Origin: Candidatus Nomurabacteria bacterium
Lineage (GTDB): Bacteria; Patescibacteriota; Minisyncoccia; Phycocordibacterales; UBA5272
Length of the DNA: 64,000 bases
Reading direction: 5' to 3'
Assembly (NCBI GenBank): GCA_028286645.1
Contig: JAQBRF010000002.1
Location: forward strand, 58,518-122,517
Part shown: one piece after another, positions 1 to 64,000 of the stretch
How the letters are laid out: every line of letters begins with the position of its first letter
How positions within the stretch are numbered: the first letter of the stretch is position 1
Position numbers and translations under genes: made by a program
The notes under the pieces: generated by a model
What the model saw: the letters and a program-made list of their open reading frames with translations, nothing else
The model's database searches: none
What the model was told of the DNA's origin: nothing

Positions 1-794
1 CAGCAAACCACATACCTCTTAAAAGGTTGAACTCAGAAAGATTATCAGAAAGTTTTGGTAAATTGTTCATTTGATAGACCTCATCAATTCTTCCTGTAAG
101 TAAGCTTTTTTGCTCAGGCGTGAAATTGTATAACCGATAAAATTCATATTCAGAAGATTCAGGAAACCAATTTAAATGCTCTATCATTCCGCCAATGTCA
201 TACCCAAGAGGACCTGAAAAAGAGTCTTCAAAATCTATAACCCCATTTGGATATATATTAAATGGTCCAAAATCGCCATGACAAATAACGAAAGGTATGC
301 GTTCTAACTTCCTTTGAACCTGTGTATAGGCTTCTAGTATTTTTTCTTTGTATTCTGGCAGTTCTTCACAGAGAAGATCTAAATGAATTGCTTTTGTAAA
401 AGCATACCATTTCTTATTATTAGTACACGTTTTCAGCTGCGCTTCTGTGAAGCGGACACATACTTTAATGTAGTTATCAAATGTATCATCAGAAATAACC
501 CCATTTAAAGTGACTTCGTCTCTAAATATAAGGCCAAAATGTTTTTCTCCAAGTGATTCTTCTATGTAGAATTCCATTCCATCTATCTTTCCTTCTTCTA
601 TAAGTTTGGGCACTGGGAAACCAAAAGATTCTAACTTTTTATGAATTACTAAATTCTTTTGAACTTTTTCTTGATCCCCTATTCTGAGGTACTTGAGGCC
701 GGAAATGTATATAGCAGAATCACCACCACGCTGAGTATCTACATGCACGTACTTTTCTCCTTTGAGAGACAGTTCTTTTGGGAATTCCATTCAT
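1..794 (-). CDS. Phosphotransferase enzyme family protein (aminoglycoside/choline-kinase-like), C-terminus runs off window start
   Basis: Reverse-strand translation from ATG ~794 gives MNGIPKELSLKGEKYVH... containing the HGDFGPFN catalytic-loop motif typical of APH/ChoK-like kinases; open to position 1. Confidence 0.6.
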
Positions 795-900
795 AAAGTA
801 TACCCTACCCTGCTCCTCACTATAATATGTGTGCTTTAGTGAATACTGTAGGAACCACTCACTTTAATAATATGGTAAAATTACCCTATCTATAATCACC

Positions 901-1572
901 ATGAAAATAAAGGATCAATACAACGAAATAGGTAAAAATTATTCCCACGATAACCAAACTTTTTTTAAAGAAAAGGGAGAAGTAGATTTCGGGCGACAAT
1001 TCATTTTAGACAATCTTAAAGAAGTCGAGAGTAAAAGCATCCTAGATGTAGGCTGCGGGGCGGGAGATGACATCATGATTTATGAAAAGATGAAGTTTGC
1101 AAAAGTTTTCGGTGTTGACCCTTCTCGACTTATGATTGATCAGGCACTTGGAAAGATCGCGCATAAAGAAAACGTTCAGATCGGTGACTATGAGAACCTT
1201 CCCTTCCCTGATAACAGTTTTGATTATGTCGTGGGGAGATTCTCACTTCATTATGTAGAAAATATAGATAATGCTTATAAAGAAGTTCTCCGTGTACTTA
1301 AACCTGGAGGCCAATTTATAGCTATTGCGGATCACCCGATGGCTGATGCCTTCGAGAAAAAGCGGTATGAAAAAAATGGGAGGACATACATAACCATTAA
1401 ACTATTTGATGGCACAATAGAAGTTACATTCCCTCTACATCTACTGGGTGAATATATATCTGACTACTTTTTAAAATCCTTTAGATTAATTCAATTCAAG
1501 GAGCACGTCGGATCAGAAAGAGAGGTTACTCACGTCCCAAATGCATTTGGCATTACCGCTAAGAAGATTTAA
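901..1572 (+). CDS. Class I SAM-dependent methyltransferase
   Basis: LDVGCGAGDD glycine-rich SAM-binding motif; TATAAT 6 nt upstream of ATG. Confidence 0.8.
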   Translation: MKIKDQYNEIGKNYSHDNQTFFKEKGEVDFGRQFILDNLKEVESKSILDVGCGAGDDIMIYEKMKFAKVFGVDPSRLMIDQALGKIAHKENVQIGDYENLPFPDNSFDYVVGRFSLHYVENIDNAYKEVLRVLKPGGQFIAIADHPMADAFEKKRYEKNGRTYITIKLFDGTIEVTFPLHLLGEYISDYFLKSFRLIQFKEHVGSEREVTHVPNAFGITAKKI

Positions 1573-2269
1573 TCAATTCAAAAGCATAGAATGCTCTCGG
1601 GTCATTTTCTAATTCTCTCTTTCCAATTAACTTATATTTAAATCCTGAACTTGTAGCAAGATTTAGCATATCGTCAATATTCCCAAAGTTAGATTGGGAG
1701 ATATATATCCTTCCAGTAGGTTTAAGATGTTTTTGGAATCCTTCAAAAAGTTTTTTGTGTACTACCAGATTTGTATCTTTTATAGTTTGTTCAATGAATT
1801 TCCTATTTTCATCTTTAACTTTTCTGTCACTAAAAGGAGGATTGCATGTAATAACATCAAATTTCTCGTTCTGTTTTAGCGCAGAGAATACATCAGAGAC
1901 TCGACCTTCTGTCACATTCTCAACATTAAATCTTTTAGCATTAATATTCACCGTTTCAATCGCTTTTGGATTGATATCTAATGCTACTACTTTCCTAGCA
2001 CCCTTTAGAGCAGCAAACACTGCGATTACCCCTGAACCGGTACATACATCCAGCACTTCATCTGTAGGATGTATGACCATATTATTAACTATTTCTTTAC
2101 TATCATCATGCGGCCAAAATACACCTTTCAAAACTCTAAAGGTTTTATCAAGATAGGCCACCTCCACTCCTTCTTCGGGAATATTCTCTAACTTTTTAAA
2201 TATATTTTCTCGCTCTCTTTCTATTCTCTCCTGCTCCTTATCCGTAAGCCTCTTTATTTCTAGTTCCAT
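1559..2269 (-). CDS. Methyltransferase small-domain protein (HemK/RsmC-like N-methyltransferase)
   Basis: VLDVCTGSGVIAV SAM motif followed by NPPF catalytic motif. Confidence 0.65.
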   Translation of the reverse strand: MELEIKRLTDKEQERIERERENIFKKLENIPEEGVEVAYLDKTFRVLKGVFWPHDDSKEIVNNMVIHPTDEVLDVCTGSGVIAVFAALKGARKVVALDINPKAIETVNINAKRFNVENVTEGRVSDVFSALKQNEKFDVITCNPPFSDRKVKDENRKFIEQTIKDTNLVVHKKLFEGFQKHLKPTGRIYISQSNFGNIDDMLNLATSSGFKYKLIGKRELENDPRAFYAFELIKSS

Positions 2270-2311
2270 TGAAAATGTATCAGCGTCAATTAATGTGAAT
2301 CTAAATTGAAT

Positions 2312-3421
2312 CTATTTTTCTGATTTACTAATTTTCCCATTAATAAACTGCGCTCTTATTGGTAACGGCATAAAATTGTGGGAATCATCTACAGTATACG
2401 CGCTTGTAATCCCTTCAAAAGAATTAAGAGATTTTAAATATTTTGTAACTTCTTCTTTAGTGGTTATGTTATTGTCGGCCAAGTTCTTTAGCATTAGCCC
2501 TATGTCAATGGCAAAAGATTCAAATCCTGCGGGTTCTCTGTTGTTTCTTTTGATATAATCATTTTTAAACTCTGTAGCATATTCTCCTGTATTAAATGGA
2601 GTGGTCATGGTATAAACTTTTTCGGCAAGACCTGCAAGTGCTTCCGGAGTCCCTGGATTAAGAAGTACTCCCAAGACATCATAAATTGGAAGATTTATCC
2701 CTGCTTCTTTAGCTTGGACCATTATGCCTTTCCACTGGCTGGTCGGTATAGCTATAATCCCGATCACCTGTGGATTTGCTTGTTTAACTTTTGCTAGTTG
2801 GGTCCGGAAATCTGTATCTGTATCTTGAAATGTCTCAATAGTAACTTTTATTCCGGCAGAATTCAGCTTGGGAACAATCAAATCCGCAGTTGATTGGGCT
2901 CCTTCGTTTTTGGCCTGGAGTAAAGCAACGTGAGTTATTTTTTGATCAACTATTCTCTCTACAAAGAAATCAGCGAACTGTTCAGCTGTCCAGAATATTC
3001 TATATGCATAGTCGTTGTTTTTACTTGTTGCATTCATTGCAGCAACAAATGAAATAATAATTGGGGTTTTACTTTGCTGCGCCAAAGGGATTATGGGTAC
3101 GGTTGCTTTTGATATTGCTGAAACAAGAATATCGACACCATCTACTGTTGTAAGCTTTTGAAACGCAGCCACTCCACCTGCAGCATCTCCTTTACTGTCT
3201 TCATAAATAATTTTAATTTTCTTGTTTCCTCCCACAACAGAATCCATCCCCTTTTTAAAATACTCTCCGTATTGTGCGGTGGGTCCTGTAAAAGGAAGAG
3301 ATGCTCCGACCACAAGAATATCGTTACCTTTGCTTTCTCTAAAACCCAATAATTTATAAATACTAAATATTATAACTACCAACAAAACTAACATTAGAAT
3401 GTATTTGGTTGTTTTATTCAT
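2312..3421 (-). CDS. ABC transporter substrate-binding protein, LivJ-like (branched-chain amino acid type)
   Basis: N-terminal TM/signal anchor, VVGASLPFTGPTAQYGEYFKKG motif typical of type-I periplasmic binding proteins. Confidence 0.75.
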   Translation of the reverse strand: MNKTTKYILMLVLLVVIIFSIYKLLGFRESKGNDILVVGASLPFTGPTAQYGEYFKKGMDSVVGGNKKIKIIYEDSKGDAAGGVAAFQKLTTVDGVDILVSAISKATVPIIPLAQQSKTPIIISFVAAMNATSKNNDYAYRIFWTAEQFADFFVERIVDQKITHVALLQAKNEGAQSTADLIVPKLNSAGIKVTIETFQDTDTDFRTQLAKVKQANPQVIGIIAIPTSQWKGIMVQAKEAGINLPIYDVLGVLLNPGTPEALAGLAEKVYTMTTPFNTGEYATEFKNDYIKRNNREPAGFESFAIDIGLMLKNLADNNITTKEEVTKYLKSLNSFEGITSAYTVDDSHNFMPLPIRAQFINGKISKSEK

Positions 3422-3569
3422 AAACCAAAGTATATCACTTCTGCGGTACGGATTATTCTGTCTAAAAGCTATTGATTTATATGCCTAAATAATCTGTATA
3501 CTACAGCGGACGACTTATTTTCTTAGCTTATTTTCAATCTGTAGGAAATAGAAGGACTCTTGTGGGAGG

Positions 3570-3788
3570 TTATAGGAACTTTTGTATTAACCAACTAATT
3601 AAAAATGTAACTACAAATATCCCCACAGCCCACGGTAACGCAATTATCCAAGCAAAAGAAGGAGGGTTGCTAGTTATAGGATCATTTCCTGAGGCTATGT
3701 GGTCGGCAATTCTTTTATATTCAATAAAATAGATGCTAACAAATGTCAGCAATGCTATGACCAGAGAAATAATAAATGATATTTTCAT
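3570..3788 (-). CDS. Small membrane protein (track ORF trimmed to ATG following conserved TATACT box)
   Basis: Two hydrophobic segments; conserved promoter/leader module A immediately upstream. Confidence 0.4.
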   Translation of the reverse strand: MKISFIISLVIALLTFVSIYFIEYKRIADHIASGNDPITSNPPSFAWIIALPWAVGIFVVTFLISWLIQKFL

Positions 3789-3837
3789 AATTAAAAGTAT
3801 ATCAGGCCTTACCTCTCTCCTCCACACTATATTTGGC

Positions 3838-3937
3838 CCATTCGCGACTACACTCAGGACACTAAAATTTAAACTTCTGTGGTGGACTCCATTATTACTT
3901 AGGAGCGAGTTAGAAAATAAGTTACTCCTCCTCCTGT
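3838..3937. repeat. Element C plus truncated element B
   Basis: cattcgcgactacactcaggacactaaaatttaaacttc matches 7175..7213; followed by gtggtggactccattattacttaggag. Confidence 0.7.
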
Positions 3938-4498
3938 TTACACTGTATCTTTAATAAATACTTTCATCACGATTATAAACAATGTGTGAAGTACCACTGG
4001 TACAACCAAACTACCAGTAACGTAAAAACTGAATCCCAAAAACATTCCTGCCATAAAAGTCATAGTAACGAGTTTCCAGTTCCATTCAGTAAGTCGAAAG
4101 CCTTTTGCTCCGTTTAAAACATGGGCAAGTCCAAAAAATAATGAGGACAAAATTATCGAATTAGGGGCGTCAAGGATTGAATAAAAATATGTCTGTACAA
4201 ATCCTCTGAAAATAATTTCTTCTGGCACTGCAATTAATAGACCTGCGTACAAAATAATTATATGTAATTTAGATAAATTTTTTCTATTTAAACCAATAAC
4301 CCCGAATTTCAAAAAGTAATTTATAGCAAAAAAGATAATGAAAGCACAGATTGTTATTGGAAGTAAAAACACTAAATCTTTCGTACTAAACATAAAGAAA
4401 ACTTGTGGTGATTTCATAAAAATGAAAAAATACACGCAAAAAAGAACATATATAGAAACTATAAAATTATGATACCTAGATTTAAATAGAGCTTTCAC
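3938..4498 (-). CDS. CPBP family intramembrane metalloprotease (CAAX protease / Abi-like)
   Basis: EEIIFRG ... FGLAHVLN motifs in multi-TM protein. Confidence 0.7.
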   Translation of the reverse strand: MKALFKSRYHNFIVSIYVLFCVYFFIFMKSPQVFFMFSTKDLVFLLPITICAFIIFFAINYFLKFGVIGLNRKNLSKLHIIILYAGLLIAVPEEIIFRGFVQTYFYSILDAPNSIILSSLFFGLAHVLNGAKGFRLTEWNWKLVTMTFMAGMFLGFSFYVTGSLVVPVVLHTLFIIVMKVFIKDTV

Positions 4499-4613
4499 TT
4501 TAGTGAATAAAGTATACCAGTTCCACTCTATCTACAATTCGCTAAGGATATGCAAATGTTGTAACTAAAAATTCCCTGTTGATTCAGGAGATTTTTAGTA
4601 ATTATTCATTGCT

Positions 4614-4700
4614 GTGGTGTAGTGGACTCCATTATTTACTTAGGAGAAAGATGGGTTAGAAAATAAGCAGTACCCTTGTAGTAGGTTATAGGAACTGAGA
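4614..4700. repeat. Intergenic repeat element B (~85 bp) copy
   Basis: gtggtgtagtggactccattatttacttaggag...agaaaataagcagtacccttgtagtaggttataggaactgagat; near-identical copies at 7244..7326 and 9449..9528, truncated or degenerate copies at 3878..3937, 3541..3585 and 5359..5440; always directly 3' of a minus-strand gene stop. Confidence 0.8.
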
Positions 4701-4707
4701 TGGGGGT

Positions 4708-5322
4708 TTACCAAGGTCTCGGGCGTTCCCTTTTAGCCCGCGCTTCAATTTGTGGAGCCTCTTTGATTAAATCTTCTTCGGATTTACCGGACACTTCTAG
4801 ATACCGCTGCTTTCTCCAGTATGTTGCCCATTCCATCAACCAGTCGACCTCCTTAACAAACCGATCTTCAGAAAGCGTTGCGTCCTTGAAATCTTTCCTA
4901 AGAACTAGTTGAGGCATACCCGAGTTTAAAGGTTGTTCATTTATATAGAAATAACCCTCGCCAAGCGTAGAAGGCTCACGATCTCCCGCCCTTTTAACTT
5001 CATCAAAAAATTCTTTTCTTTTAATCATGAGGTGGGCATCATTTACTACAAGACCAAACACTGAAAACTGTCCATCGTTTGCGGAGTAACTGAACTCGGC
5101 AGCTCCGAGTATCACTTTGAAATCCTGTTGGTCTTCTTTAAGAGAGACGTTATCTCCTATTTTCTTCCCATAGGCGGTTACATATTTTTTGGCTTCTTCG
5201 TTTGTCATGTGTTTTGGTACATTATTAGATGTTTGTATATTAAATCCTTTTTTATAATACATAAAGCCTGCACCTATAAGGAGCAATATGGCCACAATTA
5301 TTAAAGACTTTTTCATATTCAA
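4708..5322 (-). CDS. Secreted/anchored hypothetical protein, paralogue of 6467..7123
   Basis: N-terminal signal anchor; shared C-terminal ...EE(D/E)LIKEAP...R(P/K)xxW* with 6467..7123. Confidence 0.55.
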   Translation of the reverse strand: MNMKKSLIIVAILLLIGAGFMYYKKGFNIQTSNNVPKHMTNEEAKKYVTAYGKKIGDNVSLKEDQQDFKVILGAAEFSYSANDGQFSVFGLVVNDAHLMIKRKEFFDEVKRAGDREPSTLGEGYFYINEQPLNSGMPQLVLRKDFKDATLSEDRFVKEVDWLMEWATYWRKQRYLEVSGKSEEDLIKEAPQIEARAKRERPRPW

Positions 5323-5441
5323 TCAAAGTATATCAGTAATTAACCGCATTCTTCACTGTGGTTAGTGGGCTATAAAGAACTTCTTTATTGCTTAGGAACA
5401 TCCTCTCATCACCCTATATTTTATGTAGGACATAAACAGGA

Positions 5442-5672
5442 TTAGAACTCATGAAAAAGAGAATAGAGTAAATACCCTGCTGAAACAATTCCTACAATTA
5501 CCGCAATTATCATCAAACTTATATCCCAAATTCCATTACAAGGAAATGAATTTAAAGAGTTTTGGGTGCAGGGTACTACCTTATCGATTATATGTCTTGA
5601 GAAGAGCGCCCTATTACCGATGATAAATAAAATAGCTGAAACTACAAGACTAATAATTGATATTTTTATCAT
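5442..5672 (-). CDS. Small membrane protein
   Basis: 76 aa, two hydrophobic helices, own upstream AAGTATATC box. Confidence 0.4.
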   Translation of the reverse strand: MIKISIISLVVSAILFIIGNRALFSRHIIDKVVPCTQNSLNSFPCNGIWDISLMIIAVIVGIVSAGYLLYSLFHEF

Positions 5673-5776
5673 ATTTGAAGTATATCAGTTCGCTAACGTT
5701 GATTGCTAAGTATCGAACACAATCTTTAACCCTTTGGCTACACAGTAAAAATTAGAGCAGTCCCACTATGGCAGTA

Positions 5777-6022
5777 TTAATTATCAAGTACTTGAGAAAT
5801 TAGCTCGATGAAGTCCTTAGCCCTCTTTTTTTGCTCAACCGATAAACTTTCTTCTTTTATTAATTCTTGCAAATAAAAACGGACGCCCATTAAAGCTTCA
5901 GATCCTAATGAAGCACCTTCAACAACTGTGTTAATTTTATTTTGCCAAGCGTTTAAACCTTTTTCTCCCAATTCTGCGGTAAAGTTTCTAACGTCATCAT
6001 AAAAGTTACTTGGAAGAGTCAT
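5777..6022 (-). CDS. Small hypothetical protein
   Basis: 81 aa ORF with upstream AAGTATATC box. Confidence 0.4.
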   Translation of the reverse strand: MTLPSNFYDDVRNFTAELGEKGLNAWQNKINTVVEGASLGSEALMGVRFYLQELIKEESLSVEQKKRAKDFIELISQVLDN

Positions 6023-6125
6023 CCAAGAAGTATATCAGTTCCCAAGGAACTATTACCATATAGAAAACCAAGATTTTTAATAATCCTTGGATGTCATTAT
6101 GACTTAGACAGAAGTTTCGTGAATT

Positions 6126-6359
6126 TTAATGGTAAACACCGTTTTTGATAAACCACAGGAACCACACTAAAAAAATAAGTACGATCACGATAAGCGCTCG
6201 TCCCAACCACACAAGCCATATAGGGTGATAAAAGATTAGCAATATTGCTAACCCTGCCAAGACAAATGCAATGGGAACAAATGGAAAGGTATTCCACCAG
6301 AACGACCATGCCGCAACTGCAAATAGAATAATTATAGTAATTAGCACAGATTTTGACAT
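6126..6359 (-). CDS. Small membrane protein
   Basis: 77 aa, two TM helices, module A upstream. Confidence 0.4.
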   Translation of the reverse strand: MSKSVLITIIILFAVAAWSFWWNTFPFVPIAFVLAGLAILLIFYHPIWLVWLGRALIVIVLIFLVWFLWFIKNGVYH

Positions 6360-6466
6360 AGCGTTAATTTTGTATGCTATAAGTATACCAGCTCCTACCT
6401 CTCCTCCATATTATATTTAATGTAGTTATACCTGTCCCTCTCTCTAGTTAGCAGCTGGAAGGAAAA

Positions 6467-7123
6467 TTACCATGATTTTGGTCTATTCTTTAGCATGAAT
6501 TCATTTATTCCAGGAGCTTCTTTAATAAGTTCTTCTTCTGTTTTTGCATTTATTTCATTAAATCTGTTTACAAACCAATAATCTGCATCTGAGAGGAGCC
6601 ACCCTATTTGAATTTGTAGGTTTTTCCCATTAGTAATAGGCGCTGTGTACGTTTTTGTTAGAAGGAGCACATCCGGATTCAAATCAAAAAGTGGCTCGCG
6701 CAAAAGTTCAAATTGAGCCTCGCCATACATCATGGTGGTATATTCACGCTGTCCAATACGCACTAATCGGTCCCATAGCACGGGATATTTACTTAGTGTT
6801 TTGATGTCATATCTTACTAATCCTGAGACCAATAATTGCTTTTTTTCTGCATCATACCGAAAGATAGCTCCTTTTACGCGTACTGGCAGACCCTTTGGAA
6901 GGTCACTTTCCAGAGAACCGGTAATGTTCAAGGGAGCAGCATTAGATTCTTTAATCCATAGTTTTACTATAGCTTGAGCATCTTCAATTGTTAGTGTCTC
7001 AGCTTGAGATTGTTGAGTTATATGCTGTAATTCGAGTTTTGGAATAGGTGTGCTAGATCTTTTATAAAAATAAAAGGCGCCTAACATTAATATAATTATT
7101 ACAATTATTCCTACTTTATTCAT
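6467..7123 (-). CDS. Secreted/anchored hypothetical protein, paralogue of 4708..5322
   Basis: Signal anchor; conserved C-terminal segment shared with 4708..5322. Confidence 0.55.
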   Translation of the reverse strand: MNKVGIIVIIILMLGAFYFYKRSSTPIPKLELQHITQQSQAETLTIEDAQAIVKLWIKESNAAPLNITGSLESDLPKGLPVRVKGAIFRYDAEKKQLLVSGLVRYDIKTLSKYPVLWDRLVRIGQREYTTMMYGEAQFELLREPLFDLNPDVLLLTKTYTAPITNGKNLQIQIGWLLSDADYWFVNRFNEINAKTEEELIKEAPGINEFMLKNRPKSW

Positions 7124-7243
7124 TTCATAAGTATACCAGCACTTACCCTATGCTGCTTCACGCTATATTTAGTCCATTTGCGACTACGCTCAGGACACTA
7201 AAATTTAAACTTCACTTCGTTCAAATAAATTAAAGTGTGTGCT

Positions 7244-7326
7244 GTGGTGGACTCCATTATTTACTTAGGAAGGAAGTGAGCTAGAAAATAAGCAGTATCC
7301 TTGTGGTAAGGTATAGGAACCGAGAT
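7244..7326. repeat. Intergenic repeat element B copy (part of the full B-C-A module 7127..7326)
   Basis: Direct sequence identity to 4614..4700; followed by element C (7175..7213) and promoter module A (7127..7170). Confidence 0.8.
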
Positions 7327-7769
7327 TAATCAGAAAAAGTAGAAAAGAAAGAAATCTCTCCTGTTTTCTTATTTAGCGTTAACCCCTGATACTCAGCTGG
7401 AATTCCTTCAGATTTTGGAGATCGTTCCCCCAGCTGTTTCTCAAGTTGACCAAGCAATATGTCGCCGCCTCTAAATAATCTAAATTGACTATTAGAGATA
7501 CTCGCACCTAATGGGTTCAATTTTGTACTTAGTTCATGGATAAACCCTTCCACATCTTCTGTTTCTAAACCAAAAGATAGATGGGCCGCTCCTGCAACTT
7601 GAACTCCAGGATCATAAGCGGTCAATACGGCACAAGACCCTCCCGGTAAAACCTCTAATGTTTCTACTTTGCTATTTGGACCTATGACTTCAATAGAGTT
7701 AGTTAGTACTTCTATTGATCGTCCCTGTTCACTTTGATTTTCAAAAAATTGTTTCGGCTCTTGTTCCAT
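7326..7769 (-). CDS. Hypothetical protein, possible CheD-like fold (GGSCAV...AGAAHL)
   Basis: Track ORF trimmed to the ATG 8 nt after the TATACT box; GGSCAVLTAYDPGVQVAGAAHL resembles the CheD Cys/His motif region (weak). Confidence 0.45.
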   Translation of the reverse strand: MEQEPKQFFENQSEQGRSIEVLTNSIEVIGPNSKVETLEVLPGGSCAVLTAYDPGVQVAGAAHLSFGLETEDVEGFIHELSTKLNPLGASISNSQFRLFRGGDILLGQLEKQLGERSPKSEGIPAEYQGLTLNKKTGEISFFSTFSD

Positions 7770-7836
7770 CCCTAAAGTATACCCTACTCCTCTCCACACT
7801 ATATTAGTGTGCTATGTAGAGATTACACGAATTGCA

Positions 7837-8367
7837 TTAACTAAAAAGGGAATTGTAAGCTGATTCTAAAGAAGCATTTCTATCTGGATAAATATCAAAA
7901 TAAGGAAAATTGTTTTTAGATGCCTCTTGTTCTATCTTTTTACTTTTTTTAATAAAGTATTCTGGAAGAGTGTTTTGCTTTTCTTGTGATAAGTTACTTA
8001 CCCAGTCTGACTTAGGGTCACTCTTTTTTATATCTTCCAAAGTTATGTTGCTTGTACCCAAGAAACAACACCTCAATTCTATCTTCTCTTTAAGAGATGT
8101 GACTTGCTCGGGGGTAAACAGGTCTCCTTCTATAACATAATCCTCATATTTGTTTTGAAGAATTTTCAAAAATTGCAGTAAATAAGGAAAAAACACTTCT
8201 GCCTTTTTATCTTCTTCCAAAGCTTTAAGCCCTAGTTGGGTGGGTGAAGAATCTAAAAGATTCCTTATTACATCAGTTGAAATATTAGAAATATGCTTGC
8301 GTTCAAGCATGAGAGCCGCCAACGTACTCTTTCCGACTCTTGCTGTTCCTCCAATAAGATAAATCAT
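7837..8367 (-). CDS. P-loop NTPase / kinase-like protein
   Basis: Walker A GGTARVGKST near the N-terminus after trimming the track ORF to ATG at ~8367. Confidence 0.6.
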   Translation of the reverse strand: MIYLIGGTARVGKSTLAALMLERKHISNISTDVIRNLLDSSPTQLGLKALEEDKKAEVFFPYLLQFLKILQNKYEDYVIEGDLFTPEQVTSLKEKIELRCCFLGTSNITLEDIKKSDPKSDWVSNLSQEKQNTLPEYFIKKSKKIEQEASKNNFPYFDIYPDRNASLESAYNSLFS

Positions 8368-8474
8368 TGCATAAGTATACCCTACTCCCCACCACCCTAT
8401 TGAAATACATATAAGGATGTGTGCCCTTCGGACTACCTTAGGACAATCAATTTTCAACTCAGACGATATTAGGA

Positions 8475-9413
8475 CTATTTTATTTTCTTTTTGAGAAATT
8501 TCAGAACATGAGTATCTGTATATGTAGCTATATCCAGTTCTTTCGAAAAGATATTGATTAGATTTTTCTTTTCTGCTAGTGAGATTTCATTACTGCCAGG
8601 AACATGTACAGAGGCAAGGGCGATATTTTGGTGTTCTTCAATAAAAGAACGTATTTCCTCTCCTCCATCTTTAAAAAGTCCATCGTCAAGAATGTCCTGT
8701 CCATCGTACGAAGCTCGGACAAGCGCATTAAATACTTGATCTTCGGGAACGCCGGAATAGACATGTATCTTGTGTATCAAAATATCTATAAGCATTCTTC
8801 CAATATCATACGTTCTATAATATCCTTCTTCTATCATAGAGCTATTTCCTGATCGTCTAAGATATTCTTCCAGCACTTTATCAGCAATCTTTTCTACCAG
8901 CCCTTCGTTAAAAGCAACACGTGTCCTATTAAAATTTTCATCATTACTAGTCAAACCAGAGACCTCAGCTGAGATTGATGTACCGTCCTTTTCCTCAAAA
9001 TCCTCATACCCGGAAAATTGAGTAGTATGTACCTGTTCGTGAATGAGCAGTTTGAGGGTTATTAATCTCTTTCTCAACTTCTCATTCAAGATAGGTGTGA
9101 TGAATTTGAAATTTGCAGGATTGAAATGCAATGCCGATCGTTCCCCCATTTTTTCCCCAGTTGATTTGTCTACAATAGGCTCTATACCCGCTGTTGCCGC
9201 AAAATAAAATGCGTCATAGAAATATTTTATGTCTTCCTTTTTCACAAATTCCATATCCTTCTCATCTAGTCCCGCTTTCTTATATATTTCTTCGAATATG
9301 GTGCGCAGTAGATCAAAATCCACCCTCTCCAAGTCCTCTTGAATCTTTTCCTTGGATCCTTTAAAAACTTCCTCTTTTGTTTTTTCCCAAAGACTTTTAC
9401 TTTCCATCACCAA
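8475..9413 (-). CDS. HExxH-motif protein, putative zinc metallopeptidase (HEQVHTTQ, DUF4157-like HExxHxxQ pattern)
   Basis: LLIHEQVHTTQF motif; acidic cytoplasmic-looking protein. Confidence 0.5.
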   Translation of the reverse strand: MVMESKSLWEKTKEEVFKGSKEKIQEDLERVDFDLLRTIFEEIYKKAGLDEKDMEFVKKEDIKYFYDAFYFAATAGIEPIVDKSTGEKMGERSALHFNPANFKFITPILNEKLRKRLITLKLLIHEQVHTTQFSGYEDFEEKDGTSISAEVSGLTSNDENFNRTRVAFNEGLVEKIADKVLEEYLRRSGNSSMIEEGYYRTYDIGRMLIDILIHKIHVYSGVPEDQVFNALVRASYDGQDILDDGLFKDGGEEIRSFIEEHQNIALASVHVPGSNEISLAEKKNLINIFSKELDIATYTDTHVLKFLKKKIK

Positions 9414-9448
9414 AGTATACCTTACTCTCCTCTATACTATTTGGTACC

Positions 9449-9528
9449 GTAGCGGACTCCATCAGTTAGGAGCAGAGCGACTTAGAAAATAAGCACCACC
9501 CTGGTGGTAGGTTATAAGAACTGGGATT
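9449..9528. repeat. Intergenic repeat element B copy
   Basis: gtagcggactccatcagttaggag...agaaaataagcaccaccctggtggtaggttataagaactgggatt. Confidence 0.75.
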
Positions 9529-9611
9529 AAAAAATAGAAACTATTTAATACTAAACTTTAGTCTCTCAGATTTTTCATTCATATAAATATCTATTTTAAA
9601 CAGTTGCAAAC

Positions 9612-10145
9612 TTAAATAAACACATTTAAATATTTAGTAACCGCAAGAAATTCATCATAAAGATTATGCTCTTTTAAAACAGAAATAAATAAAGGATGTG
9701 TGTACCCATCAGCAATAAATTCATGAATATCTTTCCTGTAATTAAAGAATGTTAACCCATCCTTCTCTATCCCGTCAGGAAAGATATCTTTTATCTTTTC
9801 AAAAAAAGTTTTTAGTTCTTGTGTAACTTCTTGTCGAAATTCAATTGCATGAATAATTTCATGCCTCTTTGTTATTTCAGATGTACCAGAGTAAAATAAT
9901 AATGCGTCAAGTCTATCTACATAAGCTCCATTAGCTGTTTTACTAGGAGCTGTATTAAGGTAATAGGCTGGAATGTCGCGCTGTAAATTAAAACCAAATT
10001 CCTTGGCTAAAGTTACAGCATTTTCTACTTTCATTATCTGCATCTTAGTTTGAGTTCCGTCTTTCTCAGTCAAAGAGAAAGTATCTCCTTCTTTTTTCCA
10101 AGGGACTAACGGGTCTCTCACTAATAATGTGGGTTGTTCTTCCAT
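9612..10145 (-). CDS. HExxH-motif protein, putative metallopeptidase-like
   Basis: RHEIIHAIEF motif; track ORF trimmed to ATG after the TATACT box. Confidence 0.5.
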   Translation of the reverse strand: MEEQPTLLVRDPLVPWKKEGDTFSLTEKDGTQTKMQIMKVENAVTLAKEFGFNLQRDIPAYYLNTAPSKTANGAYVDRLDALLFYSGTSEITKRHEIIHAIEFRQEVTQELKTFFEKIKDIFPDGIEKDGLTFFNYRKDIHEFIADGYTHPLFISVLKEHNLYDEFLAVTKYLNVFI

Positions 10146-10190
10146 CTCCAAAGTATACCCTACCCTGCTCCACACTATGTTAAAAGACTC
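10146..10190 (-). promoter_or_regulatory. Conserved promoter/leader module A (gene-sense ATATAGTGTGGAGCAGGGTAGGGTATACTTT-N4-ATG)
   Basis: Same ~45-bp sequence found upstream of the genes starting at 794, 3788, 6359, 7123, 7769, 8367, 9413 and 10145; TATACT ends 7-9 nt before the ATG. Confidence 0.6.
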
Positions 10191-10327
10191 AGGTGCGCCT
10201 TACCGAACCTTCATTCGTTTCACTCCTTTTGGTTTTAAGAACCCACGGTTCTCAACGCTCGTAAACTCGCTGCTCTCCTCCACATGAAAACTCCCGTTTT
10301 CTTGACACCTTTCCCACCAGTAGACAC

Positions 10328-10369
10328 AAGTTCAAATCCCGATAGGTATACCTATCGGGATTTGAACTT
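10328..10369. repeat. Perfect 42-bp palindrome built from two inverted tRNA-His 3'-end-like halves
   Basis: AAGTTCAAATCCCGATAGGTATACCTATCGGGATTTGAACTT equals its own reverse complement; half-site cctatcgggatttgaac differs by 2 nt from tRNA-His cctaccgggattcgaac; a further gtgtgcctaccggga copy follows at 10373..10390. Confidence 0.8.
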
Positions 10370-10572
10370 TCTGTGTGCCTACCGGGACTTACTTGGAACA
10401 CCATAGAAAAACAAATAACTTCGTAGAAAAACATCTTTGTTTCTGACATATATAAAGATTACATTTCTAATAAGCCCCAATTTATATGAGTCCTCGCCCA
10501 TTTGTCGTAAAAAGGTATTACCGTATCTGATATTAAACACCATTCGTATCTAAATCTACTTACTGCTATTAT

Positions 10573-11514
10573 TTGCTTATGCAGAAACGACATCATTTTA
10601 TACCCGATTCCTATCAGAGAAATTTTATTAACAATGAGGGAAAAGTATGGGTATTAGATAAAGAAAAAAAACTTTTTCAGACTAATCCTACAAACATCTT
10701 TGCGGAGGCGTACTTCTATTTACTTCCTGGCACTACCGAGGAAGAACAGTTGCGAGTAGAAAATCTGTTAGGTCTTATCGAAACCGACTTCGGGGCAATC
10801 TATAAGGAGAAAATTAATATAGGGCTTCAGATGACGCAAATGGAAAAAGGCAAACTTTCATACTTTGTTGCATGTATGTACCTGCGGACTAAATTTATGC
10901 GTAATCAGAATCTTGATATGTATAAAAAAATGAGGTCTGCAATGCAGGAGTGGGGAGAACATTATAAAAACATGTCTGATGAGCAGAAAGAAACATTTGC
11001 TTCTCTTCACCATTCAAGTGATAGTGCGACTATTACGATAGATGACATGGACTATGCTATCGAAAATAATAATGAAATTCATACTGAACAACTTATATCC
11101 CTTCTTCCAGAGATTGCTGATATTTTATTTAATATGGAGTAGTTTTTTTTGAGCCCTCAGAATACCAACAAAACTTTTATAAGTTCTGATAATCCTTTTT
11201 GTATGATAAGACCAGAAGCTATTGCAAAATTTGGTCTCAATAAATTTGGAAGTCTACCTGGTCTAAAGGCTAAAGACGTAGAAGTTTCACTTCCTCTTTC
11301 ATCTACTAAAATGCTATTTATGAGTTGGAACTTAAAATCAGAGGTGTTCATGAAAATACCAGATGATAATGTCGATGTATTTAATGCTCGAAGTAGATTA
11401 CATGCTCATGATAAATTAATAGCCTCGAATAAAGAGGTCCTTCAGGAGATTGTTGATAAATCAGACGGAAAAGATAAGAACGATTTTAATATGTTTGATT
11501 TCGAAACTAAGTAG
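10573..11514 (+). pseudogene. DUF4238-family gene split by an in-frame stop (ORFs 10573..11142 and 11149..11514)
   Basis: N-terminal HHFIPDSYQRNF...VWVLDK matches the DUF4238 H-x-x-P-x-x-Y...F signature; the second ORF continues directly after a stop and contains SDNPF; combined length ~310 aa is typical for the family. Confidence 0.5.
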
Positions 11515-11541
11515 AGGATTAGACTTTATATACTCTGTAAG

Positions 11542-11733
11542 TTACTTAAACTTACAGTCAGTTAAGTACCCTCTTTCGTCGATAACTGCCATGCCCACTT
11601 GCTTACGGCACCTTATAACATCTTGATTTGAATCTCCTATGTGTACACCTGGGTAATGCGCCTCTTTAGGTTCATTTGCTTTTATAGAAAAAACCCCAGC
11701 AATTAATACAATAATTATTAAAAAATACTTCAT
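11542..11733 (-). CDS. Small secreted protein (signal peptide MKYFLIIIVLIAGVFS)
   Basis: Track ORF trimmed to internal ATG preceding the hydrophobic signal; hairpin terminator directly downstream at ~11521..11545. Confidence 0.35.
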   Translation of the reverse strand: MKYFLIIIVLIAGVFSIKANEPKEAHYPGVHIGDSNQDVIRCRKQVGMAVIDERGYLTDCKFK

Positions 11734-12074
11734 ATTTGCATTTTGGAAGCAAAAAGCCCCCAAGGTTGACGACCTTTCGGCCGCCCATATCCGTTTCCAG
11801 ATACGTCTCACTACAAACAAACTCTTGGAACCGTAATTACTCAATGTGATAATAGTTTTGCAACTACTTGTTATGGAAACCATGGGGGCCTACCGGGAAT
11901 TTCTTCGACAAGTATTTGTTCGCCGCCGCTCACAAATCTCGCCTCCCGCCCCTCGCCCATTTTCCTTGCTAGAAAAATATGGCTGTGGTCTTCGAATCCG
12001 GACGTAAACAAAGCAGTTTGTTTACTTAGGCACACCAAATACAAAAACGGCCATAAAGACCGTTTTTGTATTTG

Positions 12075-12179
12075 GTGTGCCTAGTCGAGACACCGGTCGA
12101 ACTTCTCGCGAAATTGCAGAGATGTTTTTAAGCACTATCCCGCAGGCAACGTCTCGACGTCCTGATGTCCCTACTACAC
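12075..12179. repeat. ~105-bp direct repeat copy 1 (begins with tRNA-His 3'-end-like gtgtgcctagtcgagacaccggtcgaac)
   Basis: About 80% identical to 13223..13327; preceded by a perfect 20-bp-stem hairpin 12029..12081. Confidence 0.75.
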
Positions 12180-12560
12180 AGCAGAATCTTCGTCTGCAGT
12201 AGTTCGCTTCTGTCTTTTTTCTTCTTGATAGTCATTCCAGAGAAGCAGCAGAAAGTCACTCATAGCTGCGTCAGCTTGACGAAGTTCTTCTTCGGTGAAG
12301 TCCGGGAAGATCTCGCGAATCACTGGTGCGACTTCCATATCTTCGGGTAGGCGTTTGGGGTGCATGGGGCGATGGGAGGCTCTGAGGTTATTAGGCAGAG
12401 CTAACGCTATCCATAGCACGATATTGACAAATGTCCAAAATATGATTGGATATAAGTAAGTAGTTCTTGTCCTCAGTATTTGGTTGCGGAATGAAGTTCG
12501 AGACTTAAGCAGTTCGCGAATTTCTCCCCTAACCAAGACGAGGTCAGCATGCAGATCCAC
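12174..12560 (-). CDS. Hypothetical membrane protein in GC-rich insert (alternative to or overlapping the 12549 ORF start)
   Basis: One predicted TM helix; long ORFs in GC-rich DNA can be spurious. Confidence 0.3.
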   Translation of the reverse strand: MDLHADLVLVRGEIRELLKSRTSFRNQILRTRTTYLYPIIFWTFVNIVLWIALALPNNLRASHRPMHPKRLPEDMEVAPVIREIFPDFTEEELRQADAAMSDFLLLLWNDYQEEKRQKRTTADEDSAV

Positions 12561-13013
12561 GAGAAGATTGGAAAGTTGGGTGCATCGGTATTCCTGATGT
12601 CAATGATCCCGAACACTCCCGAAGGGAACGAAGCGATCGACACTATGCTTGCGAAAGCGGGCGCGCAGATGCTGCTGTGGTGCAACGCGCTTTACTATCC
12701 GACGATGGAGTTCGCCGAGTGGGTGCATCAACAAGAAACTCGCATTGAGGAGCGTTTCAAGGCAAACCCTGCTTTGGATCGCATGAAAAAAGAGGCGGAT
12801 TTCCTTCTCGAAGCCCACTGGGATCAGGAGTTAGAAGAAGCTCGCGAGGAATACGCAAACGATCCCGAGCATCGAGCTATGGTGGCCCGAATCAACGAGA
12901 AGATCGAGGAGCGGCTCGCCGCGGATCCGGAACTACGTCGGGAGTTTGAGGAAGGACTGGCAGCACATATCGCTCTTGTCTGCGAACAAAGCGCCCGCAA
13001 ACGGATTCACTAA
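12549..13013 (+). CDS. Hypothetical Ala/Glu-rich protein in GC-rich insert
   Basis: GC3-rich codon usage unlike the surrounding genome; SD-like ACGAGGT 5 nt before the ATG. Confidence 0.4.
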   Translation: MQIHEKIGKLGASVFLMSMIPNTPEGNEAIDTMLAKAGAQMLLWCNALYYPTMEFAEWVHQQETRIEERFKANPALDRMKKEADFLLEAHWDQELEEAREEYANDPEHRAMVARINEKIEERLAADPELRREFEEGLAAHIALVCEQSARKRIH

Positions 13014-13222
13014 CATTCTCCTTCTGGGAAAACACTTCAGGCGGCCCTCCCGGGCTGCCTTTTTACTTTTGATGCCAAATAGAGAAAGTATCCGTCAAGA
13101 ACACACTTTGCAAAAGTGTACAAGGCTGGTCGAGGAGAAAACGCTTACTCTGTAAGTCTCATTTGCAATGCAACAAATTACTTTCTCCGCAAGACTACAA
13201 AAATTGCCAAATTTTCCTATTA

Positions 13223-13327
13223 GTGTGCCTACTCGGGACACCGGTCGAACTTTGAGTGAAATTGCCGAGTTGTTTTTAAGCGTCATTCCGCAGCCAACAT
13301 CTCCACGTCCTAACATCTCTACTCACT
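13223..13327. repeat. ~105-bp direct repeat copy 2
   Basis: gtgtgcctactcgggacaccggtcgaactttgagtgaaattgccgagttgtttttaagcgtcattccgcagccaacatctccacgtcctaacatctctactcac. Confidence 0.75.
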
Positions 13328-13875
13328 AACAGCGGCCCTTCAAAATTGACAGCTTGAGTATGCGTGTTAGGCTGAAATTGGATATCGCTTTACATATCCT
13401 CATAGTCGAGCCCCATGAACTCCGCAGCCCGGAGTGCCAACGACCTCCTATGACCGCCATTGCGGCTTAGCCCCTTCCGAATCGGAGGGGCATTTTTGTT
13501 TCTCAGAGTTGCCTCTCGGTCCCAATATGTAACCGTTACGCGCTTTGAGGTTTTGTCTATGCTAAATGTGGTCGATATTATTAGCCAAGACCAAGAACAC
13601 ATATGGAAACACTAGGAGACCGCTTCCTTGCGCCAACCGCTCGGGAGAACCTCTTTGAGTCAATAGACTATCTTCACGAATCGATTCGTAATGCACGCGA
13701 ATGCGTGTACGACATCGAGCGAAGCATAGACGCTTCGCTTGATGAGATTCGAGGAAAGAAGCCTGAGGCAGCTCAAGAGAAGAAGTAGGGTGTAGCTAAT
13801 ACACCCCTCTCACGAAGACGAATATCGTGGGGGACATGGATTTAAGTTGCAGAAACGCAATGCGATTTGAATCTG

Positions 13876-13949
13876 TGTGCCTACCGGGATTCGAACCCGG
13901 ACTGAGGGCTCCACAAGCCCGCGTGCTAACCATTACACTATAGGCACCA
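13876..13949 (-). tRNA. tRNA-His (GTG)
   Basis: Reverse complement GGTGCCTATAGTGTAATGGTTAGCAC...cuuGUGgag...GGTTCGAATCCCGGTAGGCACA; cloverleaf with G-1; no encoded CCA. Confidence 0.85.
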
Positions 13950-14035
13950 TCTGCTACATTCATTTCTGAATTAGGCCTTTACTCTAACATGATTTCAAGA
14001 TTTTTCGAAGAAATTATGATAGTATTTCCTTACTT

Positions 14036-14119
14036 GCCCAGGTGGCGAAACTGGTAGACGCACTACCTTGAGGTGGTAGCGCTGGCAACGGCATGGAGGT
14101 TCAAGTCCTCTCCTGGGCA
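14036..14119 (+). tRNA. tRNA-Leu (GAG), long variable arm
   Basis: GCCCAGGTGGCGAAACTGGTAGACGC...cttGAGgt...GGTTCAAGTCCTCTCCTGGGCA. Confidence 0.85.
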
Positions 14120-14385
14120 CAATTTTTTAAACGGCTTCGGCCGTTTTAAATTTGGGCGACACCTGCGTGTCGTACGTAAGGACTTCCGGAGTATGATCCC
14201 GTTTTCTTAGATTATAATCAATCTCTTGAAATCGCAGTCCTTTAGGATTTTGCGAGCACGCAAAACGACGAGGAGTGGCCGGCGAACTTTTCTGCTCGGC
14301 GGAGAGAAAAGATTTGTCGAAAAGGCCCTCCTCTACACAAGTCAACTTTTAAATTAAAATCTCGATCTTTCGATCGAGATTTTAA

Positions 14386-14814
14386 TTATGCTGCGACTTC
14401 TTCTGGAGCCTCTTCTTTCGCTACTTCCATTGTAGTAGTTGACCCTTTCTTTACCACGCGAGTGTCTTCCTTCAACTTTCGGCGTACATCTCTAAGAGCC
14501 TTATCACGAACATAGTAAAGCTTACTTCGTCTTGTTCTTGAGCGTCGAACAATTTCAATCTTATCAATCATCACTGAATAAAGAGGGAAAATTCTCTCTA
14601 CTCCTACGCCTGAAGTAACCTTTCGTATTGTAAATGTAGCCCCCATTTCAGCTCCGTGCTTACGAGCAAGAACCATTCCTTCAAAGGCTTGAAGACGGGT
14701 CTTTCCGTCAGACTCTTTAATTTTATTCCAGACACGAACAACGTCTCCGGATGAAAAATCCAAAGCTTTTCGCTCATCCATGTTGACGGGTGTGAATTTA
14801 ATAGTAGTTTTCAT
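14386..14814 (-). CDS. rplS: 50S ribosomal protein L19
   Basis: FSSGDVVRVW...MIDKIEIVRRSRTRRSKLYYVR typical of L19. Confidence 0.9.
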   Translation of the reverse strand: MKTTIKFTPVNMDERKALDFSSGDVVRVWNKIKESDGKTRLQAFEGMVLARKHGAEMGATFTIRKVTSGVGVERIFPLYSVMIDKIEIVRRSRTRRSKLYYVRDKALRDVRRKLKEDTRVVKKGSTTTMEVAKEEAPEEVAA

Positions 14815-14873
14815 AAGATGCTCTTAGTAGGAAAATACTATCACGAATTATGGCCTTTTGCAAGCGGGAATCT

Positions 14874-15605
14874 TCAGTCTACCCCCTTAAAATTAAGTGC
14901 TTTTAAGGAAGCTTTCATGTCCTTAGGAATTGGAGAAATGATCGTCATTTTTTCTTTGCCGGCATTCTCTAATGGAACTTCAAGAGTAATGGAGTATGCA
15001 TGAAGCATAGACCTTGGCGCTTCATTTTTGCCTTTAAAAGAACCATACAGATCGTCACCTAAAATGGAATGCCTTATGCCTCGGAAATGCGCTCGGATCT
15101 GATGAGTGCGCCCTGTCACTGGATACACTTCTACATATGAATAATGTTTCCCATCAGGAGATAATGACCTTTCTAAAACCTTATATCTAGTTATTGCATC
15201 CCGCTCCTCCCCTCTTTGATCTTTCGCAAACATATCTACTACTGTTCGCTTGCGGAAATCGCTTCGTGCGCGTGCTATTGGAAGAGAAATCATGCCTGTA
15301 TCGTTTCTTATATGCCCTTCTACTATTGCCCGATATACCTTACGCACCGTGTGATCTTTGAATTGTTTTTTAAAACTTGTATATGCCACATTATCTTTAG
15401 CAAGCACAAGCACTCCAGTAGTATTTCTGTCGAGGCGATGTACTATTCCTTCTCTTCCTTCATCTCCAATTAAAACTTTGTAGGTATCTTTTACCCAGTC
15501 TGCGATAGTATATTCGGACTGTCTGCCATCCGGATGCACCATAATACCCGCCGGCTTATCAATTATGACGGCGTGAAAGTTTTCAAAAAGAATAGGGATT
15601 TTCAT
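14874..15605 (-). CDS. RluA-family pseudouridine synthase
   Basis: HRLDRNTTGVLVLAK catalytic Asp motif. Confidence 0.85.
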   Translation of the reverse strand: MKIPILFENFHAVIIDKPAGIMVHPDGRQSEYTIADWVKDTYKVLIGDEGREGIVHRLDRNTTGVLVLAKDNVAYTSFKKQFKDHTVRKVYRAIVEGHIRNDTGMISLPIARARSDFRKRTVVDMFAKDQRGEERDAITRYKVLERSLSPDGKHYSYVEVYPVTGRTHQIRAHFRGIRHSILGDDLYGSFKGKNEAPRSMLHAYSITLEVPLENAGKEKMTIISPIPKDMKASLKALNFKGVD

Positions 15606-15656
15606 ACTGCCTACTCTACCATATTTTATATGTGAACTACGAGCCTTTAATCCGTG

Positions 15657-16364
15657 CTAATTTAGCATAAACGGATTAAAGTTCGTACCTCTGTCGTAAG
15701 TATCTAAGCCTTCCTTGTGTTTAATAAATTTTATTACTCTGTGTGTAACAGGTAATGCGATTATTTCCCAAGCCGTACAGAAAACAACGGTAGATATTGT
15801 TAGCGGAATAACTTCATGTAATGGAAACCATCCGGCAAAGTAAAACGCTGAGAAAAAAGCTATGGAATTATCGACTGTTTGCCCGAAAAATGTAGACACG
15901 ATAAGGCGCGCGTGCATAAACTTTCCATTCGTCAACAGCTTCATTTTTGCAACAACAAAAGAATTCGTTAACTCTCCCAGAAAGTTCGCGACGAGGAATC
16001 CGAGTGCAACTATTGGTGAGGCCCTAAAAATCACGTCAAAGGCTTCGTTGTATGGAAAGGCAGGGTTGGGCACGAAACTGTATAAAGATGTAAGAGTTGT
16101 GGAAAGAATCATACAAGTAAATCCTGTCCAGATAATTTTCCTGGTCACCCTATAACCATAAACTTCAGTAAATATGTCTGCGAATATATAAACGAATGGA
16201 TAAGCAATGGCACCAACAGAAAAAACAAAGTCGCCAATATAAAAAGTTTTTAAGGCGGTAAAAGTAGAAACAAGATAAAAAGTAAGCCAAAGCATGCCAA
16301 AAACACCTAGGTACTTATGCACCGAGCTTGCTGAAGTCGTTGGATCAGTTATAAGATGTTGCAT
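15657..16364 (-). CDS. Multi-pass membrane protein, possible queuosine-precursor transporter (YhhQ/DUF165-like)
   Basis: Six or more TM helices; weak resemblance only. Confidence 0.45.
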   Translation of the reverse strand: MQHLITDPTTSASSVHKYLGVFGMLWLTFYLVSTFTALKTFYIGDFVFSVGAIAYPFVYIFADIFTEVYGYRVTRKIIWTGFTCMILSTTLTSLYSFVPNPAFPYNEAFDVIFRASPIVALGFLVANFLGELTNSFVVAKMKLLTNGKFMHARLIVSTFFGQTVDNSIAFFSAFYFAGWFPLHEVIPLTISTVVFCTAWEIIALPVTHRVIKFIKHKEGLDTYDRGTNFNPFMLN

Positions 16365-16572
16365 CGCGAGAAAATTAATTAAAGATTGACTTCAGTGGCT
16401 TCGTTTGGACTTGATAATCTTTTATCTCCACCAGTTATTTCTAATTGTCTAATGAGCATTTGTCAAAATAAAAGTGCCTAAAATTACTTATATTTCATGT
16501 AAATAAACCGTTTCTATATGTTTTTTGTCAAAATAGTCGACAAAAAGCAGATAGAAATGTTAGGCTATTTCT

Positions 16573-17319
16573 ATGGATAAAGCACTCGTGACATCGTTGG
16601 AAGAAATAGGATTTAAGCACAAAGAGGCTTTGGTTTATGTAGCTTTAACATCTGTTGGAGAAAGCCAGGTGAGCGAGCTTGCGATATTAACAAAACTAAA
16701 GAGGCCGATAATCTACGTAATCTTGGAAGATCTAATTAAAAGAGGCTTCGTCTCTAAGTTGCCCGGGAAGAAAGTAAATACATACCATGCATTTGATGCG
16801 GACATTATTCTGAAAAAGTTAAAGTCGAGCATCACCCACTTTGACGAACTTATTCCCGTCTTTAAAACATTAAGAAATCGAGGCGGCGTTCGACCGAAGA
16901 TTTCATACATAGAAACAAAAGAAGGTATAGAAAATTTGCTAGAAGAAATAAACTATACGGTCTCCCCTCTTTTTATATCTTCCTATGCAAGATTTGAGCA
17001 TCATTTCCCCGGAGTGCTAATGCGCTGGATAAAAAATTATAAAAAAGGCCTCTATAAAAAACTGGTAGGTCGTCATATAGTTCCAGACGATAAAAAAGAA
17101 TTCTTTTATGCGAAAGCCTTCCTTGGCATTAAACAGAATGTACGAACGCTTTCAATATTGAAAGAAAATAAAATGGATATTTCTATTTATGCAGATAAAA
17201 TTTCAATAACAAACCTCGGGGACGCTCTTTTTGCTGTTGTTATCGAATCAAAAGATTTGGTCGGCTCTATACGTCCTATTTTTGAATTAGCTTGGCAAAA
17301 CGCAAAAGAGATAAAGTAA
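16573..17319 (+). CDS. TrmB-like HTH transcriptional regulator
   Basis: N-terminal LEEIGFKHKEALVYVALTSVGESQVSELA winged-helix motif. Confidence 0.5.
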   Translation: MDKALVTSLEEIGFKHKEALVYVALTSVGESQVSELAILTKLKRPIIYVILEDLIKRGFVSKLPGKKVNTYHAFDADIILKKLKSSITHFDELIPVFKTLRNRGGVRPKISYIETKEGIENLLEEINYTVSPLFISSYARFEHHFPGVLMRWIKNYKKGLYKKLVGRHIVPDDKKEFFYAKAFLGIKQNVRTLSILKENKMDISIYADKISITNLGDALFAVVIESKDLVGSIRPIFELAWQNAKEIK

Positions 17320-17329
17320 AAACATTTCT

Positions 17330-17350
17330 GTGGGAGATACAGGACTCGAC
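17330..17350. repeat. Direct duplicate of the tRNA-Val 3' end (att-like scar)
   Basis: gtgggagatacaggactcga repeats tRNA-Val 17468..17487, 117 bp away. Confidence 0.6.
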
Positions 17351-17464
17351 TACAAGTTTTCTTTCGCCGTCGCTCAAGAAACTCGCAGCCCGCGGCTCGT
17401 GGTTTTTCTTGTTAGAAAAACATCACTGCGCCCTTCTCGTCCTGCAAAACAAAACCATTTGTTT

Positions 17465-17540
17465 TGGTGGGAGATACAGGACTCGAACCTGTGACCTTCT
17501 CGGTGTAAACGAGTTGCTCTACCAACTGAGCTAATCTCCC
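17465..17540 (-). tRNA. tRNA-Val (TAC), CCA encoded
   Basis: Reverse complement GGGAGATTAGCTCAGTTGGTAGAGC...uuUACac...GGTTCGAGTCCTGTATCTCCCACCA. Confidence 0.85.
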
Positions 17541-17645
17541 AATGTGTTAAAATATACTACCTTATTTTTAGGCTTTTAACAAGAACCAACATATACAAAA
17601 AGCTTCCGATATGTAAGTTTTTTTGCTAGTATTGTCGTATTCATT

Positions 17646-17717
17646 GCCCCTGTAGTTAAATGGATATAACTGCGGACTTCTAAGCCGTTATTGCAGGTTC
17701 GATTCCTGCCGGGGGCA
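17646..17717 (+). tRNA. tRNA-Arg (TCT)
   Basis: GCCCCTGTAGTTAAATGGATATAAC...cuUCUaa...GGTTCGATTCCTGCCGGGGGCA. Confidence 0.75.
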
Positions 17718-17984
17718 CAAAACGTAAAGAAAATCATATCTCTAAAAGATTTTAGTTTTGGTGTGCGTAAGTGTGCTTTTAAAAAGTTTTATTCCTGACT
17801 TTTTAAAACCACGAGGCGGGGTCGAGAGTACTTATGAGCAACTCACACTTTAGGGTGATTAGCGCAATTAGTAACTCGTGACCAAGGGGTAAACAGTCTG
17901 ATAAGATATTCTGTCGAAACTCCAAATATGGTAAAATATTCAAGTACCTGCAAATGAAATAAAAATTTAATTAAATCATAAATT

Positions 17985-18503
17985 ATGAATAACAAAACAC
18001 TTGTTACAATTATTATTATCTTAGTAATACTTATTGGGGGGTATTATCTTCTCAGAGGAAACAACTCCATGAGCAATATGGGCGTAACTCCGTCAGGACA
18101 AACACAGACGACTAATAATGCTAATGGGGCAGATTATCAGCCGAATCAAACAGGAACTACGGCAACCACTTCCACAACAGGAACGGTCTCTGGCTCAGCT
18201 GGCGCCGATATAACAACAGGCGGACAGACAGTTAAGAGCTTTACTGTGACAGGCCAAAACTTTTCTTTCTCTCCTGCTGCTATGACAGTGAATAAAGGAG
18301 ACAAGGTTAGAATCACATTTAAGAATGGACAAGGAACTCATAATCTAGTTATTGATGAATATAACGTTAATACTGGAGTAATAGGAAGTGGTGCTGAAAA
18401 GACTGTTGAATTCACCGCGGATAAAACAGGAAGCTTCGAATACTATTGTTCAGTAGGAAATCACCGAGCAATGGGAATGCACGGAACTCTTACAGTTAAA
18501 TAA
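17985..18503 (+). CDS. Cupredoxin (plastocyanin/azurin-like blue copper protein), membrane-anchored with Thr/Gly-rich linker
   Basis: GTHNL...YYCSVGNHRAMGMHG gives a type-1 copper His/Cys/His/Met ligand set; hairpin terminator 18519..18556. Confidence 0.7.
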   Translation: MNNKTLVTIIIILVILIGGYYLLRGNNSMSNMGVTPSGQTQTTNNANGADYQPNQTGTTATTSTTGTVSGSAGADITTGGQTVKSFTVTGQNFSFSPAAMTVNKGDKVRITFKNGQGTHNLVIDEYNVNTGVIGSGAEKTVEFTADKTGSFEYYCSVGNHRAMGMHGTLTVK

Positions 18504-18576
18504 GACAGCGAGAAATTAAAACCTCCGCCAAACTACCTGGAGGAGGTTTTAATTTTGTTTGTTATACTAATCTTTA

Positions 18577-18699
18577 TGAAATCCAAAAATATTATTTTAC
18601 TGGTAGTTATTGTTGCAGTTATTTGTGCCGCTGTTGGATATTATTACGGATATAACTCTGGCCTTGATAGAGCTGTAAACATTTTAGGAAAACAATAAA
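18577..18699 (+). CDS. Small membrane peptide (40 aa) immediately upstream of murI
   Basis: MKSKNIILLVVIVAVICAAVGYYYGYNSGLDRAVNILGKQ; not in the ORF track (<60 aa). Confidence 0.3.
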
Positions 18700-19529
18700 T
18701 GGCAGGCAAAAGTGGAAATAAGAAGATTGGTGTTTTTGATTCAGGATTTGGCGGTTTAGATATTCTAAAAGGAATCACCAAAGAAAACCCTTACTATGAA
18801 TACATATATCTGGGAGATACAGCTCGAAGTCCGTATGGTACTAGAACTCAGGAAACAATTTATACATTTACAACCCAAGCAATAGACTTTTTCTTTGAAA
18901 ATGATTGTGCACTAGTAATACTTGCCTGCAACACCGCTTCAGCAGAAGCTCTCAAAAAGATTCAGGAAGAGTATTTACCACAAAAATATCCTGGGAAGAA
19001 AGTCTTAGGAGTTCTCATTCCTGCCATTGAAGAAGCAATTGAGAAATCCAAAAATAAAAGAATCGGCATCGTTGCTACTAAATCAACCGTAGAATCAGGT
19101 GCATTTACTAGAGAAATAAATAAGAGAGACAAAAGTATTAAAGTATTTGAACAGGCCTGCCCGCTTCTTGTGCCAATAGTAGAAGCTGGGGAACAAAACC
19201 ATCCTGCGACAAAATTAATAATAGAAGGATATTTAAAAAATCTTAAGAAGAAAGAAATAGATACATTGATTCTAGGCTGCACTCATTATGGACTGCTGGA
19301 AAATAAAATAAAAAAAGAATTAGGCAAAGGGATACGCATCATTTCTGAAGCGCGGATTGTGCCTAAGAAGCTAAAAGAGTATCTACAAAACCATCCTGAA
19401 ATTGAAAAGACTCTTTCGAAGAAAAAGAAAGCTGAATTCTATTCAACTGATCTTTCAGAATCCTTTTGCCGTTTAGGAAGCATCTTCTTTGGTGAAAAAA
19501 TAAAAGCAAAAAAAATTACTTTAGAATAG
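18699..19529 (+). CDS. murI: Glutamate racemase
   Basis: IGVFDSGFGGL, LACNTASA and GCTHYGLL motifs. Confidence 0.9.
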   Translation: MAGKSGNKKIGVFDSGFGGLDILKGITKENPYYEYIYLGDTARSPYGTRTQETIYTFTTQAIDFFFENDCALVILACNTASAEALKKIQEEYLPQKYPGKKVLGVLIPAIEEAIEKSKNKRIGIVATKSTVESGAFTREINKRDKSIKVFEQACPLLVPIVEAGEQNHPATKLIIEGYLKNLKKKEIDTLILGCTHYGLLENKIKKELGKGIRIISEARIVPKKLKEYLQNHPEIEKTLSKKKKAEFYSTDLSESFCRLGSIFFGEKIKAKKITLE

Positions 19530-19536
19530 ACCTATT

Positions 19537-19800
19537 TTAATGGTAAAGAGCTTGCTCAGCTTCTTGCAGAGCTTCTTCTCTATTTTTATCAAACTTATCT
19601 AGTATTTCGGGGTGAGAATTCACATATTCTCCAAAGATCTTAGCCTGTTCACTCATTGCAAAATCATTAAGACTTTTGTTGTGAGACTTTGCGAGAGCCA
19701 TCTGCATATATAGCTTATTTTGCAATCTTTTCTCAGGTGCGGTAAGAAAACTATCGAACTGAACATTCTCATCATTGCTAAAATGTTCCATGTTATTCAT
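19537..19800 (-). CDS. Hypothetical protein
   Basis: 87 aa ORF, no recognisable motif. Confidence 0.4.
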   Translation of the reverse strand: MNNMEHFSNDENVQFDSFLTAPEKRLQNKLYMQMALAKSHNKSLNDFAMSEQAKIFGEYVNSHPEILDKFDKNREEALQEAEQALYH

Positions 19801-20026
19801 ATTTTACTTCTCTTTTTAATCTGTCTTCTAACTTCCTTCCCAGCATTCTTCTGGCATCCCCTCTTCCACACACCCAAACTTCGTCTTTCCCGATCTTTGG
19901 CACCACCATATCAAGCGCTTCATTAATTGCTTTCGTAATTTCTTTTTCCATCAATCTCTTTCCAATAGGAATCAACTCGCCGTCAAAAGTTAAATAATCA
20001 TCTTCTATGCAAATGTGATGAATCAT
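19793..20026 (-). CDS. Hypothetical protein
   Basis: 77 aa ORF overlapping the downstream gene by 8 nt (operon). Confidence 0.4.
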   Translation of the reverse strand: MIHHICIEDDYLTFDGELIPIGKRLMEKEITKAINEALDMVVPKIGKDEVWVCGRGDARRMLGRKLEDRLKREVKYE

Positions 20027-20073
20027 AAGAGTAGTTTACAGTTATACGCTGCCCGTTGCCAGTGAACAATTTC

Positions 20074-20676
20074 TTAAAGAAAATACTTATATGCTATATA
20101 AAGTAAAATCAAACCGCCCAGGATAAGGATAGCGCGCTTGGTATGCTTTAAAATATACACACGTGCCTCATCGCCAAATTTATACGAAAAGTACGCCACT
20201 ATTCCGACTCTTATCAATCTCCCTAAGAAAAAAGCAATAATCACAACAATAAAATTTAACGAAAGCAGTCCCGACAGAAATGCAAATATCCTGTCAGGCA
20301 GCGGAGTAAAAGCCGCTAGAAACATTGATATGAATGTATTCTGATGAAGGATGATATCTGTGTAATGAGATATTGTTGCGCCTCCTAGCCATGAGTCAAA
20401 AAAACTTTTATATAAGTTATATAAAAACTTTCCTACTAAATATAAAATAGCCACTCCTGTTGCCGACCCTAGAGCAGAAATTAAACTTAAAACTTTCCAT
20501 GATACATCTTTCCTATAAGTTAATACCGCCGCTACGATTATCTCTGGAAGCAATGGAGAAATAGTTGCTTCAAGCAAAGCTACTATAAACACCGCCGTTT
20601 TAATCCAGGCATGGTGAACTATATACTTAATCCATCTATCAATTCTTCCGAGGGGCTTAGCGTAGTTTTGTTCCAT
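20074..20676 (-). CDS. DedA/VTT-domain-like membrane protein
   Basis: Multi-TM; FFLGRLIRVG...KFG resembles the DedA G-R/R-G motif (weak). Confidence 0.45.
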   Translation of the reverse strand: MEQNYAKPLGRIDRWIKYIVHHAWIKTAVFIVALLEATISPLLPEIIVAAVLTYRKDVSWKVLSLISALGSATGVAILYLVGKFLYNLYKSFFDSWLGGATISHYTDIILHQNTFISMFLAAFTPLPDRIFAFLSGLLSLNFIVVIIAFFLGRLIRVGIVAYFSYKFGDEARVYILKHTKRAILILGGLILLYIAYKYFL

Positions 20677-21043
20677 TTTTTAAATTATTACTTGGATTAA
20701 AAAGCGTAAAGTTCGCATCATCATTTGCCGCAAGGATCATTCCATTAGATTCGAGGCCTCTAATGATTCTCGGCTCTAAGTTTGTAACAAAGGGAAATTG
20801 TTTGCCTATTAATTCTTCAATGCTTATAAATTCTCGTATTCCTGAAAGAATCTGCCGGGGTGATTCTTCTCCCAGATCAACTGAGAGCTTATAAAGCTTG
20901 TCCGCTCCTTCCACAATTTCCACAGAAAGAACTGTTCCTACTTTTATTTCTACTTTTGCAAAGTCTGCAATTGTTATTCTTTGTGCTTCCATATTACCCA
21001 TTTTCTCCATTACCCTCTTCTTCGACTTCTTCGTCTCCCTCAC
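20657..21043 (-). CDS. tRNA-binding domain protein (CsaA/Trbp111-like)
   Basis: DFAKVEIKVGTVLSVE...KLYKLSVDLGEE...RQILSGI motif of the MetRS C-terminal-like OB fold. Confidence 0.75.
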   Translation of the reverse strand: MRETKKSKKRVMEKMGNMEAQRITIADFAKVEIKVGTVLSVEIVEGADKLYKLSVDLGEESPRQILSGIREFISIEELIGKQFPFVTNLEPRIIRGLESNGMILAANDDANFTLFNPSNNLKNGTKLR

Positions 21044-21452
21044 CCTCCTCTTCCGCTATTCCAGGACCATTAGTTTTATCTAAATATCTTTGCAAAATAA
21101 TAGCAGCAGCCTGATCGTCTACTTCGTGTGACCCTTCCTTTCCTGGCTGCTTGCGAGCTTCCATACTTGAATACCACTCCTTTTCAAAGGCGACCCTGAC
21201 ATCTATCGCTTTCTCTATGTCGACACCAAACTTTCTGGCCTGCTTCGCAATTTCATTGGGCTTTCCTTTTTGGTCTACGCTTTCCCCGATAACGACAGTA
21301 GTAAATTTCATGGCCCGTATCAATTCCAAAGTATCTTTCAGAAGATTTTTATCATTAGGAGAAATCATCAGAGGAAATGCGAGCATTCCCTCGTCGTCTG
21401 ACTGCGCAAATCCTACCTTCTTCGATCCGTAATCGATTCCTAAATATTTCAT
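20994..21452 (-). CDS. ruvX: Holliday junction resolvase-like RuvX/YqgF with acidic C-terminal tail
   Basis: MKYLGIDYGSKKVGFAQSD N-terminus; EEEGEGDEEVEEEGNGENG tail. Confidence 0.85.
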   Translation of the reverse strand: MKYLGIDYGSKKVGFAQSDDEGMLAFPLMISPNDKNLLKDTLELIRAMKFTTVVIGESVDQKGKPNEIAKQARKFGVDIEKAIDVRVAFEKEWYSSMEARKQPGKEGSHEVDDQAAAIILQRYLDKTNGPGIAEEEGEGDEEVEEEGNGENG

Positions 21453-21493
21453 TTAGTTAGTATACAAAAAAATTATTATATACCCAACAATTG

Positions 21494-22276
21494 CTAGTTA
21501 GCCGAAGGATCTTGGCCTGTAACTTCTTTATATGTAAGATGCTTTATTGTAGTAGTTGCCATTTTTCCACGTATTCTTTCTTTTTCTGTATAAAGATACC
21601 CCGGCTGTTCATTATTTCTGTCAGACGGATCAAAGTCTTGGGTTATTTCTTTGGCTAATACATATTCTCCGTTTTCATAATGATAGACCTCGCTTGAATA
21701 AAGATCTCCTAATCCTCTCCATTTATCAAAGCTGGTGATTGTCCTTGCGTCTTTATCAAAAGAAGGATTTATTATGCCCGGAAGGGCAAGAACGAAGGCT
21801 TTAGTCTTAGGGTTATATACGTAATAATCCATTCGCATATTATATGCCCCTGAAGATGACAGTACTTCTAAATCTAATATTCCGTCGAAATTTATATCGT
21901 TAAATGAAAAAGGTGAAAATCCTGATACGCCGAATAATTCGGAATAAATAGTATTCTTAGCATTATCTGGCGCAGTAGTAAAATTCAATAAATGTATGAC
22001 GCTACTGGTTCCGCTCATTATATCGGCGTCCCCTTTTTCATCAATGAATATTTCTATGCGGTCTCCATTTTGCGAAAGAGGCTGTGTGCATAAAAATGGG
22101 AAATCATATTTTTCTTCACTGTTTACCATATCTTCACATACAAGCAAAGGCGTAGATGTTGCAGTATTTACTGCGGCAACATCAGACACTTTAGGCCTAA
22201 GGAAGAAACTGTATGCAATACCCCCTATTATTAATAGAGCGATAACCCCACCAGCTATTTTACCTATTTTATTCAT
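21494..22276 (-). CDS. Secreted/anchored hypothetical protein with FG-GAP-like DINFDGILD motif
   Basis: Track ORF trimmed: its N-terminus (MRFELTV...) is antisense to tRNA-Ser; true start MNKIGKIAGGVIALLIIGG. Confidence 0.5.
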   Translation of the reverse strand: MNKIGKIAGGVIALLIIGGIAYSFFLRPKVSDVAAVNTATSTPLLVCEDMVNSEEKYDFPFLCTQPLSQNGDRIEIFIDEKGDADIMSGTSSVIHLLNFTTAPDNAKNTIYSELFGVSGFSPFSFNDINFDGILDLEVLSSSGAYNMRMDYYVYNPKTKAFVLALPGIINPSFDKDARTITSFDKWRGLGDLYSSEVYHYENGEYVLAKEITQDFDPSDRNNEQPGYLYTEKERIRGKMATTTIKHLTYKEVTGQDPSAN

Positions 22277-22350
22277 GCCGTCAGTATATGATAAGTAAGG
22301 TTTAAAAGCGCGTGAAAATGTGATAGAGTATCGTAACAATCGAAAAATAC

Positions 22351-22437
22351 GGAGGAGTGGCAGAGTGGTCGATTGCACCTGTCTTGAAAACAGGAGTCTG
22401 AGTAATCGGACCGTGAGTTCGAATCTCACCTCCTCCG
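22351..22437 (+). tRNA. tRNA-Ser (TGA), long variable arm
   Basis: GGAGGAGTGGCAGAGTGGTCGATTGCA...cuUGAaa...GAGTTCGAATCTCACCTCCTCCG. Confidence 0.85.
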
Positions 22438-22528
22438 CAAAATAGGAAGTTCGTAAGAACGACCATATTTTGCGCAGTGCATTTCAAGGAGCGTAATCGC
22501 GACTATGAATATGCCTCCGCAAGATTAG

Positions 22529-23077
22529 GTGTGGTATTATTTAAAGACCAATATGTCATTTTTAGTTTTGGCTTATCCAAAGATATCAAAAGAAGATTTT
22601 GATTTTATACAAGCATACCGAAGGGAAAACGATCTTAAATTCTTTAATATTGTAAGCCCACATTTTACAATAGTCTTTTCGACAGATGGTCTTACAAAAG
22701 AAGAATTTGTAAATGAGATAAAAAATAAAGCTAAAGGGTTACAGAAGTTTAATTTTCATCTTAAGGTTGCAACAATAAATAAAGATAGCTTTGATTCTTA
22801 TTATCACGAATTTTTAGTTGCTGATACTGGTAATTCTGAAATAATAAAAATACATGACAAATTATACTCAGGCATACTTTTTAAAAATTTAAGGTTTGAC
22901 ATTGATTTCATACCGCATATCGGGATTGGAAATTCAGAAAATATTTTAGAATCAAAAAAGAGAGTCGACGAGTTAAATAAAAAAGATATATCCATTTTAG
23001 GCACGATAGATAAATTAGACATAGTCGAGTACACCGATAATAAAATAGAGACCCTCGAAGAAGTTTTACTGGATTAA
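22529..23077 (+). CDS. 2H phosphoesterase family protein (LigT-like)
   Basis: Two H-x-T/G-x motifs (PHFTIVF, PHIGIGN) about 90 aa apart. Confidence 0.6.
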   Translation: MWYYLKTNMSFLVLAYPKISKEDFDFIQAYRRENDLKFFNIVSPHFTIVFSTDGLTKEEFVNEIKNKAKGLQKFNFHLKVATINKDSFDSYYHEFLVADTGNSEIIKIHDKLYSGILFKNLRFDIDFIPHIGIGNSENILESKKRVDELNKKDISILGTIDKLDIVEYTDNKIETLEEVLLD

Positions 23078-23253
23078 TCTTTTTCATAAGCGTTACCGAA
23101 TCTCACCTCCACAAAATCGCGAGCGTATTCGCGACTAGGTTTTGTGGAGTATATTCAAGGAGCGTACCCGCGACTATGAATATGCCTCAACTGGCAGTTT
23201 TGAAAGACGGGTATTAAAATATCTTGTTTTAAGCTACATTTCAAAACGGAAAA

Positions 23254-24195
23254 GTGATAAAATGCAAGAACCCTGAAGAGATTCGGATTTCAACTGCAAT
23301 GAATTATGTACTCGGTTTTTTATTGGTTTTTCTAGAAAAGATAATCATTAGCATCTCTAATGTTTTTGATGGTGAATTATCTAGGACTACCTTTAAATCA
23401 GTTTGGACGATAGTCATCTTAAACGGTCTTCTGATACTTCCTGCTCTTCCAATAATCTTCCTTGTTTTAGAACCAAAAACGATAAGCGCTGGGCAAGTCT
23501 TCCTTATTCTACTAATTGCAGCAATCGAAGTTTTTTATCAAATTCCATATTATAAAGCCCTGCAAAGCACTGACACATCAGTTGTCGCTTCATTATTCGG
23601 ATTCGGCAGCATCTTTACTCCTGTATTCGCATACCTTATTATTCATGAAGTTCTTACTCCGGTACAATACATTGGTTTTACAATCATCGTGATTGCATCG
23701 ATTCTTGCTAGTTTTGATAGAAAAACTTTCAAAATCAATAAAGCTTTCTACTATATGGTTCCTGTTGCAATTCTTCTATCCTTTCAAGATGTAATCCAAA
23801 AAGCTGGACTTGAGCAAATAGATTGGAAGACATTTTATTTTTGGACTTTCGTTCTTTCTCTGCCATTTTATTTGCTCCTCTTATTAGTTATTCGCAGTGC
23901 TCGTACTGAAGTTTCTGATTTTCTTAAAAATCCTTTTAAGAAGAAATTTATTCCTCTCTACGGACAAAATTTAGCCTTATGGATAAGCGGAGGGCTTAGT
24001 ACTCTTGCGCTTTCTTTATTGCCAGTAACAATTCTAAAAGCTTTTGGGTCGTTTCATTCTCTGTTTGTTCATATGGTGGCTGTAATCGCTCCCAAGACAC
24101 TTAAAGTAAAGGGAGAGTCTTTTTCGTGGAAGAAGATTTACCTTTTCATTTTCATGGGCATCGGTATTGCACTTACCTTAGGCATTGGATTTTAG
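23254..24195 (+). CDS. Multi-pass membrane protein (about 10 TM; DMT/EamA-like permease possible)
   Basis: Hydrophobicity pattern only. Confidence 0.45.
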   Translation: MIKCKNPEEIRISTAMNYVLGFLLVFLEKIIISISNVFDGELSRTTFKSVWTIVILNGLLILPALPIIFLVLEPKTISAGQVFLILLIAAIEVFYQIPYYKALQSTDTSVVASLFGFGSIFTPVFAYLIIHEVLTPVQYIGFTIIVIASILASFDRKTFKINKAFYYMVPVAILLSFQDVIQKAGLEQIDWKTFYFWTFVLSLPFYLLLLLVIRSARTEVSDFLKNPFKKKFIPLYGQNLALWISGGLSTLALSLLPVTILKAFGSFHSLFVHMVAVIAPKTLKVKGESFSWKKIYLFIFMGIGIALTLGIGF

Positions 24196-24229
24196 TAGAT
24201 ATGAACACAACAAATGCTAAAATACACCC

Positions 24230-24991
24230 ATGAAGAAGGGTCCGCAAATCCTTATAGGGACTTCCGGCTGGCATTACAACCATTGGTTGGGCCTCTTTTA
24301 TCCTGAAAGCATTACCGGTTATAACGAGCTAACTCATTTCGCTAAGCATTTCAATACAGTAGAAAACAACTCTTCCTTTTATAGAATTTCAAAAGAATCC
24401 ACTTATAAAACCTGGAAGTCGAAAACTCCAGAAGGGTTTATCTTTTCACTTAAGTTAAATAAAATAATTACTCATATAAATCGCCTTAAGTTAACTGACG
24501 AAGTAAAGGAGAGGACGATTTACATTTTAAATTCCACCCAAGTTTTAGAAAGTAAACTAGGCTGTATTGTTATACAGCTTCCAGCGAGCTTTAAGCTAGA
24601 TGTTAAATTGCTTGAAAGTTATTTAAAATTTTTAGAGAAAGAAATAAAGAAATTAAAATATCCGCCGGATATCGCCATAGAATTCAGGAGGAAAGACTGG
24701 TTTATAGAGAAAGTTTTTACATTATTAAGAAAATATAACGCTGCTATCGTTGCCGCTCAATCCTCCCGATATCCCGACACAAGAGAGGTCACGGCAGACT
24801 TTATGTACATTCGTATGCATGGACCGGAAAAGTTATTTTCCTCATCGTATACAGATGAACAATTAAAAGAATGGGCTAAATACATTAAGAAATCTTCTAA
24901 GCGATTAAAGCGGGCATATGTTTACTTTAACAACGACTTTCATGGGTACGCGATTTCTAATGCTAAAAGATTGCAAGAATTACTATTATAG
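24230..24991 (+). CDS. DUF72 family protein
   Basis: N-terminal LIGTSGWHYNHWLGLFYPE is the DUF72 signature. Confidence 0.8.
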   Translation: MKKGPQILIGTSGWHYNHWLGLFYPESITGYNELTHFAKHFNTVENNSSFYRISKESTYKTWKSKTPEGFIFSLKLNKIITHINRLKLTDEVKERTIYILNSTQVLESKLGCIVIQLPASFKLDVKLLESYLKFLEKEIKKLKYPPDIAIEFRRKDWFIEKVFTLLRKYNAAIVAAQSSRYPDTREVTADFMYIRMHGPEKLFSSSYTDEQLKEWAKYIKKSSKRLKRAYVYFNNDFHGYAISNAKRLQELLL

Positions 24992-25047
24992 TTTTGTTCA
25001 TTCGGGAAATGCCTAAGTACCTAGATTCTTCTTGCTATAATTAAACC

Positions 25048-26286
25048 ATGAAAAAGACCTTATTTGTTTTCTTGGGCATCCTTATTATTATTGCTTTATT
25101 TTACTTTCTCAAAACTCCTACAAAAGAAATCTTGATCGGTAATAATTCAACAATTAAATTAAATATTGTACCGCCCTTAGAACTTGCACCCTACCCTGTT
25201 ACGCTTGCAAATGGGATTGCTTTTAATCTTAATATTCCTAAAGGGTATAAGCTTTTCCCTGCTGCAGAAGGATTTAAGAAAATTAGATTTATGAGCCTTA
25301 GCCCAGACGGGAGACTTTTTCTCACTGATACTTATGACCCAAATGATAACACAAAAGGTAAAGTTTATATTCTTAGTGATTTTGATACTACAACTCATAA
25401 GTACAAAACTATTTCAACTTATCTATCTGATTTGCGCAATCCAAACAGTGCAGCTTTTTATAAAGATAAAAATGGCGACACGTGGTTTTATCTTGCTCTA
25501 ACTGACAAGTTAATAAGATACAAATACACAGAAGGAGAAATGGCTCCGACCGCGGAACCGGAAACCCTTGCAACTTTTCCAGACTACGGCCTTGATTATA
25601 AAAGCGGGGGATGGCATTTAACTCGAACTATTGCGATACATAACGATAAAATATATGTATCAGTTGGCAGCAGCTGTAACGCTTGTGAAGAAAAAGAAAA
25701 TGAAATACGAGCAAGCATAGTTGAGATGAACCCAGACGGAACAAATCAAATCCTGTATGCCGCCGGATTAAGAAATGCTGTTGGAATCAAATGGGTAGGA
25801 GATGCGCTTTTCGCTACAGAAATGGGGCCAGACCATTTAGGAGATACTATTCCGGCAGATAAAATGTATAAGATAGAAGAAAGTAAAAATTATGGATGGC
25901 CATATTGCTACGAAGATAATAGCGGGGTGCGGCCCGATACTACGCAAAAATGGAAGAAGTCTTTTGACTGCAGCACTGTCCCCCTCTCCTTTGCGAAGTT
26001 TCTAGCCCATAGCGCCCCTCTTGGCTTTGAATACTTTGATTCAGATAGCCCGAGCGAGCTTCAAAATAGTTTTTTAGTGGCACTTCATGGTTCAGGAGAA
26101 ACACGAATTGATCATGGATATAGCATTGTGCAAGTAGGGCAAAATGGTGTAGCTCAAAACTTCATTAACGGGTTTTTACAAAATGGCAAGAGAGTGGCTA
26201 GGCCTGTTGATATATTCCAAAAAGATAAAAACTCTTTTCTCTTTAGCGATGATTTCGGCGGCGTCTTATATTACATAGAAAAGTAA
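25048..26286 (+). CDS. PQQ-dependent sugar dehydrogenase-like beta-propeller (soluble glucose/sorbosone dehydrogenase family)
   Basis: Signal anchor; NYGWPYC motif; repeated G-x-R-N / blade-like segments. Confidence 0.65.
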   Translation: MKKTLFVFLGILIIIALFYFLKTPTKEILIGNNSTIKLNIVPPLELAPYPVTLANGIAFNLNIPKGYKLFPAAEGFKKIRFMSLSPDGRLFLTDTYDPNDNTKGKVYILSDFDTTTHKYKTISTYLSDLRNPNSAAFYKDKNGDTWFYLALTDKLIRYKYTEGEMAPTAEPETLATFPDYGLDYKSGGWHLTRTIAIHNDKIYVSVGSSCNACEEKENEIRASIVEMNPDGTNQILYAAGLRNAVGIKWVGDALFATEMGPDHLGDTIPADKMYKIEESKNYGWPYCYEDNSGVRPDTTQKWKKSFDCSTVPLSFAKFLAHSAPLGFEYFDSDSPSELQNSFLVALHGSGETRIDHGYSIVQVGQNGVAQNFINGFLQNGKRVARPVDIFQKDKNSFLFSDDFGGVLYYIEK

Positions 26287-26401
26287 AGTTATCTATATTT
26301 TATTTGTCACAAATTCTTCATCTTATACGTTATATACTATATAAAGGCGATAAGGCCTTAAGTAGTTCAAAAAGTAATTATAAGCATTAATTTAAAGAAA
26401 T

Positions 26402-27244
26402 ATGTTAAAAAATAAGATAATAATAGGAATAGGAGCTCTTATAGCTGGTACAACTCTTGCCTTCGCATTAACAGGAGACACAAGCAGCAATGTATCAACA
26501 AATGGAACCGCGGGAAGCGGATCCGTATCCACTCAAGTTTCTGCAAGCTCTACAAGCGGAAATTCTAGTTCCACTACGACAAAGATGACTTCTTTAGTTA
26601 ATAAAGCGAATAAGGAAATCGACGGCCGTGTAGCCGCGCTTAACAAACTAAGAGCAAGAATAGATGGGCTAAAAAATCTTTCTGCAGATAATAAAGCCAG
26701 CCTTTCGGCCAATATTCAAAGCCAGGCAACTGCACTTACTAATTTAAAGTCAAAGATTTCTGGAGATACTGACATTATTACCGCTAAAGCAGACTTTTCT
26801 TCAATTGCGGGGTCATATAGAACATTTCTAGTGTCCCTCCCTACAGATGAAATAACCACAACAATCGATATGCGCTTGGGGCAGATAAATACCCTGGCGT
26901 CATCAACCGCTAACCTCTCGGCCCAGATTCAGACCGCACAGTCCGCAGGAAAAGACGTTACAGCTGCGCAAGCCAAACTCAATGATATGAATGCACGAAT
27001 CTCCGACGCCCAAGCACAGTACAAAGCAGCCATTAACTTGATCGCACCACTAACTCCAGATAATGGTGACAAGACAATAATGGCATCTAATAAGGCCGCG
27101 ATTAAACAAGCGCGTGCCAGCCTAAAAATCGCACTTAAGGATATACAGACCGCACAATCAGACTCCAAGAGTATTACAAGGGCTTTAAAAAAGCTTAATG
27201 TGACAGTAAACGCAACTTCTACGACAAACGTATCAACTCACTAG
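26402..27244 (+). CDS. Secreted Ser/Thr/Ala-rich coiled-coil protein
   Basis: Signal peptide then low-complexity heptad-like sequence. Confidence 0.5.
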   Translation: MLKNKIIIGIGALIAGTTLAFALTGDTSSNVSTNGTAGSGSVSTQVSASSTSGNSSSTTTKMTSLVNKANKEIDGRVAALNKLRARIDGLKNLSADNKASLSANIQSQATALTNLKSKISGDTDIITAKADFSSIAGSYRTFLVSLPTDEITTTIDMRLGQINTLASSTANLSAQIQTAQSAGKDVTAAQAKLNDMNARISDAQAQYKAAINLIAPLTPDNGDKTIMASNKAAIKQARASLKIALKDIQTAQSDSKSITRALKKLNVTVNATSTTNVSTH

Positions 27245-27377
27245 AAAATAGAACAAACTTAGAATTTTAAAGCGCCGAATCAGTTCGGCGCTTTAAAATA
27301 CCACGAATAGCTATATTGCCAAGGCGAAGTCATTAAAGTACACTTACCTGCAGAATTAAAAATAATTTATATAAAAA

Positions 27378-27893
27378 ATGGATCCCCTAAATAATACCCA
27401 AGCTCCCGTGCAAGTGCCAAAGCCTCCCGTTAAAGCTGATAGCGGTTTCGAAACTATTCAGAAGTTATTAATGGTATTTATATTCATTCTGACTGTAAGC
27501 ATGTTTTCATACTGGGGATACCAGGCGGTAATGTACATATTAAGCGCAAGCTTCGGAGTAGCAACAGGCTTTACTCCATACGATATGTTTATAGGAATAA
27601 TTGCCATGATCGCAAGTGCTTCGCTTTTCATCGGAAGCATAATGTGGTGGAATAAGCATCTTGGAGCATCAGGATTTCTAAAGTTCGGAGCTTCTGCTTT
27701 TATTATCAAGGACTTGCTTGAAATACCTAAAGCTATAGATCCTCTTACTAAACTAGAAATAGTTAACCGTTACGATCTTACATCTGCCGCAAGCGCTATA
27801 GGATACGACCTATTTAAAATAGGATTCTGGATTCTGACTCTATACATTTTCTCTTACGGCATAAAAAAGTATAAACAGTCGATGAGCGTATAA
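27378..27893 (+). CDS. Membrane protein (4 TM)
   Basis: Hydrophobicity. Confidence 0.5.
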   Translation: MDPLNNTQAPVQVPKPPVKADSGFETIQKLLMVFIFILTVSMFSYWGYQAVMYILSASFGVATGFTPYDMFIGIIAMIASASLFIGSIMWWNKHLGASGFLKFGASAFIIKDLLEIPKAIDPLTKLEIVNRYDLTSAASAIGYDLFKIGFWILTLYIFSYGIKKYKQSMSV

Positions 27894-27905
27894 TTTATTA
27901 TTCTT

Positions 27906-28268
27906 ATGGCAAATCAAGATGCCGTTGCTTATATAAGTCAACTATTAAGCCAGAAAGTCTCAAAAGAAGAAATAACACATAATTTGCTTGCAGAAGGTTG
28001 GAATGAGGGAGATATAAATAATGCATTTGCAGAAATAGAAAAGATAGCCATACCTGTACCTCCTCAGCCTCCAGTCACTTCAGAAAAACCACCAGTGGTG
28101 ATTATGATGCTCCCCGCGTCTTCCAATCATGTGTTTTGGAAAGTTACTGCAGCGGTTTTGGGGGCCGTATTAGTGCTGCTAATATTATTTATTGCTTGGG
28201 GATTTTATCTGAATGCCACCGACCCGCAAACATATGGAGTGAAGAAGTCGAATTTGGTCGTTGGTTAA
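27906..28268 (+). CDS. Membrane-anchored hypothetical protein
   Basis: C-terminal TM helix; Pro-rich linker. Confidence 0.45.
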   Translation: MANQDAVAYISQLLSQKVSKEEITHNLLAEGWNEGDINNAFAEIEKIAIPVPPQPPVTSEKPPVVIMMLPASSNHVFWKVTAAVLGAVLVLLILFIAWGFYLNATDPQTYGVKKSNLVVG

Positions 28269-28332
28269 TTAAATAAAACAGAAGGCTCGGTAAACCCACC
28301 GCTCTTTAACTTATCCTCCTAAGTCTTTTCTT

Positions 28333-28890
28333 TTGAGCGCTGCATATCATATAACGAAAGTTTTTAAAAGTTCTACAACAAATCAGATTGTGATAGAATT
28401 TTGTCTACGTATGCCAATCAAGGTTCCCTACTACAAACAATCCACAGACTATACATGCGGGCCAGCGAGCCTTCGCATGGTATTTGAGTACTTTGGAAAA
28501 AAACACACGGAGAAGGAGCTCGCGAAACTATTAAAAACTAATCCTAGAATCGGGACTCATACTGATAGCTTGGAACCATTTGTAAAAAGCCATGGATTTT
28601 ATACACACACGAAGAAAGGGTCAGCTTTGGAAGATTTGAAGCAATCTATATCAAAAGGGCACCCTGTAATAGTGGATTACTACATTCCAGAAACCAACGA
28701 AAGGCATTTATCTGTTGTAATTCATTATGATGATACTCATATAATAATGAACGATCCATGGAATGGTGAAGGATATAAAATCCTTACGGAAGAATTTAAG
28801 AAACAATGGGTATCAGAAAATAACCGCTATTCTTCCTGGATGATGAGTGTATCGGATAAACCAATTGTGTTAAACAAAGAAATTTTATAG
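28333..28890 (+). CDS. Peptidase C39-like (papain-fold Cys peptidase) stand-alone domain protein
   Basis: YKQSTDYTCGPASLRMVFEYFG matches the Q...CG.A.L.M catalytic-Cys region of C39 peptidases. Confidence 0.6.
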   Translation: MSAAYHITKVFKSSTTNQIVIEFCLRMPIKVPYYKQSTDYTCGPASLRMVFEYFGKKHTEKELAKLLKTNPRIGTHTDSLEPFVKSHGFYTHTKKGSALEDLKQSISKGHPVIVDYYIPETNERHLSVVIHYDDTHIIMNDPWNGEGYKILTEEFKKQWVSENNRYSSWMMSVSDKPIVLNKEIL

Positions 28891-29045
28891 ATGACCTCGT
28901 TTCTTATGCCATTAGCAGGGTATCTTTCTGCGTAATCAATTTATCTCCACAAGTTGATTCTGGGGCAGGGCAGGAATCGCTTCTCCTTTCACTCGAAACT
29001 GCGGATTTTAACAGATTGATTACGGTCTAAAAAATCCGTAGCCTT

Positions 29046-29145
29046 CGGTTCGATTCCTGCCGAGGGCTGCATATGTGAAAAGAAAAAACCACTTAATAAA
29101 ATAAATGGTTTTTTCTTTTCATGTGCCCTCGGCAGGAATCGAACC
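29046..29145. repeat. Long (~45-bp arms) inverted repeat made from the tRNA-Arg 3' end and its downstream palindrome
   Basis: ggttcgattcctgccgagggc...gaaaagaaaaaacca (29046..29091) mirrors 29106..29145; extra fragment gggcagggcaggaatcgc at 28963..28980. Confidence 0.7.
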
Positions 29146-29195
29146 TGCATCGCAAGTACCGCAAACTTGAATTCTATCCATTGAACTACGAGAGC
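29124..29195 (-). tRNA. tRNA-Arg (GCG)
   Basis: Reverse complement GCTCTCGTAGTTCAATGGATAGAAT...uuGCGgu...GCAGGTTCGATTCCTGCCGAGGGCA. Confidence 0.7.
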
Positions 29196-29240
29196 GTTAC
29201 TCGATACTACTATATTTTCTATATTTTATCTACAATAATA

Positions 29241-29272
29241 AAATGCGTCGCGATAGATGTCGCGACGCATTT
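29241..29272 (-). terminator. Rho-independent terminator (13-bp perfect stem) after 29324..29524
   Basis: aaatgcgtcgcga-tagatg-tcgcgacgcattt followed by a T-run on the minus strand. Confidence 0.7.
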
Positions 29273-29323
29273 ATGCGCCTTTGATCAGGAATGCCTCTGA
29301 AGATCGTCCGCCTGATCTTTGCG

Positions 29324-29524
29324 CTAATCCCATTCACCGCTCCGGCGGCCCACGATACCAGAAAGATCTCCAGAGTCTTCGTCTCCGCCGAATTCCATGA
29401 AGTCGTCCGGGCGAAGTCTCCGGCCTGACGCGCGGGGTTCAACTACTTCCGGTGGATCTTCCGACCAGTCCCTTCCTCCCGTCCTGACGCGAGCGCTTCT
29501 TTTAGCTGTTTTTACCTTAGCCAT
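29324..29524 (-). CDS. Small GC-rich basic/acidic protein (MAKVKTAKRSARVRTGGRDW...)
   Basis: GC3-rich codons; SD GAGAGGGG 8 nt upstream; perfect 13-bp-stem terminator 29241..29272 downstream. Confidence 0.45.
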   Translation of the reverse strand: MAKVKTAKRSARVRTGGRDWSEDPPEVVEPRASGRRLRPDDFMEFGGDEDSGDLSGIVGRRSGEWD

Positions 29525-29652
29525 ACTGTTCCCCTCTCATGTGTGTTGTGGGAATTTCCCATTAATTATACATAAAAAATAAAATAGTGCTAAGAGGTTG
29601 TGATGTATGGGATTAAGTTGAATATTTTTACTTATATTGACATAATTCTAAA

Positions 29653-30570
29653 ATGGAACTTCCCTATGAATTAAAAGATCTATATAGACATTGGCCACAA
29701 CATATAAAAAAAGCCCCTCTTACGCAAAATGTTAAAAACAAAAAACTCTTGAATGATATTAAGTGGTTTATTAAAGAGAGGATAAATATCTGGGAAAAGA
29801 AAACTTCTGGCGCATCTCCGCCATTTACAAAAGATCCTATTTTATCTACCTATCGATTTTGTAATATATTCAGAGAGTTTGATAAGCAGACCATAGCCTT
29901 TCACACAAGATTAAATCCACTAAGAAATGACTTCCCTTTATGGCTTTTAAATATGTTTTATTTCCGAATGGTGGCAAATATAGAAACAATAAATACGCTT
30001 GGACTTCTTTCTTATAATAAAAAGGACGGTGAAGAGTTTTATAAAAGAATCATGGTTTCACCAAGACCCCGCTTCGGAACTCCTTATGTATTTCCTATAA
30101 GCACCATAATGCGTAGTGAAACTCCGACCAGAGAGGCTTTTATATCATTTTACCTTCCGAGTGTTATGAAAAAGATTGCAAAAGAAATAAAGACGTGGAG
30201 CAAAGAGTCGGTTTACGATGGGGTAGAAAGGATACTTCCTCTTTTTGGTTACAATCTCCGTTTTCTTTGGACAGAAGTCTTAATCGACGTTGCCTATCAA
30301 TATCCGAAGCGTTTAGATTTATTTAAAAGATTCCCTATAGGTCCGGGATCAGCGCCGACATTTAAAAGAATTGATAATAGCAAGGACCCTTCTATTTTGG
30401 TTACGGAATTATCCTTGACCTCTGTTTCAACCGGGGTTTCCTTTAATGGAAAAGCTCTGCGGCTATCTGCAGAAAACTGGGAAGGAGTTGGATGTGAATT
30501 TAGGAAATATACGAATTTAAAAAACGGGCACGGGAGAAAAAGATTATATAAAAAATCGCCCAGCAAGTGA
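29653..30570 (+). CDS. Hypothetical protein (305 aa), no recognisable motif
   Basis: Long clean ORF adjacent to the tRNA-Arg scar region. Confidence 0.55.
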   Translation: MELPYELKDLYRHWPQHIKKAPLTQNVKNKKLLNDIKWFIKERINIWEKKTSGASPPFTKDPILSTYRFCNIFREFDKQTIAFHTRLNPLRNDFPLWLLNMFYFRMVANIETINTLGLLSYNKKDGEEFYKRIMVSPRPRFGTPYVFPISTIMRSETPTREAFISFYLPSVMKKIAKEIKTWSKESVYDGVERILPLFGYNLRFLWTEVLIDVAYQYPKRLDLFKRFPIGPGSAPTFKRIDNSKDPSILVTELSLTSVSTGVSFNGKALRLSAENWEGVGCEFRKYTNLKNGHGRKRLYKKSPSK

Positions 30571-30581
30571 GCGACTTTTTA

Positions 30582-30848
30582 TTATTTCCCCATTTTTGCA
30601 ACGGCCTTTGCCAATCTGCCTTTCTTTCTATCTGCTGTTCCTTTTTTAATTACTCCCCTCTTTGCGGCCTTATCAAGGGCTTTAAAAGCAAGAGAAAGGG
30701 TTTCTTTCGTTACGTTAGGATCTTTGGCTAAAACGCCGCTTCTAACCTCTTTTACCGACTCTCGCATAGTGCGGCGTCTGCGGTCATTAACTACTCGCTT
30801 TCGCTCGCTCACTCTTATTGCCTTCTTTGCGTTTTTTGTAATTGCCAT
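30582..30848 (-). CDS. rpsT: 30S ribosomal protein S20
   Basis: MAITKNAKKAIRVSERKRVVNDRRR...AAKRGVIKKGTADRKK. Confidence 0.9.
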   Translation of the reverse strand: MAITKNAKKAIRVSERKRVVNDRRRRTMRESVKEVRSGVLAKDPNVTKETLSLAFKALDKAAKRGVIKKGTADRKKGRLAKAVAKMGK

Positions 30849-30932
30849 AGTTTTATGTAAGTAGAACTACTCTAACATATTTCATCAGATTGATCAAGAA
30901 ATCCGCACCTTCTATCATGTTATACTTTTCCT

Positions 30933-31493
30933 ATGATTGGACATCTCCGAGGTAAGGCTATAAGCGTAAATAATCAATCACTGATACTGGATGTTGGAGG
31001 AGTCGGGTACAGTGTATACTTGCCTCTACCGCTGCTTCTTTCTGTTAAGGAAAATGATGAGGCATCTTTCTGCATACATACTCATGTACGAGAAGATTCT
31101 ATTGTGCTTTATGGATTTAAGGACACTTTAGACCTGGCACTTTTTGAAAATTTAATAAACATTTCTGGGATTGGCCCAAAGAGCGCTCTTGCCATGCTTT
31201 CGGTTCATTCCCCTGCGTCCATTGCGGACGCTATAGAGCGAGAAGACATAGAAGCACTGTCACATACTCCAGGAGTGGGTAAAAAAACTGCAGCAAAGAT
31301 TATTTTAGAATTAAAAGGCAAGCTGGCACATTTAGTGCAAACTAAAGAAACAGATATTACGTTTGAAGTTCGTATGGCCCTTGAAACTCTTGGATACTCT
31401 CCAAAGGAAATTCACGATACGCTTAGTAAATTGAAAACTGAAAATAAAACGACGGGTGTATTAATAAAAGAAGCTCTACAGCAATTACAATAA
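30933..31493 (+). CDS. ruvA: Holliday junction branch-migration complex subunit RuvA
   Basis: MIGHLRGK...VGGVGY...ISGIGPKSALAMLS HhH motifs. Confidence 0.9.
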   Translation: MIGHLRGKAISVNNQSLILDVGGVGYSVYLPLPLLLSVKENDEASFCIHTHVREDSIVLYGFKDTLDLALFENLINISGIGPKSALAMLSVHSPASIADAIEREDIEALSHTPGVGKKTAAKIILELKGKLAHLVQTKETDITFEVRMALETLGYSPKEIHDTLSKLKTENKTTGVLIKEALQQLQ

Positions 31494-31537
31494 GGCCGTG
31501 GTGCAGTAAAGTAGCGCATAGGGGGTAGAAAATTAAA

Positions 31538-31566
31538 ATCGCCGAGCTGCTTCGCAGCTCGGCGAT
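31538..31566. terminator. Bidirectional hairpin terminator (ruvA + / 31573 gene -)
   Basis: atcgccgagctgc-ttcg-cagctcggcgat flanked by T-runs on both strands. Confidence 0.65.
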
Positions 31567-31572
31567 CGTTTT

Positions 31573-31881
31573 CTACTTCACTTCCGGTATACACGGAATG
31601 GGCTTCCCATCTTTGTCCGGAACCCACCCACCCCATGAATAGTCCGCCCTGCTTCCGAACCGTCGCCACATAATATCGCCGGAACAGAAGTTCTCTCCTT
31701 GCAGGAGGGGAAGCCTTCTTCGCAAATCTTTCCCCGGGACACTGGAATCGGTATTCTCCGGGTTGGCCGCCGCATACATGTCGGCGAAGTATCCGGCATT
31801 TAGTCCGGGCGGCTCTGCCGCGGCTGGAAGTGAGTAAAAGAAGAGAAGCGCTATAAGAAGTGATTTCATAAGAACCCCCAA
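31573..31881 (-). CDS. Small GC-rich secreted protein (signal peptide MKSLLIALLFFYSLPAAA)
   Basis: GC3-rich codons; SD GGGGG; conserved AT-rich promoter module upstream shared with 32192..32470. Confidence 0.5.
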   Translation of the reverse strand: MGVLMKSLLIALLFFYSLPAAAEPPGLNAGYFADMYAAANPENTDSSVPGKDLRRRLPLLQGENFCSGDIMWRRFGSRADYSWGGWVPDKDGKPIPCIPEVK

Positions 31882-31990
31882 TGTTGAACTTACTACACAA
31901 CACTACAATTTAGTGCAAACTATGTCAAGTCGGACTTTATTATTTATTTTCCTGGAAAGTGAAGTAAGTCCACGAGCATGCTTATAAAGA
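31882..31990 (-). promoter_or_regulatory. Conserved ~100-bp upstream module (TTGACA-N17-TAGTGT promoter plus TTTCCTGGAAA palindrome), copy 1
   Basis: Matches 32471..32580: ttgaacttact...acactacaatttagtgcaaactatgtcaa...ttttcctggaaa. Confidence 0.6.
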
Positions 31991-32191
31991 AGGATCGGAC
32001 TCAATTACAATAAAAACACCGGGCGCTTTCGCGACCCGGTTTTGCTGCGTGTTTAAGGCTACTGCATATTGCACGGCATCGCCCGATTAGTAATCGGGTC
32101 GATTAGGATGAATGTATTAATCCGCCGGCAGTAGTTTTCCTCACCTAGCATCTAAACCTATTCCCCAAATGAAACTTAGGAGTCGATTTTC

Positions 32192-32470
32192 TTATTTCTC
32201 GGCGTCGCACGACCCCGGCAGAAGAATGACATGATCGATCCTGGCGGTCTTGTCCCGGAACATTCCAATTTCCAGGATGATGATGCCTTCTTTCATGCCT
32301 ACATCAATCACACATCTTTTCCGAAATGTTCCAGGAGAAAGAGCGGGCAGCCGCTGACTCTGTGCGTAGCTGGCCACCGCCTGTGCAGCGGCTGCATGCC
32401 GTGGCTGGACGAGGACCTGCGGAACTGCCAGGGCCGAAAATGCTGCTATCGCAAACAAAAATCTTCTCAT
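32192..32470 (-). CDS. Small GC-rich secreted protein (signal peptide MRRFLFAIAAFSALAVP)
   Basis: SD GTGAGG; conserved upstream module; hairpin downstream. Confidence 0.5.
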   Translation of the reverse strand: MRRFLFAIAAFSALAVPQVLVQPRHAAAAQAVASYAQSQRLPALSPGTFRKRCVIDVGMKEGIIILEIGMFRDKTARIDHVILLPGSCDAEK

Positions 32471-32580
32471 ACTAGCCTCACGGTTGGTTGAACTTACTTA
32501 ATAACACTATAATTTAGTGCAGATTATGTCAATATAACTTTATCTAAGTATTTTCCTGGAAACTGACAGCTGAAAACTGT
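32471..32580 (-). promoter_or_regulatory. Conserved upstream module, copy 2
   Basis: See 31882..31990. Confidence 0.6.
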
Positions 32581-32591
32581 AGACTACCTAT

Positions 32592-33878
32592 ATGGAAAAA
32601 CTTCTCCGTACAGTCGAAAAGCTCATCCCGAGAAAAGTTTATAACTTCTTTCAGCCTGCATATCACTTCCTCCTAGCTATTACCGGCGCCTTAATTTATC
32701 GAGGCCCATCTAAATATATTTATGTTATAGGAGTAACTGGAACTAAAGGCAAATCCTCAACCGCGGAATTTATAAATGCTGTTCTAGAAGCCGCAGGTAA
32801 GAAAACCGCCATCTTATCTACCATAAGATTTAAAGTGGGAGACAAGACTCGTCCAAACAAATTTAAAATGACTATGCCGGGAAGATTCTTTACTCAAAAA
32901 TTCTTACGTGAAGCGGTGGACGCTAAATGCCAATATGCAATTATAGAAATGACGTCAGAAGGCGCGAGATTTTTCCGTCATGTAGGCGTTGAGCTCGACG
33001 CTCTTATTTTTACCAATCTCTCCCCTGAGCACATAGAAAGCCATGGCTCATTTGAAAAATATAAAAAAGCAAAGCTCCGTTTGGCTAAAAGACTTTCTAA
33101 TAGCAATAAATTAGTCCGCATTGCTATTGCCAATACCGACAATGAACATGCATACTCCTTTCTTGTGTATCCAGTTGAAAAAAATATCGGATACTCATTG
33201 AAGCAAGTGCATATAATTTCAGAAGATCAAAACGGAAGTGACATTGAATATAACGGAGTAAAAATCCATATTCCTATCCCCGGTAAATTTAATATTTCAA
33301 ATGCGCTTGCGGCTCTTAAGCTTGCAGAAGAAAATAATATTTCTATTGAAGCAGCGAAGAAAGGAATTGAGTCTCTATCGCTTATCCGCGGCCGCGTAGA
33401 GAAAATTGATTTAGGACAGGATTTTACAGTGGTAGTAGATTACGCGCACACAGATGATAGCTTAAGAAAGTTATACGAAGCATTTCCTGTTTCAAGAAAG
33501 ATCGGAGTACTAGGTTCTACTGGTGGAGGAAGAGACTCATGGAAGCGTCCAGTCTTAGGAAAAATAGCTGATGAATATTGTGATGAAATAATTCTTACAA
33601 ATGAAGATCCGTATGACGAAGATCCGATAAAGATTATAAATGAGGTCGCAAGCAGCATCACCAAACATTCTCCTCATATAATAATGGATCGTCGCGAGGC
33701 AATCGCTCAAGCATTTTCTTTGGCAAAGACTGGGGATGCCGTTTTGATCACAGGAAAAGGAACTGACCCATACATCATGGGACCAAATGGATCTAAAATT
33801 TTGTGGGATGACGCGCAAGTCGCAAGAGAAGAATTAGAAAAGATCATTAAAACAGAGACTGCCCCCAGCCGGGTATAA
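32592..33878 (+). CDS. Mur ligase family protein, MurE-like (UDP-MurNAc-tripeptide synthetase-like)
   Basis: P-loop GVTGTKGKSST; DYAHTDDSL motif; C-terminal Mur-ligase domain. Confidence 0.7.
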   Translation: MEKLLRTVEKLIPRKVYNFFQPAYHFLLAITGALIYRGPSKYIYVIGVTGTKGKSSTAEFINAVLEAAGKKTAILSTIRFKVGDKTRPNKFKMTMPGRFFTQKFLREAVDAKCQYAIIEMTSEGARFFRHVGVELDALIFTNLSPEHIESHGSFEKYKKAKLRLAKRLSNSNKLVRIAIANTDNEHAYSFLVYPVEKNIGYSLKQVHIISEDQNGSDIEYNGVKIHIPIPGKFNISNALAALKLAEENNISIEAAKKGIESLSLIRGRVEKIDLGQDFTVVVDYAHTDDSLRKLYEAFPVSRKIGVLGSTGGGRDSWKRPVLGKIADEYCDEIILTNEDPYDEDPIKIINEVASSITKHSPHIIMDRREAIAQAFSLAKTGDAVLITGKGTDPYIMGPNGSKILWDDAQVAREELEKIIKTETAPSRV

Positions 33879-33913
33879 TAATCTTTTTATTATTAATTCT
33901 TAACAAACAAACA

Positions 33914-34249
33914 ATGGCAACAATAGAAGACTTTTTAAAGTTAGATATCAGAATAGGAAAAATTATTGAAGTAAGCGATTTTCCAGAAGCGAAAAAACCA
34001 GCATATAAATTAAAAATTGATTTCGGAGAGGAAATCGGGATAAAGAATCCTTCAGTTCAAATAGTGGCACTGTACAAAAAAGAAGACTTGGTTAATAAGC
34101 TTGTGCTTGGCGTAGTTAACTTCCCTCCAAGAAAAATTGGGCCTTTTGAATCAGAAGTATTAACTTTGGGCGTGCCTGATAGCGAGGGAAGAGTTACTCT
34201 GATGCGACCAGATAGTGACAACGCAGTAATAGGAGGAAAGTTATTTTAA
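33914..34249 (+). CDS. tRNA-binding domain protein (CsaA/Trbp111-like), second copy
   Basis: DFLKLDIRIGKIIEVSDFPEAKKPAYKLKIDFGEE; hairpin terminator 34255..34279. Confidence 0.75.
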   Translation: MATIEDFLKLDIRIGKIIEVSDFPEAKKPAYKLKIDFGEEIGIKNPSVQIVALYKKEDLVNKLVLGVVNFPPRKIGPFESEVLTLGVPDSEGRVTLMRPDSDNAVIGGKLF

Positions 34250-34302
34250 AAAGAAAATCGCGCAAACTTCGCGCGATTTGTGGCAACACTTTTCATTTCA
34301 CT

Positions 34303-34716
34303 TCAGCTTGAGGCGCCGGCCGCTCTCAGGGCGTCATAGATCTGAGATTTCTTCTTCTCCCCGATTCCCGAGACTCCGGAAACTCCGTTTCGAACAACGT
34401 CGCCTATGCTACTACGCCCTGAGTAGAAGAGAAGCTGGACAGTGGCATGGCTGAGCCCGTAGTCTTCCAGCTTCAAGACGCTTTCCTTCAGGATGGCGGG
34501 CTCACTGACGCCTCTGCTGCCAGCCGGAGCGTCAGCAGGGATAGCGGAGGGTTTCTTTCTTTTCGAGTACCCAGGGCTTCGCCCCAATCCGGCCTGCGCC
34601 ATGAGTTTTCTCGCCCGGCGGCGTTGTCCTCGTCCTTGCCCCCTTTGCTTTGTAGGGGGAATCTGTGGTGGCGCCCCCCAGACATTGTCTCGGTCGTCCA
34701 CGGTTAGAAGATGCAT
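34303..34716 (-). CDS. GC-rich protein with basic N-terminus and RNA-polymerase alpha-CTD-like HhH C-terminus
   Basis: LKLEDYGLSHATVQLLFYSGRSSIGDVV...GVSGIGEKKKSQIYDAL resembles alpha-CTD; SD AAGGAG 7 nt upstream; GC3-rich codons. Confidence 0.45.
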   Translation of the reverse strand: MHLLTVDDRDNVWGAPPQIPPTKQRGQGRGQRRRARKLMAQAGLGRSPGYSKRKKPSAIPADAPAGSRGVSEPAILKESVLKLEDYGLSHATVQLLFYSGRSSIGDVVRNGVSGVSGIGEKKKSQIYDALRAAGASS

Positions 34717-34844
34717 GTCGTGCTCCTTGTTTATTTCCCCTTTCAGGGCTTGTGGAGAAGCCTATCATAAATATATTCCAGTGTCATGTTGTGCATTTAT
34801 TAAATTTCGTATACCCTAATCGCTATACTCTAACACCTACACTT

Positions 34845-35765
34845 ATGCCTGAACTTCCCGAAGTACATACGACAGTTACCGGACTGAGAAAAGTTTTAGT
34901 AGGCTTATCAATGAAAAGTGTTTGGTCTGATATGTGGAGCACAGCCACATTAGGGAAAAACACGATTAAAGACAAGACTTACTTTCCCTACTTTAAAAAA
35001 TACGCGCTCAATCAAAAAGTAAAAGATGTAAGACGCCGCGCAAAATATATTTTGATTGATCTAGAGAATAGTTTCACTATAATCATTCACATGAAAATGA
35101 CGGGACACTTAATGTATGGAGTATACAAACAAAATAAAAAGGCTAATGGAAAAGAATGGGCGTGGGTTCCAATTGACGATAACGAGGCGTTGCTTGATCC
35201 ATACAATCGCCATATTCATGTTGTATTTACTTTATCAAATGATAGACATCTCGCCTTTTGTGATTCACGAAAATTCGGCTCCATCACCATACTTAAAACC
35301 TCAACGATTGATTCAGATAGGTTGGCGCACTTAGGTCCTGAGCCACTGGAGGAAACATTTAAAGAAATTAATTTTATCGAACGGCTCCAGCGCTTCCCTA
35401 ATCGTCCGATTAAACAAACGCTTATGGATCAAACAGTGATTGCTGGGATCGGCAATATCTACTCTGATGAAATGCTTCACCTCTCCCACATTCAACCGAC
35501 TCGTGTCACTAAGAGTTTGAAAACAGTAGAGAAGAAATTATTATTCAAAGCCATGAAGAAAGTTTTAGGGCGCGGAATTGATTTTGGAGGAGACTCGATG
35601 AGCGATTATAGAAATATAGAAGGCAAGCGCGGGAAATTCCAAGAAAAGCATTTAGTATATTTACGGACAAACCAGAAATGTAAAACGAAAAATTGCCGCG
35701 GAATTATAAAGAAAGAGAAAGTTGGCGGACGAAGCGCACATTACTGTCCCATCTGCCAAAAGTAA
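34845..35765 (+). CDS. mutM: Formamidopyrimidine-DNA glycosylase (Fpg/MutM)
   Basis: Track ORF trimmed to MPELPEVHTTV, the canonical Fpg N-terminus; C-terminal C4 zinc finger ...CRG...HYCPICQK. Confidence 0.85.
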   Translation: MPELPEVHTTVTGLRKVLVGLSMKSVWSDMWSTATLGKNTIKDKTYFPYFKKYALNQKVKDVRRRAKYILIDLENSFTIIIHMKMTGHLMYGVYKQNKKANGKEWAWVPIDDNEALLDPYNRHIHVVFTLSNDRHLAFCDSRKFGSITILKTSTIDSDRLAHLGPEPLEETFKEINFIERLQRFPNRPIKQTLMDQTVIAGIGNIYSDEMLHLSHIQPTRVTKSLKTVEKKLLFKAMKKVLGRGIDFGGDSMSDYRNIEGKRGKFQEKHLVYLRTNQKCKTKNCRGIIKKEKVGGRSAHYCPICQK

Positions 35766-35960
35766 TATTGAGCTAAATATTTTCTATCCTGTCTTGTATA
35801 CTATAAACATGAAATTTTTCATTTACTTCTTCTTAGGATTCTGGGTCATTTGGATTCTGTGGTATATAACCGGAGGACCACTCCGCGATGAAACTTCTAA
35901 ACCTTTTGTATCTCCAAGCGACTTTCAACAAATTGCTCCAACAGCACAATAATAACTTTG

Positions 35961-36033
35961 TGCCCCCACCTGGGATCGAACCAGGGACCTTCTCCTTAAA
36001 AGGGAGCTGCTCTACCAGCTGAGCTATAGGGGC
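35961..36033 (-). tRNA. tRNA-Lys (TTT)
   Basis: Reverse complement GCCCCTATAGCTCAGCTGGTAGAGCAGC...cuUUUaa...GGTTCGATCCCAGGTGGGGGCA. Confidence 0.85.
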
Positions 36034-36074
36034 AAGTGTTTAAAATACTAGCAGAAAATTAAGCTTTTTTCCAG

Positions 36075-36704
36075 TTATATACTCAACACCACTTTCTCTA
36101 ATTCAATTTTAAGATCCCTTTCCCCCCTATGCGCCAAGATACTTGCTCGCAAAAGTTTCCCTCCGATCTCTTCACATTCCTTTAAAGTAAAACGGCTGGG
36201 CTTGCCACTTTTTACATCACTCCAAAGAGTCGTCCATTTCCACCAAAGCGCTCCGTGAATCGCCTCCGGCGTCTCACGATCGCGAATGTATATCCACTTA
36301 ATCCACGCTTGTTTTTTATCGCGCTTCGCTACAAGATTACATAATTGAAACACATCATTTCCTTTCACTTTTTCTTCCATTGCATCAAATAGCTTTTCAG
36401 ACACTTTCGCCAATCTTTTAATTCTGTTTGCATCTGCAAACGGCTCATCGATTATAAATATATTTTGAGAGCTCTTCATCTCCGGAAGGAGCGCGATTAC
36501 AACATCACGAGCTGACGCCAAATCCATAACCTGGATTAGGTTGGCAATTATCTTATCTCCAAATAAGCTAGCACTCTCAATTAATGGCTCTAACGTCGCG
36601 ATATTTTCGCTGTAGATATGAGAAGATACGCTTCCTAACTTTGCTAGTGACTCATAAGCTTTTTCTCTAACTTCTTTATTTGTTCCGGCAATTGAATAAA
36701 TCAT
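36075..36704 (-). CDS. Hypothetical protein downstream of polA (possibly DNA pol III delta-like; weak)
   Basis: 209 aa ORF in operon position after polA; no strong motif. Confidence 0.4.
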   Translation of the reverse strand: MIYSIAGTNKEVREKAYESLAKLGSVSSHIYSENIATLEPLIESASLFGDKIIANLIQVMDLASARDVVIALLPEMKSSQNIFIIDEPFADANRIKRLAKVSEKLFDAMEEKVKGNDVFQLCNLVAKRDKKQAWIKWIYIRDRETPEAIHGALWWKWTTLWSDVKSGKPSRFTLKECEEIGGKLLRASILAHRGERDLKIELEKVVLSI

Positions 36705-36706
36705 AT

Positions 36707-39052
36707 TTATAACGCTTGTAGATTCGCCCCAATAGTCCTAGACACCTTTAATGGTAAATCTGAGAGCTTTCTTTTTGATAAAACCTTTTCTAAAACTTTT
36801 ACCAATTCATCCGCTACATCTTCACAAATATGCTTATCAATTTCAAAAACTAGTTCATCATGAATCTGCATGACGAGCTTTACCTTATCCCCTAATTTCT
36901 TTTCCTCCACATATTCATTTGCATCAATCATGGCGAGCTTAAGAATGTCCGCCGCCGTCCCCTGCATCGGAGCATTAATGGCGATCCTTTCTCCTTGCGC
37001 ACGAAGAAAGGGAAGAGGGCTTTTAAGCAGCGGAACTTCTCGTCTTCTGCCAAGCAAAGTTTCTGTGTAGCCCAACTTAAAAGTAGATGCTTTTACTTCT
37101 TCTAGATAATCCATAAGGCGTGAGAAAGTTTTCTTATATTGATCATAAAACTCCTGGGCTTCTTTTCTTTCCACTTTCATATTTTCTTTTAAAGCCGTAA
37201 CTCCCATGCCATAAAGTATCCCGAAGTTAATCGCCTTTGCCTTTCTTCTCATATCATCCGTTACTTCGCTTTCTTTTACACCAAAGACTCTAGCCGCAGT
37301 TCCAGCATGTACATCAGTTTTACTCTTAAATATTTCTACGAGATTTTTGTCTCCCGAAAGGATAGCGGCGGCACGCAAATCTATTTGTGAGTAATCACAT
37401 GAAAGCAAAACATTCCCCTTGCTCGCCACGAAAGACTCTCGCACCTTTTGGCCTAGTTCGCTTTTAATGGGAAGATTCTGCAGATTCGGATCTTCACAGG
37501 CAAAGCGCCCGGTGCTTGCTCCTGTTTGAATAAAATGCGCATGAATCTTTCCGTCTGCCTTAACATATTGAGGAAGCGTATCAATATAGGTAGAAAGAAG
37601 TTTAGTCATTTCTCTATATTCAAATATCATAGGCACGACAATGTGCTCATCTTTTATCTTCTCAAGCTCTTTAGCATTAGTACTTGCAGCCCCTGACTTA
37701 GTCTTCTTGATCTTTGTTCCTAAATTTAATTTCTCAAATAAAATCACGCCAAGCTGCTTCGGAGAAGAAATATTAAACTCTTCTCCCACACACTTGAATA
37801 TCTTTTTTTCTAATTCCTTTACTCGTATGTGGAGCTCTATACTTAATTTATTTAACTTTACTACGTCAAGGGCAATGCCATTTTTTTCCATTTCGCGAAG
37901 CCTGTACATAATAGGCTTTTCTACTCCGACAAAAAGATCCCACAACTTTTCTTTCTGGAGTTCAGCTTCCAAAAAGCTTTTCATTTCTTCCGCTGTTTTC
38001 TTTCCGGTAATAATCTGCATATCTTCCATGGTTGGATTCGTAGATTCACTATGAAGAAGATTCGTCATGATTTTTAATTCTTCAAGCATTTCCCCTTCTA
38101 TTTCTTCTATTGGCTCTGTTACTTCTGCAAGCGCATCCTTTACTCCTATCTTCTGCAGTCTTCCTCGGAGCGATCTAAATTCATATAAGTCGCACATCTT
38201 TTGATAATTTTCAATGCTTAGACTTTCAAGCCAAGAGTTTTCCGGTTCTTGGTATTTAATCGGCACATCTCTTATTATCGTTGCGAGGGTCTTAGAGAAT
38301 AGCGCCTCTTCTTCCCCTTCTTCAAGAAGCTTCACCACACGTTCTTTAAATCCATCATCAAGGAGCCTTTGCCGATTCTTTTTTAAAACTTTATAAATAT
38401 CTTCTATCTTCCCGTATTTCTTTATTAATTCCGTTGCGGTTTTATCCCCGATTCCAGAAATACCGATGATATTATCAGACGGATCACCAGCAAGCCCTTT
38501 ATAGTCAGGAATCATCGCAGGACCAAATCCATATCTTTCTTTTACCCCTTCTTCATTAAAGAGAGCCGTTTCGTTTCCTTTTCTTAATGTATAAACCGTC
38601 ACGCATTCTCTGTCGATTAACTGAAATGTATCCATGTCGCCAGACGCGATAATAATTCTTGTATTCTTCTGCGTCTTTAATTGCTCTGCGATTGTCCCAA
38701 GCAAATCATCAGCCTCGAATCCTTCACAAATATAAACTGGAATAGAAAGCGCTTCGCAAAGTTTATATGCTTCTTGAATCTGACTAATTAGCGCGTCATC
38801 TGTTTTTGCCCTGCCTTGCTTGTATCCCTCGTAGCTTGTATGGCGAAATGTCGGTTTAGGCAAGTCAAAACAAGCCGCGATGTAATCAGGTTTAATATCT
38901 TCATAGATTTTCAAAACCATGGTGATGAATCCATAAAGAGCACCAGTCGGCCTTCCATCTCGGGTGCTAAATCCTGCCATTGCATGAAATCCGCGATGAA
39001 GTATCGCATGGGCATCAAGTAAAACTATTGTTTTTTTAGTGCTTTTCTTCAT
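36707..39052 (-). CDS. polA: DNA polymerase I (5'-3' exonuclease plus polymerase domains)
   Basis: N-terminal LLDAHAILHRGFHA FEN domain; RRKAKAINFGILYGMG and HDE motifs of the family-A polymerase. Confidence 0.9.
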   Translation of the reverse strand: MKKSTKKTIVLLDAHAILHRGFHAMAGFSTRDGRPTGALYGFITMVLKIYEDIKPDYIAACFDLPKPTFRHTSYEGYKQGRAKTDDALISQIQEAYKLCEALSIPVYICEGFEADDLLGTIAEQLKTQKNTRIIIASGDMDTFQLIDRECVTVYTLRKGNETALFNEEGVKERYGFGPAMIPDYKGLAGDPSDNIIGISGIGDKTATELIKKYGKIEDIYKVLKKNRQRLLDDGFKERVVKLLEEGEEEALFSKTLATIIRDVPIKYQEPENSWLESLSIENYQKMCDLYEFRSLRGRLQKIGVKDALAEVTEPIEEIEGEMLEELKIMTNLLHSESTNPTMEDMQIITGKKTAEEMKSFLEAELQKEKLWDLFVGVEKPIMYRLREMEKNGIALDVVKLNKLSIELHIRVKELEKKIFKCVGEEFNISSPKQLGVILFEKLNLGTKIKKTKSGAASTNAKELEKIKDEHIVVPMIFEYREMTKLLSTYIDTLPQYVKADGKIHAHFIQTGASTGRFACEDPNLQNLPIKSELGQKVRESFVASKGNVLLSCDYSQIDLRAAAILSGDKNLVEIFKSKTDVHAGTAARVFGVKESEVTDDMRRKAKAINFGILYGMGVTALKENMKVERKEAQEFYDQYKKTFSRLMDYLEEVKASTFKLGYTETLLGRRREVPLLKSPLPFLRAQGERIAINAPMQGTAADILKLAMIDANEYVEEKKLGDKVKLVMQIHDELVFEIDKHICEDVADELVKVLEKVLSKRKLSDLPLKVSRTIGANLQAL

Positions 39053-39501
39053 ATATCTTTTTCAAATGTTAAAACTACTTCACGAGTATCATCATCAATT
39101 AAATTAAAAACAAGCTCAATATCTCCTTTTACATACTGCATTTTATCCGGCCACTCAATGCTAAGAAGATTCCCATCAGTTTCCAAATCTTCTGACAGTC
39201 TCAATACTTTCGCTTCACTTGGATGATTAAATCTATATGCATCGACATGGATTAATTTTTTATGAATTGGATTTTGAGTAAGATATTCTTTCTTTAAAAT
39301 AAAAGTAGGACTATGGATATCGTCTTTTTCCACTCCTAATATTTCTCCCAACTCTTTCGTAAAGGTAGTTTTCCCTGCCCCCATCTCCCCTTGTAAAAGG
39401 ATCACCTTCGCTCCTTTTTTATCTACATGAGATAAGAGGGTTACGACTCTTTCTGCAAGAGCCGGCATATCTTCCACCCGCACAACGTGAGTCTCTGTCA
39501 T
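39049..39501 (-). CDS. tsaE: tRNA t6A biosynthesis protein TsaE
   Basis: GEMGAGKTTFTKELG ... SPTFIL; start trimmed to MTETHVV. Confidence 0.8.
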   Translation of the reverse strand: MTETHVVRVEDMPALAERVVTLLSHVDKKGAKVILLQGEMGAGKTTFTKELGEILGVEKDDIHSPTFILKKEYLTQNPIHKKLIHVDAYRFNHPSEAKVLRLSEDLETDGNLLSIEWPDKMQYVKGDIELVFNLIDDDTREVVLTFEKDI

Positions 39502-39637
39502 AAAGAACAGTCTACAGTTTTCAGTCGGCAGTTTCCAGTAGCAAAACAGCCCCATCGGGGCTGTTTTGCTTTTGCTAATGACTATTGACCATTAACTATT
39601 TGACTATATTCTGGCTCACATAAGGCGCTAAGCTTTT

Positions 39638-41755
39638 TTACACGAGTGACTTTTTGTCATCTTTGTAAGAAGCATATACGCTCTTAGCAAGAATGAAGAT
39701 AATGAATACTATCGCTATTAAAGCTAACCATTCAATGAGAGTGTCTGGAAGGAAACTTAATCCGCTTCCTCCTCCGATAACTTTCTTCGCTCCTGTATCT
39801 GTCGTAGCTGAAGTTGCTGGAGTCGCAATTGATCCTACGACATATGCTGTTACTTCGTCTTGAGTGTTTGACCCAGGGACTGTGTAGTTAACATATGATG
39901 TTGTAACAATTGATTTTCCTATCGGAGCATTTTTTGTAACCTTTCCTGTCCAAGTAAGTGTTCCTGTACTTCCGGCTTCTATTGAATCTAGATTAAGCGT
40001 TAATGTATGTGTCGCTATATCGTATGATCCGGCTGAAGTTGAAGTGAATTCAATTTCTTGCGGAATTGTTACTTTAATGATAACTCCGTTTACTTTTACG
40101 TCTGAAAGATTCTTATAAGTTAGTTTATATGTAACCGTTGATTCAGAACTTAGATTTCCAGATACTTTTTCTAATTGTAGAGAAACAAGTTTCTCTCCAT
40201 TTTGAAGCATTGTTGCAGAACTTTGGCTTGTTGTAGTTACGATTGAACCATCCACACAAACCACTTCGTTCTTTTTCACAACTGGCTTTTTCGCGATAGT
40301 CTTTGTTACTGTTACTGGTTTTACATATGTTACGGCCTTGCTCTTAGTTACGAAGCTTACGATTTCACCCTTAACTAGTCCATACTGATTTTGCATAACT
40401 GCTCTACAGTAGTATTTAGTTGCTGGCTTAAGGTTTGCTAGAACGTTTGAGAAGTTTACAGTTGAAGCTGATCCGATCTGAGCTGACGCTGTTGTGCGTC
40501 CTAGATTGGCAGTTTCACCGTATTCAAACCATCCAGTTGACTGTGCGCCATTAGCGATTAATCCTATTCCATTACATCTTGCTGAGTTGATAGTAACTTC
40601 TGTTACAACGCTTGTTACGACGTTATTGAACTTAACTACTGGAGGAGGAATTACTACTGGAGCTTGTGGACACTGTTGGTATACAGGAATACTTGTTCCG
40701 TTTGGACAGAACTTGAACTGTTGAGCACAAGTCTGTGTTGCAGGAATCCGCGATCCATCCCAACATGTCTGGTAAGTAATAACTGGAGGGTTAATGATTT
40801 GCTGACAAACTCCATTTACAAAGTTTGTATTTGAGGGACACTGAGTAACTGTAGTTACTGGAAGTGTGGTTGTACGTACACAAGATCCATTTATAGGAGC
40901 CTGTCCATCAGCACAAATTGTATTTGTAACTACTGGAATTGTATTTGTACGAGTACATGATCCATTGACTGGAAAACTTCCATCTGAACAACGAGTAGTC
41001 GTTACAGTGGGAATAGTAGTAATGATCGGAGTAGTTGGAGTAGTAATTACAGTAGGAGTGGTTATAATAGACGGAGTTGTATAACCTGTCCATGAAGTTG
41101 TCGGATAAACAACTGATGGAGTTGAAGTATAAACTGATCCATATGAAGTTCCGTATCCTGTAGAACCGTATGCTGTGGTTCCATATCCTATAGCTCCGTA
41201 AGTTGTGGGGTATGAAGAATAACTAGGAGTATAAACACCGCTCGGCATATAAACCCCGTTAGGATAACTAGTTGTTGTATTCCATGTTCCTATATCATAG
41301 GATCCAGTAGGAGATACAGTAGTGGAATTCCATGTTCCAGAGTCATACGAAGGCACGTTGGTATTCCAACTTCCAGTGTCATACGAAGGCACGTTAGTGT
41401 TCCAAGAACCTGTATCATAACTAGGCACGTTGGTATTCCAACTTCCTGTATCGTATGATGGTACGTTGGTATTCCAACTTCCAGTGTCATACGAAGGCAC
41501 GTTGGTATTCCAACTTCCTGTATCGTATGATGGTACGTTGGTATTCCAACTTCCTGTATCGTATGATGGTACGTTGGTATTCCAACTTCCTGTATCGTAT
41601 GATGGTACGTTGGTATTCCAACTTCCAGTGTCATACGAAGGCACGTTAGTGTTCCAAGAACCTGTATCATCCATACCGTCCGCAAATGCGAAAAGTGTAG
41701 ATTGCTGAATAGCGATAACTAGAAACAGTGTGATAATTTTTTTTGTTGTTTTCAT
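39638..41755 (-). CDS. Large cell-surface protein with ~10 tandem 12-aa repeats (DTGSWNTNVPSY), Thr/Pro-rich region and C-terminal TM anchor
   Basis: Signal peptide MKTTKKIITLFLVIAI; repeats visible at protein and DNA level; C-terminal hydrophobic helix plus KDDKKSLV. Confidence 0.7.
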   Translation of the reverse strand: MKTTKKIITLFLVIAIQQSTLFAFADGMDDTGSWNTNVPSYDTGSWNTNVPSYDTGSWNTNVPSYDTGSWNTNVPSYDTGSWNTNVPSYDTGSWNTNVPSYDTGSWNTNVPSYDTGSWNTNVPSYDTGSWNTNVPSYDSGTWNSTTVSPTGSYDIGTWNTTTSYPNGVYMPSGVYTPSYSSYPTTYGAIGYGTTAYGSTGYGTSYGSVYTSTPSVVYPTTSWTGYTTPSIITTPTVITTPTTPIITTIPTVTTTRCSDGSFPVNGSCTRTNTIPVVTNTICADGQAPINGSCVRTTTLPVTTVTQCPSNTNFVNGVCQQIINPPVITYQTCWDGSRIPATQTCAQQFKFCPNGTSIPVYQQCPQAPVVIPPPVVKFNNVVTSVVTEVTINSARCNGIGLIANGAQSTGWFEYGETANLGRTTASAQIGSASTVNFSNVLANLKPATKYYCRAVMQNQYGLVKGEIVSFVTKSKAVTYVKPVTVTKTIAKKPVVKKNEVVCVDGSIVTTTSQSSATMLQNGEKLVSLQLEKVSGNLSSESTVTYKLTYKNLSDVKVNGVIIKVTIPQEIEFTSTSAGSYDIATHTLTLNLDSIEAGSTGTLTWTGKVTKNAPIGKSIVTTSYVNYTVPGSNTQDEVTAYVVGSIATPATSATTDTGAKKVIGGGSGLSFLPDTLIEWLALIAIVFIIFILAKSVYASYKDDKKSLV
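41290..41655. repeat. 36-bp in-frame tandem repeat array (~10 units) inside the surface protein gene
   Basis: ggtacgttggtattccaacttcctgtatcgtatgat repeated with few substitutions. Confidence 0.85.
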
Positions 41756-41891
41756 ACCTTTATATAATTTATTAGGTGTAAGTATTATATCACGAAAGAA
41801 ATAAAAAGTCAAGGGGCAAAAGAAAACCGCCCTGGGGGGCGGTCTGGGGGTCGAACCTCGGGAGAGGCTCAGAGGGGTGTGGGCGCTTCGG

Positions 41892-42692
41892 TTACTTTAC
41901 CGCGCCGATGTGCTTGTAGGTGCTCTTGTCGTCGATGCCTTGCTTGGCGGCGACGCGGAACGACCACTGTTGCTCCGTCTCACCGTTGTTCGGCGCGACG
42001 ATCTCCACATCCGAGCAGTTCGCGGGTTTGCCGCTGATCTGCTTGGTTGCGTAGCAGTGCATCGGGCTTTGCGCCGACGAGTTCGGGTGGTACCAGCCCC
42101 AGAAGGTGCTGGCGTTCGCCGGAAACGACGGAAGCGGAGCCGAGCTCGAAGCAGTCCTTGCGGGCTGCACTGCCGGCGGAGATGCCGGACGATTACCGTG
42201 GGTCACGGTGGGGCGTTTGCACCCGAGAACCGCGGCACAGATGGCGTCAGACGTCATCTGTTGCTGCGGAGTGGAAGCCTTGAGCGCGAGCGCGTTCACG
42301 CTTCCTTGAAGGCCTTCAAGTGAGGCCTTGGTCGCGTCGGCGGTTTTCACCGCGGCTTCCGCTTGTTTTTTCGCGGTCGTCGCGTTGCTGTCCACGGCCT
42401 TGAACTCGTCGCTCGCGAGGGCCAGTGTTTTGGCTTTCTCGGTGACGCCTGCGACGGCGTTGTCGAAATTGCTATTGCTGGGCGTCGTGAACGCCAGGAG
42501 GATCGCGAGGATCATTGCGCCTACGCCGGCCGCGATCGCCAGATTCGCGCGAGTGTGGTCCGGGGAGGGAGCCAGATCTGAGGCGGCGTAGATCTTGCCG
42601 TCGTGGCCTTGAACGAAGACGCGCGTGTCTCCGGCCGCAACCATCTTAGTCACTTCTGCGTCGGTAAAGCCTTTCGGTTGGCGATTAGCCAT
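41892..42692 (-). CDS. GC-rich Ala-rich membrane-anchored protein with conserved Cys-containing C-terminal domain
   Basis: GC3-rich codons; SD GAGGTG; N-terminal cytoplasmic segment then TM helix (LAIAAGVGAMILAILLAF); C-terminal W.W...PM.C...K.I...C..V.AP..GET..QW shared with 42881..43963. Confidence 0.55.
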   Translation of the reverse strand: MANRQPKGFTDAEVTKMVAAGDTRVFVQGHDGKIYAASDLAPSPDHTRANLAIAAGVGAMILAILLAFTTPSNSNFDNAVAGVTEKAKTLALASDEFKAVDSNATTAKKQAEAAVKTADATKASLEGLQGSVNALALKASTPQQQMTSDAICAAVLGCKRPTVTHGNRPASPPAVQPARTASSSAPLPSFPANASTFWGWYHPNSSAQSPMHCYATKQISGKPANCSDVEIVAPNNGETEQQWSFRVAAKQGIDDKSTYKHIGAVK

Positions 42693-42761
42693 GGTTCACC
42701 TCTTAGGTTATGTGGTGGAACTCTGATAAGCGTTTGGAAATCCATTCGCTCGTTAATATGT

Positions 42762-42789
42762 AGTATACACTATTAAAAAGAATTGTCAA
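42762..42789 (-). promoter_or_regulatory. Consensus sigma70-type promoter TTGACA-N17-TGtATACT for 41892..42692
   Basis: Gene sense: cTTGACAattctttttaatagtgTATACT. Confidence 0.6.
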
Positions 42790-42880
42790 GTGATATATGA
42801 AATAAAAATAGTATAAAAAAGCCCTCCACTGTGGAGGGCTTCGACCAGGATTGGTCTGATGTGCGGAGGATCCGCTGGCG

Positions 42881-43963
42881 TTAGAGCTTTTCGGCTCTGA
42901 GCGCCCACTGATCACGCGTTTCGCCGGCGACCGGCGCGAGAACTTTCATCTCCGAGCAGAACGGCGGGTTGGGCGCATTGATCAGCTTTTCGACGACACA
43001 TGCCATCGGGTTCTGGGAGGTTGCCTTTCCCGGCTTCCATTTCCAGAGATCGACACCGTTTTCCGCCGGACGCGCCGCCGGAACGACAGTTCGCGTTACG
43101 CTCGCCGAGGAGGTTTGCGTTGCGGTCGATCCGCTTTGTGTCGTGACCACAGATGACGAGGTGGCAACTGCGCCTTCGACGAGCTCGGGTTTTACCGTAA
43201 GCCTGTCGCAGGTCGGCTTGTCTTTCACATATGCGACGACCCCTTGGGTGGGGAAGCTGCACGGGCTGAGACTTGCCGGCACGGTTTGGCGTTGCACCGT
43301 CGTGCGTTGCTGCGAAAACTCGCTGCCACCCAGCTGAACGGGCATATTGCCACCGTTTTCGCTGATGTTCGCGGGAAACGTCGCTGCGGGACGCATCGGG
43401 ATCGAGGTCTGAATGATCCGACCTTCGTCGCCATCGTTGACGATATACGGATCGCACCCGTAGGTGAGACCGTATGCAACTCCTACAGCGCCGCCGATTT
43501 TCGCACCGTCGACGAACTTGTGACGGGTGAATTTGGCGACCACTCCTCCGAAGAGGGCGGCTGCGGCACCGTCGACGAGCCCCGTCATTCCGCGATCCGA
43601 AAGCGAGCAGCGAACGCGTCGTCCGCCCATGTTCGCGGTAAACGGCTGACCGTACTGCACACCTTGCGGCATGAAGTAAGTCTGATTGCCGTACGCGAAC
43701 ACCGGCTGGTTCCCGATCATCGGAACAGCGTAGGATTGACCTGCGGAGCACGCGAGGTGTCCTTGCGGGCAATTCCACTGGCCGTTGACGAGAATGTTGG
43801 GTGCCGAACCTTGCTGTTGTCCCGTCATGGTCGGAACGACCATTTGGGCTTGCGTCCCGAAGGACGCGGCGGCGAGGGCAACTGCGAAAAGCGTGTTGAG
43901 CTTGTTCATGCGGTTCTCCTGAATTGACTTGGTACGGGGTCTTGTAGACGGACCAAAGGTCAA
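42881..43963 (-). CDS. GC-rich secreted protein, paralogous C-terminal domain to 41892..42692
   Basis: Signal peptide MNKLNTLFAVALAAASFGTQAQ; SD AGGAG; same C-terminal domain. Confidence 0.55.
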   Translation of the reverse strand: MTFGPSTRPRTKSIQENRMNKLNTLFAVALAAASFGTQAQMVVPTMTGQQQGSAPNILVNGQWNCPQGHLACSAGQSYAVPMIGNQPVFAYGNQTYFMPQGVQYGQPFTANMGGRRVRCSLSDRGMTGLVDGAAAALFGGVVAKFTRHKFVDGAKIGGAVGVAYGLTYGCDPYIVNDGDEGRIIQTSIPMRPAATFPANISENGGNMPVQLGGSEFSQQRTTVQRQTVPASLSPCSFPTQGVVAYVKDKPTCDRLTVKPELVEGAVATSSSVVTTQSGSTATQTSSASVTRTVVPAARPAENGVDLWKWKPGKATSQNPMACVVEKLINAPNPPFCSEMKVLAPVAGETRDQWALRAEKL

Positions 43964-43982
43964 TCTATCAAGGTATGAGTAC

Positions 43983-44010
43983 AGTATACACTATTCACAG
44001 GATTTGTCAA
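43983..44010 (-). promoter_or_regulatory. Consensus sigma70-type promoter TTGACA-N17-TATACT for 42881..43963
   Basis: Gene sense: cTTGACAaatcctgtgaatagtgTATACT. Confidence 0.6.
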
Positions 44011-44319
44011 GGGCACTTGATTAAAAGTATTCAGATAGGATGGCCTACCAGAAAGGGCCAGAATAGGTTGATAAATAAGGATTATTTGTGTCCTTTATGT
44101 GTAAACCAGTCCCCTAAAAGCTAATTTCTCGAGTCTAAACAATAATAAGGAGGATTGGGAGTATTTCTTTACTTTCGTTCTGCCTTCTTTCTTTAAATTA
44201 TTTAAATTCTGTTTAGTTTTTAATATTTCGGGTTTAGTTTTGATCTATTTATAAATTTAACTTAAAAACAAATCCTTCTCCCCTACACGCTATACGCTAC
44301 ACGCTATATACTGTTTTTT

Positions 44320-46020
44320 ATGGCTATTACATTTGATGACGCGGTACAAAATCATGAGTTGGAAGACTTACGCAAAAACGAAGAGGAGGAATTAGTAAAA
44401 ATTCTTTCAGATAAATACGGACTTCCGTATATTGACCTGCGCGGGCTGGCTCCGGAACCAGACGCTATGCAAGTAATAAAAGAAGAAGACGCCAGAGAAG
44501 TGGGGCTCGCGCCTTTTAAAATAGTTGGCAGGAAACTTTATATAGCCACAATCTCCCCGGGAAATCCAAGAATGGAGGAGCTTCTTCGTCCACTAGAAAC
44601 CAGAGGAACTGAATTAATTTTATTTCTTTGTTCTCACGCATCACTTAACCATGTGCTTTCTAGATATGTGGATTTAAATAAAGGATCAAAAGTAGAAAGC
44701 GGAATGCTTGAGCTTACGAAAGAAAAAATCCACGGGCTCATGGAAAAGTTTAATGACGTTGATGAATTAAAAAAAACCTTTGACGAAATATCACATTCCC
44801 AGGTTCTATATAAAACCACAAGAATTATAGAAGTCATAATCGCCGGAGCGCTTAAATTCGACGCGAGCGATATACATATAGAACCAGAAGAAGACAAGGT
44901 AAGATTGAGATATAGATTAAATGGAAATTTGATCGACATAACTTTCTTTGATTACGAGCTGTTAAAAAACATCACGAGCAGATTAAAGCTTTTGTCCGGT
45001 CTTAAGCTCTCAACATCTGCTAACGCACAAGATGGAAGATTTAGCATCGACTTAGATGAGGTAGAGGTGGAAGTGCGCGTGTCTGTAATACCTTCAAACT
45101 ATGGAGAAGGATTTGTGATGAGATTGCTTGACCCAAGGCACTCTGTGACAGATTTAAACAACATCGCATTTTCTCCAAAACTCCGCGCTCTTGTAGAATA
45201 TTCGCTTAGCAAGCCAAACGGAGTTATTCTTACAACCGGCCCGACAGGGTCCGGTAAGACTACCACTTTATATGCGTTTTTACACAAGATGTATAACCCT
45301 GAATTAAAAGTAATTACAATTGAGGACCCGGTAGAATACCATCTGGAAGGAATTACTCAAACTCAAGTAGAGGAAGAAAAAGGATATACATTCGTTGCTG
45401 GATTACGAGCCGCACTTCGTCAAGATCCTGACATAATAATGGTGGGAGAAATCCGAGACACAGACACAGCAAAAGTCGCGATCAATGCTGCGCTCACGGG
45501 GCATTTAGTTTTCTCAACACTTCACACCAATACCGCCGCTGGAACTATACCGCGATTAATCGACTTAGGAGTAAACCCAAAAGTTATCGCTTCTGCCCTA
45601 TCGCTCGCCCTTGCTCAAAGACTCGTAAGAAGCCTTTGCAATGAATGCAAGCAAGAATATGAAAGCAGTGAAAAAGAGTCCCGTGTAATTACGAATGTTT
45701 TAGGAGAAATGAAAATAGCAGGAAAAGAGGAGTCCATGATGGGACACACCCCTCTTGTTACTTATAAATTATTTAAACCTGTGGGCTGCAGCAAATGTGG
45801 AGGAACTGGATATTCTACTCGAATAGGAATATTTGAAGCGATTAGCATGAATGCGGATATTGAAAAGATTTTAATCACGAATCCTAGTGAAAGAGAAATA
45901 CGGGAAGTTTCTAAAAACCAAGGAATCCCAACGCTTAAGGAGGATGGTATAATTAAGATGCTCGAGGGACTTACTTCGTTTGAGGAATTGGGCAAGACAA
46001 TTGATCTTTTCGGAGAATAA
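44320..46020 (+). CDS. pilB: Type IV pilus assembly ATPase PilB / GspE-family secretion ATPase
   Basis: Walker A GPTGSGKTT; Asp and His boxes; tetracysteine CNEC...CSKCGG; terminator aaaccc-tttc-gggttt at 46068..46086. Confidence 0.9.
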   Translation: MAITFDDAVQNHELEDLRKNEEEELVKILSDKYGLPYIDLRGLAPEPDAMQVIKEEDAREVGLAPFKIVGRKLYIATISPGNPRMEELLRPLETRGTELILFLCSHASLNHVLSRYVDLNKGSKVESGMLELTKEKIHGLMEKFNDVDELKKTFDEISHSQVLYKTTRIIEVIIAGALKFDASDIHIEPEEDKVRLRYRLNGNLIDITFFDYELLKNITSRLKLLSGLKLSTSANAQDGRFSIDLDEVEVEVRVSVIPSNYGEGFVMRLLDPRHSVTDLNNIAFSPKLRALVEYSLSKPNGVILTTGPTGSGKTTTLYAFLHKMYNPELKVITIEDPVEYHLEGITQTQVEEEKGYTFVAGLRAALRQDPDIIMVGEIRDTDTAKVAINAALTGHLVFSTLHTNTAAGTIPRLIDLGVNPKVIASALSLALAQRLVRSLCNECKQEYESSEKESRVITNVLGEMKIAGKEESMMGHTPLVTYKLFKPVGCSKCGGTGYSTRIGIFEAISMNADIEKILITNPSEREIREVSKNQGIPTLKEDGIIKMLEGLTSFEELGKTIDLFGE

Positions 46021-46375
46021 TCAGAACTAGATAATAGATGTTAGACATTAGATTTTAGACAAAACAAAAACCCTTTCGGGTTTTGGTTTAAAATCTACCG
46101 TATATATAAATCTAGCAGATAATTGAAAGCCCATAGACCTCTAAGCAACCCCTTGGTGAAGAACGATCCTTCATGAGGATAGGCACAGTACGTGACAAGC
46201 ACGACCAGACCGTCCTTAGAAATAGAAAGTGGGAAGAAACTTCCCGATTGTCTTAGAGATATATAGGTTTTCAATGAAGTGAAAAATAAAACACTAACTT
46301 ATTAGTGTCACCTTTCACCTCACACAATTATATCACATAAAATACTTTTGTCAAATCCCAAATCTCTATCAATTT

Positions 46376-47359
46376 ATGACCCCCATTATTCCAACAATAG
46401 ACAATGAGGAAACCAGGCACTTGGACAGCGCTCTTCGCCCTTCTAAATTTTCAGATTATATAGGTCAGGACACCATAAAAAATAATCTACACATACTTTT
46501 AACTGCCGCCCGCGAAAGAAATACTCCGCCGGAACACATACTTTTATACGGACCTCCCGGACTAGGGAAAACCACTCTTGCTCATTTAATAGCTAAAGAA
46601 TTAAATGCAAATTTGAAACTTTCAAGCGGCCCAGCTATTATGAAAGTCGGAGACTTGGCCGCGATTCTCACAAACCTTTCTCCTGGAGATATTTTATTTA
46701 TAGATGAAATACACCGCTTAAATAAAATGATAGAAGAAGTGCTTTACCCCGCGATGGAGTCTGGGAAACTCGATATCGTTATAGGCAAAGGTCCGGCGGC
46801 GCGCACTATTCAGCTTGATCTTCCGCCTTTTACATTAATAGGCGCCACAACTCGCATGTCTTTACTTTCCTCCCCTCTTCGCTCGCGCTTTTCGGGCGGA
46901 GTATATAGATTGCAATATTATACAGAAGATGAGATCGCGCAAATAGTAAAAAATAGCGCGAAGGTTTTAGGGGCAGAGCTACCACAGGACGCTGCACATG
47001 AAATTGCTAAGAGATCTAGGTTTACTCCGAGAATCGCTAACTATTATTTAAAAAGAGCAAGAGATTACGCCCAAGTGCATAAAGCAAATATTGACAAAGA
47101 AGTTGTAGACACGGCGCTGTCAATGCTTGAAATCGATGAGTTCGGCATAGGGGTGTCTGAAAGAATGGTGCTTGATGCTTTGGTAAACACTTTTAGCGGG
47201 GGGCCTGTTGGATTAAACACTTTATCGGCCGCAACCGGAGAAGAAGAAGATACGATAGAAGATGTAACTGAGCCGTATTTGATTCAAATAGGAATGCTGG
47301 AGAGAACCCCGCGAGGAAGAAAGGCGACAGATAAAGCAATTAAATATTTTAAAAAATGA
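46376..47359 (+). CDS. ruvB: Holliday junction DNA helicase RuvB
   Basis: LRPSKFSDYIGQ...LLYGPPGLGKTTLA. Confidence 0.9.
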   Translation: MTPIIPTIDNEETRHLDSALRPSKFSDYIGQDTIKNNLHILLTAARERNTPPEHILLYGPPGLGKTTLAHLIAKELNANLKLSSGPAIMKVGDLAAILTNLSPGDILFIDEIHRLNKMIEEVLYPAMESGKLDIVIGKGPAARTIQLDLPPFTLIGATTRMSLLSSPLRSRFSGGVYRLQYYTEDEIAQIVKNSAKVLGAELPQDAAHEIAKRSRFTPRIANYYLKRARDYAQVHKANIDKEVVDTALSMLEIDEFGIGVSERMVLDALVNTFSGGPVGLNTLSAATGEEEDTIEDVTEPYLIQIGMLERTPRGRKATDKAIKYFKK

Positions 47360-47856
47360 GTTCTGTAAGAATTTTAGGTATTGATCCTGGATATGATCGA
47401 TTGGGTGTGTGTGTTTTAGATACTGAGCAAGGAAAAGAAACTTTGGTTTTTTCTACTTGCATTACCACTAGCAAGAAAGAATCCTTTGAGGAAAGGCTTT
47501 TAAAGGCAGGCGATGAGCTAGAAAACATAATAAAAGAATATTCTCCGAACGAAGTTTCAATTGAAAAGATTTTTTTCACCAGAAGCAAAACAACCGCGAT
47601 GCATGTGGCGCAAATCCGCGGAGTATGTATTTACTTAACTCAAAAACATAAACTACTTATGGCTGAGTACTCGCCTCCTGAAATAAAATTATCTGTTGCA
47701 GGGCATGGCGGCGCCTCTAAAGACGATGTCTCCTTTATGGTTTCGAGGATTTTAAAATTAGACCAGACAAAAAACAAAACCCTTGATGATGAAATGGATG
47801 CTATCGCTATCGCTCTTACCCATAGTTCTCACAGAAAAATGAAAGGCTGGAAATAG
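47356..47856 (+). CDS. ruvC: Crossover junction endodeoxyribonuclease RuvC
   Basis: ILGIDPGYDRLGVCVLD; overlaps ruvB stop by 4 nt. Confidence 0.85.
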   Translation: MSSVRILGIDPGYDRLGVCVLDTEQGKETLVFSTCITTSKKESFEERLLKAGDELENIIKEYSPNEVSIEKIFFTRSKTTAMHVAQIRGVCIYLTQKHKLLMAEYSPPEIKLSVAGHGGASKDDVSFMVSRILKLDQTKNKTLDDEMDAIAIALTHSSHRKMKGWK

Positions 47857-47929
47857 TTTCATAAGGATTTTGGCTCTAGGGCTTGCACATATCTAAATAA
47901 GGTGATATCTTTTCATACATCACATTTGT

Positions 47930-48106
47930 ATGCTTATTGAAGACGATTCAAAAATACCTGCAGAAATAAACCCTGACGCTCTAGAAGAAGCCATGCTTGA
48001 TGACTTTTTAGTGGCAGAGGAGTCCGCCGTCATAGTTGTAGAGGAAGAAGACGAGCGAGAGGACGAACTTGATATTGCTTTTAAGGACGACGACGAGAGC
48101 TGGTAG
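47930..48106 (+). CDS. Small highly acidic protein (58 aa)
   Basis: MLIEDDSKIPAEINPDALEEAMLDDFLVAEESAVIVVEEEDEREDELDIAFKDDDESW; below track size cutoff; bidirectional terminator 48169..48194 follows. Confidence 0.3.
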   Translation: MLIEDDSKIPAEINPDALEEAMLDDFLVAEESAVIVVEEEDEREDELDIAFKDDDESW

Positions 48107-48211
48107 GTCGACGAGTGAAGGCGAGGAAGATACTGAGGCCAGCAGGCCGAATGTAAAAAAATAAAACAAGAGCGGTGCCACAGGCGCCGCTCTTTTGTCT
48201 TTATTCTGTAA

Positions 48212-49405
48212 TTAATCCACGATCACTCGGACAAATCTCTTCTTTCCGATTTTTAAAGTTATATTCGTTGCTTTTTCTTTTGGGTCTGTAATTTCACCGC
48301 CAGCAATATTTGTGACAGCTTTTGCTTCTACGAGCCTTCTCCATTCTGACTTAGAAGGCACTACCGCGTTTTCAACCAAGATATCAACAAGCTCTTTATC
48401 TTTCGTGGTATGAATCTCTAAAATTTCATCAGGCACCCCGCCTTTTTGAAAAGCTTCTACCCATGAATTTTTTGCAAGCCCTGCTTCTTTTTCTCCGTGA
48501 TAAATAGTGACTACTTCTGTTCCTAATCTCATTTTTACATCTCTTGGGTTTGCCCCATCTTTTAATTCTTTTTCAATCTTTCTAATTTCTTCCAAGTCCA
48601 GATCTGTGCAAAGTGTGAAATATTTTATAATTAGATCATCCCTGATAGACATAATCTTTCCGAACATATCAAAAGGCTGATCCACTATTGTTATTACATT
48701 TCCCCACGAAGTAGACATTTTTCTGCCGTCCGTTCCTTCTAGCATAGAAAGGGTTATTATATTTTGCTTAGGCATTCCATAAACCTCTTGAATAACCCTG
48801 CCCGCCTTTAAGTTAAACAGCTGGTCAAAACCGCCGATTTCTACATCGGCCTTAACCGCCACTGAATCATATCCTTGCATGATTGGATATAAAAACTCCC
48901 GAAGAGAGATTTCTTTCCCTTGATCATATCTATCTTTGAAATTTCGTCGTGCGAGCATCTGCTGAACAGTGAATGATTCAGCGAGACTAGCAACATCAGA
49001 AAAAGTAAGCTTTGAAAGCCAGTCGTTATTATATAAGAATTCTATTTTAGATATATCTAAAATCTTTGAGATTTGATTTTTATAATCTTTTAGATTTTCG
49101 TCTATTTCAGACCGGGCAAGCATGGGGCGTTTATCGGACTTGTCCGATGCGTCTCCGACCTGCGCTGTGAAATCTCCCACGATAAACACTACTTGGTGCC
49201 CCAACTTTTGAAATTCACGGAGTTTTCTTATTGGGATAGCTCGCCCTAAGTGAATTTTCGGGCCAGTTGGATCTACTCCCAGCTTAATACGCAAAACTTT
49301 TCCAGACAAAAGCTCTTTTTTTAGTTCTTCTTTAACTATTACATCTTCTACTCCTCGAGAAAGAAGTTCGTCGATCCGCGCTTCATCCACAATGATTTTA
49401 TCCAT
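48212..49405 (-). CDS. tyrS: Tyrosine--tRNA ligase
   Basis: Class I HIGH-region equivalent (KIHLG) and KMSTS motif; C-terminal S4-like domain. Confidence 0.9.
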   Translation of the reverse strand: MDKIIVDEARIDELLSRGVEDVIVKEELKKELLSGKVLRIKLGVDPTGPKIHLGRAIPIRKLREFQKLGHQVVFIVGDFTAQVGDASDKSDKRPMLARSEIDENLKDYKNQISKILDISKIEFLYNNDWLSKLTFSDVASLAESFTVQQMLARRNFKDRYDQGKEISLREFLYPIMQGYDSVAVKADVEIGGFDQLFNLKAGRVIQEVYGMPKQNIITLSMLEGTDGRKMSTSWGNVITIVDQPFDMFGKIMSIRDDLIIKYFTLCTDLDLEEIRKIEKELKDGANPRDVKMRLGTEVVTIYHGEKEAGLAKNSWVEAFQKGGVPDEILEIHTTKDKELVDILVENAVVPSKSEWRRLVEAKAVTNIAGGEITDPKEKATNITLKIGKKRFVRVIVD

Positions 49406-49453
49406 CTAAATATACTAACACGGGCGCCTTTTTTTTGAAATTATGGTACTATT

Positions 49454-51628
49454 TTGTTTATGTCTGTAAACCCCTCATTACGAAAGAAAACTCTTCGAAA
49501 AAAACTTTTTCGAGAGTTTCTTTTGAGTTTTATTGCTTTAATGATAATCGTGCTTGCTCTGGGAATTTCATGGGTGGCGAATCTAGAGCTTCCTGATTTT
49601 AACAATTTCGAAAATAGGGCAGTTGCAAATTCAACGAAAATTTATGACAGAACCGGAAAAATAGTTCTTTATAGCATATATGACAATATAAAACGCACCC
49701 AAGTTCCAATTACCGAAGTCAGCCCTTATATAAAACAAGCCACTGTTTCTATTGAAGATTCAAGTTTTTATGAGCATCATGGCTTTAAAATCACCTCTTT
49801 TATAAGAGCAATGCTTGCAAATTTGCAAAGTGGGGGCTTTTCCCAGGGAGGGTCTACAATTACTCAGCAGGTGGTTAAAAATGCACTTCTTACTCGAGAT
49901 AAGACAATCAGCCGAAAGCTAAAAGAAATCGTTCTTTCTCTTAAACTTGATCGTCAGGTTCCTAAGGATATGATTTTACAGATATACTTAAATGAAAGCC
50001 CCTACGGAGGAACTATTTATGGCGTGGAAGAGGCCTCTATGACGTACTTCGGAAAACCTTCTAAGGATGTAACTTTAACGGAGGCAGCCTATCTTGCGGC
50101 CCTTCCCCAGTCTCCAACATACTATTCTCCTTTTGGTAAACACCAAGATGCTTTGGAAAAAAGAAAGAACTTAGTTTTAGAGAGAATGTATGAACTTGGA
50201 TACATAACAGAGGCTGAGAAAAACACTTCTCAAGCCGAAACAATTAAATTTGAAAAATCTGGAGAAAACACTGGCAAGGCACTTCACTTTGATATGTACA
50301 TAAGAGAATATCTGGAACAAAAGTATGGAACTGATATGGTGCAAAATGGTGGATTAAAAGTTATTTCAACCATTGATTACGAACTACAAAAGAAAATGGA
50401 AGCTGTTGTAAAGGAGGGGGCGCTCTTAAATGCAAAAACAGTTAATGCGTCAAACGCTGCACTTGTCGCAATTGATCCTAAAACAGGTGAAATCCTATCA
50501 ATGGTGGGGTCTCGCGATTTCTTTGATACAGAAATACAAGGACAGTACAATATAGCAACCGCGCTCCGCCAGCCGGGGTCTTCATTTAAGCCTTTTGTGT
50601 ATGCTGCGGCTTTAAATCTTGGCTACACCCCTGAAACCATACTGTTTGATGTGCCAACACAATTCAGCACTGCGTGTGATGCATATGGAAATCCGCTTGC
50701 TGGATCAAAAGCCTCTTCTTGTTATATGCCAAATAACTTTGACGACGCTTTTCGAGGACCGGTCTCCTTAAGAAGCGCGCTCGCTCAATCTCTAAACATT
50801 CCTTCCGTTAAACTTCTTTACTTGGTGGGACTAAATAAAGCAATATCACTTGCTCAAGACATGGGACTTTCAACAATTACAGACCCTTCTCGATACGGAC
50901 TTTCGTTAGTCCTTGGAGGCGGGGAAGTTACTTTGCTTGAATTAACAAATGCATATGGAGTATTTGCTAATAATGGAGTTTATTCAAAACCACAAGGAAT
51001 ACTAGAAATACGAGACAGAGACAATAACCTTTTAGAAAAATTTACACCTGAGCAAAAACAAGTTCTCCCCGAACCAGTCACTTCCGATATTTCAAGCATG
51101 TTGTCAGACTTCGAAGCACGACACACAACAAACCAGGCGTTTAAGTTCGGAGATAGGCCTGTGGCGCTCAAAACAGGTACTACAAACGACTATCGCGATG
51201 TTTGGGTAGTTGGATATACCCCCTCACTTGTAATTGGCATGTGGGCGGGAAATAACGACAACACTCCAATCGCTAAAAAAGTTTCCGGACTTGTCCTGGT
51301 TCCGATTTGGCATAAAGCTCTTGTCGAAGCTATGGGAACTTCTTCCATAGAATATTTCCCTGAGCCGTTACCAAATACTTCTACAAAACCAATACTTAGA
51401 GGAGACTACTGCGCCCCTGACGGAATTCATACCATCCTTCAGTATGTAAAGAAAAGTGATCCAGAGGGACCCGCTCCGGAGAATCCAGCCTCAGACCCTC
51501 AATATTCTCTTTGGGAAACAGGGTTGCAGAATTGGTTAGCAGCCAATCCTCTTTCTTGTGGAATGTCAAATACTCAAGAAAACACCACCCAGACAAATGT
51601 CGTTATCGCAACTACCACGGTGCAATAA
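49454..51628 (+). CDS. Class A penicillin-binding protein (glycosyltransferase + transpeptidase)
   Basis: GT51 motif EDSSFYEHHGF; SSFKPF (SxxK) and KTGTTND motifs. Confidence 0.9.
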   Translation: MFMSVNPSLRKKTLRKKLFREFLLSFIALMIIVLALGISWVANLELPDFNNFENRAVANSTKIYDRTGKIVLYSIYDNIKRTQVPITEVSPYIKQATVSIEDSSFYEHHGFKITSFIRAMLANLQSGGFSQGGSTITQQVVKNALLTRDKTISRKLKEIVLSLKLDRQVPKDMILQIYLNESPYGGTIYGVEEASMTYFGKPSKDVTLTEAAYLAALPQSPTYYSPFGKHQDALEKRKNLVLERMYELGYITEAEKNTSQAETIKFEKSGENTGKALHFDMYIREYLEQKYGTDMVQNGGLKVISTIDYELQKKMEAVVKEGALLNAKTVNASNAALVAIDPKTGEILSMVGSRDFFDTEIQGQYNIATALRQPGSSFKPFVYAAALNLGYTPETILFDVPTQFSTACDAYGNPLAGSKASSCYMPNNFDDAFRGPVSLRSALAQSLNIPSVKLLYLVGLNKAISLAQDMGLSTITDPSRYGLSLVLGGGEVTLLELTNAYGVFANNGVYSKPQGILEIRDRDNNLLEKFTPEQKQVLPEPVTSDISSMLSDFEARHTTNQAFKFGDRPVALKTGTTNDYRDVWVVGYTPSLVIGMWAGNNDNTPIAKKVSGLVLVPIWHKALVEAMGTSSIEYFPEPLPNTSTKPILRGDYCAPDGIHTILQYVKKSDPEGPAPENPASDPQYSLWETGLQNWLAANPLSCGMSNTQENTTQTNVVIATTTVQ

Positions 51629-51629
51629 A

Positions 51630-51860
51630 CTATTTAAGCGTAAACTTATTTTCTTCTAAGATTTTTTTTATACCCTTTTGGAAAAGCAGGCTTTTTTTAA
51701 CTGATGTCGTATTTAAACTTACCTCCTTTTTCGTTACTTGTATTTCCTCTTCTTTTAAAGATACGCCCGTCTTTTCTTTTATTTCATTAATTATTTGCTC
51801 CTTGGTCTTCTTTTGATTAATAAGAGCTTTTATATGCTTTTCAAATAGACCTAAATCCAT
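51630..51860 (-). CDS. Small hypothetical protein
   Basis: 76 aa Lys/Glu-rich ORF between the PBP gene and dnaN. Confidence 0.35.
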   Translation of the reverse strand: MDLGLFEKHIKALINQKKTKEQIINEIKEKTGVSLKEEEIQVTKKEVSLNTTSVKKSLLFQKGIKKILEENKFTLK

Positions 51861-51861
51861 A

Positions 51862-52953
51862 CTATCTATTTAGTGGCATTAGAAGATAGGTTAAAGTTAC
51901 GTCTTCTTTCCCTTTTATAAACATGGGTCTGTTAGATGTGGTGAACAAGCAGTTTATATTGTCTCCTTTTATATGAGGAAAAATTTCCAAGAAGTATCGG
52001 TTGTTATATTTTACTTCAATATCTTCACCTTCTTTCTCTACATGGATGGTGTGGGTTATTTGACCAACGGATTCGTTTTTACTGTGCAAAGTAAGTTTAT
52101 CTCCTGTAAAAATACATTCTACTTGAGAATATTGTTCGTTAAAAAAGGTAGTAAGGGTTAGAGCTTTTTGTAATTCTTCTTTAGATAAAGACACCGTCGT
52201 TAGAAACTCTTTAGGAAAGAGTTGTTGATAGTCCGGAAACTGTCCTGTGGTCGTATGAATAGAAAGAGTAAGATTTGAAGATGAAACAGAAAGAATGCTT
52301 TCGTAAACAGAAAAACTTAAATCCCCTTCTTCCTCATTTAGGATTTGCAGTATATCCCCTATATGTTTTTGAGGAATCAAGAGAGAGCAGTCAAAAGATG
52401 TTTCGTTTGGGATAGTCTTTTCAACCAATCTATATGAATCTGTGGCAACAGAAAAAATAAGGTTATTTTTCGTATAAACATAAACAGAAGCAATTTCCGG
52501 TTTTATTTCGGTAGTTGCCGCAGCAAAAGAAACTTCTTTTAAGAGGGTGTTAATACTTTCTTTGGTCAGAGTCCCAATAGATTCTCCTTGATTAGGAAGT
52601 TTAGGGAAATCTTCATATGGGGTGGTTTTTATTTCAATAACCCCTTCTTCTGTGGTGATAGAAAAGACTCCTTCAATTAATTCACACATTAAAACAATGT
52701 CAGATGATTGAAAAGTTGATAAAATCCTTAAAAAGGTTTCCCCTAAAATAACACATGTTCCGTTTGTCATTCCTTTTACTGGAATACTTTTCTCACAAAA
52801 TATTTCAAGGTTTGTCGCTCTTAAACTTAACATGTGTCCGTCTAATTCAAGGTGTATATTTTGAAGATAATTTTGAGATTGTTTTTTACTTCTGGCGCGT
52901 GACACTTGTTGAACGGCTTTTATAAAGACATCTCCTTTGCATTCGAATTTCAT
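51862..52953 (-). CDS. dnaN: DNA polymerase III beta sliding clamp
   Basis: Length, position downstream of dnaA, MKFECKGDVFIKAV start. Confidence 0.85.
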   Translation of the reverse strand: MKFECKGDVFIKAVQQVSRARSKKQSQNYLQNIHLELDGHMLSLRATNLEIFCEKSIPVKGMTNGTCVILGETFLRILSTFQSSDIVLMCELIEGVFSITTEEGVIEIKTTPYEDFPKLPNQGESIGTLTKESINTLLKEVSFAAATTEIKPEIASVYVYTKNNLIFSVATDSYRLVEKTIPNETSFDCSLLIPQKHIGDILQILNEEEGDLSFSVYESILSVSSSNLTLSIHTTTGQFPDYQQLFPKEFLTTVSLSKEELQKALTLTTFFNEQYSQVECIFTGDKLTLHSKNESVGQITHTIHVEKEGEDIEVKYNNRYFLEIFPHIKGDNINCLFTTSNRPMFIKGKEDVTLTYLLMPLNR

Positions 52954-53271
52954 AAGGAAAGTATACCTTGTAGGTAAAAAACTGGATAGCTAAAAATTAA
53001 GTAAGCATCTGCCTCAGCTCCTAACTAAGGATATCTTCTGTAAGGTATATATAATATATGATATTAAGTATAGGTCTGTGGAGTGTGGGGATAAGGCACA
53101 AAATCCTTAATTTACAGTCTATTTTAGAAAATCTAGAATACATGAAATGAAAGGAATCGATGTATATTTTGTTTATAAAAACACAAAATCACTTAGATTT
53201 TCTTAATAAGAAACGCTTTATTCATGAGTTATTCTTTTGTTATCCACAAAGATTTCCACAACAAAAATAAA
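52954..53271. promoter_or_regulatory. Putative oriC (dnaA-dnaN intergenic region) with DnaA boxes and AT-rich unwinding element
   Basis: Perfect TTATCCACA at 53240..53248; TTATCCCCA (reverse) at ~53085; AT-rich aaggtatatataatatatgatattaagtata. Confidence 0.55.
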
Positions 53272-54618
53272 TTAAGCAATCATTTGGCGGATATCTTCAA
53301 TTTCCCTGCTTAGCTGAGGATTATCTTTTAAAAGACCTTTTATTTTTTCATAAGAATGTATCACTGTCGTGTGGTCTCTCCCCCCTAGGCGGTCTCCTAT
53401 CATGGGGTATGAAATATCAAAATCTTCCCTAAGGAGATACATAACTATTTGTCGAGGCTTAACAACATCCTTCCTTCTGGTTTTGTTGTAAATGTATACG
53501 TCTGGAATATGGTAATAATCAGCGATAAGTTTAACAATTTCAGGAATTGAAATGCTTTTCTTTGCTCTTGCGCTATTTTTTAAGAGATTTTTTACATCAA
53601 GCAGGGTTATGGCTTGGTTTTTCATTTGAATGTGTCCGAAAATGGAGGTCATAACCCCCTCCAACTCTCTAATGTTTCCTTGAATTGATTCAGCAACGTA
53701 TTCAAGAACTTCCTGAGGGATTTTATCTCTATATTCTTTAGTCTTGGACTGTAAAATCGCAAGACGAGATTCAAAAGGCGGAACATTTATATCTACGATC
53801 ATCCCTTGGTTGAACCGAGAGCGCAGCCGGTCTTCTAGTCCTATGATTAAATTCGGATGAACATCTGAAGAAAATATAATCTGCTTATTCATCTCATAAA
53901 GAGAATTAAATAAATGGAACAACTCATCCTGAGTTCTCTCTTTTCCATTAATAAATTGGATATCGTCCATTATAAAAACATCATATTTGCGATATTTTTC
54001 CTTAAAGACATTTATCTTGTTTAAATTCGTGGCATTAACCATGTCCATATAAAATTTTTCAAGGGAAGTGTAAAAGATTTTTCGTTCAGGGTATTTCTTT
54101 TTAACTGTGTTTCCTATAGCCTGCATCATGTGGGTCTTTCCTAGTCCTGTAGGCCCATATACAAAAAGCGGATTATAAACGATCCCAAGGCCATTTATGA
54201 CTGCCTGAGATGATGCGTACGCAACTTCGTTAAAAGACCCGACTATAAAATTATCAAAAGTATATCGAGGGTTTAATCCGTCGTCTTTATTTACATATAA
54301 ATCCTGCAGTGGAAGAGTTTGTCCGGTAATGGCTATGTGCTGAGCCTTTTTTTGAAGTGTTTCTGGTTTTACAACTGTAAAAACAACCGACCTAACTCCT
54401 TCGTGTATCATCCGGAGTATACGGAGAATAAATTTATGATATTTTTGATTGAGCCAGTCCTTAACAAACTCATTAGGCACTCCTATCGTCACCTCCCCCT
54501 CTTTGTAATCTATAATTCTTGTGTTTTTAAACCAAGTATTGAAGTTAACTCTAGAAAGCTCAATCTCAATTTGAGACAAGGCACTATTCCAAAGCTGTTG
54601 GTAATCCATAATTCTCAA
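53272..54618 (-). CDS. dnaA: Chromosomal replication initiator DnaA
   Basis: AAA+ GPTGLGKTHMMQAIG; C-terminal DnaA-box binding domain. Confidence 0.9.
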   Translation of the reverse strand: MRIMDYQQLWNSALSQIEIELSRVNFNTWFKNTRIIDYKEGEVTIGVPNEFVKDWLNQKYHKFILRILRMIHEGVRSVVFTVVKPETLQKKAQHIAITGQTLPLQDLYVNKDDGLNPRYTFDNFIVGSFNEVAYASSQAVINGLGIVYNPLFVYGPTGLGKTHMMQAIGNTVKKKYPERKIFYTSLEKFYMDMVNATNLNKINVFKEKYRKYDVFIMDDIQFINGKERTQDELFHLFNSLYEMNKQIIFSSDVHPNLIIGLEDRLRSRFNQGMIVDINVPPFESRLAILQSKTKEYRDKIPQEVLEYVAESIQGNIRELEGVMTSIFGHIQMKNQAITLLDVKNLLKNSARAKKSISIPEIVKLIADYYHIPDVYIYNKTRRKDVVKPRQIVMYLLREDFDISYPMIGDRLGGRDHTTVIHSYEKIKGLLKDNPQLSREIEDIRQMIA

Positions 54619-54819
54619 GTATACACATCAAAAACTTTGCCACAACTTGACGCGGCTCCAGATTGCAGACATAAGATATTAGATTCTAAACTTCTCTTAA
54701 AATCCGACAATTCAAACATTAAATTTCTTTCTTTTTTGTATTATCCGCCGTTTAAAATCTAAAGTCTGGACGCTGTCTAAGCGGTTGATTAATCTGTGTT
54801 TTCAGTGTAGAATGCTCCC

Positions 54820-54954
54820 ATGTCTGTAACATACCAACCAAAAAGAAAGAAGAGAGGAACCACTCACGGCTTCCTAGTCAGGATGCGTACAAAAGGAGGG
54901 AAAGCCATTATTTCTCGCCGCCGAAAAGATGGAAGGAAGAAGCTTTCTGTTTAA
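54820..54954 (+). CDS. rpmH: 50S ribosomal protein L34
   Basis: [44 protein letters not shown]; not in ORF track (44 aa). Confidence 0.85.
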
Positions 54955-54959
54955 TTTAC

Positions 54960-55274
54960 ATGATTCCGAAATCGGAACGTCTAACAAAGCAGGATTTTAA
55001 CGGGTTACGCCCAAAGATTATTTTTCGGGGCACATATGTTGATGTGGCTGTTTCAAAGAGCGAAGTAACTAAATTTGCATGCATTGTTTCAAAAAAAAGG
55101 ATAAAAAAAGCAACCGACAGAAATACAGCAAAGAGAAGAGTTTACTCAATCTTAAGAGATGTGAGGCCAAAGAATAATTTTTTCGTTCTTCTTTACCCCA
55201 AGCAAAATGCTATTTCGGGAGAATTTTTAAAGATAAAGGAAGAAATATCTCAAGCGTTTGATACAATAGATTAA
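54960..55274 (+). CDS. rnpA: RNase P protein component
   Basis: Position after rpmH; basic 104-aa protein ...KRIKKATDRNTAKRR. Confidence 0.8.
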   Translation: MIPKSERLTKQDFNGLRPKIIFRGTYVDVAVSKSEVTKFACIVSKKRIKKATDRNTAKRRVYSILRDVRPKNNFFVLLYPKQNAISGEFLKIKEEISQAFDTID

Positions 55275-55276
55275 CT

Positions 55277-55999
55277 ATGTTCCATACAATATTTTACGAA
55301 CCCATATATAACCTCCTTGCCACTATTTTAAACATAGTGCCTTTGCATGATGTCGGGCTAGGAATCGTGCTTATTACAATTGTAGTAAAAGTCATACTTT
55401 TGCCGCTGAATCTTTCTGCATTGCGGACTCAATATGTAATGAAAAGAATTGAGCCTGAAATGAATAAAATAAAAGAGCTTCAAAAGACCAGCCCTCAAGA
55501 AGCTTCAAAAAAGATGATGGAGCTTTACAAGAAAGAAAATGTAAACCCTTTTGCAAGCCTTCTTGTTTTTATTATTCAAATGCCAGTGCTTATAGCCCTC
55601 TACTTCGTTTGTAGGAACGGACTACATGCAGACCCGAACTCCTTGTATTCTTTTGTTACATTTCCGGAATCCCTACATACCGTCGCCTTCGGACTATTTG
55701 ATGTAACAAAGAAGAACATATACATAGCCGTTATTGCAGGGATTTCTTCATATATTTTAGCTCGCAGACAAACACAAAGCATGATTTCTAAGAAGGTGGG
55801 TAGCGGAGAATCCTTCCAAGATCAGCTTATGAAGTCAATGAGAGTGCAACTCTTATATGTTCTTCCTATAATTATTACATTTTCTGCGGCGGTACTGCCA
55901 GCAGCCCTAGGCCTTTATTGGGTGGTGAGCAATGTAATTAATTATTTACAAGATGTGTATACAAAAAGAAGACTGGCACATTTAAAACCGCTTGATTAA
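55277..55999 (+). CDS. yidC: Membrane protein insertase YidC (short form)
   Basis: Conserved rpmH-rnpA-yidC synteny; multi-TM; KMMELYKKENVNPF motif. Confidence 0.8.
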   Translation: MFHTIFYEPIYNLLATILNIVPLHDVGLGIVLITIVVKVILLPLNLSALRTQYVMKRIEPEMNKIKELQKTSPQEASKKMMELYKKENVNPFASLLVFIIQMPVLIALYFVCRNGLHADPNSLYSFVTFPESLHTVAFGLFDVTKKNIYIAVIAGISSYILARRQTQSMISKKVGSGESFQDQLMKSMRVQLLYVLPIIITFSAAVLPAALGLYWVVSNVINYLQDVYTKRRLAHLKPLD

Positions 56000-57012
56000 G
56001 TGCCTCCTTTTAATTGTGTAAAGCAGGCATTTAAATCGCAAGCGTAATTCTTTACCGCACACATACTATACGACCCAGTGCCCGGATTTATGGGGCATGC
56101 CCACTTTGGGATGCTAGAGGAAAACCCAGAAGACTCATTACAGTCTCGACTTGCCGCATTTGGGTTATCTCCATTTCCACAACAGTTGTAAGCGGCAAAC
56201 ACTCCAGCAAGTGGAGGTACTCCGGGGTACACTTGTTTTGCCGTGGTTAATTTTTCTTTAATTTTAGAAACACCAAGAGATATGTTTGTGCGAGGGTCTA
56301 ATATATTAGGAGTGCATGCTCCGCTTTGGTTTACCTGCATTAGTCCGCAGTTTGTCGTGCCGTTGTCATTTATCGCGCTTGGAGGAGGGTTCACAACTCC
56401 ATGGGACTCTCTGCACATAATTACAATGGTAAGGGCTGGATCTACTCCTACACGGTTGGATTCTTGATTAATAATATCTAAATACTGCTGGTAGTTGCAT
56501 CCAGCAAGCGCTGAGCACTGCGCTCCCCTGCAAACATTTCCACTTGATAAAGATGAGATTGCAGATTGAGTGTCGGTGCAAGATTTAGAGTTTGTGATTG
56601 AAGACACTTGAGTCGGAACAACATTCGTCAAACTCCCCCCCGCTGCCACCCCTGCCCTTGCTGCACGCAGCCCAGTTAATCCAATATCCCCCAGTAATAA
56701 ATCTTTGTTAAATGAGTAAAGAAGAGGAAATAGTAAAAATACCCCCAGAAGTCCGAGGATCACCCTTTTAAACTCAGCATTAGACTTGCTAATAGCCTGT
56801 TCAGATGCTGCCAGTCTAATTACTCCAGCGTGTCCAAACATAACAAATCCTGCCGTAGCTAAGATTACAAATGAAAGCATTAATAAGAAGCTGGTAGAAG
56901 CATAGAAAGATGGAGCTGAAGCATTAAAATTAGGATTTTGTATTCCTAGGGCTTTAGAGGCGGTGGACTCGAGAAGGGTATAAGATGTCGCCATGCTATT
57001 TACGGGTATCAA
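55996..57012 (-). CDS. VirB1-like lytic transglycosylase (SLT domain) with N-terminal two-TM pilin-like segment
   Basis: CRESHGVVNPP...CGLMQVNQ matches the SLT E-S...GLMQ motifs. Confidence 0.6.
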   Translation of the reverse strand: MIPVNSMATSYTLLESTASKALGIQNPNFNASAPSFYASTSFLLMLSFVILATAGFVMFGHAGVIRLAASEQAISKSNAEFKRVILGLLGVFLLFPLLYSFNKDLLLGDIGLTGLRAARAGVAAGGSLTNVVPTQVSSITNSKSCTDTQSAISSLSSGNVCRGAQCSALAGCNYQQYLDIINQESNRVGVDPALTIVIMCRESHGVVNPPPSAINDNGTTNCGLMQVNQSGACTPNILDPRTNISLGVSKIKEKLTTAKQVYPGVPPLAGVFAAYNCCGNGDNPNAASRDCNESSGFSSSIPKWACPINPGTGSYSMCAVKNYACDLNACFTQLKGGT

Positions 57013-57964
57013 ATATTAAGTCAATGCTAGTTTCTGCCTTCTGCAGGTTCCTTTTTATATTTGAAATAGAAATTGCTAGATTTTTTGCTCCGTAACTATT
57101 TTCGGCCGGGCTAAGTGAAAGCAGTCTGCCACCTATCGGAGTTATAGGAAGCCCGTCTAGCAACCAATCGTCAACCTCTCCACCAGAAGCTACTCCTTTG
57201 GTAGATAAATAGTATGGCTCTAAGGCTAATGTGAAATCTTTCGTCGTTTCAAAACGCCTTTCGATCATTCTAGAGTAATCAACTCCTAAAATATCGTCAT
57301 ATGTATAAAGAGCGGGGATTATATCGTGCGGGTAAACGGTAATACTTTTCTGAGAGGATAATCCTCCAGGTGAAGACACTGCCACCTTTATTATATTTGC
57401 ATCATTTAAATAGTCTAATTTAAGCGATACAGATTGCTTCCCTAAGCCTGAAGCACTGCTAAGGAGCTCATCATTTAGATACCACGAGTATGAGAGGCGG
57501 TTTCTTGAAACAAGGGCGCCACCTTCGCTAATGTTGGGGATGGCCACCACCCGAATCCCTGCCCCTTCTCCTGGTAAAGACCTGCCGTCGTAAAAAAGTG
57601 GAACCTCGCTCTCGGGAGATTCAAAAAGCAAGTCAATAGAAGAGGGAACAATTGTAACTGATGTACTAAGGGTCGATCCGTCAGGGGCGACAACAGAAGC
57701 AGTTACTGTGGTTTGAGTGCCGAGTCCTCCAGTTTTAATAGTAAGATTTTTTGCTCCTAATCCGGAAAGAGTGGTTTTCCCCGAAACAATCCAAGTAATA
57801 TTAGAAGTATTTACATCAAAAGAATAACTGCTTAAAGTTAAATTAACTGATGAGTTAGGAGTAGGGTTAGACGGGCTTATGTTAATTGTCGCTTCAATTT
57901 CTCCAAAAGAAACAGACAATGTGCTTACAAAAATGGAAAGGATTAATAATATTTTTAATTTCAT
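56996..57964 (-). CDS. Secreted protein of the T4SS-like cluster
   Basis: Signal peptide; operon position. Confidence 0.5.
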   Translation of the reverse strand: MKLKILLILSIFVSTLSVSFGEIEATINISPSNPTPNSSVNLTLSSYSFDVNTSNITWIVSGKTTLSGLGAKNLTIKTGGLGTQTTVTASVVAPDGSTLSTSVTIVPSSIDLLFESPESEVPLFYDGRSLPGEGAGIRVVAIPNISEGGALVSRNRLSYSWYLNDELLSSASGLGKQSVSLKLDYLNDANIIKVAVSSPGGLSSQKSITVYPHDIIPALYTYDDILGVDYSRMIERRFETTKDFTLALEPYYLSTKGVASGGEVDDWLLDGLPITPIGGRLLSLSPAENSYGAKNLAISISNIKRNLQKAETSIDLIFDTRK

Positions 57965-59778
57965 ACACCTTTTGCTTTTTCTGCCTCTTCCTTCATTGCT
58001 TTTATTTGTAATAATTGAGAAGGGTCGCTTGTGATTATTTGATCTTCAGTATAAGACGCTACGACTTTTATGGCTACATGTTTAAGTCCGGCGAAAAAGA
58101 TTCCCTCCCCCACTCCAGACTCTAAGAGTAAAAACTTTTCTTCATCAGTTAAGTTAAATGTTTTCTGAACCATATCAATTGACGACGGGGATTGCTTTAA
58201 TAGAAGCTGGATAGACGAGTTTGTGATAATTGGCAATCCATATGGAGACTTAAGGAAGTCCCCTACGTCTTGCGTAATGGTGGCAAGTCCTAAATAATAC
58301 TTTCTACCACGCTTTGCAAGCCCGAATAAAAATGATGCTGTGTCATCGTTTTTCATCATGATCCACGCTTCGTCCACCACAAGCAATCTCTTCTTTATAT
58401 CTTTTCTTACCGCATTCCATATGTAGTGAGTAATTATATACATGGCAACCGGCTTTAATTCCTCTTCCATGTCTCGAATGGAGAAACAGACAAGCTTTTT
58501 ATTTATATCCACATTCGATGGCTGGTTAATAAATCCAGCCCATGTTCCCTTGGTGTACTTGGAAAGCCTTGCCTGAAGATCTTCTGATCCGGTGATTCCT
58601 CCAAGCACTGTTTCAAAGTCGGATAGTAATGGCGGTTCAAGCTGGGTAAAATCATTGTCCCCTGAAATATCTTTTAAAGCATATGTCTCTGTAATTGCTT
58701 GGTCTACAATTGCGTCTTCTTCTGGCGTAAGCCCTCCTAACATGACCCGGAAAAGCCCAACAAGGTTTACGATGTTTGAGCGAAGCACCTCAGAGGGAGA
58801 TTCATCCTCTCCTGGGTGTGGCAAATCGAATGGATTAATATGGTGTTCCGAAGTTAGAGAGATATCGAAATATCTTCCTCCGACAGATTCTGCTAGATAT
58901 TCATACTCTCTTTCCGGGTCGATAATGATCACCTCGGTATCGAACATAAGAGTTCTAAGAATCTCAAGTTTGGCCATATAGCTTTTTCCTGATCCTGACT
59001 TGGCAAATATAATGGAGTTGTAGTTTTCCAGCGAGAAACGGTCAAAAAGAATCAAGCTTCCGTTGTGCCTGTTTAATCCGTACAAAATTCCCTTGTCTGA
59101 TGAAAGATCAAATGAAACGAAAGGAAAGAACGAGGAAAGTGGCGAGGTATTTAGTTTATTTTTTATTCCCAGAAGGTCCTCTCCCACGGGAAGAGTAGAA
59201 ATAAAACCAGTATCTTGCTGGAAAAGGGCTGGTTTAACATATACAAGCTTGCTTTCAAGAATGTTTTTTATTTCATTTTCCACTTTGTTTAGCTCCTCCT
59301 CGGATCCTCCATAAAGAGTTATATAAAGAGAAACTTCAAACATCTTTTCTTGAGCTTGGGTCAGTCCATCCCGTAGATCTTCTAAATCCTTGTACGCTAC
59401 ATCTAGTGTGGGATCTCGCACTAGCCCCTTTTCCTCTCTTGTCATTATTTGGCTCTCGACCTCTGCTACTTTTCTCTGGAATTTTTTCATTACGTCTCCT
59501 GTGTCCAGCGGATTTACATGTATTGCCACATCAAAAACTTTGTCTAGGTTTATTATCGGGCTTAACCAATTATCAGTTAAGTATCTGGGATAAGAAATTA
59601 CAAAGTATGAGCGCACGACGTTTGTCCCTAAGTTTAAAGACTTAGGCTGAACTCCAAGAGCGCTCGGAGCTAAGATGTCTTTTAGCTGCATTTCCGCAAC
59701 CTTATATACCTGGTCTGGCAAAATCGGAGCGACAGCGGATGTTATTTTCTTAGCGTGTAAAAAATCAAATAATCCCAT
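57961..59778 (-). CDS. virB4: VirB4/TrbE-like type IV secretion ATPase
   Basis: Walker A AKSGSGKSYM; Walker B LLVVDEAW. Confidence 0.8.
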   Translation of the reverse strand: MGLFDFLHAKKITSAVAPILPDQVYKVAEMQLKDILAPSALGVQPKSLNLGTNVVRSYFVISYPRYLTDNWLSPIINLDKVFDVAIHVNPLDTGDVMKKFQRKVAEVESQIMTREEKGLVRDPTLDVAYKDLEDLRDGLTQAQEKMFEVSLYITLYGGSEEELNKVENEIKNILESKLVYVKPALFQQDTGFISTLPVGEDLLGIKNKLNTSPLSSFFPFVSFDLSSDKGILYGLNRHNGSLILFDRFSLENYNSIIFAKSGSGKSYMAKLEILRTLMFDTEVIIIDPEREYEYLAESVGGRYFDISLTSEHHINPFDLPHPGEDESPSEVLRSNIVNLVGLFRVMLGGLTPEEDAIVDQAITETYALKDISGDNDFTQLEPPLLSDFETVLGGITGSEDLQARLSKYTKGTWAGFINQPSNVDINKKLVCFSIRDMEEELKPVAMYIITHYIWNAVRKDIKKRLLVVDEAWIMMKNDDTASFLFGLAKRGRKYYLGLATITQDVGDFLKSPYGLPIITNSSIQLLLKQSPSSIDMVQKTFNLTDEEKFLLLESGVGEGIFFAGLKHVAIKVVASYTEDQIITSDPSQLLQIKAMKEEAEKAKGV

Positions 59779-59780
59779 GG

Positions 59781-60413
59781 TTATAATGTTTGTATCTTAG
59801 GTGCGGCTCTGTCCTGCTCTCCTGGATTAAAAAGTTTATAAAACAACTCAACCACCTCTTCAGTTCCTAGCTTTTGAGATCGAAGCCCGAATCGTGAAAG
59901 GCCTTGCATAACCGTTGAAACTCTTTGTTCTAGCTGAATTCTGGAGGTCTCAAATTGAGATGCATCACTTTTTGGAGCCCCGCTAATATTAAATGAAAAA
60001 GATGAGCCTTTAGAACCCCCCCCGCTGCTTTGAGAATAAGGAATAACAATAAAAAAGTGCTTAGTCATTATATTCGTCTCCTCGGTAAACTTATTAATGA
60101 ATCCCATGTATTCGTTAATTTGGATTTTTAAGAGATCTTCTTTTATTTCTTTGCTTCGTTCTTCCAACAAATCAATGTATGGCTTAATGTTGAGTCGTCT
60201 TGATTGTATAAAGAATTGTATTGGAAAATCCAGAGTATTTAAAAGATTTTGGAATTGAAGGAGTGTGGCCCGCTGCTCGTCTTCGCTTTTCAAAGCCAGA
60301 TTCAAAGAGCTAGTTATAAGAATGGATCTGAGCTCCCCTCCTTTTAGTTCGATAATTCCGTCTCGGACTCGTTCAATGGGAACAAAGTCCTGCGTTGCTA
60401 CACCTTTTGCCAT
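59781..60413 (-). CDS. Hypothetical protein of the T4SS-like cluster
   Basis: Operon position. Confidence 0.45.
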   Translation of the reverse strand: MAKGVATQDFVPIERVRDGIIELKGGELRSILITSSLNLALKSEDEQRATLLQFQNLLNTLDFPIQFFIQSRRLNIKPYIDLLEERSKEIKEDLLKIQINEYMGFINKFTEETNIMTKHFFIVIPYSQSSGGGSKGSSFSFNISGAPKSDASQFETSRIQLEQRVSTVMQGLSRFGLRSQKLGTEEVVELFYKLFNPGEQDRAAPKIQTL

Positions 60414-60436
60414 ATAACTTCTAGTATACAGTAGAA

Positions 60437-60877
60437 TTATTTGATCCCTCCTTCATCCTGTGGGTTGCGATCAAGAACATCAAGTCCTAGCGATATATCA
60501 TGAAGCTTGTCCCTCTTCGCTTTTGAGAGAAGTATCTCTTTTGTGGTGTCTGTTACAACTTTATCAATATGCTCTTCTATTTTTTGGTTTTTCCCATCGG
60601 GCTGCTTCCAGGTATAAATTTTTACCCCCGTGTAGTAAGAAAAGGCACTTTCTAGTATTTCTCCAAAAGTTCTATTGTTTACTTTTACAAAAGCCAGGGC
60701 AAGAAAAAGTCCCGCAACGGGAATTATTACAATAACAGCAATTGTTTTTATGGGGATGAAGGTCCAAATAAGGAAGGAAAACCCGCCAGCACCAAGCAAA
60801 TATCCAAATTGCTTTAAAGTAAAAGGCCCGATAACCTTATCTTCCACGTCAATGAATTGTGGTACGCGAAATTGCAT
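60437..60877 (-). CDS. Two-TM membrane protein, VirB3/PrgI-like
   Basis: Small, two adjacent TM helices, directly upstream of the VirB4-region genes. Confidence 0.45.
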   Translation of the reverse strand: MQFRVPQFIDVEDKVIGPFTLKQFGYLLGAGGFSFLIWTFIPIKTIAVIVIIPVAGLFLALAFVKVNNRTFGEILESAFSYYTGVKIYTWKQPDGKNQKIEEHIDKVVTDTTKEILLSKAKRDKLHDISLGLDVLDRNPQDEGGIK

Positions 60878-60895
60878 ATTAAGTAAAGTATATCA

Positions 60896-61651
60896 CTAGA
60901 CCTCTTCCGCAACCTCCCGGTAAGGGTCTACGTTGTATTTGGTAGGGGCTTTGCTATATGACGCAGACTTTAATTTAGCGTCTACCACTTTATTGCCATC
61001 ATCTCCAAACATATAATTTTCTAGGGTTACGTTGTTGTCTAAGGTATTCTCCCCTTCTTTTTTCTCCGCATCTATTTTATTTATCTGCTCTTTTATATGA
61101 TTTAGCCGCGCATCGACTTCTTCGTCTTTTGGAATAGAGCCAATTAGCTGGAGCTGTTCTAAAAGCTGAGATCTGGATCCTGGCGTTAAAACTGTTGTTT
61201 TCTTTGCCTGAGGATTGGGATTAGGATTATTTGGTTTAACAGCCTCGCGATTCGTGTTATCTAAAATTTCTTTTCTTAACTCATCAGGGGATCTCACGCC
61301 CTCAAATACTAATGTTTTAATCTCAGGATTGGTTCCTTTCCCGAGAATGGATATGCGGGCTTTTTCTAAAATGCTTTTATCCAAGTCCCCAGCGAGGTTC
61401 CGGGCATCATCCGGCGACATTTTTAAAATTTCTTCAAGAGCCCTCATCACATCCGACGGCTGCAGGGCCCCAATTAAGATAAACGAAATTATGTTTGATA
61501 AAGGCACATAAGACGTCATCGGAAGTTTATAAATCTTTCCTAGAGTCGCCGTTACCGAATTTATTTCACCGCTAGAAAGCATCCCCTGTATTTCAGGGCT
61601 TGCTTGATTTATCAGCTCATCAATGTTTGTCGCTATATAGGAGAGGTTCAT
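60896..61651 (-). CDS. Hypothetical protein of the T4SS-like cluster
   Basis: Operon position. Confidence 0.45.
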   Translation of the reverse strand: MNLSYIATNIDELINQASPEIQGMLSSGEINSVTATLGKIYKLPMTSYVPLSNIISFILIGALQPSDVMRALEEILKMSPDDARNLAGDLDKSILEKARISILGKGTNPEIKTLVFEGVRSPDELRKEILDNTNREAVKPNNPNPNPQAKKTTVLTPGSRSQLLEQLQLIGSIPKDEEVDARLNHIKEQINKIDAEKKEGENTLDNNVTLENYMFGDDGNKVVDAKLKSASYSKAPTKYNVDPYREVAEEV

Positions 61652-61652
61652 G

Positions 61653-63845
61653 TTATGCGGCTTTCTTTAAATCATCTTCATCCGGATGAGAGGCTGCCGC
61701 TCCTGTGGTAGGAGGTTCATCTGCCGGGTGTACGGCTACTGGAGGAGGTGGTGGTGGAGGTGGAGGCGGGGTATCGCGACGCGGCGCGTCAACATTCTTT
61801 ATAGGAACTCCTTGTCTCATAAATGCCGGAGTATCGAGATTCGCCCCCGCTGATCTCTCGGCATGAGTTTGAATTGCAGGGTCCTTTTTGTTTTCAGCGC
61901 GTCTTGCAGCGGCCTCAGCGGCAAGAGTCTGAAGATCTTTATTCATGTCGGTGGGAGTAAGGGTTTCTGAATGAGTTGGAGTGGATGTGACTTGTGGTTC
62001 TGGGGGTTCAACATTTAGCGGATTAGTCAGCGGGGTAACGGGCTCAGTCGCTTTACCTGTCAGAGCGTCAGCGAGATTTTGCTGGGATTCCGCCATTTTT
62101 CTATTTGTTTCCCTATCTTGTTGCCTCTCACTTTCTTTTATTTTTTCTTTCTGTTCTGAATAAGCAAGTTTGGCATCCTGTTTTAATAGTTTATCTCGCG
62201 TCTCCTGATCTTGAGAATCGAAAAACTTTTGACGCTCTTGCTCTTCTAGTGACTGATATTCTGACGTGGCTTTGCCCCGGCCTGATTTTATGGAATCTTT
62301 AAGTTTTTGTCTTAGGTCTGGTCTTCCCAATAGAACTCCACCCGCTCTGTTTACGTATCTGGTTATCTGGGGGTCCATGGATTCATCCACATCCCCTTTT
62401 CGATGGAGCAGATCTCCGTTCTGATCATAAACATTTCTTTGGAACTTCCTTTTGAAATCTAACTCTTCTACTTTCTCTGTATCCCGCGCTTCTCTTGCTT
62501 TTTCAAACCCTAATTTTCTACCTTCTCCCATTCCCATTCCGACATTTTTTAAATTTCCCCCAATAAGTTGAGTATTTCTTGCATCAAAAGAGCTGTTGGC
62601 AAGGGAATTGCTCATAGAGTACAAATTTTTTCCTATAAATGAGTCGCGGTTATTTCTCATCCATGTACTATCTCTTAGTGCCATTGCACGATTTCCTATA
62701 GTTCCACGTGCTAGTAGACCCGCCCCACCGGTTGCCACCCCTAGTCCGAACCCACCCACTTTGCCCATAAAGTTTGTCGCCATATTTCCCGCCTCCCCTC
62801 CTATCTTTTTCGTGACTTTATACATTATATGTAGCATGACCAACATCATAAGGGTATTAAAGAACACTTGGGCGTTCCCACCGATCCCATTTTTAAATGC
62901 TCCGCCAGGAGACTGGAAAACTTCTAAGAACTTTAGAGTGAGTGCAAACATAATCATAAATACAGGTGCGACGGCGAGTTGTTCGAAATAAAGCTTTCTC
63001 ATCTTTACGGCAGCATCTCCAAGCCAAGGGACTACAGCGTCTACAAATAAGAGGGGCGATGCAATAGTAAGGAATACCAGTATCGCCGTTCTCACCACCA
63101 ACATAAGAGAAATCATAAATAAAATGAAAGCCGCGTATAATACATAAGCAGTTACCATAAGTGCGCCAGGAGTGCTATTTGTATCTGTTATGTCTTTTGC
63201 GTTACCGGGTTTATTTGTAACTCCGGAAATCATATTACTTAAGCCAAGCCTGTTTACGATAAGAGTTCCAGGGGTGCTTTGCCCAGAACCATTAACTAAA
63301 TTCCCCATACTTCCTCCTAGTGCGTCTGACCCCACCGCTCCAGCATAAACATTTAAAGCTATGACATTAGAAACATCGATGGGTATCCGAGAAATCGGAT
63401 ATGATAAGTTAACGAAAAGAGCGTATATCACCACCCATGGAATATATTTCGCGAACTTATCATCTTTTCCGATAATATAAAGAAACCCTAAGTAAAGACC
63501 GGCAAATAAAATTACTACATTTAAAGCTTGTCTAACTACTAACCAGGCAGTATATAATGAGTCTGGTGCCCAGGAAGAAAAATTTAATATTCCTAACTGC
63601 ACTCCTAAATTAAATATGTTGGCTGATAACCATAAAAGAAACGTAGCAATAGGTAAAAGAGTGTGTTTTATTACCCAGGAAATCAACGAATCCATACAAC
63701 CCGCTAAATTTCCATCAAAAAGATTACATAGTGATACATCTTTACTCTGGTTGTCAGCGGTTTGAGCAAGGGTTGTAGCAGTTTTATTGGCAGAATTATT
63801 CAAATTCTGATTATATTGGTCCCTACTTATTTCGCCTCTTTCCAA
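61653..63845 (-). CDS. VirB6/TrbL-like polytopic membrane protein with long C-terminal extension ending in a poly-Pro tract
   Basis: At least 6 TM helices in the N-terminal 350 aa; C-terminal charged coiled region and PPPPPPPPPPP; track start is a non-ATG codon, an in-frame ATG lies ~24 nt upstream. Confidence 0.6.
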   Translation of the reverse strand: MERGEISRDQYNQNLNNSANKTATTLAQTADNQSKDVSLCNLFDGNLAGCMDSLISWVIKHTLLPIATFLLWLSANIFNLGVQLGILNFSSWAPDSLYTAWLVVRQALNVVILFAGLYLGFLYIIGKDDKFAKYIPWVVIYALFVNLSYPISRIPIDVSNVIALNVYAGAVGSDALGGSMGNLVNGSGQSTPGTLIVNRLGLSNMISGVTNKPGNAKDITDTNSTPGALMVTAYVLYAAFILFMISLMLVVRTAILVFLTIASPLLFVDAVVPWLGDAAVKMRKLYFEQLAVAPVFMIMFALTLKFLEVFQSPGGAFKNGIGGNAQVFFNTLMMLVMLHIMYKVTKKIGGEAGNMATNFMGKVGGFGLGVATGGAGLLARGTIGNRAMALRDSTWMRNNRDSFIGKNLYSMSNSLANSSFDARNTQLIGGNLKNVGMGMGEGRKLGFEKAREARDTEKVEELDFKRKFQRNVYDQNGDLLHRKGDVDESMDPQITRYVNRAGGVLLGRPDLRQKLKDSIKSGRGKATSEYQSLEEQERQKFFDSQDQETRDKLLKQDAKLAYSEQKEKIKESERQQDRETNRKMAESQQNLADALTGKATEPVTPLTNPLNVEPPEPQVTSTPTHSETLTPTDMNKDLQTLAAEAAARRAENKKDPAIQTHAERSAGANLDTPAFMRQGVPIKNVDAPRRDTPPPPPPPPPPVAVHPADEPPTTGAAASHPDEDDLKKAA

Positions 63846-64000
63846 TTTAACTCGATTATCGGCGGCATTTAACTGGTCTGTTGCTAGTATTTTTGCTTGT
63901 ATTGCAGAGTTTTTTATTCCCGGGTCTACTTCTCCCGTGGACCCTTCGCCAACAGGCGTGGGGGTACTGCTAGTATTAATAATATCGTCTAAGTAAGCTA

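Follow-up and report, generated by a model that had tools for sequence, protein, structure and literature searches.

What kind of proteins are encoded by two neighboring genes which, in the AT-rich genome of a Candidatus Nomurabacteria MAG (Paceibacteria, CPR), stand out by their GC content and by the same short Cys-containing segment at their ends? We addressed this question in a stretch of DNA of 64 kb from this MAG, hereafter the window, in which an earlier note, made from the sequence alone, had described two tandem ORFs for GC-rich and Ala-rich envelope proteins with a common C-terminal domain. Both ORFs are present at the location indicated, on the minus strand, and are called here gene A and gene B. 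The three-gene module, the recombining cassettes and the recurrent GC-richness of the locus, which are described below, are absent from that note.

A C-terminal domain shared by two neighboring genes

The ORF of gene A had been delimited as 42881-43963; it is real but this is its TTG-extended form, and the likely start is the ATG at 43909, as this codon is preceded by AGGAG and opens a 342-aa protein with a signal-peptide-like N-terminus (MNKLNTLFAVALAAASFGTQAQ) also found in the homologues. The product has the same sequence as P0001 from a Candidatus Nomurabacteria MAG and is predicted to comprise a signal peptide, a Gln/Gly-rich region, a glycine-zipper helical hairpin, a two-Cys strand-strand-helix unit and a WxW two-Cys domain. 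In gene B, a cytoplasmic N-terminus is followed by one transmembrane segment (~residues 49-68), an Ala-rich ectodomain and a C-terminal WxW two-Cys domain. Its topology is most probably N-in/C-out, since the protein has a single hydrophobic segment, lacks a cleavable signal peptide and carries a disulfide-type domain in common with secreted A. Searches of both proteins against Pfam, NCBIfam and PHROGs gave no significant match, nor did an Rfam search of the region (Table 1).

The common C-terminus is borne out by BLASTP with compositional adjustment, in which a single significant HSP relates residues 193-246 of B to residues 284-338 of A (20/55 identical, 31/55 positive, E=1e-10), and by a Smith-Waterman score of 108 compared with 23.6 +/- 4.4 in 2000 shuffles (z=19). 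Hence, the likeness is not one of Ala/Pro low complexity alone, the explanation which, according to the earlier note, would have undone its claim. The shared motif reads W.W...(N/S)P..C...K.I...P..CS.....AP..GET..QW..R and, across the 64-kb window, tblastn finds these two copies only. Word-index homology searches returned the proteins themselves and, with a profile, one member, the family becoming visible only in an exhaustive HMMER scan of 1.84 billion representatives, among which it has ~64 members. Indeed, this profile search gave 71 matches, ~64 of them true members, as judged by a C-terminal segment of ~55 aa with W.W, two Cys ~12-14 residues apart and then GE[TS]xxxWxxR; the domain is C-terminal in all of these. 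PKD arrays were considered as relatives and rejected as false positives, as they match profile positions ~4-36 only (W.W...NP). The two-sequence profile scores 1.5e-44 for B and 3.1e-33 for A, values which are circular as the profile was built from these two sequences, and the 64-member profile scores 3.8e-29 and 6.5e-24 for the window proteins, both of which it includes. Throughout the family, C, C and W are invariant while W, E and R are near-invariant.

Structure prediction, which had been proposed as a check, yielded a confident AF2 model with three strands and a C-terminal helix. For gene A, the domain has a pLDDT of ~85, with strands at 290-293, 302-306 and 318-323 and a helix at 332-341; for gene B, modeled from a 64-sequence alignment, the core exceeds a pLDDT of 90, with C35 and C48 (segment numbering) each in a strand and a helix at 62-72. 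The models place the two invariant Cys on neighboring strands and the conserved Trp in the helix. No match for the domain was found in Pfam, NCBIfam, PDB (sequence profile) or by Foldseek, and Pfam searches with the 64 domain segments returned spurious weak matches only. The shared C-terminus is a genuine, hitherto unannotated domain of ~55 residues and it defines a new family.

The idea that this domain is modular also stands. In the ~64 proteins, it is always C-terminal and follows at least three N-terminal architectures, including a signal peptide with a glycine zipper, an N-in transmembrane segment with a coiled-coil/Ala-rich stalk, and a lipoprotein with a coiled coil. The domain has moved between A and B scaffolds: that of window B is closest (59%) to the A domain of another genome (L002), and that of window A is closest to the A domain of L004 (57%). 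The domain is an interchangeable end module present on several extracytoplasmic scaffolds. Other loci have different two-Cys end modules; those of A and B match each other in L005 (E 2e-11), in L007 (E 0.002) and, over no more than a short stretch, in L006 (E 0.009), and the end module of A differs from that of B in L008, L013, L014, L019, L023 and L024. The presence of the same module on A and B is thus frequent without being a rule.

Regarding the rest of gene A, AF2 predicts two helices (residues 103-128 and 132-150) at a pLDDT of ~65-70, and G139 and G143 are invariant in a 20-sequence alignment (A4). The glycine-zipper family PF13441 is matched by 9/20 of the aligned A homologues (best E 2.3e-5); window gene A itself has no Pfam glycine-zipper match at E<=1, and its aligned region keeps the invariant Gly. 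The full-length AF2 model of gene A (pLDDT 54.7) is below use for a fold search. The families PF13441 (YMGG-like), PF13488 (Gly-zipper_Omp) and PF05433 (Rick_17kDa_Anti) share with A-type proteins a GxxxG-rich helical hairpin; however, they are typical of diderm outer-membrane lipoproteins, whereas in A the hairpin is one part of a longer, multi-module CPR secreted protein. Of note, an extra upstream gene in L001 weakly matches Rick_17kDa_Anti.

Table 1. Features of the A-B-C locus and its flanks, with positions in the window.
Feature	Position	Strand	Basis
PolA, after TsaE	36707-39052		synteny and tblastn
TsaE, conserved flank	39049..39555	-	synteny and tblastn matches of window proteins
Gene C, large surface protein	39638..41755	-	ORF, start ATG 41755
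Gene C repeat array (DTGSWNTNVPSY), 36-nt unit in 9.1 tandem copies	41343..41670	-	TRF
Gene C promoter, TTGACT-17-TATAAT, extended TG	41784..41812	-	11/12 consensus
Gene B intrinsic terminator	41824..41845	-	hairpin; 46-nt 3'UTR before terminator GC 0.72
Gene B (JWN37_138), 266-aa bitopic membrane protein	41892..42692	-	ORF; identical to P0002
WxW two-Cys domain, 'FWGW' subtype, with short tail (gene B residues 193-266)	41895..42116	-	BLASTP, profile, AF2
Gene B promoter, TTGACA-16-TATACT	42762..42789	-	consensus scan 11/12; same 28-nt pattern as A promoter
Gene A intrinsic terminator	42818..42842	-	11-bp stem then T run
Gene A (JWN37_139), 342-aa secreted protein	42881..43909	-	ORF/translation; 19 A-type homologues aligned
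WxW two-Cys domain, 'LWKW' subtype (gene A residues 284-342)	42884..43060	-	BLASTP, profile, AF2
Glycine-zipper-like helical hairpin (gene A residues ~103-150)	43460..43603	-	AF2 and alignment
Gene A promoter, TTGACA-16-TATACT	43983..44010	-	consensus scan 11/12
PilB-type T2SSE ATPase, conserved flank, divergent from A	44320..46020	+	PF00437 1.6e-111

A three-gene surface module at one chromosomal site

Genes A and B are part of a three-gene surface module which occupies one chromosomal site in a CPR clade. The site RuvC-RuvB-PilB / A, B, C / TsaE-PolA holds 11/12 of the family members looked up, and the order PilB/A-B-C/TsaE-PolA is as in the window in L001, L002, L005-L008, L012, L013, L019, L022-L024 and the P0011 contig. 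The PilB flank is also found at L002, L004-L008, L012, L013, L019, L023 and the P0011 contig, and the TsaE/PolA flank was called in L001, the P0011 contig, L019 and L022-L024. Moreover, in four GTDB relatives retrieved via PilB an A/B island rich in GC occupies the corresponding position, and in L014 the trio is intact though relocated next to a ribosomal-protein gene. A metagenome scan with PilB gave no additional locus from the clade, and no description of an A-B-C module was found in the literature. The third gene, gene C, encodes a predicted surface protein with a signal peptide, nine copies of DTGSWNTNVPSY, Cys-containing modules, a DUF11/CLIPPER domain (PF01345, 5e-8) and a C-terminal transmembrane anchor, and its homologues lie downstream of B in every locus with sequence reaching past B. 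In the module as a whole, A is a secreted protein or lipoprotein with a glycine zipper, B a stalk protein of the type-II bitopic kind, and C a giant DUF11 protein whose tandem repeats, at the N-terminus, are aromatic and whose membrane anchor is C-terminal.

The tandem, co-oriented arrangement with separate promoters, as described in the earlier note, holds at the consensus level. The promoters of A and B lie within an identical 28-nt pattern, TTGACAA-N8-AATAGTGTATACT, which occurs twice in the window for 0.01 expected, and A-gene upstream regions at other loci have the same promoter type. A putative conserved 5'UTR hairpin of A genes has weak RNAalifold support. As read from these signals, A, B and C are each predicted to be a self-contained transcription unit, with a near-consensus promoter and a terminator.

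Between loci, A and B are 21-45% identical (over partial lengths), compared with 68-88% for PilB and 80-92% for RuvB. The near-identical strains L023 and L024 show a clean swap of the A cassette: the two are 98.7-99.8% identical from the -35 box of B across B, C, tsaE and polA, whereas neither the A genes nor the terminators of A are related, with the breakpoint at the -35 box of B. At least A is exchanged by recombination as a cassette, the crossover lying at the promoter of the gene that follows. For the loci examined, the gene tables and ORF lists contain neither an integrase nor a transposase, and the gene lists no reverse transcriptase as in diversity-generating retroelements. An unrelated insert between near-identical flanks, with no mobility genes, is what characterizes a cassette exchanged by recombination.

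Hypervariable cassette loci between conserved flanks are known as the 'minimal mobile elements' of Neisseria and as the S-layer cassette of Clostridioides difficile. Like A-B-C, these combine a fixed site, housekeeping flanks, unrelated surface-protein alleles in close relatives and replacement by recombination. In contrast, the genes of A-B-C are separate cassettes, each delimited by a strong and conserved promoter, the A/B cassettes systematically exceed the genome in GC content, where islands tend to be richer in AT, and neither the proteins nor the domain are related to those systems.

The type of C-terminal module of B co-varies with the type of C repeat in 13/13 loci, which are not phylogenetically independent. 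Indeed, FWGW/LWKW/LWKF modules pair with 'GSW' C repeats (6 loci), IWLWH/IWYW modules with 'YDTGTTYP' C repeats (3 loci) and non-WxW modules with other C repeats (4 loci), and the window and L002 agree in both B module and C repeat type despite having the most divergent flanks (PilB 72%). This co-variation could result from simple linkage, B and C being adjacent and co-inherited in L023/L024. The C repeats have a GC3 of 0.20-0.34 in eight low-GC backgrounds and of ~0.45 in L012 and L013; as they are not GC-rich, B and C do not have one shared compositional history.

Two published systems are comparable to the module or to its gene C. A hypervariable Ig-domain module of Thermococcales is likewise lineage-specific and syntenic and is reported to combine a large surface protein with variable partners, interpreted in terms of conflict or self/non-self recognition (PMC8416519). 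It differs from A-B-C in being archaeal, in its Ig domains and in its other partner genes, a relation in sequence is not expected, and its abstract mentions no compositional anomaly. The PTD-repeat surface gene of a Gracilibacterium is reported to encode an extracellular CPR protein with repeats that varies within the population, comparable to the C array, but it is a repeat array and not a set of exchangeable end domains, and neither paired genes nor a GC anomaly are reported for it (PMC6851277).

Base composition of genes A and B

The GC-richness of A and B is not only real but extreme (GC 0.60-0.62; GC3 0.69/0.76), the 36 reference genes of the window having a GC3 of 0.335 +/- 0.038 with a maximum of 0.413. 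In 14/14 loci, the GC3 of the A/B cassettes is above that of the flanks (mean +0.235, Wilcoxon p=1.2e-4). The GC content reaches 0.63-0.72 in the A/B 3'UTRs and is 0.31 in the promoters. The RSCU of window A/B correlates negatively with that of their own flanks (r=-0.33) and positively with that of the housekeeping genes of the GC-richest relative (r=+0.75). The composition of A and B is foreign to the genome.

Two causes were examined and rejected. Amino-acid composition as the sole cause would give an expected GC of 0.48 versus the 0.60-0.62 observed. Translational selection for high GC3 is at odds with the GC3 of 0.28-0.29 in a relative's ribosomal protein genes, with that of 0.26 in gene C, whose promoter is similarly near consensus, and with the 3'UTRs, which are GC-rich too. 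The GC excess would most simply mean that cassettes have repeatedly been imported from a sister lineage richer in GC, perhaps with GC-biased gene conversion adding to it. Simple import from a known donor lineage is, however, unproven, as the sampled flanks reach at most a GC3 of 0.64 versus 0.76 in the richest cassettes and even the GC-richest relative shows the excess.

Possible roles of the module

We propose, with moderate confidence, that the new domain serves as a recognition module within a variable surface complex encoded by the three genes and diversified by cassette exchange. The domain would lie at the tip of B farthest from the membrane and at the unattached end of A, would act in recognition or binding and, as A and B often have the same module, both would have to engage the same partner. 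The likeliest partner would be the N-terminal repeat array of protein C, whose repeats would also be distal since C is anchored at its opposite end. A, B and C would then form a variable outermost surface complex, and it would be contacts with host cells or phages that drive its diversity. A bolder form of this proposal, to which we give clearly less credence, is that A-B-C is a determinant of host or partner specificity, in which the two-Cys tips dock onto the aromatic repeats of C and co-evolve with them, and that the universal GC3 excess of A/B stems from an evolutionary process specific to the locus and not from ordinary, one-off horizontal transfer. Such a process could be a lasting import in one direction, with a GC-rich lineage as the source, or a strong GC bias of gene conversion where recombination is concentrated in a hot spot.

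A tentative alternative is that A and B are host-binding adhesins, the domain recognizing a surface structure of the host bacterium and the two proteins sharing a receptor. B would be a tethered adhesin and A a secreted glycine-zipper protein inserting into a membrane or coating it, while the co-variation with the C repeats would reflect only linkage or a shared ligand. That the domain is placed distally, on a protein with a stalk, that it is hypervariable and that modules are swapped are in line with this possibility, and elements such as the glycine-zipper region of A-types can insert into membranes. Moreover, the lineage is one of the CPR bacteria, which are generally regarded as episymbionts (PMC6851277). 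Yet the domain, of ~55 aa, could not be related to any known adhesin or lectin fold, and adhesins explain the perfect association of B modules with C repeats less directly than does a partnership with protein C.

Of the two options of the earlier note, binding or adhesion on the one hand and anchoring on the other, the latter is the weaker. A non-covalent attachment of A and B to the cell's own wall or S-layer, as by SLH, LysM or WxL, would be in keeping with the C-terminal place of the domain, its conserved aromatics (W.W, W) and its presence on otherwise different secreted proteins, and window A has no other obvious anchor. Clusters of WxL-domain surface proteins occur in Enterococcus and Lactobacillus and resemble A/B in that a C-terminal Trp-containing module is common to clustered surface proteins of a monoderm bacterium. 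However, the WxL domain, a peptidoglycan binder of ~3 times the length, lacks a conserved disulfide, and the Pfam wall-binding models WxL, SLH, LysM and CW_binding gave no match in A, B or the 64 domain segments. What makes anchoring improbable is that B is already tethered at its opposite end by an N-terminal transmembrane segment, that many A-type homologues have lipoboxes, and that close relatives carry unrelated two-Cys modules instead, since a hypervariable and exchangeable domain fits a variable partner and not a conserved wall polymer.

Hardly better placed, and in our view slightly less probable still, is a polymorphic toxin or bacteriocin-like system in which A would be a glycine-zipper pore-former with a variable targeting or toxic C-terminus and B a membrane decoy or immunity protein. 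Such a system would match the conserved N-terminal part and variable C-terminal end of A, the weak PT-VENN matches in 2/20 A homologues (E 4.5e-4), the 'VNDG' motif directly after the glycine zipper and the existence of glycine-zipper bacteriocins such as Caulobacter CdzC/D. It is difficult to reconcile with a variable end of only ~55 aa, with the lack of a recognizable toxin domain, of a small immunity gene downstream and of a secretion-system or CdiB-like partner, and with window A, which has neither a PT-VENN nor a Gly-zipper match. Besides, immunity proteins normally do not have the fold of the toxin, yet B shares the end module of A.

Very unlikely is a spanin-like pair, or a pair akin to PilN/O/P of type IV pili, in which membrane B and secreted A would meet via their C-termini near pilB. 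The topology is indeed reminiscent of i-spanin/o-spanin and of PilN/PilP. As in phage Rz/Rz1, a coiled-coil membrane protein with its N-terminus inside is accompanied by a secreted protein or lipoprotein, the C-terminal ends match and both proteins have conserved Cys, and the PilB ATPase adjoins A. The match of B residues 81-140 to the Rz-like spanin phrog_312 (E 0.017) is, however, not significant and has no counterpart for A, and PilN/O/P Pfam models (PF05137, PF04350, PF04351) match neither protein. Unlike Rz/Rz1, A/B are chromosomal, syntenic across the clade and linked to a third gene, with no significant similarity; their neighbors (PilB, RuvB, RuvC, TsaE, PolA) provide no phage or lysis context, no relative was found in IMG/VR or INPHARED, and CPR cells are regarded as monoderm. 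As for the pilus, in L014 pilB is not a neighbor of the trio, and parts of such machinery are not hypervariable. A phage origin was likewise rejected, as a phage DNA search and an IMG/VR scan with the FWGWVHP subfamily gave no match. Finally, a chimeric assembly or a contaminant joined to a low-GC contig, as the abrupt change in composition (~20 GC points) of the GC-rich segment might suggest, is refuted by the recurrence of the arrangement in at least 13 independent assemblies from different studies, each GC-rich ORF moreover being flanked by promoters which are AT-rich and of the type proper to this genome.

We know of no host or attachment mechanism established for most Paceibacteria (Parcubacteria). 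In these organisms, A-B-C is a compact and easily recognized fixed site which encodes the most variable, and probably highly expressed, predicted surface proteins of the clade. The locus is hence a handle for strain typing, for studies of host and phage specificity and for binding experiments with recombinant proteins, and the domain, as modeled, would add a new family of small disulfide folds. Moreover, the GC3 excess (14/14 genomes), confined as it is to two transcription units, offers a clean natural case for separating import from biased gene conversion.

Genes A and B and their C-terminal domain

The window carries two minus-strand ORFs, A and B, at 41.8-43.95 kb. The earlier note had recognized both, although the position 43963 that it gave for A belongs to a TTG extension inside the 5'UTR: the A start codon is preceded by an AGGAG Shine-Dalgarno sequence and is followed by a typical signal peptide, as in the homologues. 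A and B are identical to JWN37_139 and JWN37_138, respectively, both hypothetical proteins encoded on a 251,735-bp contig of a Candidatus Nomurabacteria bacterium MAG. The common C-terminal domain proposed in that note is borne out, since residues 193-246 of B and 284-338 of A are identical at 20 of 55 positions (BLASTP with compositional adjustment, E=1e-10) and their local alignment score lies 19 standard deviations above shuffled controls; the similarity is hence real and does not reflect Ala/Pro composition, the objection that the note had itself raised. Besides A and B, no copy of the domain was found in the window.

Neither protein had a Pfam, NCBIfam or significant PHROG match. An exhaustive HMMER search of 1.84 billion representatives with a two-sequence profile gave 71 hits, a few of which, long and multi-stretch, were false positives (PKD repeat arrays matching only the W.W...NP piece). 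The domain is C-terminal in ~64 proteins of 117-392 aa, whose alignment shows two Cys and one Trp to be invariant, and another Trp, a Glu and an Arg nearly so. With these 64 sequences, AlphaFold2 predicted a confident core (pLDDT >90) in which the Cys lie on two neighbouring strands followed by a helix bearing the conserved Trp; a model of the whole of A gives the domain three strands and a helix. A sequence profile search of the PDB and Foldseek searches of the PDB and BFVD with the fold returned no match, and literature searches found no description of the module or domain in CPR bacteria. It is a new family. At least three types of N-terminal parts precede it: a signal peptide or lipobox with a glycine zipper (A-like), an N-in TM with a coiled-coil/Ala-rich stalk (B-like), and a lipoprotein with a coiled coil.

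Positions of features in the window and in related loci
Feature	Location	Strand	Remarks
Gene A	ATG 43909 to stop 42881	-	upstream ORF, 342 aa
Gene B	42692-41892	-	downstream ORF, 266 aa
Gene C	39638-41755	-	DUF11 gene
Tandem repeat encoding DTGSWNTNVPSY	41343-41670	-	36 nt, 9.1 copies, N-terminus of C
5'UTR hairpin of A	43930-43982		~15 nt downstream of -10 box
TAG(G/T)GTATACT, examples	797-807, 7776-7786, 8374-8384, 10152-10162		extended -10 element
Second GC-richer patch	12027-13323		GC about 0.49-0.54
ORF in patch	12549-13013	+	154 aa, GC3 0.62, no Pfam hit
ORF in patch	12174-12560	-	
Direct repeat bracketing patch	12072-12175 / 13220-13323		104 nt, 81% identical
Inverted repeat before patch	12027-12083		perfect, 24 nt
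tRNA-His	13875-13947		~550 nt from patch
tRNA-Leu	14036-14120		near patch
Trio and two extra genes	L014 5443-10879		among ribosomal protein genes
B-type protein of nzgw469	L008 4652-5575		end module twice in tandem
A0 gene	L001 319-708; L005 9291-9713		upstream of A, 129-140 aa

A conserved locus of independent transcription units

Family members are metagenomic singletons, most of them on short contigs. Among the 12 members whose genomic context was retrieved, 11 show the arrangement of the window, in which RuvC-RuvB-PilB is followed by the divergently oriented A, B and C and, beyond these, by TsaE and PolA. The large C protein has tandem repeats at its N-terminus, a DUF11/CLIPPER domain, and a TM at its C-terminus. 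The one exception is L014, where the trio adjoins ribosomal protein genes instead of pilB, indicating that the unit is A-B-C and not pilB. There, two extra unannotated genes accompany the trio, in the order L24, 360 aa (lipoprotein-like), L5, 417 aa, A, B, C. A GC-rich A/B island also occupies the conserved site in four species representatives of GTDB that were retrieved by way of their PilB (77-80% identical). Here, A and B end in other small two-Cys modules, namely a 'CAWI' type common to both proteins of L005 (E 2e-11) and 'C...CxxW' types in L006-L008. Yet another end type, 'CxxGxxWxKLxWPGHP..CLP', is found on A of L013, L014, L019 and L024. Modules are able to duplicate within one protein, as seen in the B-type protein of nzgw469 (RSRCNLRNNGVIMETVF..ECDVWQ and AATCNFKLNGNVVAMTT..GCDAWQ) and in L014 A, with two copies of 'WxxLDWxGHP..LCL'. 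At some loci an additional gene for a small lipoprotein, A0, with its own promoter, is present; A0 is Cys-rich in L001 and L005, has a glycine zipper in L001, and shows raised GC in L005.

At every locus examined, each A, B and C gene has its own promoter, near-consensus (CTTGACAAA-N12-TGTATACT), a leader of 70-120 nt, an AGGAG Shine-Dalgarno sequence and an intrinsic terminator, in agreement with the separate promoters that had been noticed for A and B. The extended -10 element TAG(G/T)GTATACT is over-represented window-wide (9 sites against 0.76 expected), which suggests a promoter type characteristic of the source genome; the promoters are thus native and the gene bodies compositionally foreign. 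The hairpin in the A leader recurs in L004, L006, L007, L008 and L013, with a stem that varies by locus (TAGATTGAC..GTCNGTCTA vs GGTTGGGA..TCCCGGCC); RNAalifold support is weak (compensatory changes in 3 of 8 pairs, total energy -2 kcal/mol), and the hairpin may serve as a 5' stem-loop that stabilises the mRNA.

Foreign composition and cassette exchange

In a window of about 0.39 GC, A and B form a sharply bounded island (0.58-0.67), broken up by promoter regions that are AT-rich (0.31); their untranslated 3' ends reach 0.63 and 0.72. GC3 is 0.69 in A and 0.76 in B, against 0.335 +/- 0.038 (maximum 0.413) in 36 other window genes, and the GC expected from their amino-acid composition under host codon usage is only 0.48, against 0.60-0.62 observed. 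A/B GC3 exceeds that of flanking housekeeping genes in 14/14 loci (+0.10 to +0.45, mean +0.235; Wilcoxon p=1.2e-4, only indicative as the loci are related); even the GC-richest relative shows it, with 0.60 in the L013 flanks and 0.71 in the cassette. Neither the level of expression nor secretion accounts for the excess: C, which is secreted and has a similar near-consensus promoter, has a GC3 of 0.17-0.26 in five backgrounds of low GC and of 0.36-0.46 in three that are richer in GC, and the L014 ribosomal protein genes have 0.28-0.29. Codon usage of the window cassette correlates with other genomes' cassettes (r=+0.73 to +0.77) and with L013 housekeeping genes (r=+0.75), and negatively with the window's own genes (r=-0.33). 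Repeated acquisition from a sister lineage of higher GC is the simplest reading. Since none of the genomes sampled attains the GC of the richest cassettes, GC-biased gene conversion at this recombination hot spot is a live alternative. Elsewhere in the window, the second GC-richer patch looks like a small integrated foreign element.

PilB and RuvB are 68-88% and 80-92% identical between loci, while A and B reach only 21-45%, over parts of their length. The nearest domain relatives of window B and window A are L002 A (59%) and L004 A (57%), and the phylogeny of the modules conflicts with the scaffold. Direct evidence of A replacement comes from L023 and L024. Between the -35 box of the B promoter and polA inclusive, a stretch that takes in B, C and tsaE, their DNA is 98.7-99.8% identical; their A genes and terminators are unrelated, differing in length and end module. 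The breakpoint falls at GGGGCTTGAC, and exchange of A hence takes place as a self-contained cassette.

Co-variation with gene C and a possible recognition role

B end-module and C N-terminal repeat types matched in 13/13 loci showing both: FWGW, LWKW or LWKF with 'GSW' repeats (DTGSWNTNVPSY in the window; also L001, L002, L019, L022, L023/24), IWLWH or IWYW with YDTGTTYP (L012-L014), CAWI with GIYTSDPS (L005), and C..CxxW with TYDYNY or YENVYSGSPT (L006-L008). Both types are the same in the window and in L002, despite their having the most divergent flanks (PilB 72%). As B is anchored at its N-terminus and C at its C-terminus, the co-varying parts are both membrane-distal. Aromatic repeats in C of the relatives comprise NGSWDTGSY, YDTGTTYP, TYDYNY, GIYTSDPS and YENVYSGSPT, and L023 and L024, near-identical as they are, have unequal repeat copy numbers.

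Recombination-exchanged surface cassettes and the Thermococcales hypervariable module (PMC8416519) offer a conceptual likeness, from which the A/B/C module appears to differ in its new domain family, its promoter-bounded per-gene cassettes and its locus-wide GC3 excess, the latter being unusual for genomic islands.

The domain may act in recognition, as a module placed at the outer tip of a surface complex that is itself variable. The frequent presence of one module on both A and B would stem from their binding a common partner, most probably the repeat array of C. The main rival has an external ligand, such as a host surface, as the partner. Anchoring to the cell's own wall, an option of the earlier note, is less likely, given that B is already fixed in the membrane by an anchor of its own and that the module is hypervariable. 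As for spanin, PilNOP, toxin/immunity and assembly-artefact readings, each has little support or is refuted.

Follow-up and report, generated by a model that had tools for sequence, protein, structure and literature searches.

A relaxase-less type IV secretion gene cluster of probable monoderm MPF-FATA descent beside the replication origin of a Nomurabacteria genome

Genes and features of the locus

The window (the whole 64-kb stretch of DNA analysed) belongs to a Paceibacteria ('Ca. Nomurabacteria') MAG. Seven co-oriented, tightly packed genes occupy 55996-64000 on the minus strand, in the order VirB6-like, U251, PrgI/VirB3, TrsD, VirB4, S322 and pilin-SLT (Table 1). The intergenic gaps are, in the same order, 1, 18, 23, 2, -4 and -17 nt, which is operon-like. 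The cluster has a GC content of 0.40-0.42, and the host genome about 0.38-0.40. A first-pass annotation had described a T4SS-like cluster in this interval, where all seven ORFs were found. Its calls of a VirB3-like protein, a VirB4, a secreted protein and a VirB1-like SLT transglycosylase with a pilin-like two-TM N-terminus were each upheld. Of the two genes it had left as unknowns, the one at 59781-60413 is TrsD, the VirB4 N-terminal domain, and the other is U251.

Table 1. Coordinates of the features in the window
Feature	Position	Strand	Basis or remark
PilB-like ATPase	44320-46020		
Origin region, dnaN to yidC, abutting the T4SS block	51862..55999	mixed	ORFs
dnaN	51862-52953	-	
Perfect DnaA box	53240-53248		
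dnaA	53272-54618	-	
rpmH	54820-54954	+	
rnpA	54960-55274	+	
yidC	55277-55999	+	convergent with the pilin-SLT gene, 4-nt overlap
Gly/Ala/Ser linker and Cys-rich extracytoplasmic SLT lytic transglycosylase domain	55996..56667	-	VirB1-like function
Pfam SLT match	~56164-56475	-	residues 180-283 of pilin-SLT
VirB2-like T4SS pilin module, N-terminal part of the pilin-SLT fusion	56668..56994	-	iterated HMM
S322, Sec-signal-peptide protein, three predicted tandem Ig/FnIII-like domains	56996..57964	-	AF2, Foldseek
VirB4 ATPase, C-terminal two thirds of canonical VirB4	57961..59778	-	NCBIfam, Pfam, motifs
VirB4 Walker B	58369-58386	-	LLVVDE, residues 465-470
VirB4 Walker A	58981-59004	-	AKSGSGKS, residues 259-266
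TrsD-like, free-standing VirB4 N-terminal domain	59781..60413	-	NCBIfam, PF26593
PrgI / VirB3-like two-TM protein	60437..60877	-	Pfam PrgI
U251, soluble 251-aa protein	60896..61651	-	between VirB6-like and PrgI
VirB6-like polytopic membrane protein	61653..64000	-	runs off the window end
Helical TM core of the VirB6-like protein	~62559-63746	-	

VirB4 matched the NCBIfam model conju_CD1110 above its cutoff (E 3.3e-111, 372.9 bits, cutoff 325) over model positions 183-733 of 752, and it also matched Pfam P-loop_TraG (5.4e-24). The prgI gene lies two genes upstream of virB4, and its product matched Pfam PrgI (E 8.5e-10, 39.5 bits versus a cutoff of 27). The TrsD-like protein matched the NCBIfam models VirB4_plasma (positions 104-236, E 6e-13) and TrsD (2.5e-4), both below cutoff, as well as positions 2-121 of the CD1110 model (1.4e-5), and it has a precomputed match to PF26593, TraC-like. 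PrgI, TrsD and VirB4 tile a single mycoplasma-ICE VirB3-VirB4 model at positions 18-118, 104-236 and 292-893, respectively. In all 80 loci trsD has its own ORF; here its reading frame differs from that of virB4, from which it is 2 nt apart. The VirB4 ATPase is split between two genes: trsD supplies the N-domain, and virB4 a 605-aa ATPase.

The reading frame of the VirB6-like protein is open to base 63998. It is therefore cut by the window end, and its 730 aa are a minimum; the orthologs are 700-1090 aa long. The C-terminal tail of about 300 aa is charged and of low complexity and contains the run of ten prolines that the first reading had noted as a poly-Pro tail. The assignment as VirB6/TrbL-like stands in part. 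The window's own protein passes no curated threshold for VirB6: its match to NCBIfam ICE_Mbov_0396_TM (1.6e-5), a family whose gene neighbours the VirB3-VirB4 gene in the mycoplasma ICE, is below cutoff, and its profile found no match among PDB sequences. Pfam TrbL/VirB6 is matched by 4 of the 40 orthologs. When the AF2 model of the core (pLDDT 80) was compared with 350,542 chains by Foldseek, R388 TrwI/VirB6 took ranks 1-4 with a probability of 0.90-0.96, but with E values of 0.17-0.37 and TM scores of 0.43-0.47. Ortholog matches and modelled fold thus lean towards a VirB6-like protein, with weaker support than for the other components. In the profile check proposed with the first-pass annotation, VirB4, PrgI and SLT scored above their cutoffs, whereas VirB6 stayed below the curated ones and is supported indirectly.

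S322 starts with the signal peptide MKLKILLILSIFVSTLSVSFG. Its AF2 model is all-beta with a pLDDT of 93, and its Foldseek matches are adhesins, S-layer proteins and Ig/FnIII tandems (E 1e-7 to 1e-8). In 76 loci a member of the family directly follows virB4. From the modelled fold, S322 is a putative surface, cell-wall-spanning or adhesive component. Among the modelled proteins of the cluster none had a VirB8-like fold; the Foldseek matches of S322 include no NTF2/VirB8 fold, and the protein consists of Ig-like beta-sandwiches.

The pilin-SLT protein probably starts at ATG 56994 rather than TTG 57012. In its pilin module, a Y-x-x-L-E motif at the N-terminus is followed by TM1, a charged loop and TM2. 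An iterated HMM places the module directly after S322 in every locus. PF18895 T4SS_pilin is matched by 46 of the 73 family members (best 2.4e-10) and PF04956 TrbC/VirB2 by 8. The window's own module has no Pfam match at E 0.01; it is called VirB2-like through its family, which it joins by iterated HMM. The second part matched Pfam SLT (E 8.5e-8, 32.2 bits versus a cutoff of 21.3), has the E-S catalytic motif and contains 14 Cys residues. In relatives, the pilin module bears various wall hydrolase domains, namely SLT, SLT_2, SLT_3, NlpC/P60, M15_4, YkuD and CHAP. A pilin that bears a large hydrolase domain may be unable to polymerise into a pilus.

U251 has a conserved N-terminal helical region, followed by a Pro-rich linker and a near-invariant C-terminal D-P-Y-R-E motif. 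No match to U251 was found in Pfam, NCBIfam or PDB. Its family is present at the same position in 69 of about 80 loci (iterated HMM).

Chromosomal context and conservation

The first reading had also placed the cluster next to the replication origin. This placement is inferred from the dnaN-dnaA / rpmH-rnpA-yidC gene order and from the DnaA boxes in the dnaA-dnaN spacer (318 bp, 28.6% GC, two boxes, Poisson P ~0.003), though the GC skew shows no switch in the window. The dnaA/dnaN/rpmH/rnpA/yidC context is common to about 60 related genomes whose loci have enough flank. In about 80 species the block lies at one chromosomal site, ksgA ... yidC-rnpA-rpmH / dnaA-dnaN, and the recurrent flank genes are housekeeping genes. 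The ksgA gene lies beyond the window end and was seen at the locus in relatives only. Two conserved, co-oriented genes, X350 and X584, lie between ksgA and the VirB6-like gene in relatives. With these genes and the open VirB6-like frame, the cluster does run past the window end, as had been proposed. X438, which relatives carry, and a second pilin paralog are both absent from the window genome.

The window VirB4 is 72-92% identical to VirB4 proteins of at least 560 Patescibacteria genomes. In distant genomes its median identity is 73%, compared with 51% for DnaA, 31% for DnaN and 36% for YidC, and VirB4 identity exceeds DnaA identity in 39 of 45 genomes. Plasmid VirB4s are at most 36% identical to the window VirB4, and the closest of them all belong to the monoderm 'CD1110 family'. 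The shared site and gene order in about 80 species, together with a VirB4 that outconserves DnaA, indicate a fixed locus that is passed on vertically, a core chromosomal trait of the lineage and not an island.

The annotation's statement that no relaxase or coupling protein is visible agrees with our searches. Pfam found no relaxase domain in ORFs of about 220 aa or more in the 64-kb window, and neither a coupling protein (VirD4/TcpA) nor an integrase is present in the window. VirB8/9/10-like genes gave no Pfam or NCBIfam matches in the cluster. Of 80 relatives, only 2 have a T4CP-like ORF (DUF87 + TraG-D_C) beside the cluster.

All recognisable parts of the cluster (VirB4 of the CD1110 family, PrgI, TrsD and the SLT hydrolase) are homologous to Gram-positive conjugation genes, which would suit an ICE or integrated plasmid, or the decaying rest of such a conjugative element, lying near dnaA by chance. 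Such an origin is very improbable. The species compared share one position and one gene order, the conservation of VirB4 and its distance from plasmid VirB4s are as given above, and the 64-kb window contains no repeats in addition to lacking mobility genes. Moreover, the GC content is like that of the host genome, and the ORFs are intact and tightly coupled. The cluster is most probably a relaxase-less Patescibacteria T4SS of monoderm MPF-FATA descent and not a conjugative element.

Relation to known T4SSs

Patescibacteria T4SSs with TrsD, PrgI, VirB6, VirB1 and VirB2-like pilins and without relaxase have been described, in Paceibacteria near dnaA, dnaN, rnpA and ksgA, and the same survey found VirD4-like genes elsewhere in many Patescibacteria genomes (Quinonero-Coronel et al. 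2025, Microb Genom, PMC12102498). The system in the window is exactly the T4SS already published in 2023-2025 (PMC10633639, PMC12102498). It shares with the PMC12102498 catalogue VirB4, TrsD, PrgI/VirB3, a putative VirB6, VirB1 (VirB4-associated in Paceibacteria), the PF18895 pilin and the lack of a relaxase, and it has the same dnaA, dnaN, rnpA and ksgA neighbourhood; nothing essential is different. For RAAC4_OD1_1, Table S3 of that study assigns VirB2 to position +2 relative to virB4, an order that agrees with ours. The main text of PMC12102498 has no mention of a pilin fused to variable wall hydrolases, of the near-universal S322 and U251, or of X438 and the second pilin paralog missing here. 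Our additions are modest: a pilin fused to a hydrolase, two uncharacterised partners that are near-universal, and a genome without the X438 of its relatives.

In Southlakia epibionticum, the T4SS and pilins are essential for epibiotic growth, and coupling and relaxase proteins are lacking (Wang et al. 2023, Cell, PMC10633639). The T4SS of strain ML1 (SEML1_0006-0019) resembles the window cluster in its origin-proximal position, its monoderm-type subunits and pilins, the lack of recognisable coupling or relaxase proteins, and the hydrolases downstream of virB4. In contrast, it belongs to the class Saccharimonadia and has six separate small VirB2-like pilins instead of one hydrolase-fused module.

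The monoderm MPF-FATA comparators were the C. difficile CTn2 CD1110 family, pGO1/pSK41 Trs, pCF10 Prg and the mycoplasma ICE Mbov_0396/0397. Like these systems, the window has a VirB4 above the CD1110 equivalog cutoff, a PrgI-type VirB3 and no outer-membrane core components; as in pGO1, the N-domain is a protein of its own, TrsD, and the SLT hydrolase has a membrane anchor, as PrgK or TraG does. However, the VirB4 identity to them is only 30-36%, and the window lacks a relaxase, T4CP, oriT and a PrgB-type surface adhesin. Unlike Gram-positive systems, it has a VirB2-like pilin and is chromosomally fixed instead of being carried on a mobile element. The diderm R388 / VirB-type T4SSs resemble the cluster in that TrwI/VirB6 is the best structural match of its polytopic protein and its pilin family matches TrbC/VirB2 and T4SS_pilin. 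In contrast to them, the cluster has no VirB7/9/10 core, VirB5, VirB8, VirB11 or VirD4, and its VirB6-like protein is of an 'extended' form (~800-1000 aa) with long tails.

Possible function of the apparatus

The first-pass annotation had suggested a non-conjugative apparatus for host interaction or uptake, which agrees with the published view of patescibacterial T4SSs (PMC12102498, PMC10633639). We favour protein export or contact-dependent host manipulation. The VirB6-like polytopic protein is the presumed membrane channel, and PrgI/VirB3 anchors VirB4, the energising ATPase, to the membrane. Within the cytoplasmic membrane, PrgI/VirB6 would be the docking site of a split VirB4 hexamer. The pilin-hydrolase protein would insert in the membrane with both ends outside the cell, and would cut peptidoglycan locally in the cell's own wall and possibly in that of the host. 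It may also build a short stalk or pilus by polymerisation. S322 might form or decorate the extracellular part, and the whole apparatus would move macromolecules across the epibiont-host interface. The host-interaction role is extrapolated from a Saccharibacterium, a member of another class than Paceibacteria, and it may hold here. The T4SS is probably important for life on the host cell, and the origin-proximal position of the cluster may raise its expression.

The machine could instead chiefly assemble a pilus or adhesion organelle. VirB4 would then be a pilin dislocase, and no substrate would be translocated. The VirB2-like pilin gene and the Ig-like adhesin-type protein are both universal in the cluster, no T4CP is present to recruit substrates, and the potential for conjugative-type pili has been noted in reviews. 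However, these bacteria already have type IV pili for adhesion and motility, and the window encodes a PilB-like ATPase. The fusion of the pilin to a hydrolase domain of about 220 aa argues for wall remodelling and against a plain filament, and the VirB6-like channel protein is retained. We consider a pure assembly machine improbable.

It is also conceivable that the same machine works inwards and imports host DNA, nucleotides or further building blocks, like H. pylori ComB or archaeal Ced, and so compensates for missing biosynthetic pathways. This idea has been raised for Saccharibacteria (PMC11665869; PMC12857230). The absence of the relaxase and T4CP that a donor needs would be consistent with it, as would a pilin-hydrolase fusion that could breach the host wall and the weak, partial matches of VirB4 to the DNA-import ATPases CedB (NF041017, 1.8e-9) and CedD (NF053655, 7.6e-4). 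These matches, however, reach 36.8 bits versus a cutoff of 700 and 18.3 versus 600, and are confined to 50-70 residues in the P-loop region. ComB-type VirB7-10 components and CedA-like genes were not seen in the cluster. Moreover, we know of no T4SS that imports non-DNA nutrients, which counts against uptake, and the essential role of the T4SS in S. epibionticum is independent of ComEC competence. Import is rather unlikely, though slightly less so than a pure assembly machine.

A bolder reading is as improbable as a pure assembly machine. Here a hydrolase-decorated stalk, made of the pilin module and interchangeable SLT, NlpC/P60, M15, YkuD or CHAP domains, would drill through the host wall, the T4SS would act as a host-penetrating feeding or injection tube, and U251 with its DPYRE motif would replace the coupling protein. 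To our knowledge, such a mode of action is known for no T4SS.

Components of the secretion cluster

The cluster, which the first-pass annotation called T4SS-like, consists of seven co-oriented minus-strand ORFs separated by gaps of 1, 18, 23, 2, −4 and −17 nt. In profile searches, four of them passed curated thresholds or gave strong E-values, and the call was confirmed, with VirB4, PrgI/VirB3 and SLT supported by profile matches. For comparison, relatives were collected by a back-translated VirB4 search over one genome per GTDB species. At least 560 were found, and the best 80 were used as loci; these are all from Patescibacteria, mostly Paceibacterota/Parcubacteria, and their VirB4s are 71–92% identical to that of the window.

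The 605-aa protein is the VirB4 ATPase proposed by the annotation (NCBIfam conju_CD1110, E 3.3e-111, 372.9 bits against a cutoff of 325; Pfam P-loop_TraG, 5.4e-24), and both predicted motifs were located, Walker A (AKSGSGKS) at residues 259–266 and Walker B (LLVVDE) at residues 465–470. The two-TM protein is PrgI/VirB3-like as expected (Pfam PrgI, 39.5 bits against a cutoff of 27). Of the two proteins listed as unknowns, one was assigned. The 210-aa protein matches the VirB4 N-terminal domain (VirB4_plasma positions 104–236, E 6e-13), CD1110 positions 2–121 and the TrsD family, with a precomputed TraC-like match (PF26593). The single model of the mycoplasma ICE VirB3-VirB4 is tiled by PrgI (18–118), TrsD (104–236) and VirB4 (292–893). 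A frameshift in one TrsD/VirB4 gene was ruled out, since the split is kept in all 80 loci and is thus natural. The other, the soluble protein U251, has no TM segment and no relatives in Pfam, NCBIfam or PDB, where the profile search gave noise. In its family (69 loci), a Pro-rich linker leads to a C-terminal D-P-Y-R-E motif that is near-invariant, and judged by its sequence this tail looks like a docking peptide.

The VirB6-like polytopic protein with a poly-Pro tail was upheld in part. Its C-terminal part contains a run of ten prolines and a 300-aa charged tail, and the 730 aa are incomplete, because the ORF is cut by the window end; orthologs have 700–1090 aa. The protein itself has no Pfam match and a sub-threshold match to NCBIfam ICE_Mbov_0396_TM (1.6e-5), the membrane protein whose gene adjoins VirB4 in mycoplasma ICEs. 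Pfam TrbL/VirB6 was touched by 4 of 40 orthologs (best 2.9e-4), and the family profile gave only noise against PDB sequences. When an AlphaFold2 model of the TM core (47 sequences, pLDDT 80, pTM 0.71) was compared with 350,542 PDB chains, the top four were TrwI/VirB6 of the R388 T4SS (probability 0.90–0.96, TM 0.43–0.47, E 0.17–0.37). The model-based evidence leans toward a VirB6-like protein, short of proof.

The annotation also expected the cluster to continue past the window end. It very probably does so for about 3–4 kb past base 64000. In L002, the closest long relative (92% VirB4 identity), the VirB6-like protein is about 250 N-terminal residues longer, and its gene is preceded by two co-oriented genes, X350 (TM-anchored product) and X584 (secreted product), with ksgA upstream of both. 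Iterated HMMs found X350 in 52 loci and X584 in 56, and neither family has a Pfam match. A protein look-up gave no exact record of the VirB6-like protein, and an exact 40-mer search of a metagenome collection for sequence past base 64000 gave no match.

Features of the window (window positions)
Feature	Position	Strand	Length (aa)	Remark
T4SS cluster	55996-64000	-		seven ORFs
Pilin-SLT gene	55996-57012	-		last cluster gene
Pilin module	56668-56994	-
S322	56996-57964	-		secreted
U251	60896-61651	-	251	soluble
VirB4			605
TrsD			210
PrgI/VirB3			146	two TM
VirB6-like ORF	open to 63998	-	at least 730
Logan contig L001	56937-61669			4.7 kb, exact substring
GC-elevated stretch	12001-14000			48.6% GC
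ORF in this stretch	12174-12560	-
ORF in this stretch	12549-13013	+
HMUDK_hel protein	29653-30570	+	305	Pfam, 5.9e-17
DUF11-repeat surface protein	39638-41812	-	724	flanks GC-rich patch
GC-rich patch	41892-43963	-	266 and 360	58.7% GC
PilB-like T2SSE/type IV pilus ATPase	44320-46020	+		E 1.6e-111, flanks GC-rich patch

Pilin-hydrolase fusion and the secreted protein

The last cluster gene encodes a Cys-rich (14 Cys) SLT lytic transglycosylase domain (Pfam SLT, 32.2 bits against a cutoff of 21.3), which the annotation had called VirB1-like and fused to a pilin-like two-TM N-terminus. Starting from the first 125 residues of the protein, an iterated HMM found this pilin module in 75 ORFs, one or two per locus and always directly after the S322 gene. 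When 73 pilin-module proteins were scanned individually, 46 matched T4SS_pilin (PF18895, best 2.4e-10) and 8 matched TrbC/VirB2; the profile gave only noise against PDB sequences. In their alignment, a Y-x-x-L-E-P motif at the N-terminus is followed by TM1, a charged loop and TM2. These family-level matches and the alignment indicate that the fusion was called correctly. The C-terminal parts of the 73 proteins vary, with SLT in 10, SLT_3 in 4 and NlpC/P60 in 3, and SLT_2, Peptidase_M15_4, YkuD, CHAP and a subtilase as further domains. For the pilin-SLT gene, the most likely start codon is ATG 56994, one nucleotide past the S322 stop. In the clade of the window, the module begins at the initiator Met without a signal peptide; in distant Paceibacteria, its Y-x-x-L-x-P-L-P motif is preceded by a cleavable-looking signal peptide.

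The window has one pilin-hydrolase gene, whereas the closest relatives have two (compared for example with L002, locus positions 12796–15986). It also lacks X438, a TM-anchored protein of about 430 aa present in 59 loci. By tblastn, no X438, X350, X584 or second pilin paralog was found elsewhere in the window. Paired pilin modules within one genome are 72–95% identical (L002, L004, L008–L011 and L015–L017) but only about 40–50% identical to the window ortholog, and the hydrolase domains of the pairs differ. On sequence comparison, the pilin module of two-copy relatives appears to undergo concerted evolution or gene conversion. Recombination between pilin paralogs, or assembly collapse, would yield exactly the order S322, pilin-SLT, yidC of the window. 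An exact-protein look-up with VirB4 and S322 gave only the independent Logan contig L001, whose end, 57 nt into the pilin gene, would fit a break caused by a repeat.

S322 has a Sec signal peptide, as expected of the secreted protein noted in the cluster, and is identical to NCBI JWN37_152 ('Candidatus Nomurabacteria bacterium'). Three beta-sandwich domains in tandem are seen in its confident model (pLDDT 93), whose structural neighbours are adhesins, S-layer proteins and Ig/FnIII tandems (E ~1e-7 to 1e-8). An analogue of VirB8/PrgL was ruled out, as the fold is an Ig/FnIII tandem and not NTF2. By iterated HMMs, the S322 family was found in 76 loci, and both it and the U251 family are near-universal and hold fixed cluster positions. 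The pilin-hydrolase fusion, the three-Ig secreted protein and the soluble DPYRE-motif protein are under-described parts that could guide experiments.

Conservation, location and mobility genes

The order conserved across relatives is ksgA, X350, X584, VirB6-like, U251, PrgI, TrsD, VirB4, S322, one or two pilin(-hydrolase) genes, X438, yidC, rnpA, dnaA and dnaN. Median identities to the window in distant genomes are 73% for VirB4, 51% for DnaA, 31% for DnaN and 36% for YidC. VirB4 conservation exceeds that of DnaA in 39 of 45 genomes, which shows how strongly the machine is kept. No plasmid-borne VirB4 is more than 36% identical; the nearest all come from monoderms and are annotated 'CD1110 family'. 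Fixed order, VirB4 conservation and distance from plasmid VirB4s together carry the signature of a core machine that would have been acquired anciently, inherited vertically and strongly constrained, rather than of an island.

The cluster ends 1.4 kb from dnaA, within dnaN-dnaA/rpmH-rnpA-yidC, which is a classic arrangement. The 318-bp dnaA-dnaN spacer (28.6% GC) contains the only perfect DnaA box of the window and a one-mismatch box (Poisson P ~0.003), and this local pair alone is suggestive. Window-wide box enrichment was dropped as origin support, with 15 boxes found against 17 expected. Because this enrichment is absent and GC skew shows no switch and no origin signal, the annotated position next to the origin can reasonably be inferred but is not demonstrated.

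No relaxase, coupling protein or integrase was found among the scanned window ORFs of about 220 aa or more, in line with the annotation, which saw no relaxase or coupling protein. They encode housekeeping proteins or proteins unrelated to mobility (PolA, PBP1, TyrRS, RuvB, Mur ligase, Fpg, methyltransferases, a PilB-like T2SSE ATPase and others). Large ORFs that recur within 10 kb on either side of the cluster in relatives encode PBP1, UvrD/PcrA, trigger factor and NusA. Just 2 of 80 have a T4CP-like ORF (DUF87 + TraG-D_C) next to the cluster. In these two relatives (L023, locus positions 428–3196, minus strand), the ORF, of 923 aa, lies immediately upstream of PrgI, replacing the VirB6/U251 genes detected elsewhere. 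Conjugation is very unlikely as the role of the cluster.

Proposed function and other features of the window

A large part of bacterial diversity belongs to the Patescibacteria, which live attached to host cells. Few of their machines have been demonstrated to be essential for this lifestyle, and the T4SS is among them. In Southlakia epibionticum, the origin-proximal T4SS (SEML1_0006-0019) is essential for epibiotic growth; it has Gram-positive-like subunits and pilins and is without coupling and relaxase proteins (Wang et al. 2023, PMC10633639). A survey of 3,035 genomes placed Patescibacteria VirB4 in a monophyletic clade nested in MPF-FATA, with TrsD, PrgI, VirB6, VirB2-like pilins and VirB1 (associated with VirB4 in Paceibacteria), relaxases almost absent, and dnaA, dnaN, rnpA and ksgA nearby (Quinonero-Coronel et al. 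2025, PMC12102498). Table S3 of that paper labels the pilin-SLT position VirB2 in a Paceibacteria genome among our best 80 loci (RAAC4_OD1_1), but its text does not mention the pilin-hydrolase fusion found here. The system is thus already known, and the window is a textbook member of it. It adds no new kind of system, and provides a clean Paceibacteria example of strong machine conservation.

From established T4SS biology, the TrsD+VirB4 ATPase would dock on PrgI and the VirB6-like protein at the membrane. VirB2 inserts with both termini outside. The pilin module would insert in this way, so that the Cys-rich SLT domain would sit in the wall and open peptidoglycan. S322 may be an extracellular, possibly adhesive, element, and macromolecules would cross at host-cell contact. 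The parts list, fixed location, strong constraint and lack of DNA-processing genes in cis are established by the analysis. The annotated reading of a non-conjugative host-interaction or uptake apparatus is supported and agrees with the published one. Effector delivery and uptake from the host have both been raised in reviews as possible T4SS functions; we favour export or host manipulation over import.

The presence of the PilB-like ATPase indicates that the genome also has type IV pilus machinery, which is typical of Patescibacteria. The GC-rich patch, which stands out from the genome (~38% GC), could be inserted foreign DNA or a chimera of the assembly. Its two ORFs have no Pfam match, carry a Gram-negative-style signal peptide MNKLNTLFAVALAAASFGTQAQ, and share the C-terminal motif C-S-[DE]-x-x-[IV]-[LV]-A-P-x-x-G-E-T-x-x-Q-W. 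HMUDK_hel is the helical domain of 5-hmdU DNA kinase, a phage DNA-hypermodification enzyme family, and is unexpected in a CPR chromosome. The ORFs of the second GC-elevated stretch lie beside tRNA-His and tRNA-Leu.
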